This document shows, one piece after another, positions 1 through 64,000 of a stretch of 64,000 nucleotides of DNA; positions within the stretch are counted from its first letter, which is position 1; each line of letters starts with the position of its first letter. The stretch comes from an archaeon (GTDB lineage Archaea > Nanobdellota > Nanobdellia > Woesearchaeales > GW2011-AR15): positions 43,067 through 107,066 of the forward strand of contig JABHXU010000017.1 in NCBI GenBank assembly GCA_018657065.1, in the 5' to 3' direction. The notes under the pieces are model-generated. The model was given only the letters and a program-made list of their open reading frames with translations, ran no database searches and was not told the DNA's origin. The position numbers and the translations under genes are program-made.

Positions 1-1482
1 TCTGAGCTTACTGTTAATTGTTTTTTGTAATTATTTATTGTTTTTTCTTTAACTGAAGGAGCATCAGTGAAATAATTTAATTCAACTAGATCATTACTAT
101 TTTCAATTTCAATTGTTATATTTTCATTTATGTTAATAGATTCATCTGTTCTAAATGCATTTAGTTTTTGATTTATTTTTGTTAGTTTATTAAATGTGTT
201 TTTAGCATCTTTTTTATCTACAAGACCTTCTAGTTGAGTTGATTGTCTTTTGAGATTATTATAATCTAATATTTTATTTGTTTTTGCAAGACTTGTTTGT
301 TTTCCATTTATATTTGCATTTGTTAAACTTCTTGAACTAATATTAAATGCTAATTTAGGTAAAATTGTTTTATTTGTTTTTGTTGTATTAATTATTCTTT
401 TCCATTCAACTGGTTTATTTATTTCAACGGTAGAATAGTTTTCTGAAACTACTGCTTCGTTAATTAAAGTTAAATTTAGAGTGTCATTAATAGTAGTGTT
501 TAAAGTTTCATTTAATGTAACATTAATAGAAATATTTTGAGTCAAATTTTCTACAATTATTTCATCAATAAAGTAAGAGTATGAAATTAATGTTAAATTC
601 AAAGTTACATTATTAATTTCAATTTTTATTATTGAATTATTTGGAAGATTTAGATAGCATGATTCTTCACAATAGTTGTTAAATGATTTAATATTTATAG
701 TATAGTTTTGACTTATATTTTCAGATAAATTTGTCGTTATATTTTGAGGTAATATTTCAATAGTTTCATTAATTTTTTCACTAATATTTTCTGAGAGATT
801 TAATGTAATGTTTTGATTAATTGTACTTTCATTAGTGCTTAAATTTAATGTTATATTTTGTGAAATGTTGATGTCAATAAATGAGTCATTTGTTATATTT
901 TGAACAGTAGAAATATTTGAAACAGATTTGTTAATACGTGAATCATTAATTGAAATATTTAGAGTCAAATTAATTTTTGGAGTAACATTTTGAGAAATAT
1001 TAATTTTAATTGTTTCATTGTCAATGATACTATTATTTACTAATTCCATTATTGTATTATTTTCTATAATAGAATCATTTTCTGTTATGTTGTTTTCAAT
1101 AATTTCTTTTACAAGATCTCCACTAATATTTGTTTGATTTATATTAGTAATTGCGAGACCAGTAATTAAATTTGATTTAGATTTAATTATATTATTTGTA
1201 TCAAGGATTAATTTTTCATTAATGAAAATTTTTGCAAAACCAGTTCCTGCTACTTGTCCAGATATTTTTAATGAAGTAATATTACCTAGGAAATCTATAT
1301 CTAAACTTGAATTTTTACTATAACTATTATTTAATTCAATGTTATCAATTGATTCTTCTCTAATTACTTTTCCTATGAATGTTGGTGAAATATTTATTAA
1401 TGTTCCAACAAAAAATAAAGTCAAAATCAAAATTAAAATCTGACTTTCTTTTGATTTATGTTTTTCAAAAGGTGATCTCATC
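1..1482 (-). CDS. Secreted/surface protein, N-terminal part (gene continues beyond window start); signal peptide + extremely N-x-S/T sequon-rich low-complexity N/I/S/T domain
   Basis: Minus-strand ATG near 1480-1482 opens a frame that stays open to position 1. N-terminus MRSPFEKHKSKESQILILILTLFFVGTLINISPTF looks like a signal peptide / TM. Dozens of NIS/NLT/NIT/NET sequons follow. It is not in the ORF track because it is truncated by the window edge. Confidence 0.55.
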
Positions 1483-2029
1483 TTGAATCACCCCTTAATT
1501 TATTTTTAGGGGTACCAAAAATCTCTGATTTTTTCGTACCTTTTTTCTTAAGAGCTCTACTATAATGTGTCCAAATCGTTTTAGAATCTCGTTTTAATAA
1601 ACTAGCTATTTGAATATTTTTTAATCCAATATTTTTTTTAAGATAAAATACAACTAATTCAGCTATAGAAAGATTTTTCGAGAAAAGATTTGTTAATGGA
1701 ATAAAATATTTTGATTCTTTCTCACTAAATTTTTCAATTTTTTTCTGAGTTGATCTTTTATAGGTTAACCAAATAACTTGTCTATCTTTTCCTAGAAATT
1801 TTCCAATTTTTGAAAAGTTCAAACTATGATTTTCATATAAATATTTGACAATTGTTTCAAATGGAGTTAAAGTTTGAGAAAAAATTGACACGGGAATCTG
1901 AATTTCACTTTTCTTAACTAATTTTTTTTCGTAATTATTTATTGCAGATAATATTAAGGAACGTTCTTTTTTAGAATAAACACTAGAAATGTACTTCTTT
2001 AAATCTTGAAGTTTTTCTTTGTTTGTCAT
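1478..2029 (-). CDS. Small DNA-binding protein with two tandem LuxR/sigma-70 region-4-like HTH units
   Basis: Two internal repeats, ...SLNFSKIGKFLGKDRQVIWLTYKRSTQKK... and ...LSIAELVVFYLKKNIGLKNIQIASLLKRDSKTIWTHYSRALKKK..., each match the LuxR_C/sigma70_r4 HTH pattern. Sits directly upstream of, and co-directional with, the surface protein gene. Confidence 0.5.
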   Translation of the reverse strand: MTNKEKLQDLKKYISSVYSKKERSLILSAINNYEKKLVKKSEIQIPVSIFSQTLTPFETIVKYLYENHSLNFSKIGKFLGKDRQVIWLTYKRSTQKKIEKFSEKESKYFIPLTNLFSKNLSIAELVVFYLKKNIGLKNIQIASLLKRDSKTIWTHYSRALKKKGTKKSEIFGTPKNKLRGDSR

Positions 2030-2158
2030 GTTTTGTAAGATTATTTTCTCTTAGTTTACTCTAAATTAATCTACTTATGTAATGTTTTGTAAGAAATATT
2101 ATTTAAATGTTTTTGTTCTTTGAAAAGATTTATTAGATGGAACTATTATCGTGATGTA

Positions 2159-2524
2159 ATGAAGATTGCAATTATAGGTGCTTCCAAGGATAAAGAAAAA
2201 TTTAGTAACAAAGCAGTACGTGCCTATAAAAAGAATCATCATGTTGTTTTTCCAGTGAATCCTAATGAGAGAGAAATTGAAGGGTTGAAATGTTATAATT
2301 CTGTTATGTCTATTCCTCTTGATGTAGAAGTTGCTTCATTTTATTTACCTCCTGCTGTTGGGGAAAAAATTATTGATGAAGTGATAAAAAAAGGAATAAA
2401 AAAAGTTTTTTTAAATCCCGGAACAGAATCTGACGAAATTATTAAAAAATTAAAATCCGCAAAAATTGAAATTGTACAAACATGTTCAATTTTGGATATA
2501 GGAGAAGATCCTGAAAAGCTTTAA
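2159..2524 (+). CDS. CoA-binding domain protein (YccU/PF13380-like)
   Basis: MKIAIIGASKDKEKFSNKAVRAYKKNHHVVFPVNPNEREIEGLKCY...VASFYLPPAVG..KKVFLNPG is the typical succinyl-CoA-synthetase-like CoA-binding fold. The track ORF starts at a TTG at 2120; the ATG at 2159 fits family N-termini better. Confidence 0.65.
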   Translation: MKIAIIGASKDKEKFSNKAVRAYKKNHHVVFPVNPNEREIEGLKCYNSVMSIPLDVEVASFYLPPAVGEKIIDEVIKKGIKKVFLNPGTESDEIIKKLKSAKIEIVQTCSILDIGEDPEKL

Positions 2525-2665
2525 ATATAGTAATATCTTTTCATAGTAATTAGAATGCCGTTATGAACAAAAAGAAAGTTGTTTCTTTATTCAAAAAATA
2601 TTCAAAATTTATTTTATTATCTTTTATAGTACTTATTATGGGTTTTTTTTTTATACAAAAAATTA

Positions 2666-3112
2666 ATGATATTTTCAATTCTTTTAGTATTATCAACTTG
2701 GCTTCACATTTTTTCATATGGATTAAAATTTAGATTAAATTTTGGCCATGTGTTTTTTTTATCAATGTTAATTCTTAGGAATATAGGTGTTGTTGAGGCA
2801 ATTATTTTTATTTTGGTTTCAGAATATTATCCTAGATTTGCAAACACAGATGTGGATTTGAAATCTTTAATTTTAGTTCCAATTGAAATTTTATTAGTTT
2901 TATCTCTTTTAATTATAAAAGTTGAAATAGTTAAAATTGGAATTGTATTAGCAATTATTTATCATATTATTTCTTTTATTGTGGCAAAAACATTAGGAGA
3001 CACCTTAGTAGAAATAATGGAGGAAATTGGAGTTTCTTTTGTTATGAACATTGTATATTTTGTATCATTATCAGGACCAATGATAACATTAGTTAGTATG
3101 GTTGTTAGATAA
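2666..3112 (+). CDS. Hypothetical integral membrane protein
   Basis: Four hydrophobic helices; no recognisable domain. Confidence 0.35.
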   Translation: MIFSILLVLSTWLHIFSYGLKFRLNFGHVFFLSMLILRNIGVVEAIIFILVSEYYPRFANTDVDLKSLILVPIEILLVLSLLIIKVEIVKIGIVLAIIYHIISFIVAKTLGDTLVEIMEEIGVSFVMNIVYFVSLSGPMITLVSMVVR

Positions 3113-3297
3113 TTAGATTTATACAAGTTTTAGTTCCGAAGTTACTTTATCCAAGCCTTTTAGACGCTTCACATAGTTACGCTAAAAGCATAGAAAATCA
3201 AAGATTTTCGGGCTTTGAAAATTTAAATTTTCAAAACATTGGTGGAAAACTGGTGTGACATGCGCTTATTTTATAAGCTTAATCTCACTAAAAAGAA

Positions 3298-3642
3298 TTA
3301 AACTAATTTTAAATCAGAAGTTATTTCATCTATTTTTTCTTCATCATCAGGTCCTATAGCAAAACAGGTTCTTGTTCCTGGAGCAATAACTGTTTTACCT
3401 GCGTCTGTAATTAATGCAGTTGTTAATCCAGAATCTTTAGCAATTTGATTATATTTTAAAAGTGTTTTTTCATCAGGAACTTTAAGTACAATTTTTGCAC
3501 TTCCATTGTTTCGCCATTCTTTAACTAAATCTTTATCACTTCGTAAAACTGCTTCTACACTTGCGTGAGCTGCCTGAGCAGACATTTTTCCTTTAGGAAT
3601 TTTTAGATCTTGACGAATTATTATTGTTTGTTTTAATGACAT
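3298..3642 (-). CDS. pth2: Peptidyl-tRNA hydrolase, archaeal/eukaryotic PTH2 type
   Basis: 114 aa; ...KMSAQAAHASV...KIVLKVPDE...TDAG.T.IAPGT.T..AIGP are PTH2 family hallmarks. Confidence 0.85.
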   Translation of the reverse strand: MSLKQTIIIRQDLKIPKGKMSAQAAHASVEAVLRSDKDLVKEWRNNGSAKIVLKVPDEKTLLKYNQIAKDSGLTTALITDAGKTVIAPGTRTCFAIGPDDEEKIDEITSDLKLV

Positions 3643-3686
3643 ACCTTTGTAAGTAATTTAAGTCTATATAAAATTTATTATGAGAA

Positions 3687-4742
3687 TTAGGTAATCTTTC
3701 TATTTTTAACATAGAAACCCAAATTTGGAATATCGTTTCCAAAACCTCTTAGATTTAAATTAGCTACATTGACATCATAAAGTTGAGAAGCTCCACGAAC
3801 ATCACCATTTGTGTCAAATAGTCCCATCTCACCATAAGTAATATCAAAAAGTTGAATAGGATCAAGATTGTACTCCTCTGCAGTTTCACCTACAGAAACT
3901 TCCATTAAGGTATTTAACGCATTGTTTGAAGTGTTTGCGTTAATAGGTAACTTTACTCTTTCATGTAAATCTTGAATATATTCGTCCTTAACTTTTACAA
4001 TTACGTATCGAGCTCTATTTAAACCCAAATATCCTTCTGTTGATCCTGCACTAATATCATCAGATCTTTGGTTTGGTGTTGCTTTTGTTGGTTCATAATA
4101 ATCATTAATTGTTAAAACTTTGTCTGAAGCTTCACTAACTCTCATTCCAACAACTGTGGGGTTGTCTCCAAGAAGGATAGCATTGACTAATGACTCATAT
4201 ATACTACTAAATATAACTGCTTTAACACCACCACCATAATAGTCTTCTCCAAATTTCATGTTAAGCCATTTATTTTCATCTACTATTTCTAATGCAGTTC
4301 TTAGGTCATTGCTTCTTCTATCAGTCATTGTAAAACCATTGTTCATGAAAATTTTTTTTTCATCGGTAGAAAAAACAAGAGTGCCTTCACGTTTGTCATT
4401 TTCAATATCAACATGAGTAAAAGGATGGGGAAGTGTAGTTGGTTGTTTTGTACCTTCTTGAAGTGCATAAATAGCATAAGGTAAAGTAGATTGGGTATCT
4501 TTTGAAAAAAAAGAGTCTGTGATGTCTCCAATAGTTCTCGTATTAGGTCCAAACTGCCAATAAGTAGTTGAATCTTCTGGAAGAGTATTATCTCTTAAAA
4601 GAAGTGCAGAATTAATTGTTAGGCCCCCATCTTTATGGTTTTTATCTGATTTTGCGTCACTATAATTTAATTTAACATTTTGAGGATTCATTAAACTATT
4701 AAACAGTAAAGTGGCATGGCTTGCAACAATGTATCTTGACAT
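3687..4742 (-). CDS. Hypothetical protein (351 aa), compositionally GC-richer than its neighbours; possible 5' extension up to about 4897
   Basis: Long ORF with no recognisable domain. The frame remains open about 150 nt upstream of the annotated ATG without an in-frame ATG. An out-of-frame ATG at 4895-4897 (MKRFIKRK...) would become in-frame by +1 A in a short A-run. Confidence 0.5.
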   Translation of the reverse strand: MSRYIVASHATLLFNSLMNPQNVKLNYSDAKSDKNHKDGGLTINSALLLRDNTLPEDSTTYWQFGPNTRTIGDITDSFFSKDTQSTLPYAIYALQEGTKQPTTLPHPFTHVDIENDKREGTLVFSTDEKKIFMNNGFTMTDRRSNDLRTALEIVDENKWLNMKFGEDYYGGGVKAVIFSSIYESLVNAILLGDNPTVVGMRVSEASDKVLTINDYYEPTKATPNQRSDDISAGSTEGYLGLNRARYVIVKVKDEYIQDLHERVKLPINANTSNNALNTLMEVSVGETAEEYNLDPIQLFDITYGEMGLFDTNGDVRGASQLYDVNVANLNLRGFGNDIPNLGFYVKNRKIT

Positions 4743-4974
4743 ATCACCGATGTCTACACCATAATCAACAGGTTGTTGAAATAAGGGATTTAATTCTACT
4801 AACTTATCAATTACTTTTACTGGTGGATTAAGTTGTGGACCTTGGACTGGACTTATTTTATGTTTTCTATTCTTTTTCTCTTTATAAATCTTTTCATTTT
4901 TACCACTCTTTAATGGTGAAAATAATTAAATACCAACATTTAAGTATAAAAAACTCCTATATTATAAGGGGAAA

Positions 4975-5547
4975 ATGTCTAGAGTCAAAAGAAAAAAACA
5001 AAGAAAACATTGGAAATATTCCAAAAAATTTAGTCGAGAACCTGCATTAGTTGGATATATTTTTCTAGCTGTTTTACTCGTTTTTACAATGATTTCAAAA
5101 AATCCATTACTTTTATTTTTAATGGTAACATTATTTTGTTCAATTATTAATTATCAAACTAATATTACAACAGTTAGAATTAATCCAGAACCTGAGTTAT
5201 TTTTTAGTTTGCTTTTAACTCGAGTTATTGGATTAAAATATAGTTTAATTATGCTTCTTATTCCTACATTATTTATTGATATCTACACTGCTAGGTTAGA
5301 TAAAGATACCTTTGTATCTTTTATTTTAACAATTATTATTAATCATATTATGTATATTTTTCCAACATTTAATTTTGTAATTTTAGGAGTTACATTAGTT
5401 TCAATAAAATTTATTGCAGGACTAATGATAAATATGGCAATGAATATTTCAATTCAAGAAATTTTTTTTGAACATATTATAGGATTTGTAATTAATTTAT
5501 TGACTTTTCTTGCTTTTGGCAATATCATTTTAAATCTATTCATTTAA
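4975..5547 (+). CDS. Hypothetical polytopic membrane protein
   Basis: Basic N-terminus followed by 5-6 predicted TM helices. Confidence 0.4.
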   Translation: MSRVKRKKQRKHWKYSKKFSREPALVGYIFLAVLLVFTMISKNPLLLFLMVTLFCSIINYQTNITTVRINPEPELFFSLLLTRVIGLKYSLIMLLIPTLFIDIYTARLDKDTFVSFILTIIINHIMYIFPTFNFVILGVTLVSIKFIAGLMINMAMNISIQEIFFEHIIGFVINLLTFLAFGNIILNLFI

Positions 5548-5556
5548 CTAGTTTTT

Positions 5557-6213
5557 ATGAAACTAAAAACAGGGGATGGATCTGAAACATTATATAGTGA
5601 AGAATACAGTGAATATTATCATTCTAAATCTGGTGCTGTTCAAGAATCTGTTGAAAAATACGTTAAACCTTGTAAAATAATTGAATTAGCAAAAAAAGGA
5701 TTTATTTCAATATTAGATATTGGTTTTGGTTTAGGTTATAATGCAATTGCAGCAATTGATATGGCAAAAAAAGCAAATCCAAAAGTAGAAATTGAAATTC
5801 TTAGTTTCGAAAAAGATTTGCAGCTAGAAAAATTAAAGGATCTTAAAAATGGTTTAAAGAATTATGATATTATAAAAAAACTTGAATATGATCCAATAAC
5901 AAAGAGTTATCATTATGAAGATAGTAATATTTTTTTAAGAATAAAAATTGGAGATGCAACTAAATTAATTAAATCAGTTCCAAAAAAATTTGATGCTGTT
6001 TTTCAAGATGCTTTTTCTCCTTCAAAAAATCCAGAATTATGGACAAAAGAATATTTTACAAATATTTCAAAATTAATGAAGAAAAATGCAATTTTAGCTA
6101 CATATTCTTATGCAAGAAAAGTAAGGGAAAATTTAGCATTAGCTGGATTAGAAGTTTATGATGGTCCAATTATTGGGAGAAGAAGTCCATCTACTCTAGC
6201 ACGTAAAATTTAA
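5557..6213 (+). CDS. SAM-dependent methyltransferase, MnmC/MnmD-like (DUF752 family)
   Basis: ILDIGFGLGYNA (motif I) and DAVFQDAFSPSKNPELWT match the FLDGFAPAKNPxMW signature of the tRNA mnm5U methyltransferase domain. Confidence 0.6.
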   Translation: MKLKTGDGSETLYSEEYSEYYHSKSGAVQESVEKYVKPCKIIELAKKGFISILDIGFGLGYNAIAAIDMAKKANPKVEIEILSFEKDLQLEKLKDLKNGLKNYDIIKKLEYDPITKSYHYEDSNIFLRIKIGDATKLIKSVPKKFDAVFQDAFSPSKNPELWTKEYFTNISKLMKKNAILATYSYARKVRENLALAGLEVYDGPIIGRRSPSTLARKI

Positions 6214-6234
6214 AAGATCCAATTACTCTAATTA

Positions 6235-7308
6235 TTGATAATGGTAAAAAAAGGGTTGAATTATAATAATTTAATTTCTCAGCATTTAAAGATTTTAAAA
6301 GGTCTTCAGTATGAATCTGGTTTGTTTGCCGCGTCAGATAAAAGTGTAGGAACTGGGTATGATAAATCTTGGCTTAGAGATAATTTTTATGAATGTTTAG
6401 CTTTTGAAGTGATTAATGACTGGGATACAGTTGAAAAAACATACAGTGCGCTCTTAGAGATTTTTTTAAAACATGAAAAAAATATTGATAAAGCTATTGA
6501 AGTTAAACCTCAGCATAGACATCAATATATTCACGCACGGTTTCATCCAGAAACATTTGATGAATTTTGGGAAGAATGGGGAAACAAACAAAATGATAGT
6601 GTTGGAGCGATTTTATTTAGAATTGGAGAACTTGAACATCATCATAAAAGATCAATATTAAAAGAACCTAAATACTATCGAATTGTCAATAAACTTGTTA
6701 AATATTTAAGGAGTATAGAATACTGGCATGATGAAGATTCTGGTATGTGGGAAGAAAATGAAGAAATACATGCTTCATCAGTAGGTGCTTGCGTTGCTGG
6801 TCTTAAAGCTGTTAAAAAAATACCAGGCATTGAAGTTCCAAATGATTTAATTGAAAAAGGAAAAGAATCATTAATGAAATTATTACCTAGAGAATCAGAA
6901 AAAAAATTTGTTGATTTAGCTCTTCTTTCTTTGATTTATCCATATAATATTATTACTTCAACACAAAGAGAAGAAATTTTGAAAAATGTTGAATATTTAT
7001 TGCTTCGAAAAAAAGGAGTAATTAGATATAAGAATGATTATTATTATAATAAAAATCCTGATGGATATAGCGAGGAAGCTGAGTGGTGTTTTGGACTTAG
7101 TTGGTTAGCAATAATTTATCTTAAACTAGGAAGAATCAAAAAAGCAGAATTCTTTATTAAACAAATGCTTTCAATTGACACAAAAAAAGGAGTTCCAGAA
7201 TTATACTTTTCTAATACAAATAAACCCAATGAAAATACTCCGCTAGGCTGGGCAGAATCATTATTTATTGTTGCGCTGCATGAATTAAATGAAAAACACT
7301 TAGTTTAA
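6235..7308 (+). CDS. Glycoside hydrolase family 15-like (glucoamylase/glucodextranase six-hairpin) protein
   Basis: GYDKSWLRDNFY, DSVGAILFRIGE, EDSGMWEE, SSVGACVAGL, PLGWAESLFIVAL correspond to conserved GH15 (alpha/alpha)6 catalytic-domain blocks. Confidence 0.7.
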   Translation: MIMVKKGLNYNNLISQHLKILKGLQYESGLFAASDKSVGTGYDKSWLRDNFYECLAFEVINDWDTVEKTYSALLEIFLKHEKNIDKAIEVKPQHRHQYIHARFHPETFDEFWEEWGNKQNDSVGAILFRIGELEHHHKRSILKEPKYYRIVNKLVKYLRSIEYWHDEDSGMWEENEEIHASSVGACVAGLKAVKKIPGIEVPNDLIEKGKESLMKLLPRESEKKFVDLALLSLIYPYNIITSTQREEILKNVEYLLLRKKGVIRYKNDYYYNKNPDGYSEEAEWCFGLSWLAIIYLKLGRIKKAEFFIKQMLSIDTKKGVPELYFSNTNKPNENTPLGWAESLFIVALHELNEKHLV

Positions 7309-9063
7309 ATTTACTTTATTTATTTTGACAAAGATTTCTACATAAATTATATCAGAGTATAGAGGATTTTGTGTTATAATTTTTTCAGAATATGTTTTTC
7401 TAAAATAGGATCTAAAGGTTTCATAGTTGTTTACTTTGATGTATTCATAGATTTTAGTATAATAATTTGAATATTTAGAATCACTATACACAGGAATAGA
7501 ACTTGATATTAAAATAATATCATGTGATAATAAAAAATCAAGAATTAATTTATCATTAGTTAGATTGATGAAAGGATTATATTGATAAAGAAGAATTGAA
7601 AATTTGTTATTATTTTTTTGTAGATAATATCCAAGTACATCGTCTTCATAAGGTATTCCACCTAAAGAAAGAATGGAGTTACAATTAAAACAATTGTTTT
7701 GAATGTTTACAATTATTTTATTTAGATTATTTGAGTTGCTTAGATAGAATCTAGGAGTACCTCTAGAGTCAATTTGAGTTAATAAGTTGTTTGAGATTAA
7801 AATATTGTTTATTTTTTCTTGAAATGTATTTGTTGTAGTTGTATGTGGGATAGAATAAAAGATAATAAAAAAAAACAAAATAAACAAAATGAATCTTCTA
7901 ACACTTTTTTTAGTTTGATTAAGAAATACTGAAAAAATTATTGAGATAGGTAGAATTAATCCAAATATAACATAATAGTTTTTTGTTGGAAAAATTGAAA
8001 AAATTATCAGTGGGACAAAAATTAGAATTATCCAAAAATTAGAAAATAACTTTTTTGTTTTATGAAGTTTAGTTAGATACCAAAGTATACTTACGAAAAC
8101 AAAAATAGATAATATTAGATTCATTTGACCAAAAATTAGTGATTGTAGTTGGGTCAAATAACTCCAATTGAAATCAGGAGCTAGATATATTTTTAATATG
8201 CTTAATGTTCTTCGTATATACCACATTAGAGATATTGAAATAAAAATAAATCCACTTAAAAAAAAATTGTGGAAATTGTTTTTATGTTTTTTATTTAAGT
8301 AGGTAAAAAGTACAATTAATGCAATGATTAAAAAATACAAAAAAATAGAATTTGAAAAGAAAGATAATGTGTGAAATAATGTAAAGAACAGGAGCAAAAT
8401 AAAATTTTTTTGAATTAGTTGTTTAATGTTTTTAAATGTTAAATTTTTGTAATTTAAAAATATAGCAAAAATTACATGCGATAAAACATAAGGTGCTGCA
8501 GTAGGTTTGGTTAATAAAAATAAACCTAGAGAAATACCATAAAGAATTGAGAACTTTTTGTTGTGAAACTTTTCAGATTTTATCAAAAAGAATATACTTA
8601 AAGCATTAAAAAATAATAGTAATATTTGAGGATAATAAAACCTTGTAAAAAAAGTAAAAGAAGGAAAACTCAATAGAATTAATAGTGTATAAGTTGCCAC
8701 ATTTTTGTTATAAATTTTTGAAACACTAAAATAAACTAAAATAAGAGTTGTTAATGCAAGCTGTAAATTAAAAAAATAAAACACACTTTCATGCTGAAAA
8801 AATAGCATTAAAAAAAACGAGATAGTTTCAAACATAAAACTCTTATCAAATGTATCAATTGAAAATCTAATGTCTGTTTTTTCTTCATATAGTAATTGAA
8901 CAGCATTTGTTAAACCATAAGTTTCTTCATTAGTAAGTACTTCTTTGTTTGAAATAATCCAATAAACATTAGAAATAATAAACAACATTATAAGTAGAGC
9001 TAGGAAGATAAAAATACTTTTTGGATATTTTCTTGAAATTCTTTGAGTTTTTTTTTGATTCAT
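7300..9063 (-). CDS. Polytopic membrane protein, putative glycosyltransferase (PMT/ArnT-like topology)
   Basis: 587 aa; about 11 TM helices in the N-terminal two-thirds and a soluble C-terminal domain. Topology only; no catalytic motif verified. Confidence 0.4.
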   Translation of the reverse strand: MNQKKTQRISRKYPKSIFIFLALLIMLFIISNVYWIISNKEVLTNEETYGLTNAVQLLYEEKTDIRFSIDTFDKSFMFETISFFLMLFFQHESVFYFFNLQLALTTLILVYFSVSKIYNKNVATYTLLILLSFPSFTFFTRFYYPQILLLFFNALSIFFLIKSEKFHNKKFSILYGISLGLFLLTKPTAAPYVLSHVIFAIFLNYKNLTFKNIKQLIQKNFILLLFFTLFHTLSFFSNSIFLYFLIIALIVLFTYLNKKHKNNFHNFFLSGFIFISISLMWYIRRTLSILKIYLAPDFNWSYLTQLQSLIFGQMNLILSIFVFVSILWYLTKLHKTKKLFSNFWIILIFVPLIIFSIFPTKNYYVIFGLILPISIIFSVFLNQTKKSVRRFILFILFFFIIFYSIPHTTTTNTFQEKINNILISNNLLTQIDSRGTPRFYLSNSNNLNKIIVNIQNNCFNCNSILSLGGIPYEDDVLGYYLQKNNNKFSILLYQYNPFINLTNDKLILDFLLSHDIILISSSIPVYSDSKYSNYYTKIYEYIKVNNYETFRSYFRKTYSEKIITQNPLYSDIIYVEIFVKINKVNLN

Positions 9064-9126
9064 GGTATATATTATTTTTAATTAACAATAAACACCAAAT
9101 CTTTTTAATTTTTACTTAATGAAACT

Positions 9127-9136
9127 TTTATAAATT
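9127..9136 (+). promoter_or_regulatory. Putative archaeal TATA box for the downstream tRNA
   Basis: TTTTATAAAT centred about 27 nt upstream of the tRNA 5' end. Confidence 0.35.
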
Positions 9137-9158
9137 TAGTATTTATCTTTTTATTTAA

Positions 9159-9307
9159 GCCCCTGTAGTGTAATGGATAGCACGTAAGATTGCGGCAAGT
9201 GGTGCGTCGATTGATACCGCACCGTGTACTATCGAACAGGTTCGACAGTACTAACTTTCAAAATTTGCAAAAATCTTGAAATCGGAGTTCAATTCTTCGC
9301 TGGGGCG
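9159..9307 (+). tRNA. Intron-containing tRNA, tentatively tRNA-Arg(GCG), with about 77-nt intron in the anticodon loop
   Basis: Hand-folded. Acceptor GCCCCTG/CTGGGGC has one T-T mismatch. D arm GTGT/AATGGATA/GCAC. Anticodon stem TAAGA...TCTTG is split by 9196-9272. T arm CGGAG-TTCAATT-CTTCG; discriminator G. The intervening segment forms two strong hairpins (GGTGCG/CGCACC and GTACTATCGAAC/GTTCGACAGTAC). Confidence 0.6.
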
Positions 9308-9601
9308 TATTATTTTCAAGTAAAAAGAAAGTAATAAATCCTTATCCGTACATTTATAAAGGCATAAATCATTATAGAGGATAGGTGAGAACTTATGGCA
9401 GTAAAATATTTTATGAAAATACCTAAACCAGTAGAAGAAACAGATAAAAAACTTGATAAATCAGAAAGTAAAGTTATCTTAGATAATTAATTTTCTTTTG
9501 AAGGTAATTTTTTTGTTAGAATCTTTAATTCTTTGAAGTAGTGTTTCTTAATTTTTCACTATAGCTAATCTTTTATAAGGCATGAAGTTAACCTTATATG
9601 T

Positions 9602-10255
9602 ATGTCTCTTGAAAAAAGTAAGCCAGCACCAACTTTAAGAAAAATATGGAATAAATATAATTTATTAGAAGATGAAATTACTTGGGTAAAAGAAGAAACA
9701 AAATTTTTTGATAAAATTCTTCCAGTATTATCTAACAAATACTTTTTAAAATTTTTATTATTAATTTTTATTTTAATAATTTTAATAAGATTTTTTGCTG
9801 TTTTTATTACAATTGTTTTTTCTTTAATTACAAGTTATATTAAATTTAAAAGAACAAAATTTGGCTTTCCTATTGAAATAGAACCTACATATCTTTTTTC
9901 AATTGTTTTAATGCTTGCATTTGGAGTTCAATATGGACTTTTTTATATTTTAATTCCAGTAACTGTTCCTTTTTTAATGGCTGGACCTACAGCAGGAACT
10001 TTTGTTAATATTTGGAATAAGTTAGTTGTTTTTTTTGGAGTATATTTTTTCCAGTATTTTTTTCCAAGTAGTAAGTTCTTAGTTTTAGTTGCTGTTGTTT
10101 TAGTTTTAATTACTGATATTACAGGATATTTTTTAAGAAAAAAATTTGGACAACCTTTACCTGAAATTTTAATAGCTGTTTTTTCAAATATGTTTTTAAG
10201 ATATGTTTATTTTTCTTTTTTACTTGATATTGTTGTTAAACTAATTTATCGATAG
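9602..10255 (+). CDS. Hypothetical polytopic membrane protein
   Basis: Six or so hydrophobic helices; no known domain. Confidence 0.4.
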   Translation: MSLEKSKPAPTLRKIWNKYNLLEDEITWVKEETKFFDKILPVLSNKYFLKFLLLIFILIILIRFFAVFITIVFSLITSYIKFKRTKFGFPIEIEPTYLFSIVLMLAFGVQYGLFYILIPVTVPFLMAGPTAGTFVNIWNKLVVFFGVYFFQYFFPSSKFLVLVAVVLVLITDITGYFLRKKFGQPLPEILIAVFSNMFLRYVYFSFLLDIVVKLIYR

Positions 10256-10466
10256 TAAAATAAGGATTTAACTACAAAAGTAATTAAGTATTTTTTAATT
10301 TTTGTACCCAAAAAAACATTTTTAAACATGATAATTCTTACTTCTTTTAGATTACCTTGATATAATACTTAATCTTGATGTTTTTAATAATGTTTTTTTT
10401 TTCAAAATTTTAATATATTATCTAGAATTTTTGATAAATTAAAAAAAAGAATTAAAAACTTTTTAA

Positions 10467-11513
10467 TTATAATGTTGCAAGTTCAACATTATTAAATTTT
10501 CTTTTATAATATTGCATATAATTTACTTTTCTTTCTATTGCATTTAATACTACTTTAGTAAAATTAAGTCCTTCAAGTTTACTAGCAGTACCTAGACCAC
10601 CAGGAGTAAAGACATTAATTTCTAAAATTTTAGTTCCAACAATATCTAAACCTACAAAAAACATTCCATCTTGAACTAATTTAGGTCTAACCATCTCAGC
10701 AATTTTTAACATTTCTGGAGTTACCGTAGCTGGAGCAATAGTTCCACCTGCGTGAATATTACTTCTTAAATCATCTGGGGAACGAATTCTTCTTGCTGCA
10801 GCATATTTACCTCTATGTTTAAGAGGAACACCATTAACTAGGAAAAGTCTAGTGTCACCTTCAGCTGCTTCTGGAACATATTCTTGAGCAATAACATATC
10901 CTGCTCTACTAACAGTGTCAATAATCTGATTAATATTAGAAATATCTGTTTTTTCAAGTAAAAAAACATTTTGTCCACCAGATCCTGAAATAGGTTTTAC
11001 AACAATTTTTTCAAATTTTTTTGCAAATGCTTTGATTTCCTCTCTATTTCTAGTTATTAAGGTTTTAGGTCTAAGTTCTTCAGGAAATTCTTGAGAATAT
11101 AATTTGTTACTTGCTTTAGATAATCCATTTGGATCATTTAAAACAATCACACCGTGTTTTGTTGCAATTCTTCCAAAATTTATACCAACATTTCTAGCCC
11201 ATGCTCTATTTGATTGTTCAGAAGCAGGATCATTCCTAAGCATCAGAACATCAAGCTGATCAATAGATATTCTTTCAATAATATGTTTTTTTGGATCTTT
11301 TAAATCTTTTAAATGTACATCAAGAGATTTGTACTTTTTACCTTTAACTTTTCTAGCGTGTGCTTTTATTAGATCATCTACATCATATGAAAGTCCACCA
11401 ACATCCATAATCCATACATCGTGGCCTGCATTAATTGCAGCTTGTGATAATCTCATTGTAGTGTATCTAGGACGTTCTGTTTCAAAATCATTTATTAAAA
11501 AACCTATTTTCAT
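10467..11513 (-). CDS. gshB: Glutathione synthetase-like ATP-grasp ligase
   Basis: Aligns by eye along the whole length with E. coli GshB: MLRNDP vs LMRKDPP; LITRNREEIKAFAKKFEKIVVKPISGSGGQNVF vs LVTRNKAQLKAFWEKHSDIILKPLDGMGGASIF; RLFLVNGVPL; NIHAGGT; FFVGLDIVGTKILEINVFTPGG vs IFVGLDIIGDRLTEINVTSP. Confidence 0.75.
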   Translation of the reverse strand: MKIGFLINDFETERPRYTTMRLSQAAINAGHDVWIMDVGGLSYDVDDLIKAHARKVKGKKYKSLDVHLKDLKDPKKHIIERISIDQLDVLMLRNDPASEQSNRAWARNVGINFGRIATKHGVIVLNDPNGLSKASNKLYSQEFPEELRPKTLITRNREEIKAFAKKFEKIVVKPISGSGGQNVFLLEKTDISNINQIIDTVSRAGYVIAQEYVPEAAEGDTRLFLVNGVPLKHRGKYAAARRIRSPDDLRSNIHAGGTIAPATVTPEMLKIAEMVRPKLVQDGMFFVGLDIVGTKILEINVFTPGGLGTASKLEGLNFTKVVLNAIERKVNYMQYYKRKFNNVELATL

Positions 11514-11517
11514 TTTT

Positions 11518-12590
11518 TCACCTATATGTTTTATTAAAGTAGTAGGATTCTTGATGTAATTTCAAAAATATTTTACTTGGGTCATTTAAACTTGGGATAT
11601 TCATTATTGTATTAATTTGTTTAATGTTTATTTTTCCATAATGTAAAAGATGCAAACAACTTGCATTTTGGATGAAATTTTTTACATCTATATAACCTTT
11701 TAGGTAAACATAGTCTTTTGTAAATGCTCCAGGTTTAGAAGTATTACATAATCCTCGTTTAGCACGTAGAGTCATAAGCCAAGAACTTTCTTTTGAAAAA
11801 TAATTTAATAACTCATTATATGTTTCTCTAAAACTAGTATTTAATGCATAATGAACAGCAAGAACACGTCCAGCATATCCTTTTAAAACTCGTTTGGATA
11901 ATCCACCAATTTTTTTTCTTTATATAAAGCAAGGCCTTCTTCAGTTGATTCATATTTAGCAAAACCAATTGAAAACATTTTATAAGGTTGCATTTCTCCA
12001 CAAACAGATCTTAAAACATGTCCATATATTTCATGAGCTATTAATCTATCAACTTGTATTTTTGTAAACATATCATTTTTTTTAATATAGACTGTTTTGT
12101 TTGTTGGGTTTACCATAGCTTTTGCTAAAATTGGTGCTTCAAGAACTGTCCATTTATTTGAAAATAAAGAAATTTCATTTAAAAACAATTTTTGAACAAC
12201 AGAACTAGGTATTGAACCTTTAGTAGTTTCACGGGTTTTGCTTGGAACTCTAGTGATATAGATTTTTGCTTTTTCAATTAATTTTTCATTAGGAAAACCA
12301 TATGCTCTCTTTGAAAAATTAGTAAATTTTTTTGTACCCAAGAATTTTCGCATTAATAATTGTGCTCTTAATTCTTTTCCTTTGGCTTTCATAAGTTGAT
12401 CAATAGGTCTATATCCATAAGAAATGCTTTTTAATAATTTAAATGAATATTTAACTGGATTATAGGTGAATTGTGGGTTGTATGTTTTTGAAGCAAAAAA
12501 TTTAGATTTTTCACTATTTAAATTAGATGGATTAAAATGTTTTAAATCAATTGTTCTTGAAATTTTTGCAAGTTTTTTATCTGCTATCAT
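11518..12590 (-). pseudogene. DUF1704 / QEGLA-motif HExxH metallopeptidase-like gene, split by a frameshift in a T8/A8 homopolymer (11910-11917)
   Basis: N-terminal ORF 11883-12590 carries IAHEIYGHVL (HExxH) and TEEGLALY (QEGLA-like), then ends. The C-terminal continuation (…KGYAGRVLAVHYALNTSFRETYNELL… then ORF 11518-11775) is in the +1 frame. One additional A in the A8 run would fuse them into about 360 aa. Confidence 0.65.
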
Positions 12591-13069
12591 TTATTTGACT
12601 ACCTTGTTATTTTCAATATGTTCTAATGAACTTTAGTTTTAATATTTATTGTTTATTTTTAGTAACGAAAATATAATATGATGTTTAATGAAATAGAATT
12701 TTTTATAATAAGAAAGTTTAATTTATTTTTCTATTGATTAAATATTTAAATAGGCTAAGTAAATATGAATTTATGGTACTTATTAATTTTCTAAGAAAAC
12801 TTGGTATTTTTAGATTTGGTATGAAGAAAGGTAAATATACTAATGGAAAAAATAGACCTACGGAATTTCAAATGAATAGTGTTTATGATGAAAAAAAAGA
12901 TTTAATTAGTTCTAAAAAATAATTTTTCAAATAAATCATACATAAAATACCTTTAATTTTAGCATAACTGTTTTTTTTTGAATTATATAATGTTGAGGAT
13001 AAATATTTGAAAATCAATCTAGAATTTTTTTTATAATCTTTATATATACATTGCACTTAATCTTTTTTT

Positions 13070-13585
13070 ATGAATTATGTTTCACTATCAGATCTAACAA
13101 AATTAGTTAATGAGAAAGATAGTGAAAGAATCATAGATATTTTGATAAATTTTAAAGAACGCTGGAATGAGCTTATTCCTAAGTTAAAAGAAAAACAAGA
13201 AGTAAAACTTCAAGGATTAAATCTAAAAAACAGTGGGCTCTCGGGATTGGATTTATCAGATATAATTTTAGCAGATACAGATCTATCAGGATCAGATTTA
13301 TCAAATACTGATTTAAGTAATACGATAATTTCAAGAACAAATTTTTCAAATTCAAATATGTCAAATTCAAATTTATATTCTGCAAGAATTACACAAACAA
13401 ATTTTTCAGGTGCAAAAGTGTATAACGTTAAAATGCTTAATACTGTGATGACCGGAAGTGTAAATTTATTTGGAGTATACGATAGTGAACCTGAATATGA
13501 TACACATCCAGATAAAACTAAAGAAGGATTTATTTTACTTGAGGCATTGGAGCATTCTGGCGAGGAAGAATCAAACTATTACTAA
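13070..13585 (+). CDS. Pentapeptide-repeat protein
   Basis: LQGLNLKNSGLSGLDLSDIILADTDLSGSDLSNTDLSNTIISRTNFSNSNMSNSNLYSARITQTNFSGAKV shows consecutive A(D/N)LSx pentapeptides. Confidence 0.7.
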   Translation: MNYVSLSDLTKLVNEKDSERIIDILINFKERWNELIPKLKEKQEVKLQGLNLKNSGLSGLDLSDIILADTDLSGSDLSNTDLSNTIISRTNFSNSNMSNSNLYSARITQTNFSGAKVYNVKMLNTVMTGSVNLFGVYDSEPEYDTHPDKTKEGFILLEALEHSGEEESNYY

Positions 13586-13656
13586 TTCTTTTTTCGATAT
13601 AAATAAATATTACTTCTTCTCTCAAATTATTTAAGATATTTAGGGGTGAAGTTATT

Positions 13657-16600
13657 TTGAGGAAAAAAACACTATTAATTCTTTCGATTTTTTTGATATT
13701 ATTATTACAACTAACTTATGCTCAATATTTTGGTGGAGAGTGGAATGAAGGTGATTGTAAAAGCACAAAAGATCCATTGTATCTGGAAATGCCTAACACC
13801 ATTCACGCAATGATTCCAACAACTGTTAAAGTATATATCAATGATCCAATTGTCAAAGAACATGCACAGTATGTAGAGATTTTTGCAGGAAATTCCCATG
13901 TATATTCACTTTCTGGAAATGAGTTTTCAAGAAGTTCAGGTGGTAATTTTAGAGAGACTATGAAATATAATGGAGAAGATACAATAGAATTTGGTTTTAG
14001 ACCTCAAGACAGAGTTGGATTGTCTTCATCAGTAATAGTAACTTTCTACATAGTAAAAGAATCACCTGGATTAGAATGGCCAGATACAAGTGATGAAGAA
14101 TCTCCTTTTTACCAATATGGATGTCATCATGAAAGAAATAGTATAATGTGTAATAAAGAAGATGGTTGTATGATTTGTCATCATTCTATAGGACAAGTTA
14201 GTAAAGACTTTATAATGAGCGATACTGATGAAACAGTATCAATTCCAGATAGATTGGATTTTATAGATGAAAAAACAGAAAATAATTATCAGTCTGTAGC
14301 CTCTCAATATTTATCTTATAATGAGAAAAAAAAGTATATAAGTGAACAAGGAGACGAATATGAATCAAGTGATATTTACAAAATTGAACTTACAACACAG
14401 GAACTTTGGGATACATTTGAAGTATATAAAGAAAATGATCTTGATGGATATATCGGTCCAAAAGATAATATAAAAAATACTGACGTTACTACTAATGATC
14501 TTTCAGCGAGTGGTTCTGAGCTTACTGGGAAAGCATATGAAATGGTTTATAATGGACCGCTCAATCCACAGAACGGAGCTGACTTTATAGATATTTATTA
14601 TCAATTATTTGCTGAGATGTCGCCAAAAGGAAGCGGAGTTATGATAGTTAAAGCAACTAGACAAACAGTTTTTGAAAAAGGCACAGGTTCAAAAGCAGAA
14701 CTTAATGCAGTCAGAAGCGATGTTCTAAATATGCTCTCAAGCTACAAATTATCAAAAGGTAAAGTTATTGATAATAAAGATTATGATTATTTTTCTTTTA
14801 AATGGTATGTAAAAGGAGAATCTAAAGAAGAAGAAACAACTGAAGAATATTATGTAGCTGGTCATATTAGTGATTATTATGATCACCCATTATCTTATAT
14901 GAAGATAATAGCAAAAGTAGATAATATTGAATATGAAGGATACACTGATGACGAAGGAGTTTACATGATACCATTAACAGGACTAGAACTTAAAGAAGGT
15001 GAAGAAAAAGATGTTGCTTTATTTGCAATGTTTGATTATTATAGAAACGGCAATAATTATTTTGATACTTATTTTAGAAAGCCTAATGGCCAATATAGTC
15101 AAGTAATTGCATATAAAAAAGATAAATTAGTCTATGGAGAACATTTACAAATTGATTTTAGAATGGATGGTGAAGGAAACTTTTTTACTTCATTTGCTAG
15201 TAAAGCCGATATAAAACATTATTCACTTATTTATTTTCATACAGCTGAAGCAGTAGAATTTGTGTTAAGTACATTAAAGGAAGATATGGATTATAAACTT
15301 CCAGTAACAATTTATGTAGGAAATCAACATAAAAAAACATTGTATTCACCAGGAGATTCAAGGATTCTTATATCAGCTGCTCAAACCTCTCTTTCTGATT
15401 CAAATAGGCCTGACAATCGTGAATACCATGAATTCATGCATGCGCTTATGTATGATATATACAATGCATGGCCAGCAGGAAGAATGGAACCAGGTGTTAA
15501 GAATCATGATGGTTTTTTGAATAACAATACAGCAGATTCTTATTTGGAAGGTTTTGCAGAGTTTATGTCACTAGTTATATCTGATTATAATAAAGAACCA
15601 AGTCCTAGCATTTATGCAGGTTTTGGAAGTATGGAAAAAAATTATAAACCTTGGGATGGTAGAGGGATGGATGAAGAATTTGCTGTTGCATCCTTGTTAT
15701 GGGATATTTACGATGATAGAAACGAAAACGGAGATTCAATTACATTAACTTTGGATGAAATCTGGTCTGTTTTGAAAGTTAAAAGAAAGGATTTTTATGA
15801 ATACTATAAAGCATTTAAGGCAGAATTTCCTAAACAAGCAGATGCATTTGATGAATTATTTAAAATGCATGGATTTTTTTATGATACAAGAGCAGGGAAT
15901 AGTAAATATGATCTAGGTGAACCATGGAAATATACAAATGCTCAAAAAACTCAGTATAGATTCATTGATCTTTCAGGTAATATTTCACTAACAAAAACAA
16001 TTAATTATCAGCCTGGGTTCATTATAGGAAAAGCAGCAAATTACGATCGTCCGGATAGATCATCAGCAGTTAGAATTCCAAATGCATTTTTAAAAGTGAA
16101 AGATGATGAAGTTGATTTTTATACAATTAAGGTTATACATAAAGATAGTAGTCTTGACTATGAATATTTTATTGAAAGAGCTGAAGGAAAAATCTATATT
16201 CAACCATTACCTTTGGATGACAATGTTGAAATAATTGTAACTCCTATGTCAAAGGATTATAAATCTGAAAATATTTTTAGTATTAATAGTCAAGATATGA
16301 ATGAGATTATTTCTTCTGATAAAGAATTTGATGGATTTTTTGCAGAACATGATTTTGATTTAAAATCAACAGGTAATAATGTTGATGACAAATATATTTT
16401 ATTTGATGATACAGTTCCTTCTTATGAATATGAAGGAGATTTAGGTGAAGAATATGAAATTAAAGAATCAAAAAATAAAGGATTATCTGGGATAAACTCT
16501 GAACCAGGTTTTAAGTTTTCTTTTGGCAAATTTTTTTGGTTCATTATATTTGCAGCATTTGGATACTTTTATGTTGCAAAACCAATTATTAGAAAAAAAG

Positions 16601-16848
16601 CAAATAATATTTTTAAAAAAATAATTGATTTGATAGCAAAAGGAATTAAGTGGTTCATAAAATTTGGTATTCCTTTTATTGTTAAGATAATTAAATGGAT
16701 TGTTAGAGGAATAGTAAAATTATTCAAATTGGTTTTTCATCATAGTAAAAAAGCATATCATAAAGCAAAACCGCATGTTAAATCTGCGCATAAAAACTTA
16801 AAGAAAAAAGTAACTGATATGAAAAGTACTAAAAGGAAAAAGAATTAA
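13657..16848 (+). CDS. Large secreted zinc metallopeptidase (HExxH) with C-terminal TM anchor and highly cationic amphipathic tail
   Basis: Signal peptide MRKKTLLILSIFLILLLQLTYAQ. HEFMHALMYD (HExxH) with a downstream EGFAEFMS (candidate third-ligand Glu). C-terminal FWFIIFAAFGYFYV TM, then a K/R/H-rich helix-prone tail (KKIIDLIAKGIKWFIKFGIPFIVKIIKWIVRGIVKLFKLVFHHSKK...). Confidence 0.65.
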   Translation: MRKKTLLILSIFLILLLQLTYAQYFGGEWNEGDCKSTKDPLYLEMPNTIHAMIPTTVKVYINDPIVKEHAQYVEIFAGNSHVYSLSGNEFSRSSGGNFRETMKYNGEDTIEFGFRPQDRVGLSSSVIVTFYIVKESPGLEWPDTSDEESPFYQYGCHHERNSIMCNKEDGCMICHHSIGQVSKDFIMSDTDETVSIPDRLDFIDEKTENNYQSVASQYLSYNEKKKYISEQGDEYESSDIYKIELTTQELWDTFEVYKENDLDGYIGPKDNIKNTDVTTNDLSASGSELTGKAYEMVYNGPLNPQNGADFIDIYYQLFAEMSPKGSGVMIVKATRQTVFEKGTGSKAELNAVRSDVLNMLSSYKLSKGKVIDNKDYDYFSFKWYVKGESKEEETTEEYYVAGHISDYYDHPLSYMKIIAKVDNIEYEGYTDDEGVYMIPLTGLELKEGEEKDVALFAMFDYYRNGNNYFDTYFRKPNGQYSQVIAYKKDKLVYGEHLQIDFRMDGEGNFFTSFASKADIKHYSLIYFHTAEAVEFVLSTLKEDMDYKLPVTIYVGNQHKKTLYSPGDSRILISAAQTSLSDSNRPDNREYHEFMHALMYDIYNAWPAGRMEPGVKNHDGFLNNNTADSYLEGFAEFMSLVISDYNKEPSPSIYAGFGSMEKNYKPWDGRGMDEEFAVASLLWDIYDDRNENGDSITLTLDEIWSVLKVKRKDFYEYYKAFKAEFPKQADAFDELFKMHGFFYDTRAGNSKYDLGEPWKYTNAQKTQYRFIDLSGNISLTKTINYQPGFIIGKAANYDRPDRSSAVRIPNAFLKVKDDEVDFYTIKVIHKDSSLDYEYFIERAEGKIYIQPLPLDDNVEIIVTPMSKDYKSENIFSINSQDMNEIISSDKEFDGFFAEHDFDLKSTGNNVDDKYILFDDTVPSYEYEGDLGEEYEIKESKNKGLSGINSEPGFKFSFGKFFWFIIFAAFGYFYVAKPIIRKKANNIFKKIIDLIAKGIKWFIKFGIPFIVKIIKWIVRGIVKLFKLVFHHSKKAYHKAKPHVKSAHKNLKKKVTDMKSTKRKKN

Positions 16849-16940
16849 TTTTTTTTTTGATTTATTCTAATAAGACTCCTACTTAGATTTAATTGATAAA
16901 TATCTAAAAATTTATATTCTAATTATATTCTAAAAATTAT

Positions 16941-17129
16941 ATGGAACTAACACCAGAATTACTCGGAAACAGTTTTGTCATTATGTTAATAACTTATATG
17001 ATCGCTTTTGGGTTTCAAATATTTATGATGTATTTGAACTGGAAACAATCTAGAGTTAATAATCAAATGGATGAACTAATTAATGAAGTAAAAGAAATTA
17101 AAAAAGAAATTAAAAAAATGAAAAAGTAA
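16941..17129 (+). CDS. Small membrane protein (1 TM + K/E-rich helix)
   Basis: 62 aa; hydrophobic helix VIMLITYMIAFGFQIFMMYL, then a charged coiled segment. Confidence 0.3.
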   Translation: MELTPELLGNSFVIMLITYMIAFGFQIFMMYLNWKQSRVNNQMDELINEVKEIKKEIKKMKK

Positions 17130-17132
17130 TTT

Positions 17133-17820
17133 TTATACTTTTTCTCCTTTATTTAAACCAAGTAGAAATTGCCATAATGGTTCTTTTTTAGGCACTTTAC
17201 GTTCTTTTTCCACTTCGCTTTTCTCTACAACTGTTTTTGTTACTGTTTTATCTTCAAAGACTTCTTCATAATTACATTCAGGTGTTGTAGGTCCTTTAAC
17301 AAGTGTATATTCTCCTTTAACAGTGTCTCCAGATTTACAAATATCACTTGTGAATTCATATATGTATGATGTTCCTGATTGAATTTCAACTTCTTGTTCT
17401 TCAACAGGGAAATTTTTTCCATTTACATTAAACGTATATTTGTAAGTCCATTTTCCAGATGTATCAGCCATATTAGTGATTTTTATTTCAGCGTAACATC
17501 TATGATCTTTACCATAGGGATCAACAAATGGTGACAATGGGTGAGGTTCTTCTCTAACCTCTGCAGGTAAATCTACACATACTTCTTTTTCACCTAATGA
17601 AACTTTTTCAATCTCTTGTTTTTCTACTTGCGTTTCTACTATTTCAGTGTATGTTTCTAATGCTTCATAAGGAACTCTGATTGCAACTAGTAATAGTAGT
17701 ATTGCAATGAAAATAACAGGTACTGAAACTTTAGCTTTTAGATGATCATGAACTGTTTTTTTAGTTTCAGGTTTTTTTTCTTTTGTAGTTTTTGTACTGG
17801 ATTTCTTTTTTTTTTGCCAT
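17133..17820 (-). CDS. Signal-anchored (type II) membrane protein with Cys-containing extracellular domain; 5' end disrupted by a frameshift at an A10/T10 tract
   Basis: The track ORF (17133-17537) begins at a TTG. The same frame is open about 280 nt further upstream and encodes a Lys-rich N-terminus plus TM helix VSVPVIFIAILLLLVAIRV. An ATG at 17818-17820 sits one nucleotide out of frame; the T10 run is at 17806-17815. Confidence 0.5.
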
Positions 17821-18010
17821 GAATAGGACCTCCTCTTAAGATAAATATTACTTATTAGTTATATAAATTTTATTATTAATTTTAGTTAATATTGAAGTTT
17901 AACTCCAGTATATCTTTAGTAAAATATATAAGTAAATATATATTTCGCAAATTATATTTTGAAGTTCGAAAGACAAATTATTTAAACCCAAAATATTTTA
18001 GGTAAGTCAT

Positions 18011-18289
18011 ATGGCAAAAGTAGATATTTTCAATGTATTATTTAGGGAAAAACCAGCTAACATGTTAGTTGAAATGAGAAGAAATTCTAAAAAAGAAATC
18101 TATGCTTCTAATTTAGCTAAAACAGTAGATTGTACATATTCTCATGTTGTAAAAATTTTGCAGCAAATGCAAAAAGCAGGTTTAGTTAACTTTGATAAAC
18201 AAGGAAGATTAAAACTTTTAACCTTAACAAAAAAAGGTGAAGACGTAGCAAGCCATATTGACAAAGTTTTAACAATTCTTAATGAGTAG
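18011..18289 (+). CDS. Winged-helix transcriptional regulator (MarR/TrmB-like wHTH)
   Basis: 92 aa; ...IYASNLAKTVDCTYSHVVKILQQMQKAGLVNFDKQGR... fits an HTH recognition helix plus wing. Confidence 0.55.
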   Translation: MAKVDIFNVLFREKPANMLVEMRRNSKKEIYASNLAKTVDCTYSHVVKILQQMQKAGLVNFDKQGRLKLLTLTKKGEDVASHIDKVLTILNE

Positions 18290-18740
18290 AAAATACATGT
18301 TACTACTTTAAAATGCTCTTTTAACGAAACATTTAAATATAAACTGCCTATTTCTACATAATCAGGTAATACTTTGTGGGTATTATTTCAACGGGGGTAG
18401 TTAACGTTTATTAACAATTAACAACGTGATTATTCTCTATGCAAATCGTGGTGAAATTTGCATCCTAAAAAAAAGAGGTTCTTAACTAAAAAAGAGTGTG
18501 ACATAATAGATTAAAGTATAGTAACGCAACTGAAAAATCAAACAGCGTTACTAATAAGCAAAAAAATTTGCTAAATAAACTTTAGACTGATGTCGGGGTG
18601 AAACTCATATATAATTAGGGGGTGTAGAAGATTTACACATTCTTTCAACACTTGATGGATATTCAAGTAGAATTGAAATAGCAACCTATGAAAGGGGTGC
18701 TCAGTTAAAAGATAATTCAATTACTAATGAGAGAATTGTT

Positions 18741-21700
18741 ATGTTTGGCGCTGACGAAGCAACTTATTGGTCAGATGAAACAGAATTATTTTTTGAAAGA
18801 TCAGTAGTTTGGTTAACAGAATTTGTAGATACAGATGGTGACGGAACACCAGACTTCGAAGATAATTGTCCTTGTTCATATAATCCAGGTCAAGAAGATG
18901 CAGATGGAGATGGACTAGGAGATATTTGTGATAATTGTCCAGTTAATTATAATCCAAATCAAGCAGACAATGATGGAGATACATTAGGAAATGTTTGTGA
19001 TATCTGTCCAGATGACACAGGTAATGATGCAGATAGTGATGGTTTTTGTTACCCAGTTGATTGTGTCGACACAGATAATACTATTTATCCAGGTGCGGAT
19101 GAAACTGTTTGTAATGGAATAGATAATGATTGTGATATCCTTTTAGATGAAGATTACGAAGAGGTTTCTTGTGGAGAGGGTGATTGTTCTGGAATGACTT
19201 CTTGCGAATTTGGTGAAATTTTTTGTAAAAATCAAGAAATAAATCAAGCAGGAAGTGATTGTGGAACTTGTTGTCAATGTGAAAATGATAATGATCCTCA
19301 AGAAGTATATGATGGAGCTCAAGATTTAGATTGTTCAGGTAATAATTTGCCTGGAATTTCAACTTGTAATAGTGATCCAGATAATAATCCAATGACATAT
19401 GATACTGCTGTTGGTTTTATTAGTGAATGCAGTGCAATTGATGTGTGTACAGAGGGAGAATATGAATTTAATCATGAATGTGATGTAGACTCTTGTGATG
19501 CAGAATGTGAAGATGGAAATTTCGAAGATGGAGATGGATGTAGTTCATCTTGTATTTTAGAAATTTGTGGAGATAATATTTTACATGAAACATTAGGAGA
19601 AGAATGCGACGATGGTAATACAGTCGATTTAGATGGTTGTGATGCAAGTTGTGTTATTGAATACTGTGGAGACGGTATTGATAATGATGCAGACAATGAA
19701 GAATGTGATGATGGTAATGATGTCGATGACGATGCATGTTCAAATTTATGTGTAACTAATTACTGTGGGGATTCAATCACTAATAATGGTGAAGAATGTG
19801 ATGATGGTAATAACGCAGACGGAGATGGATGTTCCGCATTATGTTTAGATGAATATTGTGGAGACGGTATTGACAATGATGCAGACAATGAAGAATGTGA
19901 TGATGGTAATGACGTAGATGACGATGCATGTTCAAACTTATGTGTAACTAATTACTGTGGGGATTCAATCACTAATAATGGTGAAGAATGTGATGATGGT
20001 AATAACGCAGACGGAGATGGATGTTCCGCATTATGTTTAGATGAATATTGCGGAGATGGAATACCTCAACCAGGTGAACAATGTGATGATGGTAATAATG
20101 TTAATGGAGATGGATGTGACAGTTTATGTGTTTCAGAAGTTTGTGGGAATGGTATACCTCAATTTGGTGAAGTTTGTGATGATGGTAATTTAGATGATAC
20201 AGATGCATGTTTAAGTGATTGTACGGCACCAGTTTGTGGTGATAGTATTGTATGGTTTGGCCATGAAGAATGTGATGATGGTGCAAATGGGATTGATACT
20301 GATGAATGTACAGATTCATGTACTTTAACTTATTGTGGAGATCAAACTCTTCAAATTTGGAATGGAAATAATGAAGTTGAAGAATGTGATGATGGTGCAG
20401 ATGGAGATGATACAAATACTTGTTATGATGATTGTTCATTTACATATTGTGGAGATTCTATAGTTCAAGATCCAAATGGATACGGAGTTAGTGAAGTTTG
20501 TGATGGCAATTCAATAGTTTGTGAAAACTTTGAAGGATATGCAGGAACAAGAGAATGTCAAAGTTCATGTAGAGGATTCGAAGATTGTCACACTGATGAA
20601 TATTGTGGAGATTCAATTACAAATGGATTAGAAGAATGTGATGATGGTAATAATGTTAATAATGATGGATGTGATGCATTTTGTGTCATTGAATATTGTG
20701 GAGATTCAATTACAAACGGATTAGAAGAATGTGATGATGGAAACAATGATGATGGTGATGGATGTGACGCAAGTTGTTATGACGAAATTTGTGGAAATAA
20801 TATATTGCAATTTGGTGAACAATGTGATGATGGAAACAATGATGATGAAGATGGATGTTCTTCTCAATGTGTTATTGAGTCATGTGGAGACACAATTGTT
20901 CAACTTGGATTAGGTGAAGAATGTGATGATGGTCAAGGAGATAACACTGATTCATGTCTAGATACATGTATGGACGCTGAGTGCGGAGATACATTTGTAT
21001 GGGATGGACAAGAAGAATGTGATGACGGAAACACAATCGATTTAGACGGTTGTGATGCAAGTTGTGTTATTGAATACTGTGGAGACGGAATAATCAATAA
21101 TGTTAATGAAATCTGTGACGAAGGTATTGATAATGGAGAACCTCTTCATTGTGACGCAGAATGTGGTGGAATAACTCTTCCAGTTTGTGGAAACTCTTAT
21201 CTTGAAGAAGGAGAGGAATGTGATGATAGTAATGTAGAAAATAATGACGGTTGTAATTCCGTTTGTGTCCTAGAAATATGTGGTGATGGAATTGTTCAGG
21301 ATGGTATTGGCGAAGAATGTGAATACGATAACCAATGTAATGATCAAGATTATCATACTGCAGACTATTGTGTAGAATGTGGTTGTGAAAATCCAATTAT
21401 TTGTGAAGATGAATGTCTTCCAACTAGTGAAGATATTTGTTCAGAGGATAGTGACTCAATCTTAGAATGTAGAAATGATTTTGATTCAGATCCATGTTAC
21501 GAATATGGTCCTAAATATGATTGTACAAATAACGAAGCATGTACAGTTATAGATCTAGATGAAGCATATTGTGGATCTTGCCAAACAAATTGTGGAGGAA
21601 AATGTTATTACACTCAAACAATTTATGGTGAATGGTCATGCGGCGAAGGAGATTGTTTATACACACCAGTAATTGAGTTTATTGACATTGATAATGATTA

Positions 21701-22295
21701 CATTGATGATAGATGTGATGATTGTATTGATCTAGATAAGGATGGTATTTGTGACCATGAAGATACTTGTCCAGATGTTTATAATCCAACAAACGTAGAT
21801 ACTGATGGAGATGGTGTAGGAAATGCTTGTGACTATGATAGAGATAATGATGGGTATGATGCATCAGTAGATTGTCATGATTGGGACAAAGATATTAATC
21901 CAGGTATGAAAGAAATTAAGGGAGACGGGAAAGATAATGACTGTGATCCACTAACTTCAGACAAAGAAATCAAAATTAGAAGTCAAGATTTATTGCTTGG
22001 AACAAAAATCATGAACGAAGACACAGCAATTGATGATAGAGAATTAAGAGTAGCTGTTTATGTCAAAAACAAAGGAAGTAAAACTGCTAAAAATATTAAA
22101 CTTAAAGCAACACTTCTAGATGAATATGTTTCTGACGAAACAATTATGCCAACTCTTAAAGCAGGAAAAACTAGTAGAGTAATCTTAAATATTCCTCTTT
22201 ATGGTGGAGTAATGCCAGATGAATACTACTTAAGAACTACATTAAGTGTTGAAACAGTAAAAAAAGCAAAATATAGTCAAGTGTTATTGCACTGA
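18741..22295 (+). CDS. Giant cysteine-rich repeat protein: thrombospondin type-3-like Ca-binding repeats + about 20 Myxococcus-type cysteine-rich repeats ([11 protein letters not shown]...DGC...C) + C-terminal CARDB-like domain
   Basis: 1184 aa. [38 protein letters not shown] (TSP3-like). Reiterated YCGDxI..[15 protein letters not shown](S/D)xxC units. TSP3-like repeats again near the C-terminus, then a beta-rich tail. No N-terminal signal peptide at the annotated ATG. Confidence 0.8.
   Translation: [1184 protein letters not shown]
19665..20048. repeat. Near-perfect tandem duplication, 2 x 192 bp, inside the cysteine-rich repeat gene
   Basis: 19665-19856 and 19857-20048 differ at about 5 nt. 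Both encode [64 protein letters not shown]. Confidence 0.8.
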
Positions 22296-22355
22296 TTATT
22301 TCTTTTTTATTTTTATTAATTTTTTTTTGATTTTTATAAATTATTTAAGTGCTCC

Positions 22356-23702
22356 TTAGAATTCTAAATTATCTAAAACTTGAGTTGCTTGTTTAATAAA
22401 ATCTTCTTCTTGATCTTTTGAAATAATTGCACCAGCAGCGTTTTTATGTCCACCACCTTCACCTTCAATTTCAGTTAATATTTCTTTAACAATATCTCTT
22501 AAATCAATGTCAAATTCTCCTTTTATTCTAACAGAGACTTTGGAATTGTCTTTATCTCTAGCCATTGAGATAATAATGGTTTTGTCATCTAGTTCTTTAT
22601 CATTTGAAATTATTGAAGCTAAGGTACCTATGATAGTTGGTCTAATATTGTTTTTTGCATTAATTAAAATATATTTTTTTGTTTTAATTATTTTATCTTC
22701 ATTGTCTTTGTACCATCTTAATGAATCGCTAACTTCTTTTCTATATTGAGCAACTGTTTCTAATGCTTTTGCTTTACTATATTTATCATTTAAACAAGCA
22801 CCAATACCATATGAAGCTTTATCAAGTCTTCCACAAGCATTTAATAATGTTGATAACTCTTTTAAATCTTTAAATTGGCCTTTGTCTTTTGTTATTAATC
22901 TTTCAGTAAAAATATCTTGAGGATTTTCTAATTCCTTTCTTTTCATAATTATTCCACTTATTAGTTTTTGTTTTTCTTCATCATTTAAATCAGCAAATGA
23001 TTTCCAATTTTCTCCAAGTTTTGGTTCAATTCCAATACTCTCTAAAAACATAACTGCATCAGATTCATTTTCAATTCCAGGGAGTTCAATATCACCATAA
23101 ATCATATTTCTAATTATTGGTCGAGATTCAATACCATACCAATTTAGAGTTTTTTCTTTTTTTAATAAACCTAAAGATAAAGCAATATCTAAGATCTCAT
23201 TATGTAAAGAAGAAAATTTTGTTTGAACATCTCCAATTGCACCTAAAATTGCTAAGTGAGATAAATCTTTATTTTTTGCATTTAAAGCTGTTGCAAATAA
23301 ATATACAACACCAGCGCCACTAATATCTTTTGATCCGTCAATACCATATTTATGAGGATTAATTAAAGTAATATTTTTTGGAATTTTTAACTTTTTATCA
23401 TATTCGTGATGGTCTAAAATAATAATTCTTTTTTCTGGAAAAAATTTAATTATATTTTCTAATTGTCCAGCACCTAAGTCTGTGAATATAAAGATATCAT
23501 AAACTTCTTTTTTTAGAATTTCAAGCTCTTCTTCACTTAATTGTTTAATAATTGATAAACAAAATAACTTGTTTTCTCGTTTCAAAGCTTTTGAAATAAT
23601 AGCAGCAGAAGTAATTCCATCAGTATCTAGATGAGAAATAACCCTAATAACATAATTTAGGTTTTTAATTTCTTTAGCAACTTGTGCTAATTCAGATTTC
23701 AT
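22356..23702 (-). CDS. DHH-family phosphoesterase, archaeal RecJ/GAN-like nuclease (DHH + DHHA1)
   Basis: VISHLDTDGITSAAI, ILDHH, and C-terminal GGGHKNAAGA are the DHH/DHHA1 motifs. Confidence 0.8.
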   Translation of the reverse strand: MKSELAQVAKEIKNLNYVIRVISHLDTDGITSAAIISKALKRENKLFCLSIIKQLSEEELEILKKEVYDIFIFTDLGAGQLENIIKFFPEKRIIILDHHEYDKKLKIPKNITLINPHKYGIDGSKDISGAGVVYLFATALNAKNKDLSHLAILGAIGDVQTKFSSLHNEILDIALSLGLLKKEKTLNWYGIESRPIIRNMIYGDIELPGIENESDAVMFLESIGIEPKLGENWKSFADLNDEEKQKLISGIIMKRKELENPQDIFTERLITKDKGQFKDLKELSTLLNACGRLDKASYGIGACLNDKYSKAKALETVAQYRKEVSDSLRWYKDNEDKIIKTKKYILINAKNNIRPTIIGTLASIISNDKELDDKTIIISMARDKDNSKVSVRIKGEFDIDLRDIVKEILTEIEGEGGGHKNAAGAIISKDQEEDFIKQATQVLDNLEF

Positions 23703-23753
23703 AATAAAATAAAAGAAATAAAAAGTAATTATAAACTTAATGTAAGTCTATTT

Positions 23754-24209
23754 TTACTCAATTAATAAACTAACTCTCTTAGGATTATAATTCCAATCTA
23801 AAGCTAATTTTCCTGAATTTTTATAGTATTTAATTAGTCTTCTAACTTTTGATTCTGTTAGTTGTAAACCTCTTTTAGCAACAACATCATGTTTGTTTTG
23901 TTCTAAGTGTTTTTGAAGTGCAACAATTCTTTTTAGAAGTGCTGTTAAATTTTCAGGTAAAGTAGGTAATAATTTTCTTTTTTCCAAAATGTCTGAAATT
24001 GATGATTTTGTAATTGATTTAACATCTGGGATACCGTATGTATCTCTTAAAACCATACCAATTTTTGAAGTGTCGTTCCCTTCTTTAGCGATTTTAACTA
24101 TTAAAAGTTCAACTTCTTTAGGTTTATAATTCATCCACGTATATTTTTCTTTTTTAAGTGGTTTTGTACTTCCTGATTTTCCTTTTTTTCTTGAATGCAT
24201 TCTTGCCAT
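23754..24209 (-). CDS. rps15: 30S ribosomal protein S15 (uS15, archaeal S15P/S13e type)
   Basis: 151 aa; the basic N-terminus and ...TESKVRRLIKYYK... S15 fold signature. Confidence 0.85.
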   Translation of the reverse strand: MARMHSRKKGKSGSTKPLKKEKYTWMNYKPKEVELLIVKIAKEGNDTSKIGMVLRDTYGIPDVKSITKSSISDILEKRKLLPTLPENLTALLKRIVALQKHLEQNKHDVVAKRGLQLTESKVRRLIKYYKNSGKLALDWNYNPKRVSLLIE

Positions 24210-24385
24210 GTTTAATACCTCTGGTATTCAACAATTGAAAATCTTTGATTTTCATATTATTAAATTACCTCATCTAGTTTTTAATTCATTAGGAGAATAA
24301 GCTTTTATCCTCCAGCATAACCATGTTTTTCAACAAAGTTATCTTTTGTTAGAGTCTAGGAGATAAAAGATATTTAAAAAGATTA

Positions 24386-24619
24386 CTAAAAATGAGCTAC
24401 TGTAGCTCCATCATTATTTGATGAAGTCATATTTTTTACATAATAAAGTTGATTTAGAAAAGACCTAACATAGTCTTTTAAGACTCCAGTACCATGACCA
24501 TGAATGATTGTTACTTCTAAAAATCCTTGATCATGAAAACTTTTTAGATTTTGTCTAAGAATTAAATTTGCTTCTTTTACTGTTTTTCCATGGATGTCAA
24601 TGACTGGCAGTTGCTGCAT
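24386..24619 (-). CDS. Smr-domain protein
   Basis: MQQLPVIDIHGKTVKEANLIL...VTIIHGHGTGVLK matches the Smr (DLHG...HGKG.G.L) motif. The track ORF extends 18 codons further upstream but would overlap the tRNA-Gln gene, so the internal ATG is preferred. Confidence 0.6.
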   Translation of the reverse strand: MQQLPVIDIHGKTVKEANLILRQNLKSFHDQGFLEVTIIHGHGTGVLKDYVRSFLNQLYYVKNMTSSNNDGATVAHF

Positions 24620-24634
24620 TTTTTTTAAAAAAAG

Positions 24635-24707
24635 TAGCCCCTCCAGGATTCGAACCTGGGTCCCCACCTCCAAAGGGTAGGATGATTGGCCACTACACTA
24701 AGGGGCT
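24635..24707 (-). tRNA. tRNA-Gln(TTG)
   Basis: Minus-strand AGCCCCTTAGTGTAGTGGCCAATCATCCTACCCTTTGGAGGTGGGGACCCAGGTTCGAATCCTGGAGGGGCTA. Acceptor A1-U72 (typical of archaeal tRNA-Gln); anticodon loop CTTTGGA; T arm CCAGG-TTCGAAT-CCTGG; discriminator A. Confidence 0.8.
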
Positions 24708-24787
24708 ATAGAAAGCAAAGAATTTCGGGTAATTTAAAAAAGTTTCTTTATGAAAAGAAAAAATAATTTAAAAGAAAAATACTATTT

Positions 24788-25990
24788 CTACTTTTTTCTT
24801 CTTACGTACTCTGCACCACCAAGTCCAAGTAAAGCAAGAGTGCCAACAGTTGCATAAAATTTCCAATCAAACCCTTGTTTTGGATCTCCCATTAATGCAT
24901 TTGCAGTGTTTGAATTTGAACTTGTAGCGGCTAGAGCATCTAAATAAGATTGGTTGCTAAGCAATAGTGAATCTTCACCACCCCAACCTGTTTGTAAGAA
25001 TTCTGGACCATATACAGTTTGGATTCTTTTTAATATCTCTGTTTGATCACATCCAATTTCAGGATTAACTACAAAATACAAACCATTAGAACCCCACCAT
25101 GGCTGATCAATTTTGAAAATTGTTTCAGCAGTTGAACCTTCTCCTCCAACATGAGCATCAATAGCTTTTTGAAGGAAATCTTGATGAGTTGATAATGATA
25201 AATTTTCCACTTTATTTGAGTGTCTTAAAACAGCTATATCATTATCTGGAAATTCCTCTCCAAATGGAACACCTAAATTATAAGTGGCTGCAGATTTAAT
25301 TTGGTTCTGTGTTGAATCACCTAAATAATTCTGGGCCCCTCCTTCAGAGTATAAATTAACATCTGTAACTTCAAATTGTGAGTTAAAAGCAGAGGATTCT
25401 ATTGAGTGATCTGTTCTTAATGCTTGACACATGTTGTCTGCTTGTTGATACGCACTAGCAGAAGCACTACTTGATTGTGATTGAAAATAACCTTTTGCAT
25501 TTTCAATCATTTGAGGTACACCCAAAGCATTTGCAGCAATTAAATCAAAACCTGCAAAATTTAAAGCTTGATATGCTGCAGGAGTCATTGTGAATGCAGC
25601 ATGGTTTGCAGCCATGTTTACTTTATTAGCAAGGCTTGTACCTTCCATAACTGCAAAATTTTTCATTGCGACAGCTTTTTCTTTAAAGCTTAAATCTTCT
25701 TGAGCTAGAAATTCTGCATATACTTCTCTTCTTACTTCATCTAAAGTTGTAGTAGCAAGACTTCCTCTAGCTAAATCATAAGTTTCATTAACTCTTTGAG
25801 GTAATTCTTGAAAAATAAATCTTAATTGACCTAGAGTAAAATACTCTGCCAATTGCACTGTCCCCCTAGCAACATTTCCAATTGCTCGACCAGTATTGAC
25901 TATCCAACCAGGCAAATTAAGTTCAATAGGTTGATGAGCATGAGTTTGATTCCAGGTTATTGCATCCATTTTAGCACTGGATAGTAACAA
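24788..25990 (-). CDS. Hypothetical A/Q/S-rich protein with C-terminal TM anchor and RRKK tail; visibly GC-richer than the surroundings
   Basis: 400 aa; C-terminus ...KFYATVGTLALLGLGGAEYVRRKK. No obvious N-terminal signal peptide. Codon usage differs from neighbours (more GCA/CAA/GGT and G/C third positions). Confidence 0.5.
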   Translation of the reverse strand: MLLSSAKMDAITWNQTHAHQPIELNLPGWIVNTGRAIGNVARGTVQLAEYFTLGQLRFIFQELPQRVNETYDLARGSLATTTLDEVRREVYAEFLAQEDLSFKEKAVAMKNFAVMEGTSLANKVNMAANHAAFTMTPAAYQALNFAGFDLIAANALGVPQMIENAKGYFQSQSSSASASAYQQADNMCQALRTDHSIESSAFNSQFEVTDVNLYSEGGAQNYLGDSTQNQIKSAATYNLGVPFGEEFPDNDIAVLRHSNKVENLSLSTHQDFLQKAIDAHVGGEGSTAETIFKIDQPWWGSNGLYFVVNPEIGCDQTEILKRIQTVYGPEFLQTGWGGEDSLLLSNQSYLDALAATSSNSNTANALMGDPKQGFDWKFYATVGTLALLGLGGAEYVRRKK

Positions 25991-26019
25991 CTATTATATA
26001 AATATTACTGAATTTATAA

Positions 26020-26775
26020 TTAAGAGAATAGTTTTAACATATCTTCCTCAATAAAATGAAGTTTTCCTGGAACTATTAAACAGTGCAACGGTTCTCCTAA
26101 GTCTTTTTTTAATAAGTCAGATAGTTTAGCATATTTTATTTTAAAATCAGGATTTCCTAGTTTTGAACATCCAATAAGTTTCATATCTTTAGAAATAATA
26201 TTTTCCTTTCTTTTGTCTTCAATTTCTAGTAATTGTTTTAATGCAATATCAACAGTCATATATTTGTTTAAATCTTTTTTAATATCGAGTAAAACTAATG
26301 TGTGAAGTCTTTGAGAAAGATTTTGTTTAATTACGTCATATGGAGTTTCTGGCGTAAAACTTTTTTCAAAAAAAGGCATTGATGTTGTTTTTCCAAATTT
26401 GTATAATTCGAGGCCAGTTTGACCTACAGCAGTAAGAATTGAAGTATTATGAATTATTTTTATTTCAATATTTTTTTCTTTTGCTCGTAAAAATATGTCT
26501 GTATGAGTTGTTGCTCCAAAAACATCGCCAACAACTAAAAACGCCACGTTTTTTAAAGTGGCTTTTTCTAAAATTTCTTCAGCTTTTTTTTCTACAATTT
26601 CTCTAGAAGCTAAAATAATATTTTTTTTATAAAACTCTTCTAGTTTTGAGACAGGAACATTTAGTTTAGATGTATAATCTTCCAAATAGATATATTCACA
26701 ATTTTTTATGGCTTCTAATCCTTTAATGGTTATGTCTTTTTCATCATTAAGACCGAGGCCAATCATATATAACAT
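26020..26775 (-). CDS. dph5: Diphthine synthase (tetrapyrrole-methylase fold)
   Basis: MLYMIGLGLNDEKDITIKGLEAIKNCEYIYLE...VAFLVVGDVFGATTH... is the conserved diphthine synthase N-terminus. Confidence 0.85.
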   Translation of the reverse strand: MLYMIGLGLNDEKDITIKGLEAIKNCEYIYLEDYTSKLNVPVSKLEEFYKKNIILASREIVEKKAEEILEKATLKNVAFLVVGDVFGATTHTDIFLRAKEKNIEIKIIHNTSILTAVGQTGLELYKFGKTTSMPFFEKSFTPETPYDVIKQNLSQRLHTLVLLDIKKDLNKYMTVDIALKQLLEIEDKRKENIISKDMKLIGCSKLGNPDFKIKYAKLSDLLKKDLGEPLHCLIVPGKLHFIEEDMLKLFS

Positions 26776-26880
26776 AAAAAGAAGGGAAAACTAGGTTACT
26801 TTTAATTATGTTGGTTCACCATCATAGACTAAATGCACATCAAAAAATTTGATTAATTTAGGAAATTTTTTAAAATTTAT

Positions 26881-26943
26881 AAAAAAAAAGAAATAAAAAT
26901 TGCCTCTATCGTAAAACTTCGGGGGTGATTTACAGATAGAGGC
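26881..26943 (-). terminator. Hairpin + T-run immediately 3' of ftsZ
   Basis: GCCTCTATC...GATAGAGGC is a 9-bp stem (26902-26943). On the ftsZ sense strand it is followed by aatttttatttcttttttttt. Confidence 0.4.
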
Positions 26944-27001
26944 AAGAAGGCACCACACAAAGACTAAGGGGTGATCTTGAGTTTATCTGCCTCCATGAGG
27001 C

Positions 27002-28090
27002 TTACCTGACAATTTCTATTCCTAATTCCTCAGAGACTTCTACCATCTCTCGGTTTGGTTGAGCATTGACAGATTTACCAAGTATCCATGGGCTTTTAAC
27101 ACCAGTAACAATGGTCATGACAGTTAATTTACCTTTCATTTCTTCCATTATTCTAGCTCCCCAGATAACATTGGCATCCTCATCGAGACTTTCTGTTACT
27201 AATTCTCCAATCTGATTTATTTCATCTAGAGTTAAATCTGGTCCTCCACATACATGAATTAAAGCTCCCGTTGCTCCTTCATAGTTTATATCTAATAGTG
27301 GATTACTTAAAGCACCTTTAACTGCTTCTTCAACTCTGTTGTTTGTATCTGATGCACCTACTCCAATAGCGGCTACACCACCGTTTGTCATAATTGCTTT
27401 TACATCTGCATAGTCTAAATTGACTAACGAAGGTAGAGCAATTGTTTCGACAATTCCTTTAATCATTGTTGCAATTAATTCATTTGCGACAGCAAAAGCT
27501 TGTCTAATTGGAAGATTTCCAGCAATTTGAACTAATCTATTGTTATCAATTACAATGACAGTATCACTAACTTTTCTTAATTGTTGTAGACCAAATTCTG
27601 CTTTGTCTACTCTTGCTCTTTCAATTTTAAAAGGCATAGTTACAGTTCCTATAACAATTGAACCTAGGTCTCTAGCAACTTCTGCAATAACGTGAGCAGC
27701 TCCTGTACCTGTTCCTCCACCCATTCCTGCACAAACAAATACCATGTCAGAACCTTTTAAAGATTCTTTAATATCATTCATTTGCTCTTGAGCAGATTCA
27801 GTTCCTCGTTCAGGGAAACCACCACAACCAAGTCCTCTTGTAGTTTCGCGTCCGATTAAGAATTTTCTATCAGCTTCAGTGACACTTAAATGTTGCATAT
27901 CAGTATTACATGCAATAATTTCTGCGCCTTTGACGCCTTTTTGGTAAAGCCAGTTTACCATGTTGTTACCAGCGCCACCAGCACCAATTACTTTAATTGT
28001 TGCTTGGTGGACTTCCATTCCATCAAAATTTTGATCCGAATTTTTTAATGCGTTGTCCACAACGAAATCCATTTTTTCTATACCCCCCAA
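27002..28090 (-). CDS. ftsZ: Cell division GTPase FtsZ
   Basis: GGGTGTGAAHVIAEVARDLG tubulin signature, NTDMQHL, and full-length conservation. Confidence 0.95.
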   Translation of the reverse strand: MGGIEKMDFVVDNALKNSDQNFDGMEVHQATIKVIGAGGAGNNMVNWLYQKGVKGAEIIACNTDMQHLSVTEADRKFLIGRETTRGLGCGGFPERGTESAQEQMNDIKESLKGSDMVFVCAGMGGGTGTGAAHVIAEVARDLGSIVIGTVTMPFKIERARVDKAEFGLQQLRKVSDTVIVIDNNRLVQIAGNLPIRQAFAVANELIATMIKGIVETIALPSLVNLDYADVKAIMTNGGVAAIGVGASDTNNRVEEAVKGALSNPLLDINYEGATGALIHVCGGPDLTLDEINQIGELVTESLDEDANVIWGARIMEEMKGKLTVMTIVTGVKSPWILGKSVNAQPNREMVEVSEELGIEIVR

Positions 28091-28371
28091 TGTTAATTGG
28101 TCTTTGCGTGTAGAGCATTATATGTATACTAAAGCATATAGTTTAAACAAGATAAATCTTTAAATACTTGTTTAAAGGTTACTCTACATTAGAATTAGCC
28201 GTTCGAAATCGTTTAGCCGACGATATTGTTCTTATTTTAGTCTATTAATAGTTGAAGCAATTATTAGCCGTAAAAACCCCAATACGTACATAAACTGTTT
28301 TCTAGTATTTAAACATAATTATATTGAGAAATATATTTTGTAGAATATAGTAAAAAATATTTTCTAAAGAT

Positions 28372-29067
28372 TTATTCTTTTTTTCTCTTCTGAATAATAT
28401 CTTTTGCAGCGTTTACAACACCACCAATAAGTCCACCAACTTTGTCAAATATAAGTGGGTTTTGCATAACTCTAGCGACGTTAGAGATCTTGTTTCCATA
28501 TTGCTCGAAGAAGGTTACATTTTCCATTGTGAAATGTGAAGGAGCAGGAACAATTTCATCAGGATATCCTATAGGAAGTACAGCTTGAGGTCTAACATGC
28601 CCAGGCATTCCAAGTATTCTTTTAAGCACATCTTCATCAAATGCTCCAACCCAGCAGCTTGCCATTCCAAGTGAATGAGTTGTTAAAAGCATATTTTGAA
28701 TTGAAGCAGATACATTTTGAACTGAGAAAAACATTTCTCCTCTTTTACCATAGAATCTTTTGATTTTTTCTGTATCACTACAAACAACAAGAAATACAGG
28801 TGCTTCAGCCATCCAAAGTTGCTGTTGACATACTTCTGCAATCTTTTTTCTAGCATCAGGATTTTTAACAATAATCATTCGCCAATTTTGTAAGTTTCCA
28901 GACGAGGGAGCATATCTTCCAGCGTCAATAATTACACCTAAAAGTTCCATAGGAATATCTTGAGAGGTGAACTTTCTGACAGATCGACGAGTAGCTATAG
29001 CTTCAAAGACAGTCATCTTAATTTGATCTGATAGACTCTTATCTTTAGGCTTTTTGTCTTGATCCAT
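28372..29067 (-). CDS. Nitroreductase-family flavoprotein
   Basis: TRRSVRKFTSQDIP...APSSGNLQNWRMIIV is the NADH/FMN nitroreductase fold signature. Confidence 0.75.
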   Translation of the reverse strand: MDQDKKPKDKSLSDQIKMTVFEAIATRRSVRKFTSQDIPMELLGVIIDAGRYAPSSGNLQNWRMIIVKNPDARKKIAEVCQQQLWMAEAPVFLVVCSDTEKIKRFYGKRGEMFFSVQNVSASIQNMLLTTHSLGMASCWVGAFDEDVLKRILGMPGHVRPQAVLPIGYPDEIVPAPSHFTMENVTFFEQYGNKISNVARVMQNPLIFDKVGGLIGGVVNAAKDIIQKRKKE

Positions 29068-29184
29068 AAAAAGTTCTTAGTCTATCTCCTTTAAATATTT
29101 TGTTATGGTCTTTATGTTTCAAAAATGAAACAGTGTTTCAAAAATGAAAAGATTTATATATTTCTCCTCTAATTAAAAAGAATT

Positions 29185-29715
29185 ATGGAACCTTCTCAAA
29201 TTCTTGAAAATCTTTTTGACAATAAGATCTTAAAAATCATTAAACACTTTTTAAAAAACGAGGATAAAGAATATTATTTAAGAGAAGTTTCTAGACATAC
29301 GAGGGTTTCCCCAGCATCAACATATAGAATTCTAAACAAACTTTATGCTATGGATTTACTTCTAATGCGTGAAATTAAAACAATGAAATTGTATAAATTA
29401 AATATTAACAAAAATGTTGAATTTATCAAATCAATTATGGAAATAGATGTTTTGCAATACTTTATTGAAAATATTTTAAGAATTCCAAATATTGAAGAAA
29501 TACTTTTACTAGGCCAAAAAGGTAAATCAAAATCAAATGTTTTGTTACTTGGAACTAATATTGATGTTGCAAGTTTAAAATTAATTATTGCAGAGATTAA
29601 ACAAAAGTATGATTATACAATCAATCAAATGTCTCTTTCTAAGGAACAATATGAACAAATGAGTTCAATGGGACTTTATCCAGGAAGTAAGAAAGTTTTG
29701 TATAAACGGGTTTAA
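29185..29715 (+). CDS. Winged-helix (ArsR/MarR-like) transcription regulator with C-terminal uncharacterised domain
   Basis: N-terminal ...KILKIIKHFLKNEDKEYYLREVSRHTRVSPASTYRILNKLYAMDLL... is HTH-like. Confidence 0.45.
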   Translation: MEPSQILENLFDNKILKIIKHFLKNEDKEYYLREVSRHTRVSPASTYRILNKLYAMDLLLMREIKTMKLYKLNINKNVEFIKSIMEIDVLQYFIENILRIPNIEEILLLGQKGKSKSNVLLLGTNIDVASLKLIIAEIKQKYDYTINQMSLSKEQYEQMSSMGLYPGSKKVLYKRV

Positions 29716-29733
29716 TTCATGAGCTCAAGTATT

Positions 29734-30591
29734 TCATCTACTGTACCTTTGAATGGGCCAGAACTTTGAAGAGATTTTGAAGCAACGTGCTGCAAATTTT
29801 CCCCTATTCTCAAGATCTTTATAATGTTGTTGTTCGGCAGCAATATAACCAGCCATATAACTGTCACCAGCACCAATTGGATTAATTACTTCTACGGGAA
29901 AAGCAGGAACTTGTATTTTTTGAGAATTTGTATAAATTAGTGATCCTTTTTGACCTTGTGTTACAATAATTGTTTTAGCGCCAGAATCTAACAATTTTGC
30001 TGCACCTTTGTCAGTTTGTTGTTTGCCAGAAATTATCACTAATTCATTAGCATCTAAAAAAACATTATCAACATATGGTAATATTTCATATACGTCTTGA
30101 TTAAATTTTCTTATAAATTCTCCAGATTGAGGGTATGTGTTTTGCCCTTCAATATATCTAATCATTCCTTGAGGCGCAAGAGAAACAGGAGTTCCGTTTA
30201 ATTTTTTAACTAATTCTAATCCGATTTGACTATGAAACATTGGTCCGAGAACAATATGGTCAAGATCATCTAAATCTGAAGTAGAAATATCTTGAGGTAG
30301 TATTGAATTATCATAAACAATTGCTTGGTCATATCTTTTATCAGGCTCATTTTCAGGAGTAATATTTGTGTGAGTTGTTGTTCCCTGTTTTAATAAGTGA
30401 ATTATGTTTCCTTTAAAAGATTCTGGAAACTCAGGTACAGTTTCTCCACAAGATCCAAAGATTGTTACATCAACACCTAAAGAATCTAAAGCACATCCAG
30501 AATAAAACGTAACTCCTCCAGCTTGTTCTATTTTTTGATTTCCATAAATATTTACATCTTGGATAATTGGACCAATAACTCCTACTTTCAT
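29734..30591 (-). CDS. PfkB-family carbohydrate/nucleoside kinase (ribokinase-like)
   Basis: C-terminal NPIGAGDSYMAGY (GAGD anion-hole motif) and N-terminal GG..FY di-Gly region. Confidence 0.7.
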   Translation of the reverse strand: MKVGVIGPIIQDVNIYGNQKIEQAGGVTFYSGCALDSLGVDVTIFGSCGETVPEFPESFKGNIIHLLKQGTTTHTNITPENEPDKRYDQAIVYDNSILPQDISTSDLDDLDHIVLGPMFHSQIGLELVKKLNGTPVSLAPQGMIRYIEGQNTYPQSGEFIRKFNQDVYEILPYVDNVFLDANELVIISGKQQTDKGAAKLLDSGAKTIIVTQGQKGSLIYTNSQKIQVPAFPVEVINPIGAGDSYMAGYIAAEQQHYKDLENRGKFAARCFKISSKFWPIQRYSR

Positions 30592-30627
30592 AAATTTGCA
30601 GTTAGAATTTAATTTATTAACTTATCT

Positions 30628-31167
30628 CTAAACTTCACTTTTGACAATTTTAATCATTTCATTGACATAAAGTAATGTCTCCATAATAATTCTATGAGAT
30701 TTTTCAATATCTCCTAAAATTACACCAAATGATTCAATTTGAATTAGATCTTCTTTAACTAATTCTTCAATTTCAGTTAAATTTTCTTCTTCAGGCCAAA
30801 ATTTGTTCATTATTCTTTTAATGAGTTTTTCTAGTTCTTCAAAATGGGCCAAGCTATCAACTTTATGTTCTTCTCTAAGTAACGATGGGTGAAGCATTTT
30901 TTTTGCTTTAATATGTTCATCAACAATTGATTTAGAAACTTCTTTAAATTTATGAAATGAAAAATATAATTTTTCTTCAAGTTGAGCTTCTTTATGATGT
31001 TCTTCAATTAATTTTTCAGTCATTTCGTGAAGATATTCTTTTTTTTGTGTAGTTATATGTTTTTTTTTTGCTGCTTCTTTAAGTGTGTTTAAAATTACAC
31101 CCATAGTTATTAAGACATTGTGCTCTTCTTTTAGAATTGTTAGTGATTTGACCTCGTGCTCTCCCAT
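30628..31167 (-). CDS. Hemerythrin HHE-like cation-binding domain protein (tentative)
   Basis: Repeated H...E/HH...EE..LF spacing (HEMTEKLIEEHHKEAQLEEKLYF; EEHKVDSLAHFEELEKL). Weak assignment. Confidence 0.35.
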   Translation of the reverse strand: MGEHEVKSLTILKEEHNVLITMGVILNTLKEAAKKKHITTQKKEYLHEMTEKLIEEHHKEAQLEEKLYFSFHKFKEVSKSIVDEHIKAKKMLHPSLLREEHKVDSLAHFEELEKLIKRIMNKFWPEEENLTEIEELVKEDLIQIESFGVILGDIEKSHRIIMETLLYVNEMIKIVKSEV

Positions 31168-31243
31168 AATATTTTTTTTGATAATTAGCTATTTAATTTT
31201 TTCCTTTAGATTTTTATATGAGTAACTAATTTGATAATGAATA

Positions 31244-33127
31244 ATGGTTTCTAATGAGCGTAAAAAAGAGTTGTTGTTTCCTTATGATATTGTTAGAGAT
31301 GAACAAAATAAATTATTATTGTTAACAGATGCAACAATTGAAAATAGAAGGAATCTTATTGTTCATGCACCTACAGGTCTAGGAAAAACTGCAGCTGCGC
31401 TTGCCCCTGCATTAGCTCATGCAATTAAAAAAGATCTCACAATTTTATTTTTGACTTCTAGACATACTCAACATAAAATAGCAATTGACACATTAAAAGA
31501 AATTAAAAATAAATATGGGAATAATTTTGGGAGTGTTTCAATAATTGGAAAAAAATGGATGTGTTTAGTTCCTGGAGTCCAAACATTATATGGGAAAGAT
31601 TTTTTAGAATATTGTAAAAAAGCTAGAGAAGAGCGAAAGTGTGATTTTTATAATAATATTAGAAAAACAGCAACAAAGTTCACAGATTCTGCAGATATTC
31701 TTTTAAAACAAATTCATAATAAAGGGCCAATGGACACTAAAGAAGTAATTAATCAAGGAGACATGCATAAAATGTGTCCTTATGAAATCTCTTTAGGTAT
31801 GGCGTCTAAAGCTAAGGTAATTATTGCAGATTATTATTATTTATTTAATGAACATATAAATCAAAATTTTTTAGCAAGAATCAACAAAGATTTAGATAAA
31901 TTAATAGTAATTGTTGATGAAGCTCATAATTTACCTTATAGACTTAAAGACTTAGCGTCAGAATTTTTAACAAGCGTAGTGGTAGATCGATCAATCAAAG
32001 AAGCAAAAAAATTTGGTTATGATAATACTGTTGAAATTCTTGAAGAAATTAAACATACTTTGGATAAATTATCTCAAGGTATGAGTCCTGGAGATGAAAA
32101 AACAATTACAAGAAATATGTTTGAAGGATCATTAAATGATAAATATGATTATGATCAATTGATTGGAGATCTAGCTCATGTTGCAGATTCAATTAGAGAA
32201 GTAAACAAAAGATCCTATATTGGTGGAATTGCAAACTTTATGGAGATGTGGCAAGGAGATGAAGAAGGATTTGTAAGAATTATATCATATAAACGAGGAT
32301 CTAGAGAACCGTTTATTTCACTTTCATATCGATGTTTGGACGCTAGTGTTGTAAGTAAAGAAATTATTAATAATACTCATTCGACAATTTTAATGTCAGG
32401 AACACTTTTACCTACTTCAATGTATAAAGAATTGCTTGGTGTTGAATCTGTTCAAGAAGTTGTGTTTAAAGATCCATTTCCTAAAGATAATAGGCTTAAT
32501 TTGATTATACCTAAAACTACAACAAAATACACGTCAAGAAATGAGAAAATGTATGAAGAAATTGCAACAACTTTGGCTGAGATGGTTAATAAAATTCCAG
32601 GAAATTCCGCAATTTTTTTCCCAAGTTATTTTTTAAGAGACCAAGTATTAAGACATTTTGATGTTAAATCAATTAAAACAGTTTTTTCTGAACAACCAGG
32701 TCTAGGAAAAGATGAAAAACAAGCACTTCTTGAGAATTTTAAATCATATAAAGATATAGGTGCAGTTCTTTTAGCAGTGGCTTCAGGGAGTTTTGGAGAA
32801 GGAATTGATTTACCTGGAGATTTACTTAAAGCAGTAATTGTTGTAGGTCTTCCGCTTTCTCAACCAGATCTTGAAACAAAATCTTTAATTGAATATTTTG
32901 ATAAAAAGTTTTCAAAAGGTTGGGATTATGGTTATTTGTTTCCAGCATTTAACAAAACTTTGCAAAACGCAGGTAGATGTATTAGATCTGGTACAGATAG
33001 AGGGATAATAGCTTTTTTAGACGAACGATATGTCTGGAAAAATTATAGGAGATGCTTTCCTGAAGATTGGGATATGGTAGTTAGTACTAATTATATGGGC
33101 ATGATTGAAGAGTTTTTTGATAGTTAG
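31244..33127 (+). CDS. xpd: XPD/Rad3-family 5'-3' DNA helicase (FeS-cluster helicase)
   Basis: Walker A HAPTGLGKTAAAL, DEAH box IVDEAHNL, and four Cys of the FeS domain (WMC...C...C...MC). Confidence 0.85.
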   Translation: MVSNERKKELLFPYDIVRDEQNKLLLLTDATIENRRNLIVHAPTGLGKTAAALAPALAHAIKKDLTILFLTSRHTQHKIAIDTLKEIKNKYGNNFGSVSIIGKKWMCLVPGVQTLYGKDFLEYCKKAREERKCDFYNNIRKTATKFTDSADILLKQIHNKGPMDTKEVINQGDMHKMCPYEISLGMASKAKVIIADYYYLFNEHINQNFLARINKDLDKLIVIVDEAHNLPYRLKDLASEFLTSVVVDRSIKEAKKFGYDNTVEILEEIKHTLDKLSQGMSPGDEKTITRNMFEGSLNDKYDYDQLIGDLAHVADSIREVNKRSYIGGIANFMEMWQGDEEGFVRIISYKRGSREPFISLSYRCLDASVVSKEIINNTHSTILMSGTLLPTSMYKELLGVESVQEVVFKDPFPKDNRLNLIIPKTTTKYTSRNEKMYEEIATTLAEMVNKIPGNSAIFFPSYFLRDQVLRHFDVKSIKTVFSEQPGLGKDEKQALLENFKSYKDIGAVLLAVASGSFGEGIDLPGDLLKAVIVVGLPLSQPDLETKSLIEYFDKKFSKGWDYGYLFPAFNKTLQNAGRCIRSGTDRGIIAFLDERYVWKNYRRCFPEDWDMVVSTNYMGMIEEFFDS

Positions 33128-33162
33128 ATAATAATAAATATTGATCTTTATTACTTTTTTTA

Positions 33163-33495
33163 ATGGCAACATATGATGATTTTATAAAACTAGATATTAG
33201 AGTTGGTGAGATAACAAAAGTTGAAGATTTTCCTGAAGCTAGAAACCCTACATACAAATTATTAATTAATTTAGGAGATGAAATAGGAATAAAAAAATCT
33301 TGTGCTCAGCTTGTCAAAAATTATTCAAAAGAGGAATTAATAGGTAAACAGGTTTTATGTGTTGTAAATTTTCCTCCTAGGCAAATAGGTCCAGCAACTT
33401 CTGAAGTATTAACTTTAGGTGTTCCTGATGAGAATAATGAATGTGTTTTAATCCAACCTAATAATAATGTTCCTTTAGGTGGTAGATTATATTAG
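33163..33495 (+). CDS. tRNA-binding protein (CsaA/Trbp111, EMAP-type OB fold)
   Basis: LDIRVGEI...ARNPTYKLLINLGDE...ELIGKQVLCVVNFPPRQIGPATSEVLTLG. Confidence 0.7.
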   Translation: MATYDDFIKLDIRVGEITKVEDFPEARNPTYKLLINLGDEIGIKKSCAQLVKNYSKEELIGKQVLCVVNFPPRQIGPATSEVLTLGVPDENNECVLIQPNNNVPLGGRLY

Positions 33496-33543
33496 AATTA
33501 TTTAACACAAACTTTATATTGATTCTTTAACTTTTTTTATTTT

Positions 33544-34104
33544 ATGAAACGATGCGATTGGGTACCTAAAAATAACCCACTATATGAAAAGTATCATGAT
33601 GAGGAATGGGGATTACCATGTCATGATGAGAGAGAACTTTTTGAATTAATAATTTTAGAAGGAGCACAAGCTGGTTTAAGTTGGGAAACAGTTCTTAAAA
33701 AACGTGAGAACTATCGAGCAGCTTTTGATAACTTTGATGTAAAAAAGGTTGCCAAATATGATGAAAAAAAAGTTCAAGAATTATTACAAAATGCAGGTAT
33801 AATTAGAAATAGATTAAAAATAAGATCTTCTATTTTAAATGCTCAAAAGTTTTTAGAAATACAAAAAGAGTTTGGAAGCTTTGATAAATATATTTGGTCA
33901 TTTGTTAATTATAAAGTTATTAATAACAAGTTTAAAACAGTAGGTGAAATTCCTGCAAAAACTGAACTTTCTGATAAAATTTCTCAAGATTTAATAAAAA
34001 GAGGAATGAAATTTGTAGGTAGTACAATTATATATGCATATATGCAATCTATTGGTATGGTTAATGATCATACAACTGATTGTTTTAGATATAATAAAGT
34101 TTAA
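33544..34104 (+). CDS. tag: DNA-3-methyladenine glycosylase I
   Basis: C.W.......Y..YHDEEWG.P.HD.R.LFE...LEG.QAGLSW plus C-terminal H..DCF zinc-site residues. Confidence 0.8.
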   Translation: MKRCDWVPKNNPLYEKYHDEEWGLPCHDERELFELIILEGAQAGLSWETVLKKRENYRAAFDNFDVKKVAKYDEKKVQELLQNAGIIRNRLKIRSSILNAQKFLEIQKEFGSFDKYIWSFVNYKVINNKFKTVGEIPAKTELSDKISQDLIKRGMKFVGSTIIYAYMQSIGMVNDHTTDCFRYNKV

Positions 34105-34109
34105 ATTGT

Positions 34110-35147
34110 TTATATTGGAAGTTGAATTTTGAATATAACTCCGCCTTTAGGATCATCTTCAACCCAGATTTTCCCTTTATGAAGTTCAACAATATGTTTA
34201 CAAATAGAAAGTCCTAGACCAGATCCTTCAATAGCTTCTTTTGCATTAGCTCTTTCAAATCTATTAAATATCAACTCTTTGTACTCATTTTTAATTGTTT
34301 TACCTTTATTGCTAATTGAGAAAAGAACTGTTTCTTTAGACTTTTCAAATCTGATTTTAATATTAGTTTTAGGTAATCCATATTTTATACTATTGTCTAT
34401 GACATTATGAAATACCTCTTTAATCAATGGAAGACCTTTAAAATGAAAATTTGTTTTTGAGATAATTAAGTTAATATTTCTGTCCTTTAATTTTAAATAA
34501 AATTCTTTTTTAAGTTCCTTAAACATAGAATCAATATTTATTTTTATGGACTCTTTTTTATATTCATTCTGATCCAATTTTGAGTATGTTCTAGCATCAT
34601 TAATTAATTCAGACATATTATTAGAATCATTAATTATTATATTTGTATATGAAATAATTTTTTTATTTTTGGTTTTTGGTTTAATTAAATTAGCAAAACC
34701 TCTAATTGATGCAATTGGATTTTTTAAATCGTGATCCATGATTGAAATAAACAGATCTTTTAATTTGTTAGATCTTGTCAATTCACTAGTTCTTTTTCTA
34801 ACTTTTTCAATTAATTCAATGTTCCAATTTCTAAGTTGAAGAGATTTTTTTTGTAAATCTCCAATAAGTTTAGATAATAACCACATAACAACAAAAATAA
34901 ATAAAGCGCTATTAAAAAATACTACACCACTAAGCAGTCTAATTCTTTCAATATTTAGAGGTAATAATGTAACACTAAGGAGATATGAAATGAAACTTAT
35001 AAAGAAAAAAAAAGTGTGGATATAAATTACAATCCAAGTTCTTTTCATATCTTTTTTTTTAACTTGTTTTAATAATTTTAGGGCTCGTTGAATAATAAAA
35101 AAAAGGAGAATTAATGAAAGAAAAGTCAACACTATATCTATATACAT
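34110..35147 (-). CDS. Membrane sensor histidine kinase (HisKA + HATPase_c)
   Basis: Two or three N-terminal TM helices; H-box MDHDLKNPIASIRGFANLI; G-boxes ...GSGLGLSICKHIVELHKGKIWVE. Confidence 0.75.
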   Translation of the reverse strand: MYIDIVLTFLSLILLFFIIQRALKLLKQVKKKDMKRTWIVIYIHTFFFFISFISYLLSVTLLPLNIERIRLLSGVVFFNSALFIFVVMWLLSKLIGDLQKKSLQLRNWNIELIEKVRKRTSELTRSNKLKDLFISIMDHDLKNPIASIRGFANLIKPKTKNKKIISYTNIIINDSNNMSELINDARTYSKLDQNEYKKESIKINIDSMFKELKKEFYLKLKDRNINLIISKTNFHFKGLPLIKEVFHNVIDNSIKYGLPKTNIKIRFEKSKETVLFSISNKGKTIKNEYKELIFNRFERANAKEAIEGSGLGLSICKHIVELHKGKIWVEDDPKGGVIFKIQLPI

Positions 35148-35326
35148 ATAATTGTAAAAGGTTTTTAGAGTATATAATGATTTTGAAATTAGTTTTTTTT
35201 AAATTTATTTTTCTGTAAATTAGGCATAAAAATGAAGTGATTTCTGAAAGAACTAATATACAAAAATGTATACTAAGATAACTAAATAGTAACCTTTATA
35301 TACTAGTTATACCATTATTCTAAAAT

Positions 35327-35740
35327 ATGGTCATACTGTTCGACCAATTCAATTTGCCAGAGGACATATTTGAAATTGTTTTTGCAACGCAACAACAAGT
35401 CATCGTCTCAAAGCTATTGATAAGGCATATGAAAGAGAAAGGTAGCGAGATCGGGAAGACAGAGATGTCTTTATTCGCTACAAAACTTCACGAAGGTGAA
35501 TTAGTTACAACTCTAAACACACCAGAGTTTAAAGGCAAGAAGGTAAAAATTAGTTATAATAAGAGACAGTTTTACGACAGGATCTTAACTCCGATGAAGA
35601 GTATGGGAATTGTCGATTATGATCTCTATAAAAAAACATACAAAGTTTCAGAACGGTTCAATAAAAACATGATGAGAGTTGGTTTAATGTGGCTTCAAGA
35701 GCTGCGAAAACCACCTTTAGATTTTCAGGTTGTAGATTAA
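35327..35740 (+). CDS. Hypothetical protein, GC-richer than its neighbours
   Basis: 137 aa; no recognisable domain. Uses ctg/gac/gcg codons that are rare elsewhere in the window. Confidence 0.4.
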   Translation: MVILFDQFNLPEDIFEIVFATQQQVIVSKLLIRHMKEKGSEIGKTEMSLFATKLHEGELVTTLNTPEFKGKKVKISYNKRQFYDRILTPMKSMGIVDYDLYKKTYKVSERFNKNMMRVGLMWLQELRKPPLDFQVVD

Positions 35741-35743
35741 AAA

Positions 35744-35894
35744 GCTCCCCTGCCTGAATTCTTATACCCCACCCCAAAAAGTTAGGGGAGCATCAAACCC
35801 CTTGAAGAAATCAAAAATCTTCAAGGATCATAATTTTATGGCACCCTGTTGCCCTTCTTAATACCCCTCCCCCAATAAGAATTGATAGGGTGCC
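35744..35894. repeat. Cluster of three GC-rich hairpins between convergent genes; two have 8-bp stems and near-identical C-rich loops
   Basis: GCTCCCCT...AGGGGAGC (35744-35790); CCTTGAAGA...TCTTCAAGG (about 35798-35828); GGCACCCT...AGGGTGCC (35840-35894). Loops CTTATACCCCACCCCAAAAAG vs CTTAATACCCCTCCCCCAATAAG. Confidence 0.45.
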
Positions 35895-35903
35895 TTCTTT
35901 CTT

Positions 35904-36707
35904 TTAAGTTTTACCATAAAGAGAAGTTGGAAATCCAAAAGTTCTTAGTTTATTGAAATGATCGTAATAATTAATACCTTTTTTAGGAGGTGCAGCAAGT
36001 AGATATTTTATATCTTGAGTAGGAAAATTTCTGAGTTGGTCTTTTAATGCAAGTTTTTTGTCTTTATGTTTTTGAGAGAAATATGTTCCAGCAACTAAAG
36101 CAAGAGAGATACCTATTTGAGCGGGAGTAATTTTTTGATTTGTAAAAAGATTTTGTAAAATTGAAAAACCATTAATAGCAAGACCTGCAAACATAGTATA
36201 ATCTCCAAAATTATATCTTGGATCTCCTGCAAAAGATTCAACAAAATCATTATGACAATTATGATTTATAGACCAAATCATATAAGATATGTCTTTAGTA
36301 AATTCTTGAGGTTGAAGACCTATAGATTGCCATTTTTCTTGGAATTTTTTTAATAGTTGTTGACTATGTTCATCATTGAATATGTGGTTTTTAAGAGGAG
36401 AGTATTCTTGTCCTAAATATGTAAGAAATTCAGTAGGATTCTCACTTACAACTTTTTCAATTGTTTTGTAATGAATAAAATGTTTTAACTCATGCTCAAG
36501 AATTCCAGTTTGTACAAAAAGAGGAGCCCAAGAAAGAAGTGTAACTGTGGTATGATTTTCTTTAATATTTAATGGAGAAAATTGAGCTTCTTTACCTCTA
36601 TCAATTCTAATGTTAGTCATAAAATATTCTTTATCAATTCCAAGCAGTTCAGAATATTCAGCTGCTAATCTATCTAAAGTTATTTGTGCTTTTTCTTGGA
36701 ATGACAT
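35904..36707 (-). CDS. Hypothetical HExxH-motif protein with C-terminal hydrophobic segments (putative metallopeptidase-like)
   Basis: ILEHELKHFIHY contains HExxH. Hydrophobic helices sit near the C-terminus. No family assignment. Confidence 0.45.
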   Translation of the reverse strand: MSFQEKAQITLDRLAAEYSELLGIDKEYFMTNIRIDRGKEAQFSPLNIKENHTTVTLLSWAPLFVQTGILEHELKHFIHYKTIEKVVSENPTEFLTYLGQEYSPLKNHIFNDEHSQQLLKKFQEKWQSIGLQPQEFTKDISYMIWSINHNCHNDFVESFAGDPRYNFGDYTMFAGLAINGFSILQNLFTNQKITPAQIGISLALVAGTYFSQKHKDKKLALKDQLRNFPTQDIKYLLAAPPKKGINYYDHFNKLRTFGFPTSLYGKT

Positions 36708-36755
36708 TATAGACGAGAAAAAGATCTTATATTTAAATGAATTCTCTAAAAGTTG

Positions 36756-37559
36756 TTATGTGTCAATCGGATACTGTATTTCTGTGAGAGTATCATCTTT
36801 TTTAACTTGGTTCTCATTTGTTAAAAATAATAATCTATCAGGTAATTTCAAATTCAATTTATTTTCTTCTGCAAACTTGTAAACCCTTTTATAAGATTTA
36901 AGAAAATGATCCATTTCTGAAGGATGGCCTTGATGAATTAAAGAAACAATTTTTTGAGCTGGTAATTTTTTAATTTCATAATCTCCTTTTTCAAATTTAC
37001 CGCAAACAGGTATTGCTATTTCAATATCAGCATTTTTTTCTTTATATCCTTCATCATAGCAAAGTAAAGCAATTGGTCCTGTAATTTTTGCATTATTTTT
37101 TTCAATTGCTTTCATCAAGTGTTTTACTAAAAAAGATATTGATTTCTCATATGTACCTTTAACTCTTTTACTAATTGCTCTAATTTCTGGAAGTTCCTTG
37201 ATAATAGGCTTTTCTGCTTTCATAGTGAAAACTTCGTTTAAATTTTTTTTAAGTAATATTTTTTTTGCTTTGTTTAATTCTTGAATAGTAGAATTTGTTT
37301 TTTTAATTTGTATTTCAAAAAGTTCTTCTATCTCGTCTGTTTTTTTTGAATTAATTATTTTTTTAATATTATTTAGACTAAAACCAAGTCTAGATAAAAT
37401 TCTAATTTCAATTGCCTTATCAATTTGGTTTAAAGTGTAATACCTATAACCAGTTATTTCTCTTTTTATAGGAACAAGTAATCCTTTTTCATCATACAAT
37501 CTAAGTGCTTTTTCTGTAAGTTGTGTAAGTCTTGAAAATGCACTGATCTTAATTTCCAT
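36756..37559 (-). CDS. MerR-family transcription regulator with GyrI-like effector-binding domain (BmrR/BltR-like)
   Basis: MEIKISAFSRLTQLTEKALRLYDEKGLLVP.....GYRYY is the MerR HTH; C-terminal about 150 aa are GyrI-like. Start placed at the ATG at 37559 rather than the track's 37592. Confidence 0.7.
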   Translation of the reverse strand: MEIKISAFSRLTQLTEKALRLYDEKGLLVPIKREITGYRYYTLNQIDKAIEIRILSRLGFSLNNIKKIINSKKTDEIEELFEIQIKKTNSTIQELNKAKKILLKKNLNEVFTMKAEKPIIKELPEIRAISKRVKGTYEKSISFLVKHLMKAIEKNNAKITGPIALLCYDEGYKEKNADIEIAIPVCGKFEKGDYEIKKLPAQKIVSLIHQGHPSEMDHFLKSYKRVYKFAEENKLNLKLPDRLLFLTNENQVKKDDTLTEIQYPIDT

Positions 37560-37686
37560 ATTTTGCGTTAACATAATTGAATATTTAAACACTCCTTTCT
37601 TACCATGGGTGAGACTTTTTTAATAACTTCAACTTCGTTTAAAACTTACTTCTGAGTATTTAATTAACATTTGTCTACCAATTTTT

Positions 37687-38469
37687 ATGAAAAATAAAAT
37701 TATGACTATAATTACACTTTTGTTGATGCTTACAACGACTGTAGTTGCAACTAAATCTTTTGGAACTACATATATAACAAGTGCAAATCAGTATTATACT
37801 GTCTTTTTTGACGAAGAAGGAGAAGCTTATGTTGCATTACGGCTTGATATATTTAATAAAGATACTCAGCCAATTGAATTTTTGAATTTAGAAATTCCTG
37901 GGGATCATATGATTATCTATAAAATTATTCAGGAACATAGTTATGGGTATGAAGAAATTCAAGCTAAACCTACTAGATTAGCTGATTCAGTCTATTTAAC
38001 TCTTGATATTATGCCAATAGTTAAAGGACAAAAATCGACTTTTTTAGTTTTTTACAAAGTAGAAGGATATGTGGATAGTTTTCTAAAAAAACATGATTTT
38101 GAATTTGAAACTATTAGAATTCCATATTTAACTAACGACATAAAAGTAACAATTGATGTTCAAGAAGGTCTTGAACTTAAAGGAAAGGATTCAAAAGTCA
38201 ATTATATGCCTGACTTTAATATGTTAAATAAAGGCGCAGCACTTGAAGCAGCAGAATTTAGAAAAATGTCTGATGTTATGATTAGAGATTATGGATACAC
38301 AAAAAACGCGAACATGCTTGATCCTTATGAAAGTTTTTCAGTTACAGGAACATATGCAAAAAATTGGTTTTATATCCATCTTAACCTAATAATGGGAATT
38401 GCTTTTGGATTAATTGGTTTTATTGCAATTTTGATGTTTATTTTATTTGTTAAACTGATCGTGAAATAA
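37687..38469 (+). CDS. Secreted protein with C-terminal TM anchor
   Basis: Signal peptide MKNKIMTIITLLLMLTTTVVA; C-terminal IHLNLIMGIAFGLIGFIAILMFILFV. Confidence 0.45.
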   Translation: MKNKIMTIITLLLMLTTTVVATKSFGTTYITSANQYYTVFFDEEGEAYVALRLDIFNKDTQPIEFLNLEIPGDHMIIYKIIQEHSYGYEEIQAKPTRLADSVYLTLDIMPIVKGQKSTFLVFYKVEGYVDSFLKKHDFEFETIRIPYLTNDIKVTIDVQEGLELKGKDSKVNYMPDFNMLNKGAALEAAEFRKMSDVMIRDYGYTKNANMLDPYESFSVTGTYAKNWFYIHLNLIMGIAFGLIGFIAILMFILFVKLIVK

Positions 38470-38502
38470 TTTTTCTTTTATTTTCAAATTTTTTAGAGGA
38501 TA

Positions 38503-39150
38503 TTAATTATCACTGTTATTTACTTTAAATCTTATTCTTTTAATATCTTTTAAGATTCCTTTACCATATTCTCTTTCTTTTTCATTAGGAGAAAAAGAAG
38601 CTTCAACCCAATCTCTAAGATATGGGCTATTGGTTAGTTCAGTAAGTTCTGCAATTGTTGGTCTTGATATTTGTGGAGTTTTAAATCTAGAATCTCTCGT
38701 AACTATTTGACTAATTTCATTTGGAAATGCTTCAGTAATAATGTCTATTTCTGCATTTTCAAACAAAGCAAAAATAGAATAGATGTTTTCATGATCTCGA
38801 AGCGAAGTAACTAAGGTTCCTGAAGGAAAATACATTTGCACTTTTTCAACAAGTGGAGAAATAAATTCAAGCATGTCAGATGAATCAAAACTAGGATATA
38901 ATATGTTTTCCCCAATAAAATAAACAGTTTTATCAGGATAATTATTAGGATTTTCATTAAATAATTTTAAACCTTTTTCTAATTCAGATAAATATCCTTC
39001 AAATCCAATATATATTTTTTTGAAATCTTTTGCATGATAAATTCCTGAGAAATCACCAGAACCTATGTCAAGTATAACTTTGGGTGTTGGAGTTTCCATT
39101 ATAGCAATTGGAATTTCAGTAGGAAAGGACAGTGCATATTTTTTAACCAT
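38503..39150 (-). CDS. Putative class-I SAM-dependent methyltransferase
   Basis: VILDIGSGDF resembles motif I (hh.D.G.G.G). Otherwise unassigned. Confidence 0.35.
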   Translation of the reverse strand: MVKKYALSFPTEIPIAIMETPTPKVILDIGSGDFSGIYHAKDFKKIYIGFEGYLSELEKGLKLFNENPNNYPDKTVYFIGENILYPSFDSSDMLEFISPLVEKVQMYFPSGTLVTSLRDHENIYSIFALFENAEIDIITEAFPNEISQIVTRDSRFKTPQISRPTIAELTELTNSPYLRDWVEASFSPNEKEREYGKGILKDIKRIRFKVNNSDN

Positions 39151-39374
39151 TAAAGAGTAGCAAAATTACATAATATATATAATTAATTAAATTTTTTAAT
39201 TCATTTTTGTTCTTATTGCTTTAAATTTATATATTTGTTTTACTTATGTCATACACACATCATACAAGTATCGCCCTAGAAACATTTATATATTACTTAT
39301 GTACATGTTTTATCATACAAATATCATTTAAAGTACAAAAAGTGACATAGTATACAAAAGTGGTACCGGACCGA

Positions 39375-39530
39375 ATGAAAGTTACTGTAGTTAATGTTAG
39401 ACTACCTAAAAAAATAGTAGAGTGGATAGATTCTCTTGTAGAAAAAGATATTTATAATTCTCGTAGTGAAGCGATTCGTGATTTTTCTAGATCTTATGTA
39501 ATTGACAACAGGGGTGAGTCTAATAACTGA
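39375..39530 (+). CDS. Ribbon-helix-helix (CopG/Arc-like) DNA-binding protein, 51 aa
   Basis: MKVTVVNVRLPKKIVEWIDSLVEKDIYNSRSEAIRDFSRSY is a canonical RHH beta-strand + two helices. Below the track's size cutoff, so found by eye. Confidence 0.6.
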   Translation: MKVTVVNVRLPKKIVEWIDSLVEKDIYNSRSEAIRDFSRSYVIDNRGESNN

Positions 39531-39783
39531 TAAAATTGTTAGTGTTAGAATGCCTAAAGCTTTAGTTATTGAGCTAAAAGAAGTAGCTTCAAAAAATCAT
39601 TATTTAGATGTTAGTGAAACTATTCGTTCTCTTCTTAGAAAAAGATGGTTAGAGCAAAAAAAGCCACATAAAGCTAAATTAAATCAAATTAAGCAAAATC
39701 TTTCTGGAATTTCTGATCCTAAACAACTTAGGGCATTAAAACAAACAATTAAACTTTTGGAGGAAATAAATGAGATTCAATAA
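39511..39783 (+). CDS. Second ribbon-helix-helix (CopG-like) protein
   Basis: ...IVSVRMPKALVIELKEVASKNHYLDVSETIRSLLRKRWLE. Start is ambiguous (TTG 39502 / GTG 39511 / ATG about 39549). Overlaps the start of the next gene. Confidence 0.5.
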   Translation, partial: GVSLITDKIVSVRMPKALVIELKEVASKNHYLDVSETIRSLLRKRWLEQKKPHKAKLNQIKQNLSGISDPKQLRALKQTIKLLEEINEIQ

Positions 39784-42769
39784 ACAATTATTGTCATGGG
39801 TAATTTTGGCAATTATTGTAGCATTAGCTTTCTCATTTAGTGATACAGGAGTAAACGCTTCAGATAATACAACTAATCTTACTGTAATAAATTCATCTTT
39901 AGAAATTTGGGACACAAATTTTGTTTATGTAAATGAGTCAGTGACAATATATGCTAATTATAGTTATGAAAATGGAACTATTATTGGAATAGATATTTGT
40001 CAATTTATTGGAGAATACATGTCATTTAACATGACTTCAGGATTATATTATTACATTGAAACGTATGATACTCCAGGAAATTATAGTTATGATATTTATT
40101 GTTATAAAGAAGGATACGCTGAAAAAGAGGAGTTTGGAATTATTGAAGTAATTCAAAATACAACTCAAAATGAAACAAACATAACAATCATTGATGAAGA
40201 TAATGATGGATATAGTAGTGAAACAGATTGTGATGATAATAATGCTAATATTAATCCAGGAATGAATGAAGTATTTTATAATGGAATTGATGATGATTGT
40301 AATCCATTAACAAATGATTATGTATTTTTTAATGTAACAACTAGTAGAAGTTCTTACGCTCATCAAGAAACAGTTTCAATTCATATTAATGCCCTCAATC
40401 ATTCAGATACTTATATTACAATTAATACTCCAACAAACGTTTCATATGTTTACATTTTTGCAAATGGAAGCTATCCAGCAACTCAAGAATTTTCTCTAAC
40501 AGGCATATCAGGAATTTATTCAATTGATGCAATAAATTATTATGAAGATTATACTAATACAAAATCTGTAAATTTTACAGTATCTAATTCTATGGCAGTT
40601 AATATTGTAACAAATAAAAATACTATAGAATTAGGTGAATCAATTAATTTTAGGGCAGAAATTTCCGGAAACATTGGTGAAGCAAATCTTATTTGGAATA
40701 TGGATGATGGAAATGAAGAATATGATACTGTTTTTGATTATACATATGATAATCCAGGAACTTATAATATTGTTTTAATTGTAACAGATCAAGGAGGAAA
40801 CCAAGTAATTAAAACTAAACAAATAGTAGTTAATCCAAAATATTTCTTAGAAGTAAAAGTAGTAGATAATTCAACAGGAAATATAATTTTGAATTCAACA
40901 GTTGAATTAGATAATGATGAAAAAGAAGTAAATTTATCAGGAAAAGTTGAATATGAAGTAACAAATATTACTTATAATTTAGAAGTGTTTGCAGAAGGGT
41001 ATTATAGTTATGATGAAAATATAAAAATCAATAAATCTCTTGATTTTATAGTTAAACTAGTTAAAAATCCTAGTGATATAATTCCCTCAGTCTCTTTAAT
41101 ATCTCCAGGAAATAATTCTGATGTTTCAAATCCAGATTTTAGATTTAAGTTTACAGACAATGGCAAAGCAAAATGTACTTTATATGTAACAGAAGGTGAT
41201 GGATGGTGGCTTGACGTTAATGAATCTGATAATTTGAATCCTAATACTGAATACATGTTTAAACCTGAACTAGGGAAAGGTAATTATCATTGGAAGGTAC
41301 AATGTAGGGATGAAGATGATAATGTTGGAAGTAGTAAACAATATTATCTAAAAATAAAAGAAAGTACGACAAGTACTCAAAACATAAATAGTGAATCAGA
41401 GACAACTTACAATGTAATTCAAAATGTGTATAATGTGATTCCAGATTTTGACACTTATAGTCCAGATGAGAAGAAGATTGCAGAATATCTTAAAATGGAT
41501 GTTCTAATAAAAGATGCTCAAAGAAAATTAGAAATGGCTAATAGAGATCTTTTTAATTTACGAAACGAACCCGACACCCAATCAATAATTGACAAAAGAG
41601 ATGTAATCTATAATGACATTGATAAAATTAAGGATGATACACCTTTATCTGTTAGTGTAATAGACAAGGCAGATTTTGTAAAATATCCAACAGATGAAGA
41701 ACTAGAAAAATTATTTGAAGATTATATAGCATTAAAAGGAATAGAATTAAGCAAAAGTCAAAGAACCAGTCTTCTTGAGAAAAATAAACTTTTACAAAAA
41801 AAAGTTAGTGTTAGAACTTTGGCTTATTTAGTAGAAATTCAATATATTTCTGGAAGAAGCGAAGAAATAACATTAGTTTCTAGAATTTTAAGTACTGATG
41901 AAACTGCAACAGATATTATGTTTGTAGAATTTGTACCTAAAGATTTAATTGAAAGCGTAAATGAAATTGTGTTTATAACACCTGTAGATAATATTTTACA
42001 AGAGGATCCTGTATTTGAAATTCAACTAAATAAAGGAAAAGAATTTTTATATTATGTTAAAGAAACAATTGAACTAGATAAAATTCCTAAAATAGATATT
42101 GCGGCAATTAGTACAATAATAACACAACAAGATTCAAAATTAACAGGTTTTGTAGTATTTGATAATTTAGGTTTTTCAGAGTCAAATACTAAAATATTTA
42201 TAATTCAAATGATAGTTGTGTTTATACTACTCGGAGTATATTTATTTTTTTATTTTACTTCAGGATCTCAATTTACACTACCTAGTTTTAGTTTTAATTT
42301 TTTGAAAAAATCAAGTCCTGTAAGTCCAGTTGCAAATTATGGATCCACTAAAATTAAAGAAGTAGTTTATAAACCAGCTGTTCAAGAATCAGTTGTATCA
42401 AATATTCCATTGGATGAAGCACATAAAATTGAATACATGATTCAAGTTATTGGTAAAGCTCATGCATTACTTAATGTAGATTTAGAAAAAGCAGCATTAT
42501 ATTATCACGAGGTTAAGTTCTTATATGAATTTTTACCTAAAGGTGATCAAGATCATGTACATAATAAAGTAATTAATTTAGCAGATGAACTTAATTTAAA
42601 ACATGTTCAAAAATTAGTAGATAAAGCTGTAATTGAATTAGCTCATAATAATAAGGATAATGCTCATGAAATTTATGATCATATTGTTGAAGAATTTGAA
42701 AAATTATCAGAAAGTCACAAACAAAAAGTTTACAAAAAATGCTGTGAAATAGCACTCCACTTAAAATGA
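39770..42769 (+). CDS. 999-aa surface glycoprotein: signal peptide, sequon-saturated ectodomain with PKD-like domain, TM helix, about 180-aa cytoplasmic tail
   Basis: MRFNKQLLSWVILAIIVALAFSFS signal. PKD-like block ...IWNMDDGNEEYDTVFDYTYDNPGTYNIVLIVTDQGGNQ. TM IFIIQMIVVFILLGVYLFFYF. Confidence 0.7.
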   Translation: MRFNKQLLSWVILAIIVALAFSFSDTGVNASDNTTNLTVINSSLEIWDTNFVYVNESVTIYANYSYENGTIIGIDICQFIGEYMSFNMTSGLYYYIETYDTPGNYSYDIYCYKEGYAEKEEFGIIEVIQNTTQNETNITIIDEDNDGYSSETDCDDNNANINPGMNEVFYNGIDDDCNPLTNDYVFFNVTTSRSSYAHQETVSIHINALNHSDTYITINTPTNVSYVYIFANGSYPATQEFSLTGISGIYSIDAINYYEDYTNTKSVNFTVSNSMAVNIVTNKNTIELGESINFRAEISGNIGEANLIWNMDDGNEEYDTVFDYTYDNPGTYNIVLIVTDQGGNQVIKTKQIVVNPKYFLEVKVVDNSTGNIILNSTVELDNDEKEVNLSGKVEYEVTNITYNLEVFAEGYYSYDENIKINKSLDFIVKLVKNPSDIIPSVSLISPGNNSDVSNPDFRFKFTDNGKAKCTLYVTEGDGWWLDVNESDNLNPNTEYMFKPELGKGNYHWKVQCRDEDDNVGSSKQYYLKIKESTTSTQNINSESETTYNVIQNVYNVIPDFDTYSPDEKKIAEYLKMDVLIKDAQRKLEMANRDLFNLRNEPDTQSIIDKRDVIYNDIDKIKDDTPLSVSVIDKADFVKYPTDEELEKLFEDYIALKGIELSKSQRTSLLEKNKLLQKKVSVRTLAYLVEIQYISGRSEEITLVSRILSTDETATDIMFVEFVPKDLIESVNEIVFITPVDNILQEDPVFEIQLNKGKEFLYYVKETIELDKIPKIDIAAISTIITQQDSKLTGFVVFDNLGFSESNTKIFIIQMIVVFILLGVYLFFYFTSGSQFTLPSFSFNFLKKSSPVSPVANYGSTKIKEVVYKPAVQESVVSNIPLDEAHKIEYMIQVIGKAHALLNVDLEKAALYYHEVKFLYEFLPKGDQDHVHNKVINLADELNLKHVQKLVDKAVIELAHNNKDNAHEIYDHIVEEFEKLSESHKQKVYKKCCEIALHLK

Positions 42770-45700
42770 CAAAGAAAAAAACTAAAATTGACATAGACAC
42801 AATTTTAATGAATGTTTTAGTAGTTTTACTTATCTTAATTTCAACTATTTCATTAGTAATTATAAGAGATTATGTGGGGATGGTTGCTTCACATGGTGCA
42901 AGGGGAGGAAGAATAACTGAAATAAATGTTGTTCATCAGGCACCAGCCACAATTTGGAATGGAATATTTGGAATTGCAATTCAAGCAGCATTGGATACTC
43001 CTTGGTATGTATTTGCGAATAATGGAGAAGTATCTGAACTTAACCCTATTTATCCTTGTTTTGAAATTGATAAAGTTCATGAAATTTATTCCACAATTTT
43101 AAATGAAACAGAACTTATATGGGCAAATGTTACAGTTGGAAATACAACTATGTTGGATAACTGGGTAGGAATTTTATCAAATGATACCATGTCAGCAACA
43201 CAGACATTTAATGACACAATTTCTGTAGAGTTAGGTAATGTTACTTTTAGTAATGTTCCTGCTATTTACATGAAAGAATATAATGAACCAAATAGTACAG
43301 AGTTTCCAGTAGGAATTTTACAATACAATGGAACACCAATTATGGTTACACTAATTAACACAGATTACATAACTGGATTTAGACCTGATAAATTAGTGAA
43401 CTATGAAATGATGGTTCCAGTACCATTTAATTCAACAAATTTAAAGTATTATTTATATGTAGATCCTTATGATACTTGTCCTTATGGTTCAGGTGGATCA
43501 GCAGAAGAAATAGGAAGAGGAGAAGTATATGGATATGTAACGGATACGGATACAGGTCAATTTTTAGAAAATACTTTAGTTGCAATTGATGGAAAAATAT
43601 ATGTTACAAGTTCAGATGGATATTATAATATTTCTGAGGTGGCTGAAGGTGAACGATATATAGTTGCAACAAAGCTTGGATTTGGAAACTATGTTAGAAA
43701 TTTAACAATTGTTGAAGATGTTTCTTTAGAACATAATATTTCCATGGATATTGTATTTGATCAATCGTTTACTGGGACAGGTTCAGGAGTAGGAACTGGT
43801 GTAGACGATCCAGGAACAAAAACTAAATCAGGAGATGGTCCTGGTATAGGTCCTGGTATAGGTCCTGGTATAGGTCCATTTATTGAAAAACCAGAAAATA
43901 TTGGTGTTGATAATTGGATGTCTCTAGACCGACTTAAGAAAAGAATTAGATTAAATAATTTTTTTACTGAACATTTACTTGTGTTTAGTTTTAGATCTGA
44001 ACCTGCAGAAGTGAAAATTCAAATAACAGGTGACGCTGCAGAAATAATTGAACTTTCAGACACCTCTGCAACAATTGAACAAAATGAGTATGCAAATTTT
44101 TCAGTAAGAGGGTATGGTTTAGAAGAAGGTCAGTATAATGGGGAAATTGTAGTTAGTGGGGATTTTAATGGGACAATTCCAATTGAAATTACAGTTAGTG
44201 ATGAAGAAAGATTACCTGTAGAAGCACTTTTAATTCAATTAGATGTATTAACAAGAAGACCTCTTCCAGGAAAGAACTTTAAATTTAGTGTGAACCTTCA
44301 AAATTTACTTATTGATGAGAGATATGATGTAAGATTAGATTATTATTTAAGAGGTATTGAAAGTGAAACAGCTAATAATACATTATATATAGGAAATGAG
44401 ACTGTAAGCTTAAGAACAACAGAAACAGTTATTGAAGAATTTGTAATTCCGTCTGAATGGCCTAAAGGTGATTATTTCTTAATTATAGAAGCAAATTATT
44501 TTGATATGTATTCAAGAACTACAACAGTTTTTGAACTATTTGAGCCAATTCAAAATTACAAAGTATTTGGATTAGTTGAACTTTGGAAAGTATTAACTGT
44601 TTTAGGAGTTTTAGCTTTTATTCTTGGTTTAGTTTTGTATATTAGACGTGAAATTAATAAAAGAAAAAGATTCCATGCAAAAGTAGAATATAAATTACTT
44701 CCAAAAAAAGGACCTAGGTCATTATATGTAGGAAAAATCGCTGAAACAGAAAATGATACATATTTTGATATGGATAAATTAACAGTCCATAGTATTGTTG
44801 CAGGATCAACAGGAGGAGGTAAATCTATTTCTGCTCAAGTAATAATTGAAGAATGTTTAATGAAGGATGTAGCAGTTATTGTTATTGATCCTACAGCACA
44901 ATGGTCTGGAATGTTAAGAAAATGTCAAGATCAAAAAATGATGTCTTATTATCCTAGATTTCATTTAACAAAAAAAAGTTCTAGAGCATTTAATGGAAAT
45001 GTTAGAGCTATTATGAATCCACTTGAAAAAGTAGATTTACTTAAATTTTGGAAACCTGGAGAAATTCAAGTTATTACAACAAGTACTCTTGATCCAAAAG
45101 GCATGGATATTTTTGTTGCAAATACAGTTAGACAAGTTTTCAAATCAAATCTAAAAGAGTATAGGGGTTTACGATTTATGATGGTTTATGATGAAGTTCA
45201 CAGATTGCTACCTAAATTTGGTGGTACTGGAGAAGGATTTGTTCAAATTGAAAGGGCTTGTAGGGAATTTAGAAAGTGGGGTATAGGCGTTATGCTTATT
45301 TCACAGGTTTTAGCAGACTTCGTTGGACAAATTAAAGCAAACATTAACACTGAAGTACAAATGAAAACAAGAGATGAAAGTGATTTAGCTAGAATTAAGG
45401 ATAAATATGGAGCATCATTTATTCAAGAACTTGTTAAATCTCCAGTAGGAAGTGGCATGGTTCAAAACTCATCATGGAATCGAGGTTTACCTTATTATGT
45501 TACTTTTAGACCAATTTTACATAGTGTTGTAAGATTAAGTGATGAAGAACTTGAAAAATATAACAAATATAATTTGATTGCAGAAGACCTTGAATTTCAA
45601 TTAGATCAATTGGAAGAAACAGGTAAAGATGTGTTTGATTTAAGACTTGAATTAAAATTATCAGTTGATAAAATAAAACAAGGCGGTTTTAATATGGTTG

Positions 45701-46866
45701 AAATTTATTTAGAAGGATTAAAACCACGAATTGAAAAAATATGGAAAGATTTAGGCCAAGAACCTAAACATAAAGAAGTAGAACTTGTTAGTGAAAAAGA
45801 ATTAAAAGCGTCTATTGATGAAGCAGAATCTGAAAGTAAAAAAGCTAAAGAAGCTGCAGCTTCAGCAGTAAGTGGTGATGAAGAGGAAGGTGCAAAGTCT
45901 CTAGGATTAAATGATGATGTAGCACCAGATCAAATGTTAAAATTAGTTAATGGAACACTTGTCATTAAGTTAAAAGCATTGCTTGATGAAGTTAAAGTGT
46001 TAAAAGAACCAGAATTTAAAACTCATGTGGATGAAGGAAAAAACGATTTATCAGATTGGATTAGAACAGCTATAGGAAGTGATGCTTGGGCAGATTTAGC
46101 AGATCCAATTTTAACGAAAGGGGATTATATTAAATTTTTAGAAGCACTTGATTCAGGTAAAGAAAAAACATTTAAACCAACAACGCCAAGAAAAGAGCCT
46201 TATTCTAGTAAAAAAGAAGTTCCTGTTGAAGAGAAAAAAGAGGATGTTAAGGGAGAAGGAAAAGAAGAATCTAAGGAAGATAAAAACGAGGAATCTAAAT
46301 CTGATGAAATAAAAAAAACAGAAACTAATTCTGAAGAAAAAGTTCAAGAAACAAGTAGTCAGGAAGAAAAAAAAGAAGATGAATCAAATCTAAATAAGAA
46401 TCAAGAGATTCAATCTGAAAATAAAGAGCAAGAGCTTAAACTTGCACAAAATAATGAAAATCAAAAAAGTAATGAATCTCAAGAAGAGCAAAAAGGAACA
46501 AATTTTGATTTGAATGAAGTTAGACAAAAACTAGCATCATTACAAAACTCAGAGGAGAAAATAAATTATTTATTAGAATTAATAAATAAAAATCCAAATA
46601 ATAATGATTTATTGTTTTCATTAGCATCAGAATATCATAGAGCTCAAAAATATGATGAAGCTGAAATTAATTATAAAAAAATTTTAGAAAGAGATTCTGG
46701 AAATTTCAAAGTTATGTATTATTTGGCAAGTTTATATAGCACTATGAAAAAATATGATGAAGCTCTTGAATTGTTTAATAAGGTTAAAGCAATTAAACCA
46801 GATTATCAAAAGGTACAACAATATTTAGATTCAATAAATAAAATAAAACAAAAGGCAACACAATGA
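42766..46866 (+). CDS. 1366-aa membrane protein: N-terminal TM, extracellular CarboxypepD_reg-like domain + (GPGI)n, second TM, cytoplasmic HerA/FtsK-type (DUF87) P-loop ATPase, E/K-rich linker, C-terminal TPR repeats
   Basis: ATGA overlap with the upstream gene. GYVTDTDTGQFLENTLVAIDGKIYVTSSDGYYNISEV (CarboxypepD_reg-like). Walker A HSIVAGSTGGGKSISAQVIIEECLMKDVAVIVIDPTAQW. Walker B MMVYDEVHRL. ...GVMLISQ. TPR: LLFSLASEYHRAQKYDEAEINYKKILE... / YYLASLYSTMKKYDEALELFNKV. Confidence 0.7.
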   Translation: MTKKKTKIDIDTILMNVLVVLLILISTISLVIIRDYVGMVASHGARGGRITEINVVHQAPATIWNGIFGIAIQAALDTPWYVFANNGEVSELNPIYPCFEIDKVHEIYSTILNETELIWANVTVGNTTMLDNWVGILSNDTMSATQTFNDTISVELGNVTFSNVPAIYMKEYNEPNSTEFPVGILQYNGTPIMVTLINTDYITGFRPDKLVNYEMMVPVPFNSTNLKYYLYVDPYDTCPYGSGGSAEEIGRGEVYGYVTDTDTGQFLENTLVAIDGKIYVTSSDGYYNISEVAEGERYIVATKLGFGNYVRNLTIVEDVSLEHNISMDIVFDQSFTGTGSGVGTGVDDPGTKTKSGDGPGIGPGIGPGIGPFIEKPENIGVDNWMSLDRLKKRIRLNNFFTEHLLVFSFRSEPAEVKIQITGDAAEIIELSDTSATIEQNEYANFSVRGYGLEEGQYNGEIVVSGDFNGTIPIEITVSDEERLPVEALLIQLDVLTRRPLPGKNFKFSVNLQNLLIDERYDVRLDYYLRGIESETANNTLYIGNETVSLRTTETVIEEFVIPSEWPKGDYFLIIEANYFDMYSRTTTVFELFEPIQNYKVFGLVELWKVLTVLGVLAFILGLVLYIRREINKRKRFHAKVEYKLLPKKGPRSLYVGKIAETENDTYFDMDKLTVHSIVAGSTGGGKSISAQVIIEECLMKDVAVIVIDPTAQWSGMLRKCQDQKMMSYYPRFHLTKKSSRAFNGNVRAIMNPLEKVDLLKFWKPGEIQVITTSTLDPKGMDIFVANTVRQVFKSNLKEYRGLRFMMVYDEVHRLLPKFGGTGEGFVQIERACREFRKWGIGVMLISQVLADFVGQIKANINTEVQMKTRDESDLARIKDKYGASFIQELVKSPVGSGMVQNSSWNRGLPYYVTFRPILHSVVRLSDEELEKYNKYNLIAEDLEFQLDQLEETGKDVFDLRLELKLSVDKIKQGGFNMVEIYLEGLKPRIEKIWKDLGQEPKHKEVELVSEKELKASIDEAESESKKAKEAAASAVSGDEEEGAKSLGLNDDVAPDQMLKLVNGTLVIKLKALLDEVKVLKEPEFKTHVDEGKNDLSDWIRTAIGSDAWADLADPILTKGDYIKFLEALDSGKEKTFKPTTPRKEPYSSKKEVPVEEKKEDVKGEGKEESKEDKNEESKSDEIKKTETNSEEKVQETSSQEEKKEDESNLNKNQEIQSENKEQELKLAQNNENQKSNESQEEQKGTNFDLNEVRQKLASLQNSEEKINYLLELINKNPNNNDLLFSLASEYHRAQKYDEAEINYKKILERDSGNFKVMYYLASLYSTMKKYDEALELFNKVKAIKPDYQKVQQYLDSINKIKQKATQ

Positions 46867-47702
46867 TACCTAAAATTTCACCTACACATTATTTTAAACT
46901 TAGTAATGGTCAAATTATTAAACATATTAGTGAGTTGCCAGACTCTATAGATCGAATGCCCGTTGAATTGTTTAATGAGTATGTTAATTATAATAAGAAT
47001 GATTTTGCTAAATGGGCATATGATGTTTTTAGGTTTAAAGATTTAGCAATATTATTAAAAAGTGTAAAATCCAAAGAAGAATCTTCAAGAATACTTAGAG
47101 CATATTTACAAAAAAAATCTCAAAATTATAAAATATTAAATTCTCAAGAAGTAATTCAAATAAAAAAACAAGAATCTAAAGAAATTTCACAAAACAAAAC
47201 AGAACAGGAACCAAAAAGATATACCTGGAATTCACAAAAACCAATTAAAGTTCAAGAAAAAAAAGAAATAATTGAACCAGTATCAAAAAAAGAGATAATT
47301 CAAAAAGTTGTGATTGAAGAAAAAAATGTTCAACATAATGTAACGCAAAAAAACGTTTCTGAAGCAGATAAATATTTTGATGAAAATCCTGTGTTAGTTA
47401 GTCAAATGGTTGATACAAAAAAGAAGAATATACAATTAGAAAAAGTAGAGAAAATCGAATTTACAAATTTAGATATGCCTGAAAAAGTAATTGAATTGTT
47501 TAAAGATACGTATACAAAAGCATATGAAAAGCTTGTTTTGCTTAGAAAAAATGGATTTGACACTAAAATTGTTCAATTGATGCTTTTTAGAATTCCAAGT
47601 AGAATCAAAATCTATGAAGCTGCCAAAGAAAAAAAAGAAGCAATTCAAATTAATAGATATTTAAACGAAGTAATAGATGAACTTAATGCAATATATGAAT
47701 AA
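46863..47702 (+). CDS. Hypothetical K/E/Q-rich protein, translationally coupled to the ATPase gene
   Basis: ATGA overlap at 46863-46866; no known domain. Confidence 0.45.
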   Translation: MIPKISPTHYFKLSNGQIIKHISELPDSIDRMPVELFNEYVNYNKNDFAKWAYDVFRFKDLAILLKSVKSKEESSRILRAYLQKKSQNYKILNSQEVIQIKKQESKEISQNKTEQEPKRYTWNSQKPIKVQEKKEIIEPVSKKEIIQKVVIEEKNVQHNVTQKNVSEADKYFDENPVLVSQMVDTKKKNIQLEKVEKIEFTNLDMPEKVIELFKDTYTKAYEKLVLLRKNGFDTKIVQLMLFRIPSRIKIYEAAKEKKEAIQINRYLNEVIDELNAIYE

Positions 47703-47736
47703 AATATTTATACTATAAGAGGTAAAGAAATATAAT

Positions 47737-48843
47737 ATGTTTATTTTCAAAAAAAAATATCCGCGAGTTGAGGATGCAGAAAATGAAAAGGATGATGATT
47801 CATTTAATCAGGAATCTCAAGAGGAAAAGAAACCTGATATGCCTGCAACAACTGATAGAGTTACACAAGCACTTTCTGCAGATATTATAAAACTTAAAGC
47901 ACAATTTGATCAGTTTGCAGAGCTTAGAAAACTTATTAATGAAAGATTTACACGAATTAATGAACAAACAGGTGAACTTCGTGGAATGATTATGGATTCT
48001 AATAGAACCATGCAAGATATGGAAGTTAAAACAGCTAAAGCCGTCGATTTGGTCGAAGCAGTTCATCCAGATAAATTAATGGTGGATGTTAGAAAACAAG
48101 ACGCAAAAATTGAAGCATTAAAAGCAGGTATAGAAAGTAATGACACCATTATGAAATCTTTAATGGATCAATTAAAAGAGATGAGACACCAACTGAATTC
48201 ATTTACTGGAATTGAGGAAATGGTGAGTTTAAGTAAAGAAGTAAAAAAAGAATTAATGGAAATTAGAAAAGAAGAAGCAACAGTAAAAAGACATGCAGAT
48301 AAGATTGAAGGTATATTTATTGAAACACAAAAAAAATTTCAAGAATTTGAAGCAGTTACAGATAAATTAAAAGAATTACAAAAACAAGTTTCTCCTGTTG
48401 TTGCTCAAGTAGATCAAAATAAAGTAAAAATTCAAACACTAGCCCCAAAAAAAGATGTTGAAAATTTAATTTCAAAATTAAATGATTTTGAAAAACATGT
48501 TGGAAATATTATTGATTTATTAACAAAAAGATCAAATGAATTGCCTAAGGAAATTGACAAAAGATTTGAAAGACTTGAAAAAAGTATGAATGATTCATTT
48601 GAAAAGCATTTAAAGAAAGCTGAATTTATGAATAAAATAATATTAAAAATTGAACAAGATGCTCCAAGAATTGCAAAAGAATTGAAATTATCAGAGAACT
48701 TAAAAGACGTTGATGTAAAAAAAATAGAGTCAGAGGCATCACAAGAATTACAAGAAAATGTTGAAGAATCTGAAAAAGAAAGAAAAGGATTCTTTGCAAA
48801 AATCTTTGGTGGAAAAAAAGAAGAAGAGTCAAAGGAAGAATAA
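47737..48843 (+). CDS. Long coiled-coil protein (368 aa)
   Basis: Continuous heptad-like K/E/L/Q composition; acidic N- and C-termini. Confidence 0.5.
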   Translation: MFIFKKKYPRVEDAENEKDDDSFNQESQEEKKPDMPATTDRVTQALSADIIKLKAQFDQFAELRKLINERFTRINEQTGELRGMIMDSNRTMQDMEVKTAKAVDLVEAVHPDKLMVDVRKQDAKIEALKAGIESNDTIMKSLMDQLKEMRHQLNSFTGIEEMVSLSKEVKKELMEIRKEEATVKRHADKIEGIFIETQKKFQEFEAVTDKLKELQKQVSPVVAQVDQNKVKIQTLAPKKDVENLISKLNDFEKHVGNIIDLLTKRSNELPKEIDKRFERLEKSMNDSFEKHLKKAEFMNKIILKIEQDAPRIAKELKLSENLKDVDVKKIESEASQELQENVEESEKERKGFFAKIFGGKKEEESKEE

Positions 48844-48878
48844 AAGTCAAAATTAGGTAAAAAACGAGGTGTAAAAAA

Positions 48879-49388
48879 ATGTCAGAGTTTGTTATATTTA
48901 TGCATGTTATTATTTCAATTATTTCAGTAGTTTTATTTGTAATGTTATCACTAAGATTTTTTAAAGAATCAAAGGCATTAATTACAACTAGGTTAACTAA
49001 GGTTTTATTATTTTTATTGTTCTTTTTATTTCTTGATGGTTTTTTTAATACTATGACCTATTTTGTTGGAACTTTTACGATGTTTTATTCGACAGAAATT
49101 ATTCAAATTATATCAAAAGTAGGAGTATTTGGGTCTATTGTATTTCTAGCACATTTTGCATATGATAAAAAATTTGAAGAATTAAAAGACAAAGAACATT
49201 CTGTTCTTGAGTTAAAAGAAATTAATAAACAATTAGAAATTAAAACTCTTGAAATGGAAAGATCTCAAGCTATGCAAGAAAGAAAATTAAAAGAATTAGA
49301 ACGATTCAATACTATAGCAAAAGAGAGAGAAGCTAAAATGATGAAATTATTAAAGAAAGCTGATAAGATTGAAAGAAAATTAAAATAA
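48879..49388 (+). CDS. Small membrane protein (3 TM) with C-terminal coiled coil
   Basis: TM helices, then ...LELKEINKQLEIKTLEMERSQAMQERKLKELERF... Confidence 0.45.
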   Translation: MSEFVIFMHVIISIISVVLFVMLSLRFFKESKALITTRLTKVLLFLLFFLFLDGFFNTMTYFVGTFTMFYSTEIIQIISKVGVFGSIVFLAHFAYDKKFEELKDKEHSVLELKEINKQLEIKTLEMERSQAMQERKLKELERFNTIAKEREAKMMKLLKKADKIERKLK

Positions 49389-49392
49389 TTTT

Positions 49393-49551
49393 TTAATTTT
49401 TTTCTCTGAATAATAGTCTTACTGCATATTTAATGACATCTGTTCTTGATGTAAAGTCTCCTTGAGATTCTTTTGCTAAATCATCAATTTTTCTTGCTAG
49501 ACCTTCTGGTATTTTTACTGTGATATATTTGATTCCAGTTTTTTTCCTCAT
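49393..49551 (-). CDS. Third ribbon-helix-helix (CopG-like) protein, 52 aa
   Basis: MRKKTGIKYITVKIPEGLARKIDDLAKESQGDFTSRTDVIKYAVRLLFREKN. Convergent with the end of the 39.4-49.4 kb operon. Found by eye. Confidence 0.55.
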   Translation of the reverse strand: MRKKTGIKYITVKIPEGLARKIDDLAKESQGDFTSRTDVIKYAVRLLFREKN

Positions 49552-49860
49552 TGTATAACTCCCTAAATAATTATACTTAAAAGTTTAGACTACAAGTTTA
49601 TATTTTTTACTAATAAATTTGTTATTGGCTGGTAAGTACAAATTTAAATTTAATTGAAAAATATGAATATTATTTATCCTATTTTGATATTTATTTATCC
49701 GAGTATAAGATTTTTGTTTCAATGCACGATTTTTACATGATTTTTTTATAATTTTTTAATACATTTTGAATGTAAAACCTATTAAAATAGATTTATTTTC
49801 AGTTATTTAACCTTTTTTTATCCTAAATAGTGATAAGTTTATCCGATTTGTATCATAAAG

Positions 49861-50391
49861 TTAATATAAACTCTTTTTCGGATTAAAATTAAGAAAGGGG
49901 TGAATAAAATAAAGATTATTAGCTTTTACAAATTCATAAGTTGTTATTGCTAAGCATTCAGTTACTTTTCCACCAACTTCACGTACTGTATTAACCGCAG
50001 CAACACTACTCCCACCAGTACTAATATGATCTTCAATAACTAAAACTTTTTGTCCATGTTTAAGCAATCCTTCAATTTGGTTTTGTCTACCATGTGATTT
50101 TACTTTCCCTCTGATGTATATCATTGGTTTGTCAAAATAAGCAGCTAACCACGCTGCCCAATGAATTCCTGCAGTTGCTACTCCTGCAACTACGTCAAAT
50201 TCTAAATTCTGTGATTTAATTATTTCAATAAATTGTTTAACAATTTTTTTACGTTCCTCTGGAAAAGAAATCACTAACCTATTATCAATGTAAATCGGAC
50301 TTATTAATCCTGAAGTAAAAGTAAATGGATTATTTGGTTGTATCTTAACAGCTTTTAAGGTTAGTAATATTTCAGCAATTTGTTGTTTCAT
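49861..50391 (-). CDS. pyrE: Orotate phosphoribosyltransferase
   Basis: PRPP-binding loop VLVIEDHISTGGS and type-I PRT fold; C-terminal 20 aa atypical. Confidence 0.8.
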   Translation of the reverse strand: MKQQIAEILLTLKAVKIQPNNPFTFTSGLISPIYIDNRLVISFPEERKKIVKQFIEIIKSQNLEFDVVAGVATAGIHWAAWLAAYFDKPMIYIRGKVKSHGRQNQIEGLLKHGQKVLVIEDHISTGGSSVAAVNTVREVGGKVTECLAITTYEFVKANNLYFIHPFLNFNPKKSLY

Positions 50392-50601
50392 AAGTTAATC
50401 ACCTAATTTAATTAAGAAAAAAAAATAATATATAATTATTGTTATTTGCACTAATCAGCAACTGCTTTTGAAATCAATAACCCTATTGCCGCAAGCAGTG
50501 AGGTATGTCGCACAAATCAAAAGTGTATCTATTAATAAAAATAAACTCTTTAACAAAGAAAAATTTAAATACTTTATTCAATAAAAATTAAAATAATAGA
50601 G

Positions 50602-51483
50602 GTGATTTTATTGAATAAAAAAATAATTGTTTTTCTAATGATATTAACTATTGTTTCGTCAATGGTATATGCATTTAATTTAAGAGATATTTTTACAAAA
50701 ACAAATAAAGAAGCTGTACAAAATGACAGAGATTCTTTTAAAGAAGCAACTACAAAAAGTAATTCAAGAGAAAAAACAGAGAATACAAATAGGGAAGTTA
50801 GTAAAGAAACTTCAAAAAGAATAATTGATAATGATGATGATAATAAAGAACAAAGTGCAACATCTAGAAATACTGAATATTTAGTTGAAACATATTCTAA
50901 ATTAGGAATGTCAAATCCTGAAAAATATGTTAGTGAAGTAGGAGAATTATATGCTAATGAAAATTTATATATGTTTCCTGAGGCTGAATATTCAAATGAA
51001 GAAGATACAGATTATAATTATGAAATACCTATGTCTTTTAGTGGGCATTTTATAATACCTAAAATAAAATTATTAGACTTTCAATTCTTAAGAAATGAAG
51101 AAGGTAAACGTGAATATAGGATTCATTTCATGTTACAATCTGATGGTGGATTCTATGATAACAGAGTTATGGACAATAATTATTTTGATGAATCTAATCA
51201 GATTCCTACTAGTCCAATGAATAGCTTTAGTGTTTATTTTGATGACAGGGAAGAAGCAATGATGCTTTATAATTATGTAATTGAAAGTTTAAAAAGTTAT
51301 CAAGGAAATAGTGATTTGGAAATTGACCCAGAAGACACTAAGATTAAATTCTCAACTAAAAATAAACCTTCAGTATCTGAATATGAAGATTTTAATGGTA
51401 AATTAAAAACAACAGCTTCAGCATGGGTTTATTTAACTAAAGACAGCTATGACACAATTATGTATGTTGTTGACCCAGAATAA
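50602..51483 (+). CDS. Secreted hypothetical protein
   Basis: Signal peptide MILLNKKIIVFLMILTIVSSMVYA; acidic, no domain. Confidence 0.45.
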   Translation: MILLNKKIIVFLMILTIVSSMVYAFNLRDIFTKTNKEAVQNDRDSFKEATTKSNSREKTENTNREVSKETSKRIIDNDDDNKEQSATSRNTEYLVETYSKLGMSNPEKYVSEVGELYANENLYMFPEAEYSNEEDTDYNYEIPMSFSGHFIIPKIKLLDFQFLRNEEGKREYRIHFMLQSDGGFYDNRVMDNNYFDESNQIPTSPMNSFSVYFDDREEAMMLYNYVIESLKSYQGNSDLEIDPEDTKIKFSTKNKPSVSEYEDFNGKLKTTASAWVYLTKDSYDTIMYVVDPE

Positions 51484-51492
51484 AATTATTTT

Positions 51493-52734
51493 TTATTTTT
51501 TTGTTCCATTAACAAATGTCATAACACCTTTTCCTTTTGTCTTAAAACCTTCAAAAGGCGTCCATTTAGATTTAGAAATCATTTTTTTTCCTTTAATAAT
51601 ACCTTCTTTTTCTAAATCAATTATTGTTAGATTTGCTTCAAACCCTTCTTTAATTTCTCCTTTATTTTTCAATCCAAAAATTTTAGCAGGATTAACACTC
51701 ATTAATTTTACAAATTGTTCTAATTTAATTTTCCCTTTATTAACAGAACTTAACATTAAAGGAACGCTCAATTCAACACTAGAAAATCCAGAAGGACATT
51801 TATTATATTCTTGTGATTTTTCTTCAAATGTATGAGGAGCATGATCACTACATATACAGTCAATATCTCCATTTATTAAAAATTCCCATAATGCTTTTCT
51901 ATCTTCTTTAGATTTTAAACTTGGATTAACTTTTGCTTTGTTACCTATTTTATTATACATTGAATTATCTAAAAATAAATAATGAGGACAAGAATCACAC
52001 GTTATTTTTAATCCTTTATTTTTTGCTTGTTTAATAAGTAGCATTGATTCTTTTGTACTAACATGAGTAATATGAAGCCTATTACCATATTTTTCAGCTA
52101 ATTCTATAAGAAAATTAACAGCTGTGTATTCAGCTTTATTATCTCTAATTAAAGAATGAAAATTGATTTCATCAATTGAATAATTTTTTTTATTTAATTT
52201 AATAATATCATTTTCTTCAGCATGAGCTACTATTAAAATATCTTTATTTAAATTTTTGAAAATTTTTTCAACTTTACCTGGATTAATTTCACCAGTAGTT
52301 TCACCATAATATAATTTAACATATTTCAAATCAGTTTTATTAATTTCTTCAATGTTATGTTCAGTAATTGCAATATACAATCCAAAATTAATTAATGATT
52401 TTTCACTAACTAATTTTTCTTTAAGTTTTAATTTTTCAATTGTTGTTATTGGTTCATTATTATTAGGCATATCAAGAACAGTTGTAATCCCTCCAGATAA
52501 CGCAGCTTTACTTCCACTTATCCAATCTTCTTTTTCTTCTTGACCAAAATCTCTAAAGTGAACATGGATATCTATCAACCCTGGAAGAATGTGTTTATTT
52601 GAACAATCAATTATATTTTCAGCGTTATTTAATTCATTATCAATCTTAGAAATCATATTATTTTCAATTAAAATACTAGTTTCTACAAATTTATTATCAA
52701 GAAAAACTTTTCCTCTTTTAAGCAGTAAACTCAT
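51493..52734 (-). CDS. pyrC: Dihydroorotase (amidohydrolase superfamily)
   Basis: PGLIDIHVHFRDFGQ...DWISGSKAALSGGITTVLDMPNN, later HxH/ D metal ligands. Confidence 0.8.
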   Translation of the reverse strand: MSLLLKRGKVFLDNKFVETSILIENNMISKIDNELNNAENIIDCSNKHILPGLIDIHVHFRDFGQEEKEDWISGSKAALSGGITTVLDMPNNNEPITTIEKLKLKEKLVSEKSLINFGLYIAITEHNIEEINKTDLKYVKLYYGETTGEINPGKVEKIFKNLNKDILIVAHAEENDIIKLNKKNYSIDEINFHSLIRDNKAEYTAVNFLIELAEKYGNRLHITHVSTKESMLLIKQAKNKGLKITCDSCPHYLFLDNSMYNKIGNKAKVNPSLKSKEDRKALWEFLINGDIDCICSDHAPHTFEEKSQEYNKCPSGFSSVELSVPLMLSSVNKGKIKLEQFVKLMSVNPAKIFGLKNKGEIKEGFEANLTIIDLEKEGIIKGKKMISKSKWTPFEGFKTKGKGVMTFVNGTKK

Positions 52735-52737
52735 TTT

Positions 52738-53121
52738 TTAATAATAATTTTTCTTCCCAGAACCATCTCTATGATATTTACCAAATTCTGTTACTTTTTT
52801 AGCAGTTTCTTTATCAATGCACGGTCCTTCAACACACATTCTTATACCCATTGGATCAACGCAACAACTTCCACATATTCCATAACCACATTTCATGTAT
52901 CTTTCTAAAGATAATTGACAATCCACTTTAAATTCATCACAAATTTCAACAACTTTTTTCATCATTATTTCAGGACCAACTGTATAAACTATATCTATAT
53001 TACTATTGTTTAGAACTTCTTTAAGTTTATTGGTTGTAAATCCACTAAATTCAAATGAGCCGTCATCAGTACAATAATGTCTTTTAATTGAATCATGATA
53101 TTCTTTATCCATATATAACAA
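52738..53121 (-). pseudogene. pyrK: Truncated dihydroorotate dehydrogenase electron-transfer subunit (PyrK C-terminal about half only)
   Basis: Retains ...GAKTKELLLYMDKEY...TDDGSFEFSGF and the FeS-binding CGYGICGSCCVDPMG...C..GP tail. The FAD/NAD N-terminal roughly 130 aa are absent (an in-frame stop lies 30 codons upstream). No pyrD nearby. Confidence 0.55.
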
Positions 53122-53234
53122 TAATTCTTTAGTTTTTGCACCAATAATTAACTCAGATTTTATTATGCTTATCTTTAATTATACTATACGCTGCAGTAGG
53201 AATACAAAATGCAAAAAAAGATAATGATTATAAA

Positions 53235-53945
53235 TTGCCTAAATATACAGATAATGTTGTGATAATTTTAGTTTTTATCTCTATTTTAATTTCATTGAAA
53301 CACTGGATATTGTTTTTAACTACATTTGGGATATTAGTTTTAGGACTAATATATAATTTTATATCTAGGTATTTTTTGTTTATGGACGTGACTGTTGTGA
53401 CAGCAACACACCATGCAATTCCAATGTTTAGTACAGCATTACTACTAAAACTTAGTTTTATTGAATCAATTAAAATTAGTATATTTGTTTATATTGTATA
53501 TTGGTTGTTTGTTCATATAAAGAATTTAAAAGGTATTGGAGAAGATAAGCAGAGAAATTACAAAACAATTGGTACTGTTTTTAATGCTCCAAAAAAAATA
53601 GGATTAATTTTTTTTGAGCTTTCTTTTATTTTGATGTTTATGGGTTATTTTCTTTTTAATTTTAAAATAAGTTATTTATTTTTTATTGTAGTCCTATATA
53701 TTCTTAAAACAATTATTACTCAAAATATAATTCTAGGAAACTGCGAAAAAGCTCTTAATTTTCTAAGATTTATGAGTGTTTTTTTTGTTTATTCAATTGT
53801 ATTACAATTTAATTTATCAACATACACATTTTTGTTTTGTTCAATTCCAATAGTTTCTTCAATGGTTGTTACATCAAAAGAACTTGATTTCAAATTTATT
53901 TCAAATATTAAATTTTGGACTGAGCAAAGTAGCTATCAAAAATGA
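53235..53945 (+). CDS. Polytopic membrane protein (possibly prenyltransferase-like; unverified)
   Basis: 7-8 TM helices. Stop overlaps the start of the downstream FAD oxidoreductase (ATGA). Confidence 0.4.
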   Translation: MPKYTDNVVIILVFISILISLKHWILFLTTFGILVLGLIYNFISRYFLFMDVTVVTATHHAIPMFSTALLLKLSFIESIKISIFVYIVYWLFVHIKNLKGIGEDKQRNYKTIGTVFNAPKKIGLIFFELSFILMFMGYFLFNFKISYLFFIVVLYILKTIITQNIILGNCEKALNFLRFMSVFFVYSIVLQFNLSTYTFLFCSIPIVSSMVVTSKELDFKFISNIKFWTEQSSYQK

Positions 53946-55093
53946 AATATTACGATGTGATTATACTTGGATCTGGAATAGCAGGTTCAAGCCTAGCATA
54001 TCATCTTAAAAAAAATGATTATAAAGGGGAAATATTGGTTTTAAGTAGTAAAATAAGAGCTAATTTAGGTTATAACCATAGATTAGTTTTTAAAAAAGAT
54101 ATTGATGAATACAATTTACCAGTTGCAAAAAAATACAAAAAAGTAAGTGTAGGAGCTTATGACAAATCATATTTTACTTTGAATCACGATGTTTATTTTA
54201 TTAATTATAGTGAAACTTGTGATTTTTTATTAACTAAAAGTGGTGTTGAACAAAAAAATGAAATTGCATTAGATATGACAAATAATATTTTAAAAACTAA
54301 TAAAACAAATTACAAATTCAAATATTTGATTGATTGTACAGGGTCAGCTTTTTTTTTAAGAAAAAAATTAAATTTTACACTTCCTCATATTTACTGGCTT
54401 GTTAAAACTTCGATTTATAAAAATTCAAATGAATTTGATAAGGACACATTTTATTTTTCTTTTTCCAATGAAGAATATTTTGAAGATGTATATCCAATAG
54501 GAGATAAAATTGCATATGGCGAATGGGTGTATACTAAAAGTACAAATTACAATAACATAATTCCTAATAAAAAGAATTTTTTTAAAAATAAGGCAAATAA
54601 ACTCCAACCTTTAGAAGTGAAATATGCAACTTTTCCTGTAGCATTATCTCTTCCCTTAATACATAAAAATTTTGCATTCTTAGGAGATAGTTTTGGAAAT
54701 GGACTTCCGTCAGTAGGTAGAGGAATAACCGTAATTTTAGATTCTGCAAAAATTCTTTCAAAAGCAATTAAAAAACGAGATTTAAATTATTATGATAAAA
54801 TGTGGAAACAAAAATATTTAGAAAAATATATTAAAATTATTTCATTAAAAGAAAATACTCATTTTAATAATATGTTTATTAAAAAAATAAAGAATTATCC
54901 CGGAATTAAAAAAATACTATCTGAAGTTAAAAAAAAACCAGAACATTTTATTAACATGATTACTGATAAAGGTGATCCTAATTTCACAAAAGATTTACAA
55001 AAAATATTTCCAAAAAGAGTGGTTCTTTGGCAAGCATATCACTATTTTAAAACAAAAGTAAGGTATTTTTTCATGGACAAAAAGAGAGTGTAG
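53942..55093 (+). CDS. FAD-dependent oxidoreductase, geranylgeranyl-reductase/lycopene-cyclase-like
   Basis: N-terminal dinucleotide fold YDVIILGSGIAGSSLAYHL and FLGDSFGNGLPSVGRGI (GDAAG..P..G.GI-like). Confidence 0.55.
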   Translation: MKYYDVIILGSGIAGSSLAYHLKKNDYKGEILVLSSKIRANLGYNHRLVFKKDIDEYNLPVAKKYKKVSVGAYDKSYFTLNHDVYFINYSETCDFLLTKSGVEQKNEIALDMTNNILKTNKTNYKFKYLIDCTGSAFFLRKKLNFTLPHIYWLVKTSIYKNSNEFDKDTFYFSFSNEEYFEDVYPIGDKIAYGEWVYTKSTNYNNIIPNKKNFFKNKANKLQPLEVKYATFPVALSLPLIHKNFAFLGDSFGNGLPSVGRGITVILDSAKILSKAIKKRDLNYYDKMWKQKYLEKYIKIISLKENTHFNNMFIKKIKNYPGIKKILSEVKKKPEHFINMITDKGDPNFTKDLQKIFPKRVVLWQAYHYFKTKVRYFFMDKKRV

Positions 55094-56153
55094 CGGAATT
55101 AGTATTATATCTTTTAATGTTTTCAAATTTTATTTTTTTTGCATAAATACAATCTAGAAATCCTAATATATGAGAAATAAAATAATTTTCACTTTGTTTT
55201 GAAAAAGGAATTTCATCAACATTAATAATTAATTTTTTTCCTTTGGTTATATCTACGTGGCCCCATCCAAAGGCACTATATATGTGTTGTAATTTTTGGA
55301 GACTTTGATTGTTATTTTGATTATTAAATAATGTTTTTCCAATTTTATTTGTTGAATTTCTAATAGCTAAATTCAATTCATTTTCTAAATTATTATCTTG
55401 ATATTTTTTTATTATTAAATCTAGGAATCTTGGGGAAGTTGGAAGAATTAAAAAATTTTCAAAAAAGTTTTTTCCATCTTCATTAATTTTAATTTTTTTA
55501 AACTTAACAAAATCTTGAAATGAAAATCCTTTTGTTGGAGTTTTTTGTTTAAGTTCATATGTTTCTACGTTGTTTAATATTTTTTGTGGAATATATTTTT
55601 CTTTAATTTTAGGGGAGAGAAATATCTTACAATTATCGGGACAATTTTTACATAACGCATTTGCTTCAATATTTTCTTCCATAAAAAAACTAAATATTCC
55701 GCTCATTAGACCGGCAGTCATTGATGCATCAGCGGTTTTTCTACAATAGGCATTACTTTTGCCTGAAAGCATAAGAGTTTTGTTTTTCATATCAAATTTA
55801 AAAGTATTTAAGCCAGACCCACCTGACACTTGGAGATTTTTAATTATATATTCTAAAATGTTAGGAATAAGTGATTTAGGGATTTTTTTATTTTTTGAAA
55901 AAGAGAAATACATTGTTCCAACATCTTTGCCAATTTCATACCACAATTTACTTGTTTTTTTTTTGCCAATTTTTTTAGTTGTAGTTTTATAAATTTCAAT
56001 TATTATATTTTCAAAATCAAAGATAATTCTTTTTAGACTACTATGTTTACTATATTTTCTTGTTGTTTTACTTAAAATAATACCTGGAGTTTCTATTAGT
56101 GCAACTTTAGGAAAAAATAATTTATTAAGAAAATAGTCTTTTATTTTTTTCAT
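55071..56153 (-). CDS. Hypothetical Cys-containing protein (weak resemblance to V4R-type ligand-binding modules; uncertain)
   Basis: 360 aa. Cys cluster ...AYCRKTADASMTAGLMSGIFSFFMEE...CKNCPDNC. Immediately upstream of the KaiC-like ATPase on the same strand (3-nt gap). Confidence 0.35.
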   Translation of the reverse strand: MKKIKDYFLNKLFFPKVALIETPGIILSKTTRKYSKHSSLKRIIFDFENIIIEIYKTTTKKIGKKKTSKLWYEIGKDVGTMYFSFSKNKKIPKSLIPNILEYIIKNLQVSGGSGLNTFKFDMKNKTLMLSGKSNAYCRKTADASMTAGLMSGIFSFFMEENIEANALCKNCPDNCKIFLSPKIKEKYIPQKILNNVETYELKQKTPTKGFSFQDFVKFKKIKINEDGKNFFENFLILPTSPRFLDLIIKKYQDNNLENELNLAIRNSTNKIGKTLFNNQNNNQSLQKLQHIYSAFGWGHVDITKGKKLIINVDEIPFSKQSENYFISHILGFLDCIYAKKIKFENIKRYNTNSATLSFCP

Positions 56154-56155
56154 AA

Positions 56156-56851
56156 TTAATCATCATCTTCAATTAAAATTCCTTTTTTAGAAATTTTTAA
56201 CATTAATGATGAATCAAATTGTTTTGTCCAACGCATTTTTGGAACAAAAGCTCTTCTTTCAATATTTCCGAGTGAAATGTAATCTAAATGAATTAAACCA
56301 TCAACCATATAACTAACATAATGATTCAATTGTGAATTATGGGAACTACCATTTTCTAAAAGTAGAAGTGTGGTCATGTCTTTTTTTCTAAATGAATAAA
56401 AGGATTGAGACAATATTTTTCTAATTTCATAATTTACTTTTTCAGATTTATCAAAATTCAAATAAGAAAAAAAGCAATTGAAGCTATCAACAACAAGTCT
56501 TTTAATTTTTTTATCTTTTGAAATTTTTTCTAGTAGAGTTGGATAAACTTTTTCAAATTCACTGAAATTTAAACAAATTATTTTGATTAATCCTTTTTCT
56601 TCGAAATCAAAAAATTCTTTTCCAAATGACATAGAATCAAGAGTTCTATCAATATTTGTTCTAGGTTCTTCTAAATTAATATAAACACTTTTTTCATTAT
56701 TTTTTGCTCCTTGTAATAAAAATTGCATAGCAAAAATTGATTTACCTACACCTGCTGGACCTTTTAATCCAATAATACTTTGTGTTGGTAATCCTCCCTG
56801 GACCATGTTGTCAAAACCATTGATTCCAGAAGGTATTCGCTTAATTTTCAT
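56156..56851 (-). CDS. KaiC/RadA-like RecA-superfamily ATPase
   Basis: GFDNMVQGGLPTQSIIGLKGPAGVGKSIFAMQFLLQG (Walker A) ...LVVDSF (Walker B-like). Confidence 0.65.
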   Translation of the reverse strand: MKIKRIPSGINGFDNMVQGGLPTQSIIGLKGPAGVGKSIFAMQFLLQGAKNNEKSVYINLEEPRTNIDRTLDSMSFGKEFFDFEEKGLIKIICLNFSEFEKVYPTLLEKISKDKKIKRLVVDSFNCFFSYLNFDKSEKVNYEIRKILSQSFYSFRKKDMTTLLLLENGSSHNSQLNHYVSYMVDGLIHLDYISLGNIERRAFVPKMRWTKQFDSSLMLKISKKGILIEDDD

Positions 56852-56888
56852 GGTATTTTTAAAATTAATTATATTAATAAATCTTTAC

Positions 56889-57191
56889 TTATATTTTAAT
56901 TTTATCAACATAAAAAATATAGACAGATTTTGCACTAGTATCGATTTTTTGACATGTGACTTCTTTACTTTTTTTAATATCTTCGCGAAATTCTCTAGGT
57001 ATTAAAAAATATTTTGTTGCATCATTTTTTCCTCTAAGTGAGATTCGTGATTTTGTTTCAGCTGCTTTTTCACTAATAACATGAATACCATCTAAATTTC
57101 CTTTAAGTTGGAGCGCTTCATCTCTATCAATAACTACTTCGTATGTAATTTTACCATCTTCCTGAACTTTTGAACTTAATATTGATCCCAT
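56889..57191 (-). CDS. Hypothetical protein (100 aa)
   Basis: ORF with reasonable codon usage; no domain. Confidence 0.35.
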   Translation of the reverse strand: MGSILSSKVQEDGKITYEVVIDRDEALQLKGNLDGIHVISEKAAETKSRISLRGKNDATKYFLIPREFREDIKKSKEVTCQKIDTSAKSVYIFYVDKIKI

Positions 57192-57400
57192 CTAATCACC
57201 ATTTTTTATTTAGAATTCTATTATTTATATATTTTATGCGAAAAGGGATAAAAAATGTTAAAATATACCCTTTTTTTACAAAAATTATCCGATATAATGA
57301 TATATATTAGAATATCTGGGATAAATCTTTGATGATCAAATAAATTATGGCAAAATATATAAACTTTTGAGATCTTAAACATTTTAAAGAGGGGAAATTA

Positions 57401-58063
57401 ATGAAGAGTTTTCTAAGAACAGTAGATCCAACAGTATTTATTTCTCTGAAGAGTAAAAATATCACTTCATTAAATGATTTAAGTGGAAAAACTATTGCCA
57501 GTATTGGAGCTCAAAAAACAATAATGAAAATTATATTACAAAAAAATGGTTTCAATCATAGAAATTCTGAATTTATTCCAAAAAAATATGGAATCAACTC
57601 TCTATATGATGAAAATGTAGACCTTTTATGAGGAGTATCCATTAATGAATTAATTGAAATTCAATCTAACAATTTAGATGTTAACATTTTATATCCAAAG
57701 GATTATGGATTTGAGTCACAATATAATGTGATATTTACAACAAAAGAGTTAGTGAAAAAGAATCCAGAATTAGTTTTTTCCTTTGTTCAAGCAACACTAA
57801 AAGGATGGCAATATGTGTTAGATAATCCAACTAAGTCACAAAATTTTGTTTTTGAGTATGATTCAGGTTTAAATGTTAGGCATCAAGAATTTATGTTTAT
57901 TGAATCTTTAAATTATATTAATCCTGAAAAATCAGTAGAATTAGGAACAATGACTAAAGAAAAATGGCAAAAATTGTACAATGAGTTAGAATCAATCAAT
58001 GAAATTGAACAATCATTTAATGTTGAAGAAATGTTCACAAATGAATTTATAATAAAAGAATAA
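57401..58063 (+). pseudogene. NMT1/SsuA-like ABC substrate-binding protein remnant, N-terminally truncated and interrupted by an in-frame TGA (57629-57631)
   Basis: Track ORFs 57401-57631 and 57728-58063 are in the same frame, separated only by the TGA. ...SLYDENVDLL*GVSINE... TGG (Trp) is likely at that position in the family. Confidence 0.5.
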
Positions 58064-58069
58064 GAAAAC

Positions 58070-59836
58070 ATGGCTAAAAGAATATTAAGCAACATCAGTA
58101 TTTCAAAAAAATTGATTTTGATATTCTTAGCTATAGTCTTGTTTTCAACATCAATTAGTGGATATTTGGGTTATTTAAATAGTAAAAAAATAGTGGAAGA
58201 AAGAATTCAAGATCAATTGCTTAGTGTTTTAGTTTTAAAAGAAAATAGTATGGAAAATTTTTTTAAATTATTAAGAGAAGACATTGAAAATTTTGCAGGA
58301 AATAAGGAAATTAAAGCTTATTTTGAAGAATTTCACTTTTCAACTAATAAGGTTAATCCAGAATTGGAAGAGTTAAAAGAAGAAGAAATTGAATTATATT
58401 TTCGAGAAGAACTAATCCATCATGCACATTTTTTAGAGATATTTTTATTAGATGTAAATGGGAAAATTGATATTTCAACAGAAGCAAATCAAAAAGGAAA
58501 AATAAAAAGTTCAGATGATATTTTTTTGAAAGGAAAAGAAAGAACATATATAAAAAATATATATTACTCAGTTTCCAGGCAAGAACCAACATTAACAATT
58601 TCAACTCCAGTCTTAGCAGAAAATAATAAAGTTTTAGGAGTTCTTGTTGGAAGGGTGAATTTAAATGAACTATCAGCTATTTTAGAAGAAAATTCCGGAT
58701 TAGGTAAAACAGGTGAAACCTATCTGGTGAATAAATTTAATTATGCAACAACAAATTTATTAGAAAATAGCGATAAAACATTGAAAACAATTATTACAAC
58801 GGATGCAGTCCAACATTGTTTAAATCGTGAGAATGCAAATTTGCATGATTCACCTTATTTTATGTCTGGTTATAAAAATTACAATAATGATCCAGTTATA
58901 GGAAGTCACAGATGGATCGATAATAGAGAAGTATGCATAATAACTGAAATTAATCAAGCTGAGGCTTTTACTCCAATTTATAGATTAAGAAAAATTGTTA
59001 TTTATATCTCTTTTATTTTAACATTTGTTACATTTATTATCGCAATAATATTTTCTCGAACAATTAGAGATCCAATTCAAAAATTGCAAAAATCAGCTGA
59101 AAAAATTGCAACTGGAGATTTGGATTCTTCGATTTTAATTGAATCAAATGATGAGATTTGGTATTTAGCAAAAACATTGGATGATATGAGAATTAAATTA
59201 AAAGAAACATTGGATGAAATTAGAAAACATCAAAATGAACTTCACACAGTTGTAAATGAAAAAACTGAAGATTTAAATAAAAAACTTCAGGAACTTGAAG
59301 ATACAAAATTAGCAATTATTAATATTTTAGAAGACACTGATTATGCTAACAAAGATCTTATGAATACAAGAGACGCTTTAAAAAATAATATTAAAGAATT
59401 AAAAGCAATGGATAAAACTAAAGATGAATTTTTATCTATTACTGCTCATGAACTTAAGACTCCATTGACAAGTATTAAAGGTTTTATCGGATTATTAAAA
59501 AACGAAAAAGTTATGCAAAATATGGTCCAACGAAATAAATATTTTGATATTATTATTGAGGATACAAAAAGACTTGGGCAATATTCAGCAAAAAACCAAT
59601 TATTATATGATGAAACAATAAGTAAAGTAGTTGATGTAAATCCATCAGATACTGCTTCAGCAATATTAAGATATAATACCTTTTCTGAAGAATTTGAAGT
59701 CACAGTTCATTGGCCAGGATTTGGATGGTTCCCTAGTTTTAATAATCAAGATTTTCTTTATTTAAAATCTTTTGAAGGATATTATTTTGATCAAACAGGA
59801 GGTGCGAATTGGACACATGATCCAGAAAAAAATTAA
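58070..59836 (+). CDS. Sensor histidine kinase-like protein: TM, Cache-like extracellular domain, HAMP, HisKA; no recognisable HATPase_c
   Basis: H-box LSITAHELKTPLTSIKGFIGLL. HAMP ...IRDPIQKLQKSAEKIATGDLD.... The C-terminal 130 aa lack N/G1/G2 boxes. Confidence 0.6.
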   Translation: MAKRILSNISISKKLILIFLAIVLFSTSISGYLGYLNSKKIVEERIQDQLLSVLVLKENSMENFFKLLREDIENFAGNKEIKAYFEEFHFSTNKVNPELEELKEEEIELYFREELIHHAHFLEIFLLDVNGKIDISTEANQKGKIKSSDDIFLKGKERTYIKNIYYSVSRQEPTLTISTPVLAENNKVLGVLVGRVNLNELSAILEENSGLGKTGETYLVNKFNYATTNLLENSDKTLKTIITTDAVQHCLNRENANLHDSPYFMSGYKNYNNDPVIGSHRWIDNREVCIITEINQAEAFTPIYRLRKIVIYISFILTFVTFIIAIIFSRTIRDPIQKLQKSAEKIATGDLDSSILIESNDEIWYLAKTLDDMRIKLKETLDEIRKHQNELHTVVNEKTEDLNKKLQELEDTKLAIINILEDTDYANKDLMNTRDALKNNIKELKAMDKTKDEFLSITAHELKTPLTSIKGFIGLLKNEKVMQNMVQRNKYFDIIIEDTKRLGQYSAKNQLLYDETISKVVDVNPSDTASAILRYNTFSEEFEVTVHWPGFGWFPSFNNQDFLYLKSFEGYYFDQTGGANWTHDPEKN

Positions 59837-60605
59837 ACAAGTATTTTTGTATTTTTGTATGATTTTTTTAATCATAGGATTAGCTAAAGCAGTTCCTGTT
59901 CCTTTTGGAATTGATGGAACTGTTTATGGTTTGAATGGTCAAAGAGCAAATACTAGTGTAAATGTTCAAATTAAAAATCTTAATACAAGTTTTGTTGTAT
60001 CTGGAAATTTAAGAGTTGATGGGTCTTATTCAGTATCATTAATTGGAGAATCTGGAGATACAGTTATTGTTAGCATATGGACACCTTATAATTATGCAAA
60101 TAAAAGTTTTATTATTGAAAATGAAATTCATGGATTTAATTTGAGTTTAAATTTATCTTATCCTTTACCACCTAAACCTATTCCAGAAGAGGATGTAGGT
60201 CATGGTGCAAGATTTAGAAGATTTTTAAGAAGACCTAGAATAATTATTGGATTAATTGATTTACTAGATGAACCAGCACCAGAAGGATTACCTTATAGTT
60301 TAACAAATTTACAAACAGGTGAGGAAATTTTAGGAGAAATCCAAGAAGGGTTTAATGCATTTGCTGAAGTAATAGAAGGAAAAGAAGGGGATTTATTAGA
60401 ATTAAATGTGGGAGAAGATTCAGTAAACCATAGAAATGTATTTCCAATAACGGGAGAAGTTACAAGAAACGATGTGAATTTGAATGTTTCCAAATTTGAG
60501 TATGATTTAATCAATGTAAAAAACAAATATGGAGTTTTTGCTTTGATTGGTTTAAGTTTAATTATAGTACTTATTGCTGTAAAATATGTAAAAAAGAAAA
60601 AATGA
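59772..60605 (+). CDS. Secreted protein with C-terminal TM anchor (beta-sandwich/CarboxypepD_reg-like N-domain)
   Basis: Signal-like MIFLIIGLAKAVPVPFG; C-terminal VFALIGLSLIIVLIAVKYVKKKK. Confidence 0.5.
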   Translation: MKDIILIKQEVRIGHMIQKKIKQVFLYFCMIFLIIGLAKAVPVPFGIDGTVYGLNGQRANTSVNVQIKNLNTSFVVSGNLRVDGSYSVSLIGESGDTVIVSIWTPYNYANKSFIIENEIHGFNLSLNLSYPLPPKPIPEEDVGHGARFRRFLRRPRIIIGLIDLLDEPAPEGLPYSLTNLQTGEEILGEIQEGFNAFAEVIEGKEGDLLELNVGEDSVNHRNVFPITGEVTRNDVNLNVSKFEYDLINVKNKYGVFALIGLSLIIVLIAVKYVKKKK

Positions 60606-62347
60606 AAAAAACATTAATTTGGTTAACAATAGGATGTTTGATTTTAATTAGTGTTATTGCTCCACCTCCAACAGAAAAAACAATAAAAGGAGAAATTAGA
60701 CAGATAAATGGTATAGATCAAGTAGAATCAGGTCTAGAAGTTTATATTAATAATACTAATACAACCTACAACAAAACAACTCAAACGTATGGTCCTCCTG
60801 TAATGCCTGGATTATATTCTACGACAATATTGGCAAGCGAAGGTGATGTGATTTATATTGAATCACACAATGCAACTAATTGGGGTTATGTGTATGGTAT
60901 TGTAGGCAAAACTCAATTAGATATTAATGTTAATTTAAACAGGACAAGAGCATCTGAAGCTATTGTTTTAATTGAAATTCCTCAAAATAATTCTAATTTG
61001 AATACTTCAATGGATTTAAACGTAACAGTAGATATAACTATTGTAGGAGGAAATGGAATTAATTGCGAAGCAATACTTAATTTTAGTGTTGGAGGAATTT
61101 TTGGGTTAGAAGAAGGTGAAACATATGTTCATGATTTAGGAAATGTAAATAGAGGTGTAACGGCTACAGAAGTTTGGCAAATAAAAGGACTAATAGATGG
61201 AGAAACAAATATTTCAGTGCACGCTGAATGTGCATCAGATAGGCGTATTTTTGAAGATAAAAATACAGATTACGTTTATAATTTAACAAATTTAGATGTT
61301 AGTCCACCAATAATTGAAATACAATTCCCTGTTAATAATACAAAATCAAATAATCCTATTTGGATCTATTATAATGTTAGTGAAGAATCTAGTTTAGAAA
61401 ATTGTACTCTGTCACTGAATGATTTAATTGTGAATTTAACAAATGCTCCAAATAAATTGTTTTTACTAAATTTTTCAAATTTACTTTCTACAGGAGAAAA
61501 TAACGCTGAAATAAATTGTAGTGATGATTCCTCTCGTTTTAATATGGGGACATCTGGAATTTTTAATTTTAGTTTGAATAATTTTCCATTTATTTCAAGT
61601 ATTTTTACAGATAATCCAATTAATTTATTGGCAGCAAATAATAAAACAGTATATTGTAATGGGACAGCCACAGATTTAGATTCATTTAGTGATATAGTTA
61701 ATGTCAATGCATCACTTTTCTTTAAAGATTTAAATCCTGAATCAAATGATAATCGCTCAAATAAATATTCTAACACAAGTTGTACTCTTTTAAATCCTAG
61801 TGGAAATAATATAGATTTTATTTGTGGGTTTAATATTGAATATTACGCAAATAATGGAACATGGTATTGTAATGTTAGTGCAATTGATTTAATTAATAGT
61901 ACAAATTCTTCAATTGACTCAACTCTTGTGAATGATTTGCTTGCTTTAAGTGTGACAGATATAATTGATTTTAGAAGTTTAGAACCACTTCAAATAAGTC
62001 CAATTGATGTAGCATCAAATATAACGAATTTTGGAAATGTTCCTATGGATCTTAGTATATATGGATATGCTATGACAGAGGGAGATGATTTGGCTTTAGA
62101 CTGTGTCAAAGGAACTATAGGGTATGAATTTGAAAAGTTTTCAATGTTTGAATATCAAAATTTTAATATCATGCAAGCAATAAATAATTCAGCAAATGCG
62201 GTTTATGTTGATTTTAATCATACTCAAAAGGTTTATGGGGCAGCACAAAATTCCTTTAAATCTTTGTTTTGGAAGCTCCAAATTCCTTTTGCAACTGATG
62301 GTCAATGTAATGGAAAAGTAGTTATTTCGGCTATTACTAATTCTTAA
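60602..62347 (+). CDS. Secreted sequon-rich surface protein (581 aa)
   Basis: ATGA overlap with the upstream gene. Signal peptide MKKTLIWLTIGCLILISVIAPPP. Many N-x-S/T sites. Confidence 0.55.
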   Translation: MKKTLIWLTIGCLILISVIAPPPTEKTIKGEIRQINGIDQVESGLEVYINNTNTTYNKTTQTYGPPVMPGLYSTTILASEGDVIYIESHNATNWGYVYGIVGKTQLDINVNLNRTRASEAIVLIEIPQNNSNLNTSMDLNVTVDITIVGGNGINCEAILNFSVGGIFGLEEGETYVHDLGNVNRGVTATEVWQIKGLIDGETNISVHAECASDRRIFEDKNTDYVYNLTNLDVSPPIIEIQFPVNNTKSNNPIWIYYNVSEESSLENCTLSLNDLIVNLTNAPNKLFLLNFSNLLSTGENNAEINCSDDSSRFNMGTSGIFNFSLNNFPFISSIFTDNPINLLAANNKTVYCNGTATDLDSFSDIVNVNASLFFKDLNPESNDNRSNKYSNTSCTLLNPSGNNIDFICGFNIEYYANNGTWYCNVSAIDLINSTNSSIDSTLVNDLLALSVTDIIDFRSLEPLQISPIDVASNITNFGNVPMDLSIYGYAMTEGDDLALDCVKGTIGYEFEKFSMFEYQNFNIMQAINNSANAVYVDFNHTQKVYGAAQNSFKSLFWKLQIPFATDGQCNGKVVISAITNS

Positions 62348-62777
62348 TTTTTGAAGTTTTTCATATTTTTCTCGACTTATGAATTAATAATTAATTAAAT
62401 AATTAATTTGTTAATGTTGTTAGGTATTAAAATATATTAAAAAGAAAAATATATAAATGAGTTAAAATAATAATTTAAATTATAAAAGGTGAATAACAAA
62501 TTACAGTGATAAATTATAATGAGTTTCTATTTAATTCCTTTTTATTATTAATTATTGTAAATTATTATTTTATTTTAATAATTAAAGAAACGAAATATTT
62601 AAATACTAGTTGATGAATTAATATCATTAATATACAAAAAAATATACTGATCGCTTGAAATCATCAAGCTTCAGAACCGGACACATACAAAAAATCAACA
62701 AAAATCGTTGATTTTTAAGATGCTGAAAATGAAATCATTTTCAAGCATAAATAAAAATGGGGAAAAAGGGGTAAACA

Positions 62778-63320
62778 TTGGAAATTGAGTCTTTGTTCAG
62801 CAGCACTCGGTGGGAGATATTAAGAGAGCTATCAAAAAGAAAATTATCTCCCATGGAGCTTGCTTCATCCCTTAATACAACTTCTGCAAATATTTCACAA
62901 CAATTAAGACTTTTAGAGTTAGGAGGATTAGTAAAAAGTGAGAAAACCTCTAATGTTGACAAAGGTAAACCTAGAGTTATTTATTCTTTAGCTGGTGATA
63001 ATGCATATTTAATTTATGCTGGCCAAGATTTTGCTAATAAGAAACTTGTTTCTTTATCAAATTATCATAAGTTTATGATGAAATCTTGGTTTTTAGATAA
63101 TACAGAACATCATATGTTAATACCTAGAGTCTATGAGGAACTGCAACCTTATCTTAAAAAAATAAAAATAGTTGCAGCTAGCAGTGGTTCAGGTCTTAAT
63201 TTGTATATTGTAGGACAAAAATTTAATTTATCAATAGAAAAAGTGAGGATTAACTTTGTTTCTATTGAAGATTTGAAAAAGAAATCAGATATAGTGATTT
63301 TACATGGTGATATAGAATGA
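62778..63320 (+). CDS. ArsR-family wHTH regulator with C-terminal uncharacterised domain
   Basis: STRWEILRELSKRKLSPMELASSLNTTSANISQQLRLLELGGLV is a canonical ArsR HTH. Confidence 0.6.
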   Translation: MEIESLFSSTRWEILRELSKRKLSPMELASSLNTTSANISQQLRLLELGGLVKSEKTSNVDKGKPRVIYSLAGDNAYLIYAGQDFANKKLVSLSNYHKFMMKSWFLDNTEHHMLIPRVYEELQPYLKKIKIVAASSGSGLNLYIVGQKFNLSIEKVRINFVSIEDLKKKSDIVILHGDIE

Positions 63321-63402
63321 ATACATATGTTAAATTTATCGAGAAATTAGCTTTTAATCAGCTAAAAGCAGCATCTTGTGCTGCTGTTAGGAGGGGTATG
63401 CA

Positions 63403-64000
63403 ATGAAATTAGTAGGAAAAATATATTAGTTTTGACACTCACATTAATGTTAATAGCAACAGTGTTGGGTGCACCAGGAAATTCTACGATTACTGAAGGA
63501 GCTTCAGAAAAAGGACCAAGTAATCCAACAGAGGATACAACAACTGCAGAAGCAGGGAATATTACGCATTTAGATATTGATTGGACTAGAAGAACTGAAG
63601 TTTGGCAAGGTTTTTATGGAAATGTATCAGGATCTATAAGTTTACAAACAGGTGGAGGAGATGTGTTTTATGAATGGAATGCGACTACAATGCAAGGAGA
63701 AGTACTTGCAACAAGAGATTCCATAACAGATTGGAGTGCAATTAATTGTACCAATTCAACTCACTGGGAAACTGAGGAATCTGCACTAAGTATATCAACA
63801 ACGTCAGTAGAAGGAATCAATGAAACTTATGACACAACAACACATGCAGAATTTTCTATTGGTTCAAAAACATTTGATGCAAATACTTGTAGAGCAGTAA
63901 GACCATTTGTAACCGGTGGAGTAGAAGGAGCATTTTATAATATTATGCTTAACACAGATGTTGACACAACAGTATATACAGCAATATTAGCTGAAGATAC
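63403..64000 (+). CDS. Secreted sequon-rich protein, 5' part (continues beyond window); start region frameshifted at an A5 run
   Basis: AGGAGGGG SD, then ATG at 63403 (MKLVGK..) which hits a stop after 8 codons. The +1 frame continues as a signal peptide (..ILVLTLTLMLIATVLGAPGNST..) and stays open to the window end. One extra A in aaaaa (63417-63421) fuses them. Confidence 0.45.

Follow-up and report, generated by a model that had tools for sequence, protein, structure and literature searches.

The window, the whole 64-kb stretch of DNA analysed here, comes from a Woesearchaeota-type DPANN archaeon, as the original prediction had supposed. All eight open reading frames that it had claimed were found at the stated coordinates; they are listed here after the promoter/operator region (positions are those of the window):

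39226..39360, forward strand: promoter/operator region 5′ of RHH1, with two ~53-nt direct repeats
39375-39530, forward strand: RHH1; the frame opens with GTG at 39360, the likely start being ATG 39375
39502-39783, forward strand: RHH2, RHH-like, longer than RHH1, with a TTG start
39770-42769, forward strand: 999-aa type I membrane glycoprotein
42766-46866, forward strand: 1366-aa protein, very probably of the SPEARE family (whole gene)
46863-47702, forward strand: 279-aa protein with a DUF5752-like N-terminus
47737-48843, forward strand: 368-aa coiled-coil protein
48879-49388, forward strand: 169-aa protein, three predicted transmembrane (TM) helices plus a coiled coil in the cytoplasm
49393-49551, reverse strand: RHH3, 52 aa, convergent, 4 nt from the operon end

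The ATGA stop/start overlaps reported at 42766 and 46863 are both real, and RHH2 shares 29 nt with RHH1 and 14 nt with the 999-aa gene. Housekeeping genes flank the operon on the chromosome; it is not part of a mobile element.

RHH1 is a small ribbon-helix-helix DNA-binding protein (Pfam RHH_1, 4e-6) whose matches to the NCBIfam NikR and CdrS models lie far under the cutoffs. RHH2 resembles RHH1 at E 3e-4 and weakly matches RHH-type NCBIfam models, while RHH3 does not reach the RHH_1 cutoff (0.0075; 16.6 bits against 20.5). Each of the ~53-nt repeats upstream of RHH1 carries a TATA-like box, TTTATATAT, and an element ATCATACAA(G/A)TATC. The heptamer TCATACA occurs three times in this region, which holds the only cluster of the heptamer within the 64-kb window. 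Among 54 regions upstream of RHH1 in related loci, TCATACA is present in 25, against 1.2 expected, and in at least two copies in 11; a block, AAACATTTATATA, also appears conserved in these regions when judged by eye. This conserved array, by its position 5′ of RHH1, makes the proposed RHH control of the operon plausible: RHH1 and RHH2 may autoregulate the operon, with the TCATACA repeats surrounding the TATA box as their binding sites. Both the compact Woesearchaeal operon and its RHH operator appear to be new.

The 999-aa protein begins with a signal/TM segment (aa 6-24), continues as a sequon-rich ectodomain containing a MopE-like Cys motif as well as PKD and Big_13 domains, and ends with a TM helix (aa 809-827) and a 170-aa helical cytoplasmic tail. 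All 24 of its N-glycosylation sequons precede the TM helix (p=3e-3). The 1366-aa protein is organised as follows (all on the forward strand):

42808..42864: aa 15-33, N-terminal hydrophobic segment, signal anchor or cleavable signal peptide
42865..44586: aa 34-607, ectodomain, N-glycosylated, beta-sandwich, comprising
aa 60-235: beta-rich N-domain
aa 250-330: transthyretin-like CarboxypepD_reg domain
aa 331-380: disordered GPG-repeat linker
aa 383-592: two membrane-proximal PapD/ASH-like beta-sandwiches
44587..44643: aa 608-626, TM helix, with Lys/Arg-rich RREINKRKRFHAK next on the cytoplasmic side
44653..45795: P-loop ATPase (aa 630-925) and C-terminal three-helix bundle (aa 926-1010), cytoplasmic, HerA/VirB4-clade
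45898..46170: aa ~1045-1135, DUF5752-like domain
46528..46863: aa 1255-1366, C-terminal TPR repeats, preceded by an acidic Lys/Glu-rich linker

Of the 20 sequons in this protein, 16 fall between the two hydrophobic segments (Fisher p=6e-4), and Lys/Arg-rich stretches lie on the N-terminal side of aa 15-33 and the C-terminal side of aa 608-626. Together these give an out/in topology and therefore place the ATPase in the cytoplasm, as had been proposed. The N-terminal TM helix of the original prediction exists as a hydrophobic segment (a helix spanning aa 10-37 in the structure model), but it could instead be a signal peptide that is cleaved off; a typical Sec-type signal occurs at this end in relatives from Nanohaloarchaeota. 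The ectodomain matches generic beta-sandwiches only.

The predicted P-loop motifs are present, and HerA, VirB4 and FtsK relatives were retrieved with the ATPase both by sequence and by fold. HerA and DptH score above VirB4, and the fold is nearer to HerA than to FtsK. All of 22 homologues share the same Walker A, Walker B and sensor residues; the catalytic site is intact and under very strong purifying selection. The motor is much more conserved than what surrounds it: in two related genomes it is 82-83% identical, whereas the neighbouring UbiA-like and geranylgeranyl-reductase-like proteins reach 34-36%, and median identity in the ectodomain is ~31%. Species-representative genomes contain at least 579 matching stretches; there are 367 clusters (50% identity, E<=1e-30), and an N-terminal region of ~250 to >5,600 aa always precedes the ATPase.

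The 279-aa protein had been described simply as K/E-rich. A variable Lys/Glu/Gln-rich linker is indeed present, but it joins a DUF5752-like domain to a helical one at the C-terminus that bears the motif LRKxGxD...PKIK; both of these domains are conserved. The DUF5752-like domain is common to its N-terminus and aa ~1050-1130 of the ATPase protein (BLASTP E 8e-7); a homologue, P0018, matches DUF5752 at 3.6e-9, and the domain was found in 64 loci. The 368-aa protein, with 173 homologues, carries the conserved motif ERFTRINEQxGELRGMI and a C-terminal amphipathic stretch, GFFAKIFGG; searches of PDB and Pfam gave no match.

Dozens of species share this gene order. Most of 79 species-level loci from Woesearchaeota/Nanoarchaeota show the arrangement RHH-RHH-PKD glycoprotein-ATPase-(DUF5752-like protein)-coiled-coil protein. 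Where the flank is sufficient, RHH1 and RHH2 are each found 5′ of the ATPase in 44 of 48 loci, and in 43 of the 48 both accompany the PKD protein, whose gene is immediately 5′ of the ATPase gene (43/48). On the 3′ side, the 368-aa protein was detected in 39 of 57 loci, the 279-aa protein in 31 of 57 (single-query search) and the 169-aa protein in four of 57, close relatives only. The ATPase is co-inherited with the two RHH genes and with those for the PKD-bearing glycoprotein, the DUF5752-like protein and the coiled-coil protein. Three further features that the original prediction included, namely the TPR tail, the 169-aa gene and RHH3, are present here, but are conserved only in close relatives (L002, L011, L014 and L017 for RHH3); the tail, found in just 16 loci, is a lineage-variable accessory.

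The original prediction held that the locus matched no recognised system. This does not stand: the giant SPEARE surface proteins of Nanohaloarchaeota carry the cytoplasmic module as their hallmark domain, and the ATPase is homologous to it on sequence comparison. SPEARE proteins were described in 2019, when Woesearchaeota homologues of the cytoplasmic domain were already noted (Hamm et al. 2019, PMC6642349), and the inner domain was re-annotated in 2023 as a VirB4/TraG-like ATPase (Reva et al. 2023, PMC10266531). Named examples are NAR1_1133 of Ca. Nanohaloarchaeum antarcticus and, in Ca. Nanohalococcus occultus, SVXNc_0300 with SVXNc_0299 downstream. The ATPase aligns with the cytoplasmic end of SVXNc_0300 (9,409 aa) at 40% identity over 356 aa (E 8e-95), and the 1366-aa protein with SVXNc_0299 at 34% over 494 aa (E 1e-88). 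We are confident that the 1366-aa protein belongs to the SPEARE family of DPANN archaea.

The likeness extends to the ATPase with its helical bundle, the membrane-proximal beta-sandwich and TM helix, the outside-in topology, and a downstream gene for a coiled-coil partner from the same family. Members of the 368-aa family follow the ATPase gene in Aenigmatarchaeota (hhalign 99.2%) and Nanohaloarchaeota (98.3% and 97.2%); as a partner in three DPANN phyla, the family is apparently new. Related Woesearchaeal loci also contain a short paralogue laid out like SVXNc_0299 (N-terminal signal/TM, ~230-aa ectodomain, TM, ATPase); no second ATPase paralogue occurs in the 64-kb window. There are also differences. 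The protein has 1,366 aa, compared with 4,000-9,400, lacks laminin-G, protease and toxin-like domains, and has gained a DUF5752-like domain and the TPR tail; ahead of its gene stand two RHH genes and one for a separate membrane glycoprotein with PKD. The role of this known family is poorly understood, and the conserved partner genes at the Woesearchaeal locus make it easier to test.

Other known systems were compared as well. HerA, which acts with NurA in DNA end resection, has an N-terminal HAS barrel, whereas here Walker A follows just a short beta-hairpin and the protein is anchored in the membrane; no NurA nuclease was found near the operon, and the NCBIfam HerA model scores 25.7 bits (cutoff 800). 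In comparison with VirB4/TrbE and the coupling proteins VirD4/TrwB of type IV secretion, the VirB4 N-terminal domain and the all-alpha domain are missing, and the extracytoplasmic "loop" is a glycosylated 570-aa multi-domain stalk. CedB and CedD of the crenarchaeal Ced system are likewise archaeal HerA-clade ATPases with N-terminal TM anchors, and power DNA import (PMC11868833); the CedD model weakly matches the Walker A region (28.8 bits; cutoff 600). However, the VirB4-like N-domain, the CedA (VirB6-like) channel and the CedA1/A2 pilins are absent here, and Ced proteins have no large ectodomain. FtsK/SpoIIIE and EssC/EccC (type VII secretion) are more distant in fold (Pfam FtsK_SpoIIIE, 19.6 bits; cutoff 24), and the gamma, tandem ATPase and FHA domains are lacking. 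Profile matches in the operon include neither a nuclease nor a relaxase, a pilin or a polytopic channel protein like VirB6/CedA; this, like the generic ectodomain matches, counts against the reading favoured below.

We favour a putative ATP-driven ring translocase acting across the membrane. Slightly better than even, in our estimation, is the fuller proposal of a compact SPEARE-type locus in which a surface glycoprotein is joined through a membrane helix to a HerA/VirB4-clade motor that drives envelope translocation. Judging from structural relatives, the ATPase would form a hexameric ring, which would lie directly beneath the membrane because only ~25 residues separate TM helix and motor. 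ATP hydrolysis could then push a polymer through a channel of the ring's TM helices and partner membrane proteins. With their glycosylated beta-sandwich stalks, the 1366-aa and 999-aa proteins may reach across the envelope to a partner cell or the environment, with the 368-aa protein (which has an amphipathic C-terminus), the DUF5752-like modules and the TPR tail as a possible cytoplasmic scaffold or adaptor. DNA is a tentative choice of substrate and protein a somewhat doubtful one; force transduction without a substrate is unlikely. Attachment, DNA uptake and cargo transfer, suggested by the original prediction, have been raised before as hypotheses for SPEARE (PMC6642349, PMC10266531). Proteomics of the Antarctic SPEARE indicates that cleavage may separate outer and inner parts (PMC6642349), which would complicate a simple continuous conduit.

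The "straw" model that Reva et al. (2023, PMC10266531) put forward for the homologues in Nanohaloarchaeota, in which a VirB4/TraG homologue drives protein effectors by way of the surface protein into the host in the manner of type IV secretion (T4SS), strikes us as improbable here. Weak matches to NCBIfam TraD and TraC agree with it, as do the cytoplasmic bridges reported for Ca. Nanohalococcus (PMC11001535), but every T4SS model scores far under its family cutoff and VirB4 ranks below HerA and DptH. Moreover, PF03135, the VirB4 N-terminal domain, was undetected at E<=0.1 in the 1366-aa protein and SVXNc_0299, and the operon holds no significant VirB2/3/6/8/11 or VirD4-like partner (only E 0.02-0.035, far under cutoffs).

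Somewhat less probable still is a housekeeping machine of the envelope or cell cycle – a membrane-anchored DNA pump that works at division as FtsK does, or a motor by which the surface layer is assembled or anchored – with the RHH proteins as cell-cycle regulators and host interaction not primary. The motor's extreme conservation, far above that of neighbouring housekeeping enzymes, and its near-ubiquity across hundreds of species would also fit such a host-independent role. So would the stable chromosomal position beside UbiA/GGR/KaiC-like genes in relatives, the resemblance of the 999-aa protein to an S-layer stalk, with its beta-sandwiches, a helical region and an anchor at the C-terminus, and the midcell localisation of a HerA-domain protein in Haloferax (bioRxiv 10.64898/2026.07.16.738847). 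Weak RHH matches to the cell-division regulators CdrS and aCcr1 point the same way. Yet these matches score far under their cutoffs (CdrS, 28 bits; cutoff 100; aCcr1 with RHH3, 18 bits; cutoff 60), ftsZ lies 11 kb away, unlinked and with no adjoining RHH gene, and the fold and sub-threshold FtsK_SpoIIIE score point away from FtsK. Family members with ectodomains of 3,000-6,000 aa, one bearing a subtilase, resemble interaction rather than division proteins.

A defence or restriction module, whether the type III restriction enzyme of the original SPEARE cytoplasmic reading or a HerA-type anti-phage system, is very improbable: Pfam ResIII matches in homologues (6.8e-7 in SVXNc_0299) and PADLOC HerA matches to the ATPase (8e-14) are confined to the common P-loop core, and nuclease, SIR2 or other effector domains are absent. 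None of the seven partner proteins has a significant PADLOC match (a single weak one, the 368-aa protein, E 0.0027), and a core operon that is conserved and encodes a glycosylated membrane protein contrasts with the patchiness of defence islands. Fortuitous adjacency without a functional operon, which the narrow conservation of the 169-aa gene, RHH3 and TPR tail might suggest, is refuted by the conserved gene order on both sides of the ATPase, the overlapping reading frames and the occurrence of the ATPase and coiled-coil pair in three phyla.

Searching with an Aenigmatarchaeota member of the family to which the operon's 1366-aa protein belongs, we reached named proteins of Nanohaloarchaeota. 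In both Ca. Nanohalococcus occultus and nanohaloarchaeon SG9 a member of 623-625 aa is encoded directly downstream of a giant gene, with a 4-nt overlap; the giant genes encode 9,409 and ~8,570 aa, respectively, and their products are the published SPEARE proteins. Over 356 aa, the ATPase of the window protein (its cytoplasmic, HerA/VirB4-clade P-loop part) shares 40% identity with the C-terminus of SVXNc_0300, the 9,409-aa protein (E 8e-95). The window protein also aligns with SVXNc_0299, from the same genome, in an alignment that starts at the last beta-sandwich, crosses the TM helix and continues to the end (E 1e-88), and the motifs DPTAQW(S/T)G and REFRKWGIG are common to both sides of the comparison. 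As in SPEARE proteins, the bulk of the window protein is extracytoplasmic, a TM helix lies near the conserved domain and the C-terminus is cytoplasmic. The size differs: SPEARE proteins run to thousands of residues, the window protein to 1,366. Within it no laminin-G/adhesion, serine-protease or toxin-like ectodomain was detected, Pfam returning CarboxypepD_reg-like and generic beta-sandwich matches only. A downstream coiled-coil partner is present in the window and in the nanohaloarchaeal and aenigmatarchaeal loci, whereas a short paralogue is found, among Woesearchaeal loci, only in ones other than the window. On these alignments the window system is very probably a compact Woesearchaeal member of the SPEARE family.

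SPEARE proteins were described by Hamm et al. 2019, in whose comparison conservation was highest in the intracellular part. They interpreted that part as a type III restriction domain, reported similar sequences in Woesearchaeota, Aenigmarchaeota, Micrarchaeota and Altiarchaeales, and detected a SPEARE protein by proteomics, apparently as two pieces (PMC6642349). Small 'SPEARE-like' proteins have been reported too (PMC9563170). Reva et al. 2023 instead annotated this domain as an ATPase of the VirB4/TraG-like kind, with a terminal coiled coil; they also drew attention to a second ATPase gene and suggested that effectors are injected through a T4SS-like 'straw' (PMC10266531). The original prediction, that the operon resembles no recognised system, is thus not correct, given the homology of its ATPase to a family published in 2019. 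We also rejected the idea that the system is undescribed: early literature searches on DUF87/HerA proteins of DPANN archaea gave nothing, but the homologues are the published SPEARE proteins. Since earlier papers already cover both the family and its homologues in Woesearchaeota, this is a known kind of system.

SPEARE proteins are the main candidates for the attachment of genome-reduced DPANN archaea to their hosts and for the exchange of material with them, and are known so far from sequence and one proteomic detection. A version of 1.4 kaa is far more tractable than one of 9 kaa for expression, structure and interaction work, and the compact operon, conserved partner and putative operator provide useful handles on the function of the family.

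All eight ORFs lie exactly where predicted and form a compact cluster, the operon genes sharing one strand. RHH1 and RHH2 overlap by 29 nt, RHH2 and the 999-aa gene by 14 nt; ATGA overlaps join the 999-aa to the 1366-aa gene and the latter to the 279-aa gene, as had been noted, and the other intergenic gaps within the operon are 34-35 nt. The convergent gene, RHH3, ends 4 nt past the last operon gene. Pfam/NCBIfam searches assign an RHH_1 domain to RHH1, weaker RHH signals to RHH2 and RHH3, and PKD, MopE-like and Big_13 domains to the 999-aa protein, a PKD type I membrane glycoprotein whose cytoplasmic tail is helical. The window has a G+C content of ~27%, and the operon is flanked by ordinary chromosomal genes encoding an XPD-type (DEAD_2 family) helicase, a 3-methyladenine glycosylase, a phosphoribosyltransferase and an amidohydrolase, along with UbiA-like, geranylgeranyl-reductase-like and KaiC-like proteins. 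Further upstream lies a tRNA gene:

9159-9307, + strand: intron-containing tRNA, found by Rfam and missed by ARAGORN

A mobile-element or viral origin of the operon was rejected, phage records giving no match and IMG/VR three matches of 23-25% identity, as was a plasmid origin, where the matches were haloarchaeal DUF87 proteins 24-29% identical and different in architecture.

The 1366-aa protein carries a CarboxypepD_reg-like domain (aa 254-327), a DUF87/HerA domain (aa 654-725) and TPR repeats (aa 1260-1350) by Pfam/NCBIfam, and two hydrophobic segments (aa 15-33 and 608-626). Sixteen of its 20 N-glycosylation sequons fall between these segments (Fisher p=6e-4), and Lys/Arg-rich stretches, at the N-terminus and after the second segment, mark the cytoplasmic side. 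Sequon placement and basic flanks therefore put the middle of the protein outside the cell and the ATPase inside, as predicted. An AlphaFold model of aa 1-640 (pLDDT 72) comprises a beta-rich N-domain, a disordered GPG-repeat linker and two membrane-adjacent PapD/ASH-like beta-sandwiches; fold searches with the ectodomain returned generic beta-sandwich matches only. The model of aa 630-1010 is confident (pLDDT 89.8); both are of monomers. The motor follows some 25 residues after the TM helix, and only a beta-hairpin stands between that helix and Walker A. Homologues show no variation in Walker A (GSTGGGKS), Walker B (DEVHR), the arginine motif REFRKWG or the sensor SQ. After the motor come a three-helix bundle, a DUF5752-like domain, which also begins the 279-aa protein, an acidic linker and the TPR repeats. 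We rejected homology of the ATPase's helical bundle to the C-terminal domain of the 279-aa protein, for which hhalign gave a probability of 1.7%.

Whole-protein homologues of the 1366-aa protein all come from DPANN MAGs, and at least 579 matching stretches turned up in a scan in which a single genome stood for each species. Neighbourhoods were counted by searching the ORFs called in 79 retained loci with the proteins of the window. In 43 of the 48 loci with enough flank, RHH1, RHH2 and the PKD glycoprotein are encoded upstream and in the same direction, so that the predicted conservation of gene order holds; downstream, the 368-aa protein occurs in 39/57 and the 279-aa protein in 31/57. Only close relatives share the 169-aa gene, RHH3 and the TPR tail. 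Of 22 family members, 20 have a motor of 381-382 aa, the two most divergent having a shorter one. The median identity of the motor is 65%, against ~31% for the ectodomain, and in two related genomes it is 82-83%, against 34-36% for neighbouring lipid-biosynthesis enzymes. By these comparisons the motor module is very widespread in Woesearchaeota and Nanoarchaeota and extremely conserved, and is usually borne on a much smaller ectodomain than that of the nanohaloarchaeal giants. In a library clustered at 50% identity, 367 clusters matched at E<=1e-30, all with a region N-terminal to the ATPase, of ~250 to >5,600 aa. Members of the ATPase family reach 6,253 aa, and one has an N-terminal subtilase.

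Several related loci also encode a short paralogue of ~780 aa, consisting of a TM helix, a short (~230-aa) ectodomain, a second TM helix, the ATPase and a DUF5752-like tail (L029-L032, L036, L056, L061, L071, L080 and L085, L-numbers denoting related loci in other genomes). Its gene either follows that of a longer PKD-type protein or forms a tandem pair with the long form; the window holds the long form only. This short-plus-long pair mirrors the giant-plus-short pair of nanohaloarchaea, and the recurrent pairing hints at mixed rings. Many third-party MAG records with a Woesearchaeota-type locus are titled 'uncultured Methanosarcinales archaeon' (L010, L013, L015, L017, L041 and others), and one 'Candidatus Saccharibacteria bacterium'; these titles are probably wrong taxonomic labels or mark mis-binned contigs.

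In each of the three phyla examined, the gene directly following that of the ATPase encodes a member of the 368-aa coiled-coil family. Outside Woesearchaeota the genes are:

L093 (the Ca. Nanohalococcus occultus locus) 9917-11455, L094 11913-14138 and L003 16519-17733: 368-aa-family gene after the ATPase gene, in Nanohaloarchaeota and Aenigmatarchaeota

Comparison by hhalign of the 368-aa family with these downstream proteins gave probabilities of 98.3% and 97.2% for the two nanohaloarchaea and 99.2% for the aenigmatarchaeon, and the motif ERFTRINEQxGELRGMI is common to the family. Given this position next to the ATPase in three phyla, the ATPase together with the coiled-coil protein constitutes the core shared across phyla. 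To that core the operon of Woesearchaeota contributes a pair of RHH genes, a PKD type I membrane glycoprotein encoded separately and a DUF5752-like protein; by sequence comparison, the partners and the putative RHH-operator control region are conserved throughout the related Woesearchaeota/Nanoarchaeota loci that were compared. Queried against PDB by sequence and by profile, the 368-aa protein gave nothing below E 0.09, and the searchable literature yielded no description of the coiled-coil partner, the other partners or the RHH-operator region. In the nanohaloarchaeal loci a 108-aa gene comes next after the coiled-coil gene. It was considered as a DUF5752 equivalent and rejected: the copy that was translated, from Ca. 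Nanohalococcus occultus, combines a zinc ribbon with a TM helix at the C-terminus.

The ATPase does retrieve HerA relatives, as anticipated. By fold it is closest to HerA, with VirB4 ranked lower, and PDB sequence searches agree. It shares the HerA-type RecA-like core with HerA of the HerA-NurA system, but lacks the N-terminal HAS barrel and scores 25.7 bits against the NCBIfam HerA model (cutoff 800); no NurA nuclease is encoded in the operon or its flanks. At E<=0.1, current Pfam gave no match to the VirB4 N-terminal domain PF03135 for either the window protein or SVXNc_0299 (P0361; L093 8001-9872), so that the published assignment of this domain to the latter was not reproduced; the N-terminal half of SVXNc_0299 consists of a signal peptide and, after it, an extracellular stretch of ~230 aa that by eye comprises two segments in tandem. 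No operon protein gave a significant match to T4SS components of the VirB2/3/6/8 type. Against Ced (CedB/CedD), the CedD model reaches 28.8 bits (cutoff 600) over the Walker A region only, and the operon has no polytopic CedA-like gene. Unlike FtsK/SpoIIIE, the window protein has no above-cutoff Pfam match to an FtsK-type motor and no gamma (KOPS-reading) domain.

An intact, strongly constrained HerA-clade motor of established topology thus lies directly under the membrane and is co-inherited with membrane and scaffold partners. A hexameric ring of the ATPase would use ATP to move a polymer through a channel formed by its TM helices and partner membrane proteins, and on balance we favor such a ring translocase. 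DNA is a possible substrate, if far from an assured one, and protein a tentative one; force transduction with no substrate is rather improbable. Glycosylated stalks would span the envelope, while the coiled-coil protein, with its amphipathic C-terminus, the DUF5752-like modules and the TPR tail would serve as scaffold. More tentatively, and as a whole doubtfully, we propose that the SPEARE-type ATPase and the 368-aa-family coiled-coil protein are the core of a new DPANN-specific envelope translocon, unrelated in composition to T4SS, Ced, FtsK and type VII systems and different from every known secretion or DNA-transfer system. Its motor would move DNA or proteins between symbiont and host via the cytoplasmic bridges that cryo-ET has revealed; in Woesearchaeota the complex would also include the PKD glycoprotein and the DUF5752-like protein, and its minimal form would be the compact operon of that group under RHH control.

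Effector injection by a T4SS-like apparatus, as the VirB4/TraG-like annotation would have it, is unlikely: the 'T4SS' label looks weak because HerA outranks VirB4 by fold, PF03135 goes undetected, and the other T4SS, Ced and NurA parts are absent. Less likely still is a housekeeping role in division or the envelope. The extreme conservation of the motor speaks for it, as does a HerA-domain protein at midcell in Haloferax (bioRxiv 10.64898/2026.07.16.738847), but the RHH proteins of the locus score below threshold against the NCBIfam models of CdrS (27.8 bits, cutoff 100) and aCcr1 (18.1 bits, cutoff 60), and ftsZ is unlinked to the operon, without the CdrS/aCcr1-type linkage to an RHH gene:

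27002-28090, - strand: ftsZ, 11 kb upstream of the operon, no adjacent RHH gene

Defence or restriction is very improbable; the ResIII match in homologues covers the P-loop core only, which explains the earlier 'restriction' reading, and we rejected a defence system after PADLOC gave generic HerA matches only. Chance adjacency of genes whose order recurs in so many loci has a negligible probability.

RHH1 and RHH2 would autoregulate the operon. Upstream of them lies a repeat array:

39226-39360, upstream of RHH1: putative operator of two ~53-nt repeats, each with a TATA-like box and a ATCATACAA element

The TATA-like boxes are flanked by (A/T)TCATACA(A/T) heptamers, and this is the sole TCATACA cluster found in the window. 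TCATACA occurs in 25 of 54 equivalent upstream regions of related loci, where 1.2 are expected (~20-fold enrichment). The array is probably the RHH operator, as its recurrence suggests.

Two further features of the window deserve mention. A KaiC-like ATPase with 360-aa and 100-aa companions is encoded ~6-7 kb downstream of the operon (55071-57191, - strand); many related loci likewise have KaiC-like genes close to the operon (L001, L002, L061, L073, L076 and L093), one such gene lies near the nanohaloarchaeal locus, and one giant ATPase-family member ends in a DUF835 domain. Upstream, an 1184-aa Cys-rich surface protein (18741-22295, + strand) has DUF4215 repeats and a CARDB domain, and shares a MopE-like Cys motif with the 999-aa glycoprotein.

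Follow-up and report, generated by a model that had tools for sequence, protein, structure and literature searches.

A candidate compact SPEARE-like envelope protein with a predicted membrane-anchored HerA-clade ATPase in Woesearchaeota

DPANN archaea rely on physical contact with their hosts, and the machinery of this contact is essentially uncharacterised. The most conspicuous candidates are the SPEARE-type proteins, which are hard to study for their size (4000-9400 aa). A woesearchaeal stretch of 64,000 nucleotides (hereafter the window) contains an ATG-started open reading frame of 1366 aa, which an earlier note, made from the letters alone, had read as an unusual fusion of a surface ectodomain, an ATPase and TPRs in one polypeptide. 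Is this a genuine gene, what kind of motor does it encode, and what may the protein do at the cell envelope? We give a probability of about 0.6 to the reading that the gene encodes a small, Woesearchaeota-type SPEARE-like envelope protein whose ATPase would act as a ring motor for translocation or force transmission.

The gene and its predicted ectodomain

The ORF lies where the earlier note had placed it, and every piece listed for it was found. The gene and its parts, in order, are as follows.

42766..46866, +: ectodomain-TM-HerA-like ATPase-TPR protein, 1366 aa
42793..42861, +: TM1, aa 10-32, probable signal anchor, N-terminus on the inner side (hydropathy and AlphaFold helix 10-32)
42955..43461, +: distal beta-rich part of the ectodomain, aa 64-232 (AlphaFold strands, pLDDT mostly 80-94)
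43516..43746, +: CarboxypepD_reg-like beta-sandwich, aa 251-327 (Pfam below cut-off, AlphaFold sandwich)
43759..43890, +: disordered Gly/Pro-rich linker, aa 332-375 (pLDDT 26-38; conserved in the family)
43837..43877, +: perfect 12-nt tandem GGTCCTGGTATA x3.4, encoding (GPGI)3 (TRF)
43912..44538, +: two membrane-proximal beta-sandwiches, aa 383-477 and 488-591 (AlphaFold)
44581..44649, +: TM2, aa 606-628 (hydrophobic 599-631; AlphaFold helix 606-628)
44719..45540, +: HerA-clade P-loop ATPase core, aa 652-925
44800-44826, +: Walker A, AGSTGGGKS, aa 679-687
45178-45201, +: Walker B, MMVYDEVH, aa 805-812
aa 833-847: REFRKWG...SQ block
45541..45870, +: helical bundle/coiled coil after the ATPase, aa 926-1035 (AlphaFold helices)
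45934..46155, +: DUF5752/OrfY-like module, aa ~1057-1130
46168..46560, +: E/K/S/N-rich low-complexity spacer, aa 1135-1265 (composition)
46561..46845, +: C-terminal TPR domain, about 3 repeats (Pfam and NCBIfam)

This is one genuine gene and not a chimera. Mis-assembly, a concern of the earlier note, would mean that two unrelated genes, one for a surface protein and one for a cytoplasmic ATPase, had been joined at the repeat, and the sole point in its favour is that the gene contains a short tandem repeat and low-complexity tracts. However, the same ORF was assembled independently on more than 40 contigs (ENA, JGI, Logan and NCBI); the identical 1366-aa protein is present on at least 23 contigs and an allele with two repeats on 19. 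Full-length homologues are 37-70% identical, and the architecture and gene order are common to 79 species-level genomes. Additionally, the repeat, at 36-41 nt, should fall below typical sequencing-read length, and the junction between membrane and motor is kept, with a TM-like segment just 5' of Walker A, in 108 of the 109 representatives with enough upstream sequence. Thus, an assembly chimera retains next to no probability, and we regard it as refuted.

Hydropathy places hydrophobic segments at aa 6-42 and 599-631, and AlphaFold monomer models of the protein have mean pLDDT values of 77 and 86. TM1 is a probable signal anchor, and TM2 is followed by a basic stretch, RREINKRKR. The ~570 residues between the two hydrophobic helices (aa ~34-600) are a predicted sequon-rich ectodomain: residues 34-600 contain 16 NxS/T sequons against 5.5 expected, whereas residues 629-1366 contain 4 against 4.1 expected (Fisher p 0.001 for the asymmetry between ectodomain and cytoplasmic part). 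By this predicted topology, the ectodomain makes up 42% of the protein and not the majority of its length.

AlphaFold divides the ectodomain into four beta domains, of which Pfam detects only the CarboxypepD_reg-like one. The distal domain matched no family in a Pfam scan; in the family alignment it contains an invariant Cys98, and an invariant Cys238 lies just past it, in segment 233-250. For CarboxypepD_reg, Pfam gives a match at aa 254-327 (E 1.8e-6) with 28.6 bits, under the cut-off of 32.3. We keep the assignment because AlphaFold predicts a beta-sandwich at this place and because a homologue (P0016) has 9 tandem CarboxypepD_reg repeats (E 6e-66), an array that appears in the family alignment as a large insertion where this domain lies. 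Thus, the CarboxypepD_reg-like ectodomain of the earlier note stands as a domain, but it spans only ~75 of the ~570 ectodomain residues. The second proximal sandwich can be aligned with a distant homologue (P0023) from aa 494 on.

The Gly/Pro linker is no peculiarity of this gene. It is found family-wide, with invariant glycines (G339/341/343/345/362/364/366), and the copy number of its terminal (GPGx)n runs differs between species. The tandem itself consists of three perfect units of GGTCCTGGTATA at 43837-43872, as described earlier except that the position had been given as 43843-43884, and a partial fourth unit to 43877 (TRF score 82); it codes for GPGIGPGIGPGI, aa 358-369. The suggestion of a slippage-prone hinge of variable length was borne out by alleles of 2 and 3 copies in otherwise identical sequence. 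The protein NCBI MBT7440555.1 (P0001, 1362 aa) has two GPGI units against three in the window, and an alignment of the window with ENA contig L091 over 24,101 nt has 0 mismatches and a single 12-nt gap (2 vs 3 copies). The two-copy allele is found in P0001, L085-L087 and L091, and the three-copy allele in L088-L090. We propose that the hinge acts as a flexible tether whose length shifts through replication slippage in in-frame steps of 12 nt. The lone change of one unit over 24 kb would then be a clean natural case of a surface tether whose length is tuned by slippage.

The ATPase module and the C-terminal tail

The expected HerA/AAA_10-type Walker A block was found, as AGSTGGGKS with VIVIDPTAQW downstream, and so was the DEVH Walker B. 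A HerA-type RecA-like core is present with Walker A, Walker B and Arg-finger motifs; the two Walker motifs and the REFRKWG...SQ block are intact, and they are invariant across the family. Pfam assigns the DUF87/HerA central domain at E 1.3e-10 (42.2 bits, cut-off 23.2), and Foldseek matches the ATPase with Sulfolobus HerA (4d2i) at E 5.6e-12. HerA is also its phmmer match in the PDB, where the best matches include HerA proteins of defence systems. Thus, the P-loop region belongs to the HerA class by both Pfam and Foldseek, and not to an unrelated class of NTPase, an outcome that the earlier note had allowed for. Hamm et al. classed the SPEARE ATPase as a 'type III restriction' domain (PMC6642349), and Reva et al. 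2023 classed that of the giant proteins as VirB4/TraG (PMC10266531). We rejected the former reading, and VirB4/TraG as the nearest match, because HerA ranks first structurally. The ATPase is best described as HerA-clade, and in the models it appears structurally nearer to HerA than to VirB4/TraG or FtsK.

The protein differs from HerA itself, the translocase that resects DNA ends together with NurA. TM2 ends at about aa 628 and the first ATPase strand begins at aa 652; because only this basic linker of 24 residues lies between them, there is no space for the N-terminal HAS barrel. No NurA nuclease, which in HerA systems frequently comes with Mre11/Rad50, was found among the operon neighbours, and the protein is predicted to be membrane-embedded with a large ectodomain. 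The NCBIfam model HerA_Thermprot matches at 25.7 bits against a cut-off of 800.

The helical bundle that follows the ATPase has a conserved motif, DVFDLxLELKL..F..V.IYLE.L.P, which is retained in giant relatives, and this region can still be aligned with nanohaloarchaeal proteins. The E/K/S low-complexity spacer was found as described (E 24%, K 18%, S 11%); it contains an imperfect 24-nt repeat at 46228-46298. The two TPR units reported for the extreme C-terminus were also recovered: TPR_1, TPR_2, TPR_17 and TPR_19 exceed their Pfam cut-offs, TPR_1 (38.1 bits) and TPR_2 (34.1 bits) in two stretches each, the best at 1315-1347. An NCBIfam MamA-like match (aa 1261-1355) suggests about three TPRs. 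As 8 of 19 aligned homologues have a TPR tail, it appears to be an optional add-on.

The family and the operon

The fusion of domains in this protein is not unusual; it is instead the hallmark of a large family of archaea, most of them DPANN, in which the ATPase module forms 367 clusters (50% identity, E<=1e-30). Species-representative genomes contain at least 559 loci of this family. Relatives of the module are found in Woese-, Pace-, Nano-, Nanohalo-, Aenigm-, Micr- and Altiarchaeota and in Hadarchaeales. The proteins concerned are 700-6253 aa long, and their C-terminal modules share 40-85% identity with the one described here; the module always lies near the C-terminus, even in the longest of these. 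Some genomes have pairs of paralogues (L017, L019). By BLASTP, the ATPase is 40% identical over 361 aa (E 1e-99) to AQV86_02330 of Nanohaloarchaea SG9, a locus tag listed as a SPEARE protein (PMC6642349). It is also 40% identical (E 5e-94) to a protein of Ca. Nanohalococcus occultus whose UniRef name begins 'VirB4/TraG-', and 45% identical (E 7.5e-103) to a 5396-aa acidic protein (P0167), the ATPase of which is in turn 62% identical to a Ca. Nanohaloarchaea protein.

An ectodomain-TM-ATPase architecture is known from the SPEARE and giant surface proteins of nanohaloarchaea (PMC6642349, PMC10266531), the giant proteins being laid out as ectodomain, TM, cytosolic ATPase and coiled coil (PMC10266531), and Hamm et al. 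2019 noted similar intracellular sequences in Woesearchaeota (PMC6642349). The protein described here resembles them in having, in the same order, an N-terminal signal/TM, adhesin-type beta domains, a TM, an ATPase of the FtsK-HerA superfamily and a helical/coiled-coil region; the C-terminal cytoplasmic ATPase is homologous and, by predicted topology, is likewise preceded by a TM helix. However, it is 4-7 times smaller, with 1366 aa where they have 4000-9400 aa. Pfam found no laminin-G, protease-like or toxin-like regions and no long Ig arrays in it, and it has an OrfY-like module, an E/K/S spacer and TPRs added at the C-terminus. The neighbours differ as well. A second ATPase of the same family lies immediately downstream at nanohaloarchaeal loci (PMC10266531), whereas tblastn with the ATPase module found none in the whole window, and the genes next to the ATPase gene are those of PKD, OrfY-like and coiled-coil proteins. 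The genes around the ATPase gene are the following.

39375..39530, +: ribbon-helix-helix (RHH) protein 1, 51 aa, first gene of the cluster (weak RHH_1 match in the identical contig L091)
39502..39783, +: RHH-like protein 2, 93 aa if it starts at TTG, 77 aa if it starts at the ATG at 39550
39770..42769, +: PKD bitopic membrane protein, 999 aa (PKD_4, E 7.6e-10)
46863..47702, +: 279-aa protein with an N-terminal DUF5752/OrfY-like module (tblastn; weak PF19027 match)
47737..48843, +: 368-aa coiled-coil protein (55-75% identity in close relatives; 48/79 loci)
48879..49388, +: 169-aa polytopic membrane and coiled-coil protein (in L004)

The conserved order is two RHH proteins, PKD membrane protein, ATPase, OrfY-like protein and coiled-coil protein. 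Equivalents of RHH protein 1 with 49-50 aa are present in L001 and L004, and that of L001 has an RHH_1 match. The gene for RHH-like protein 2, which overlaps the PKD gene by 14 nt and has weak NCBIfam matches to TprA (E 0.001) and CdrS (E 0.006), has a homologue 5' of the ATPase gene in 51 of the 79 loci, and the PKD gene lies directly 5' in 67. The 999-aa product of the latter consists of a signal/TM, a PKD and MopE-like ectodomain with 24 NxS/T sequons against 12.1 expected, a TM and a helical cytoplasmic tail. The PKD stop overlaps the ATPase start (ATGA), and the start of the 279-aa gene overlaps the ATPase stop by 4 nt. As there are ATGA overlaps on both sides, the ATPase gene appears to be translationally coupled to both neighbours. 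Residues 5-90 of the 279-aa protein match, by tblastn, the ATPase tails of L001 (E 2.7e-11) and L004 (2e-7) and also downstream genes in both.

The 368-aa coiled-coil protein is the best conserved partner; its family consists only of hypothetical proteins of Woese/Nanoarchaeota. Its C-terminal amphipathic motif, KGFFAKIFGGKK, resembles that of MinD and recurs in homologues, and is a putative membrane-binding motif. The 169-aa protein is kept in the closest relatives only (5 of 79 loci). At two loci of the wider family (P0019 and P0023) the partner genes are absent, and therefore the function of the operon may be specific to the subfamily.

Possible functions and a model

One possibility is a housekeeping machine, specific to the lineage, for division or chromosome segregation. 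The protein, as a membrane-anchored FtsK/SpoIIIE analogue, would then pump DNA at the septum, with the coiled-coil partner as its membrane scaffold and the CdrS-like RHH protein as its regulator. This would agree with the spread over at least 559 species genomes, the strong synteny, an ATPase module that is 60-85% identical and the ordinary chromosomal genes around the locus, as well as with the likeness of the partner's motif to MinD's membrane-targeting helix and the match of the upstream RHH protein to CdrS, a cell-division regulator. However, the CdrS match is far under the family cut-off, FtsK_SpoIIIE scores 19.6 bits, under Pfam's cut-off of 24, and the Pfam scan found no gamma domain; a helical bundle follows the motor. 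The ATPase is nearer to HerA and VirB4 than to FtsK, and some genomes have two paralogues. Moreover, a glycosylated adhesin-type ectodomain of 570 aa, which swells to more than 5000 aa in relatives, has no role of FtsK type. We consider this reading as a whole unlikely. We rate as similarly unlikely a DNA transfer system like type IV secretion or Ced, with the protein as the equivalent of VirB4 or a coupling protein that injects effectors or imports DNA via a channel. Coupling proteins such as TrwB/VirD4 have two TM helices and then a cytosolic NTPase, a topology that is also predicted here. Type IV coupling proteins have a tiny periplasmic loop, whereas the ectodomain here is 570 aa. NCBIfam gives weak matches to CedD, TraD and TraB, but CedD, an equivalog model, matches only locally around Walker A (aa 662-719) with 28.8 bits (cut-off 600), and TraD reaches 22.5 bits (cut-off 366). 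TrwB/VirD4/TcpA and the type VII proteins EccC/EssC score below HerA and VirB4, TrwB_AAD_bind stays below cut-off in homologues, and Pfam found no VirB4 N-terminal domain (CagE_TrbE_VirB) in the protein. An all-alpha domain, tandem ATPase domains and associated secretion genes were not found, and in Pfam/NCBIfam scans of the operon and ~35 other window ORFs there was no VirB6/CedA-like channel, VirB3/8, pilin, relaxase or integrase.

A T4SS-like role has been argued for the homologous giant proteins (PMC10266531), and CedB and CedD, which act in membrane DNA transport, are TM-anchored archaeal HerA-clade ATPases like this one and are required for DNA import in Sulfolobales (PMC11868833). However, in the Ced proteins the N-terminal domain is cytoplasmic and VirB4-like, and they lack a large ectodomain. 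Nor did we find a CedA/CedE-like channel near the ATPase gene, and the window has no second ATPase paralogue, unlike the nanohaloarchaeal loci. A membrane-bound HerA of anti-virus defence, like that of SIR2-HerA, DUF4297-HerA or the MADS component mad8, is very unlikely. PADLOC HerA models (E 8e-14) and mad8 (E 3.6e-13) do match, and HerA proteins of defence systems are among the best PDB sequence matches, but these matches reflect the common HerA core only. Pfam/NCBIfam scans of the operon neighbours found no SIR2, DUF4297 or other nuclease and no NurA, and the operon is conserved and of housekeeping type, not a variable defence island. HerA defence systems are not known to have an ectodomain with TM helices.

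Our preferred reading remains the SPEARE-like envelope protein, and its most likely function is that of an envelope-spanning, ATP-driven machine for translocation or adhesion. The ring in our model is based on solved relatives only (HerA, VirB4, FtsK and TrwB). We propose that six copies would form a ring directly beneath the membrane, with 12 TM helices over a central pore and the six ectodomains tethered outside. Driven by ATP hydrolysis, the motor may thread a polymer (DNA or unfolded protein) through ring and membrane, or else exert force on the ectodomain. Docking of cargo or scaffolding of the ring may fall to the TPR/OrfY-like tail and the coiled-coil partner, and contact with the envelope or with a second cell to the PKD protein and the ectodomain. 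A point against a secretion or uptake machine is that the scans of the operon and other window ORFs found no VirB6/CedA-like channel, pilin, relaxase or nuclease. Syntenic conservation is near-universal in the lineage and suits housekeeping at least as well as host interaction, and the functional proposals in the SPEARE literature are hypotheses only (PMC6642349, PMC10266531).

In sum, our analysis adds a compact, 1366-aa form of the TM-anchored HerA-like motor, which is kept in hundreds of Woese/Nanoarchaeota species with a fixed set of partners predicted to be co-transcribed. It also adds a class for the ATPase, HerA-clade, which is not a restriction enzyme and does not have VirB4/TraG as its nearest match. 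A protein of this size is a tractable target for expression, cryo-EM and assays of ATPase activity or DNA translocation, and the defined operon can be followed in metatranscriptomes. More tentatively, the operon might be an undescribed envelope-spanning translocation system, distinct from T4SS, T7SS and Ced, with which DPANN archaea would take DNA, nucleotides or other polymers from their hosts or pass them on to these; at present this is doubtful. If it is true, the giant SPEARE proteins would have been elaborated from this motor, and the 1366-aa form would be its minimal, structurally tractable version.

Domain organization and predicted topology

The translation of the ATPase gene contains all of the pieces that the earlier note had read from the sequence. 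The limits marked AlphaFold come from models built on the family alignment, one for aa 1-629 (mean pLDDT 77) and one for aa 630-1135 (mean pLDDT 86).

Features of the ATPase protein
42766-46866, + strand: ATPase ORF, 1366 aa, ATG start
aa 10-32: TM helix (AlphaFold)
aa 64-232: beta-rich domain (AlphaFold)
aa 251-327: beta-sandwich, CarboxypepD_reg-like (AlphaFold)
aa 332-375: disordered segment, the Gly/Pro linker (AlphaFold)
aa 383-477 and 488-591: two beta-sandwiches (AlphaFold)
aa 606-628: TM helix, TM2 (AlphaFold)
aa 652-925: RecA-like alpha/beta core (AlphaFold)
aa 679-687: Walker A, AGSTGGGKS, then ...VAVIVIDPTAQW (translation)
aa 805-812: Walker B, MMVYDEVH (translation)
aa 926-1035: helical bundle (AlphaFold)
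aa ~1057-1130: small alpha/beta module (AlphaFold)
aa 1135-1265: E/K/S-rich stretch, E 24%, K 18%, S 11% (composition)
C-terminal end: TPR units, TPR_1 and TPR_2 over the Pfam cut-offs, two stretches each

Hydropathy marks two TM-like segments, at 6-42 and 599-631. Between the TM helices, N-glycosylation sequons are about three times commoner than composition predicts (16 versus 5.5 expected), whereas those after TM2 number 4 versus 4.1 expected (inside-outside contrast, Fisher p 0.001). A basic stretch, RREINKRKR, directly follows TM2. Together with the AlphaFold model, these indicators lead to a predicted topology in which the N-terminus is inside, 570 residues are outside, and the ATPase and tail are inside.

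The CarboxypepD_reg assignment needs one qualification. The match at aa 254-327 scores 28.6 bits, below the Pfam cut-off of 32.3; the reading is backed by the AlphaFold sandwich at 251-327 and by homologue P0016, whose nine tandem CarboxypepD_reg repeats are aligned as an insertion at this position. The distal ectodomain domain gave no informative fold match, as Foldseek against the PDB returned only generic Ig/beta-sandwich arrays; ectodomain matches were to ciliary central-apparatus proteins, RbmA and macroglobulins, with TM-scores of about 0.15.

DUF87, the HerA central domain, is matched above the Pfam cut-off (E 1.3e-10). A PDB sequence search returned HerA proteins, with the R-E-x-R-K-x-G...SQ block aligning to IERACREFRKWGIGVMLISQ, and Foldseek ranked Sulfolobus HerA highest (4d2i, E 5.6e-12). 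Thus, the P-loop region is HerA-type and does not belong to an unrelated NTPase class. The curated Pfam and NCBIfam models for HerA, CedD, TraD and FtsK all scored far under their cut-offs with the ATPase protein, and its weak PHROG terminase match reflects the P-loop. HerA has an N-terminal barrel, whereas the window protein has no space for one, because the first strand of the core starts 24 residues past TM2. The catalytic residues are unchanged throughout the family alignments. From sequence and predicted structure, we assign the ATPase to a branch of its own within the FtsK-HerA superfamily, closest to HerA and VirB4.

The small alpha/beta (DUF5752/OrfY-like) module of the tail also opens the downstream 279-aa protein, of which aa 5-90 match the ATPase tail of a close-relative locus (L001; tblastn, E 2.7e-11). 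TPRs occur in 8 of the 19 aligned proteins, and several homologues carry a second copy of the OrfY-like module where the TPRs would stand. A profile search also gave a MamA-like match across aa 1261-1355 of the ATPase protein. The shared module and the swapping of module and TPRs mark the tail, at the sequence level, as modular; it is probably a docking platform.

A hinge of variable length

The linker glycines G339-345 and G362-366 are invariant in the family alignment, which identifies the Gly/Pro linker as a family feature. Its end has the form (GPGx)n-GP-[FY]-x-E-x-P, with a count of terminal GPGx units that differs between species. The tandem repeat of the earlier note does exist; its true site is a few bases upstream of where it had been placed.

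43837-43872, partial unit to 43877: 12-nt repeat GGTCCTGGTATA, 3.4 perfect copies

That note had called the repeat a potential slippage-prone hinge of variable length, and both alleles were indeed found. There are three GPGI units in the window and two in P0001 (MBT7440555.1 at NCBI, almost identical to the ATPase protein and annotated 'DUF87 domain-containing protein [archaeon]') and in the near-identical contigs L085-L087, which, the indel aside, match the window without a mismatch over 6089 nt. Contig L091 (ENA ERZ27237598:k141_135635) is identical to window 32766-56866 over 24,101 nt save one 12-nt gap, a GPGI unit; a further contig, L092, has the same gap and 21 substitutions. The 2- and 3-unit alleles were each assembled many times, in different projects. 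The repeat is therefore polymorphic within the organism's population, and the difference is what replication slippage produces. As the sole difference in L091 is a GPGI unit, the repeat seems to change faster than bases are substituted anywhere in the 24,101-nt stretch. As the unit is 12 nt, gain or loss of one lengthens or shortens the hinge by four residues and always leaves the reading frame intact; the repeat adjusts how long the tether is and does not act as an on/off switch. In a look-up the hypothetical 1-copy and 4-copy alleles were absent, as was the window's own 3-copy allele from the same index.

The E/K/S spacer contains an imperfect 24-nt tandem repeat (46228-46298, + strand, 3 copies, 70% matches), which may likewise vary in length; 0 mismatches were noted there in L085-L091.

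These assemblies also bear on whether the gene is a chimera. At least 23 contigs in Logan, ENA and JGI assemblies code for exactly this 1366-aa protein; 3 of them have 0 mismatches to the window over ~6 kb. A 1362-aa allele is present on 19 further contigs. In addition, 19 full-length homologues can be aligned along their whole length, with 37-67% identity. This repeated independent assembly, with the full-length homologues, excludes a chimeric mis-assembly, to which we give next to no weight.

Family, operon and surroundings

The earlier note had considered the fusion unusual. This is not borne out, as the ectodomain-TM-ATPase layout typifies a large family. When 1.84 billion representative proteins were searched in full by HMMER with aa 630-1000, 1179 clusters matched at E<=1e-3, of which 367 reached E<=1e-30; the best 150 clusters are 44-79% identical across the ATPase module. 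The module lies near the C-terminus of proteins 253-6253 aa long (median 1339); in the analysed subset of the family, 46 proteins are longer than 1500 aa and 26 are longer than 3000 aa. Among representatives with enough upstream sequence, 108 of 109 have a TM-like hydrophobic segment 40-130 residues ahead of Walker A. Ectodomains vary widely, from the nine repeats of P0016 to a beta-propeller match (P0022, 2173 aa) and Ig-like domains (P0023).

With one genome per GTDB species, there are at least 559 loci of the module. The best 80 of these, where labels are informative, are almost all from Woese-, Pace- or Nanoarchaeota, and named homologues of the ATPase protein come from Woesearchaeota, Pacearchaeota and Nanoarchaeota. 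Named family members also occur in Nanohaloarchaeota, Aenigmarchaeota, Micrarchaeia, Altiarchaeota and Hadarchaeales. Many related loci are catalogued as 'uncultured Methanosarcinales archaeon'; we took these labels to be unreliable, because all neighbours with informative names are Woese-, Pace- or Nanoarchaeota. One Woesearchaeota genome (JAAOYF01) carries two paralogues on different contigs, L017 and L019, with 71-73% identity to the window's module; thus, the family can be multi-copy.

The 'SPEARE' proteins of nanohaloarchaea were described by Hamm et al. (2019; PMC6642349): most of their length is extracytoplasmic, a TM helix lies close to the C-terminus, and the intracellular portion, which is the most conserved part, was read as a type III restriction domain; the authors noted similar sequences in Woesearchaeota, Aenigmarchaeota, Micrarchaeota and Altiarchaeales. 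The re-analysis by Reva et al. (2023; PMC10266531) gave a signal peptide, giant Ig-rich ectodomain, TM, cytosolic 'VirB4/TraG-like' ATPase and terminal coiled coil, and proposed a secretion role for these giant proteins. Over 361 aa, the window module shares 40% identity (E 1e-99) with Nanohaloarchaea SG9 AQV86_02330, a tag listed as SPEARE at 3,315 aa (PMC6642349) whose retrieved record is 625 aa, so that tag and protein do not match cleanly. The module's identity is again 40% (E 5e-94) with a 623-aa protein of Ca. Nanohalococcus occultus, which UniRef lists under a name beginning 'VirB4/TraG-', and 45% with an acidic protein of 5396 aa that has a Ca. Nanohaloarchaea protein as its nearest named relative. 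On this direct identity, we assign the window protein to the SPEARE-type family as a compact Woesearchaeal member, and put membership and architecture jointly at a probability of about 0.9. SPEARE proteins are giant, whereas this one has 1366 aa; their protease-like or toxin-like regions were not found here by Pfam, and the adjacent second ATPase of nanohaloarchaeal loci is missing from the window.

Genes of the operon
39375-39530, + strand: small RHH protein, 51 aa; short gap to next gene
39502/39550-39783, + strand: RHH-like protein; overlaps next gene by 14 nt
39770-42769, + strand: 999-aa PKD/MopE ectodomain membrane protein; ATGA overlap with next
42766-46866, + strand: ATPase protein; ATGA overlap with next
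46863-47702, + strand: 279-aa protein; 34-nt gap to next
47737-48843, + strand: 368-aa coiled-coil protein; 35-nt gap to next
48879-49388, + strand: 169-aa membrane protein; last in table

By tblastn across 79 loci of different species, the RHH protein was found at 51, the PKD protein at 67 and the coiled-coil protein at 48, many partner-less loci being contigs that end early. Order and strand are the same throughout, the sole two exceptions being reverse-strand PKD-protein matches. Distant family members (the P0019 and P0023 loci) have none of these partners. The best conserved partner is the coiled-coil protein (55-75% identity in close relatives), whose homologues in a large search are hypothetical proteins of Woese/Nanoarchaeota only. 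It has no Pfam domain, and PDB, Pfam and NCBIfam gave only generic coiled-coil noise (SMC, Rad50, SpiroCoCo). It ends in KGFFAKIFGGKK (also given as ERKGFFAKIFGGKKEEE), an amphipathic motif that we take to resemble the MinD membrane-targeting helix; most homologues have similar K-K-G-[FL]-F-x-K-[LI]-F-G-G-K-K motifs close to the C-terminus. The operon starts with the two small ribbon-helix-helix genes, an arrangement kept in relatives. The second RHH product has weak NCBIfam matches, far under the family cut-offs, to TprA (E 0.001), a conjugation regulator, and CdrS (E 0.006), a haloarchaeal cell-division regulator.

In relatives L001 and L004, UbiA-like and Pyr_redox_2 genes directly follow the operon. 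The window has an extra block between them.

49861-53121: extra block of phosphoribosyltransferase gene, 293-aa ORF, amidohydrolase/DHOase-like gene and DHODB Fe-S domain protein gene
9159-9307, + strand: tRNA, 149 nt, Rfam 41.5 bits, not reported by ARAGORN
13657-16848, + strand: 1063-aa ORF, TTG start, no Pfam match at all
18741-22295, + strand: 1184-aa ORF, four DUF4215 repeats and a CARDB domain, probably a surface protein

The length of the tRNA implies an intron, which fits an archaeal genome. The window (G+C 28%) has ordinary chromosomal genes: FtsZ, XPD-type helicase, KaiC-like ATPase, histidine kinases and methyladenine glycosylase. The window ORFs scanned included no integrase, conjugation or phage genes. 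We rejected a phage or mobile-element origin, given the lack of integrase and conjugation genes among those scanned ORFs and the kept synteny with chromosomal genes.

A model for the membrane-anchored motor

Our model builds on the topology indicators, on catalytic motifs that are intact and invariant, on the TM helix immediately before the ATPase and on the conserved partners, all of which we count as established. By analogy with HerA, VirB4, FtsK and TrwB, we propose that the ATPase may form a hexameric ring docked under the membrane. Twelve TM helices would then stand over the ring pore, with six flexible ectodomains outside. ATP hydrolysis could thread a polymer or transmit force, and the tail and coiled-coil partner may scaffold the ring or recruit cargo. 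Tentatively, the protein may therefore be a polymer translocase at a cell-cell or cell-envelope interface; for any specific substrate our confidence is much lower.

A housekeeping machine for division or segregation would explain the conservation and synteny, and the MinD-like motif of the coiled-coil partner and the weak CdrS-like RHH match also point that way; the adhesin-type, expandable ectodomain argues against it, and we consider this role unlikely. We are similarly doubtful of a T4SS/Ced-like apparatus. The topology and a proposal in the literature (PMC10266531) favour one, but no channel, pilin or relaxase was found in the operon or among the window ORFs scanned, and Pfam gave no VirB4 N-domain in the ATPase protein. 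That the protein is the HerA of a defence system seems very improbable, as generic HerA similarity speaks for it and nothing else does.

In sum, the window protein is a new compact member of a known, functionally uncharacterised family. Apparently new, compared with the literature that we found on this family, are the conserved Woesearchaeal operon, the assignment of the motor to the HerA clade, the OrfY-like module common to the ATPase and the neighbouring gene, and the single-unit repeat polymorphism.
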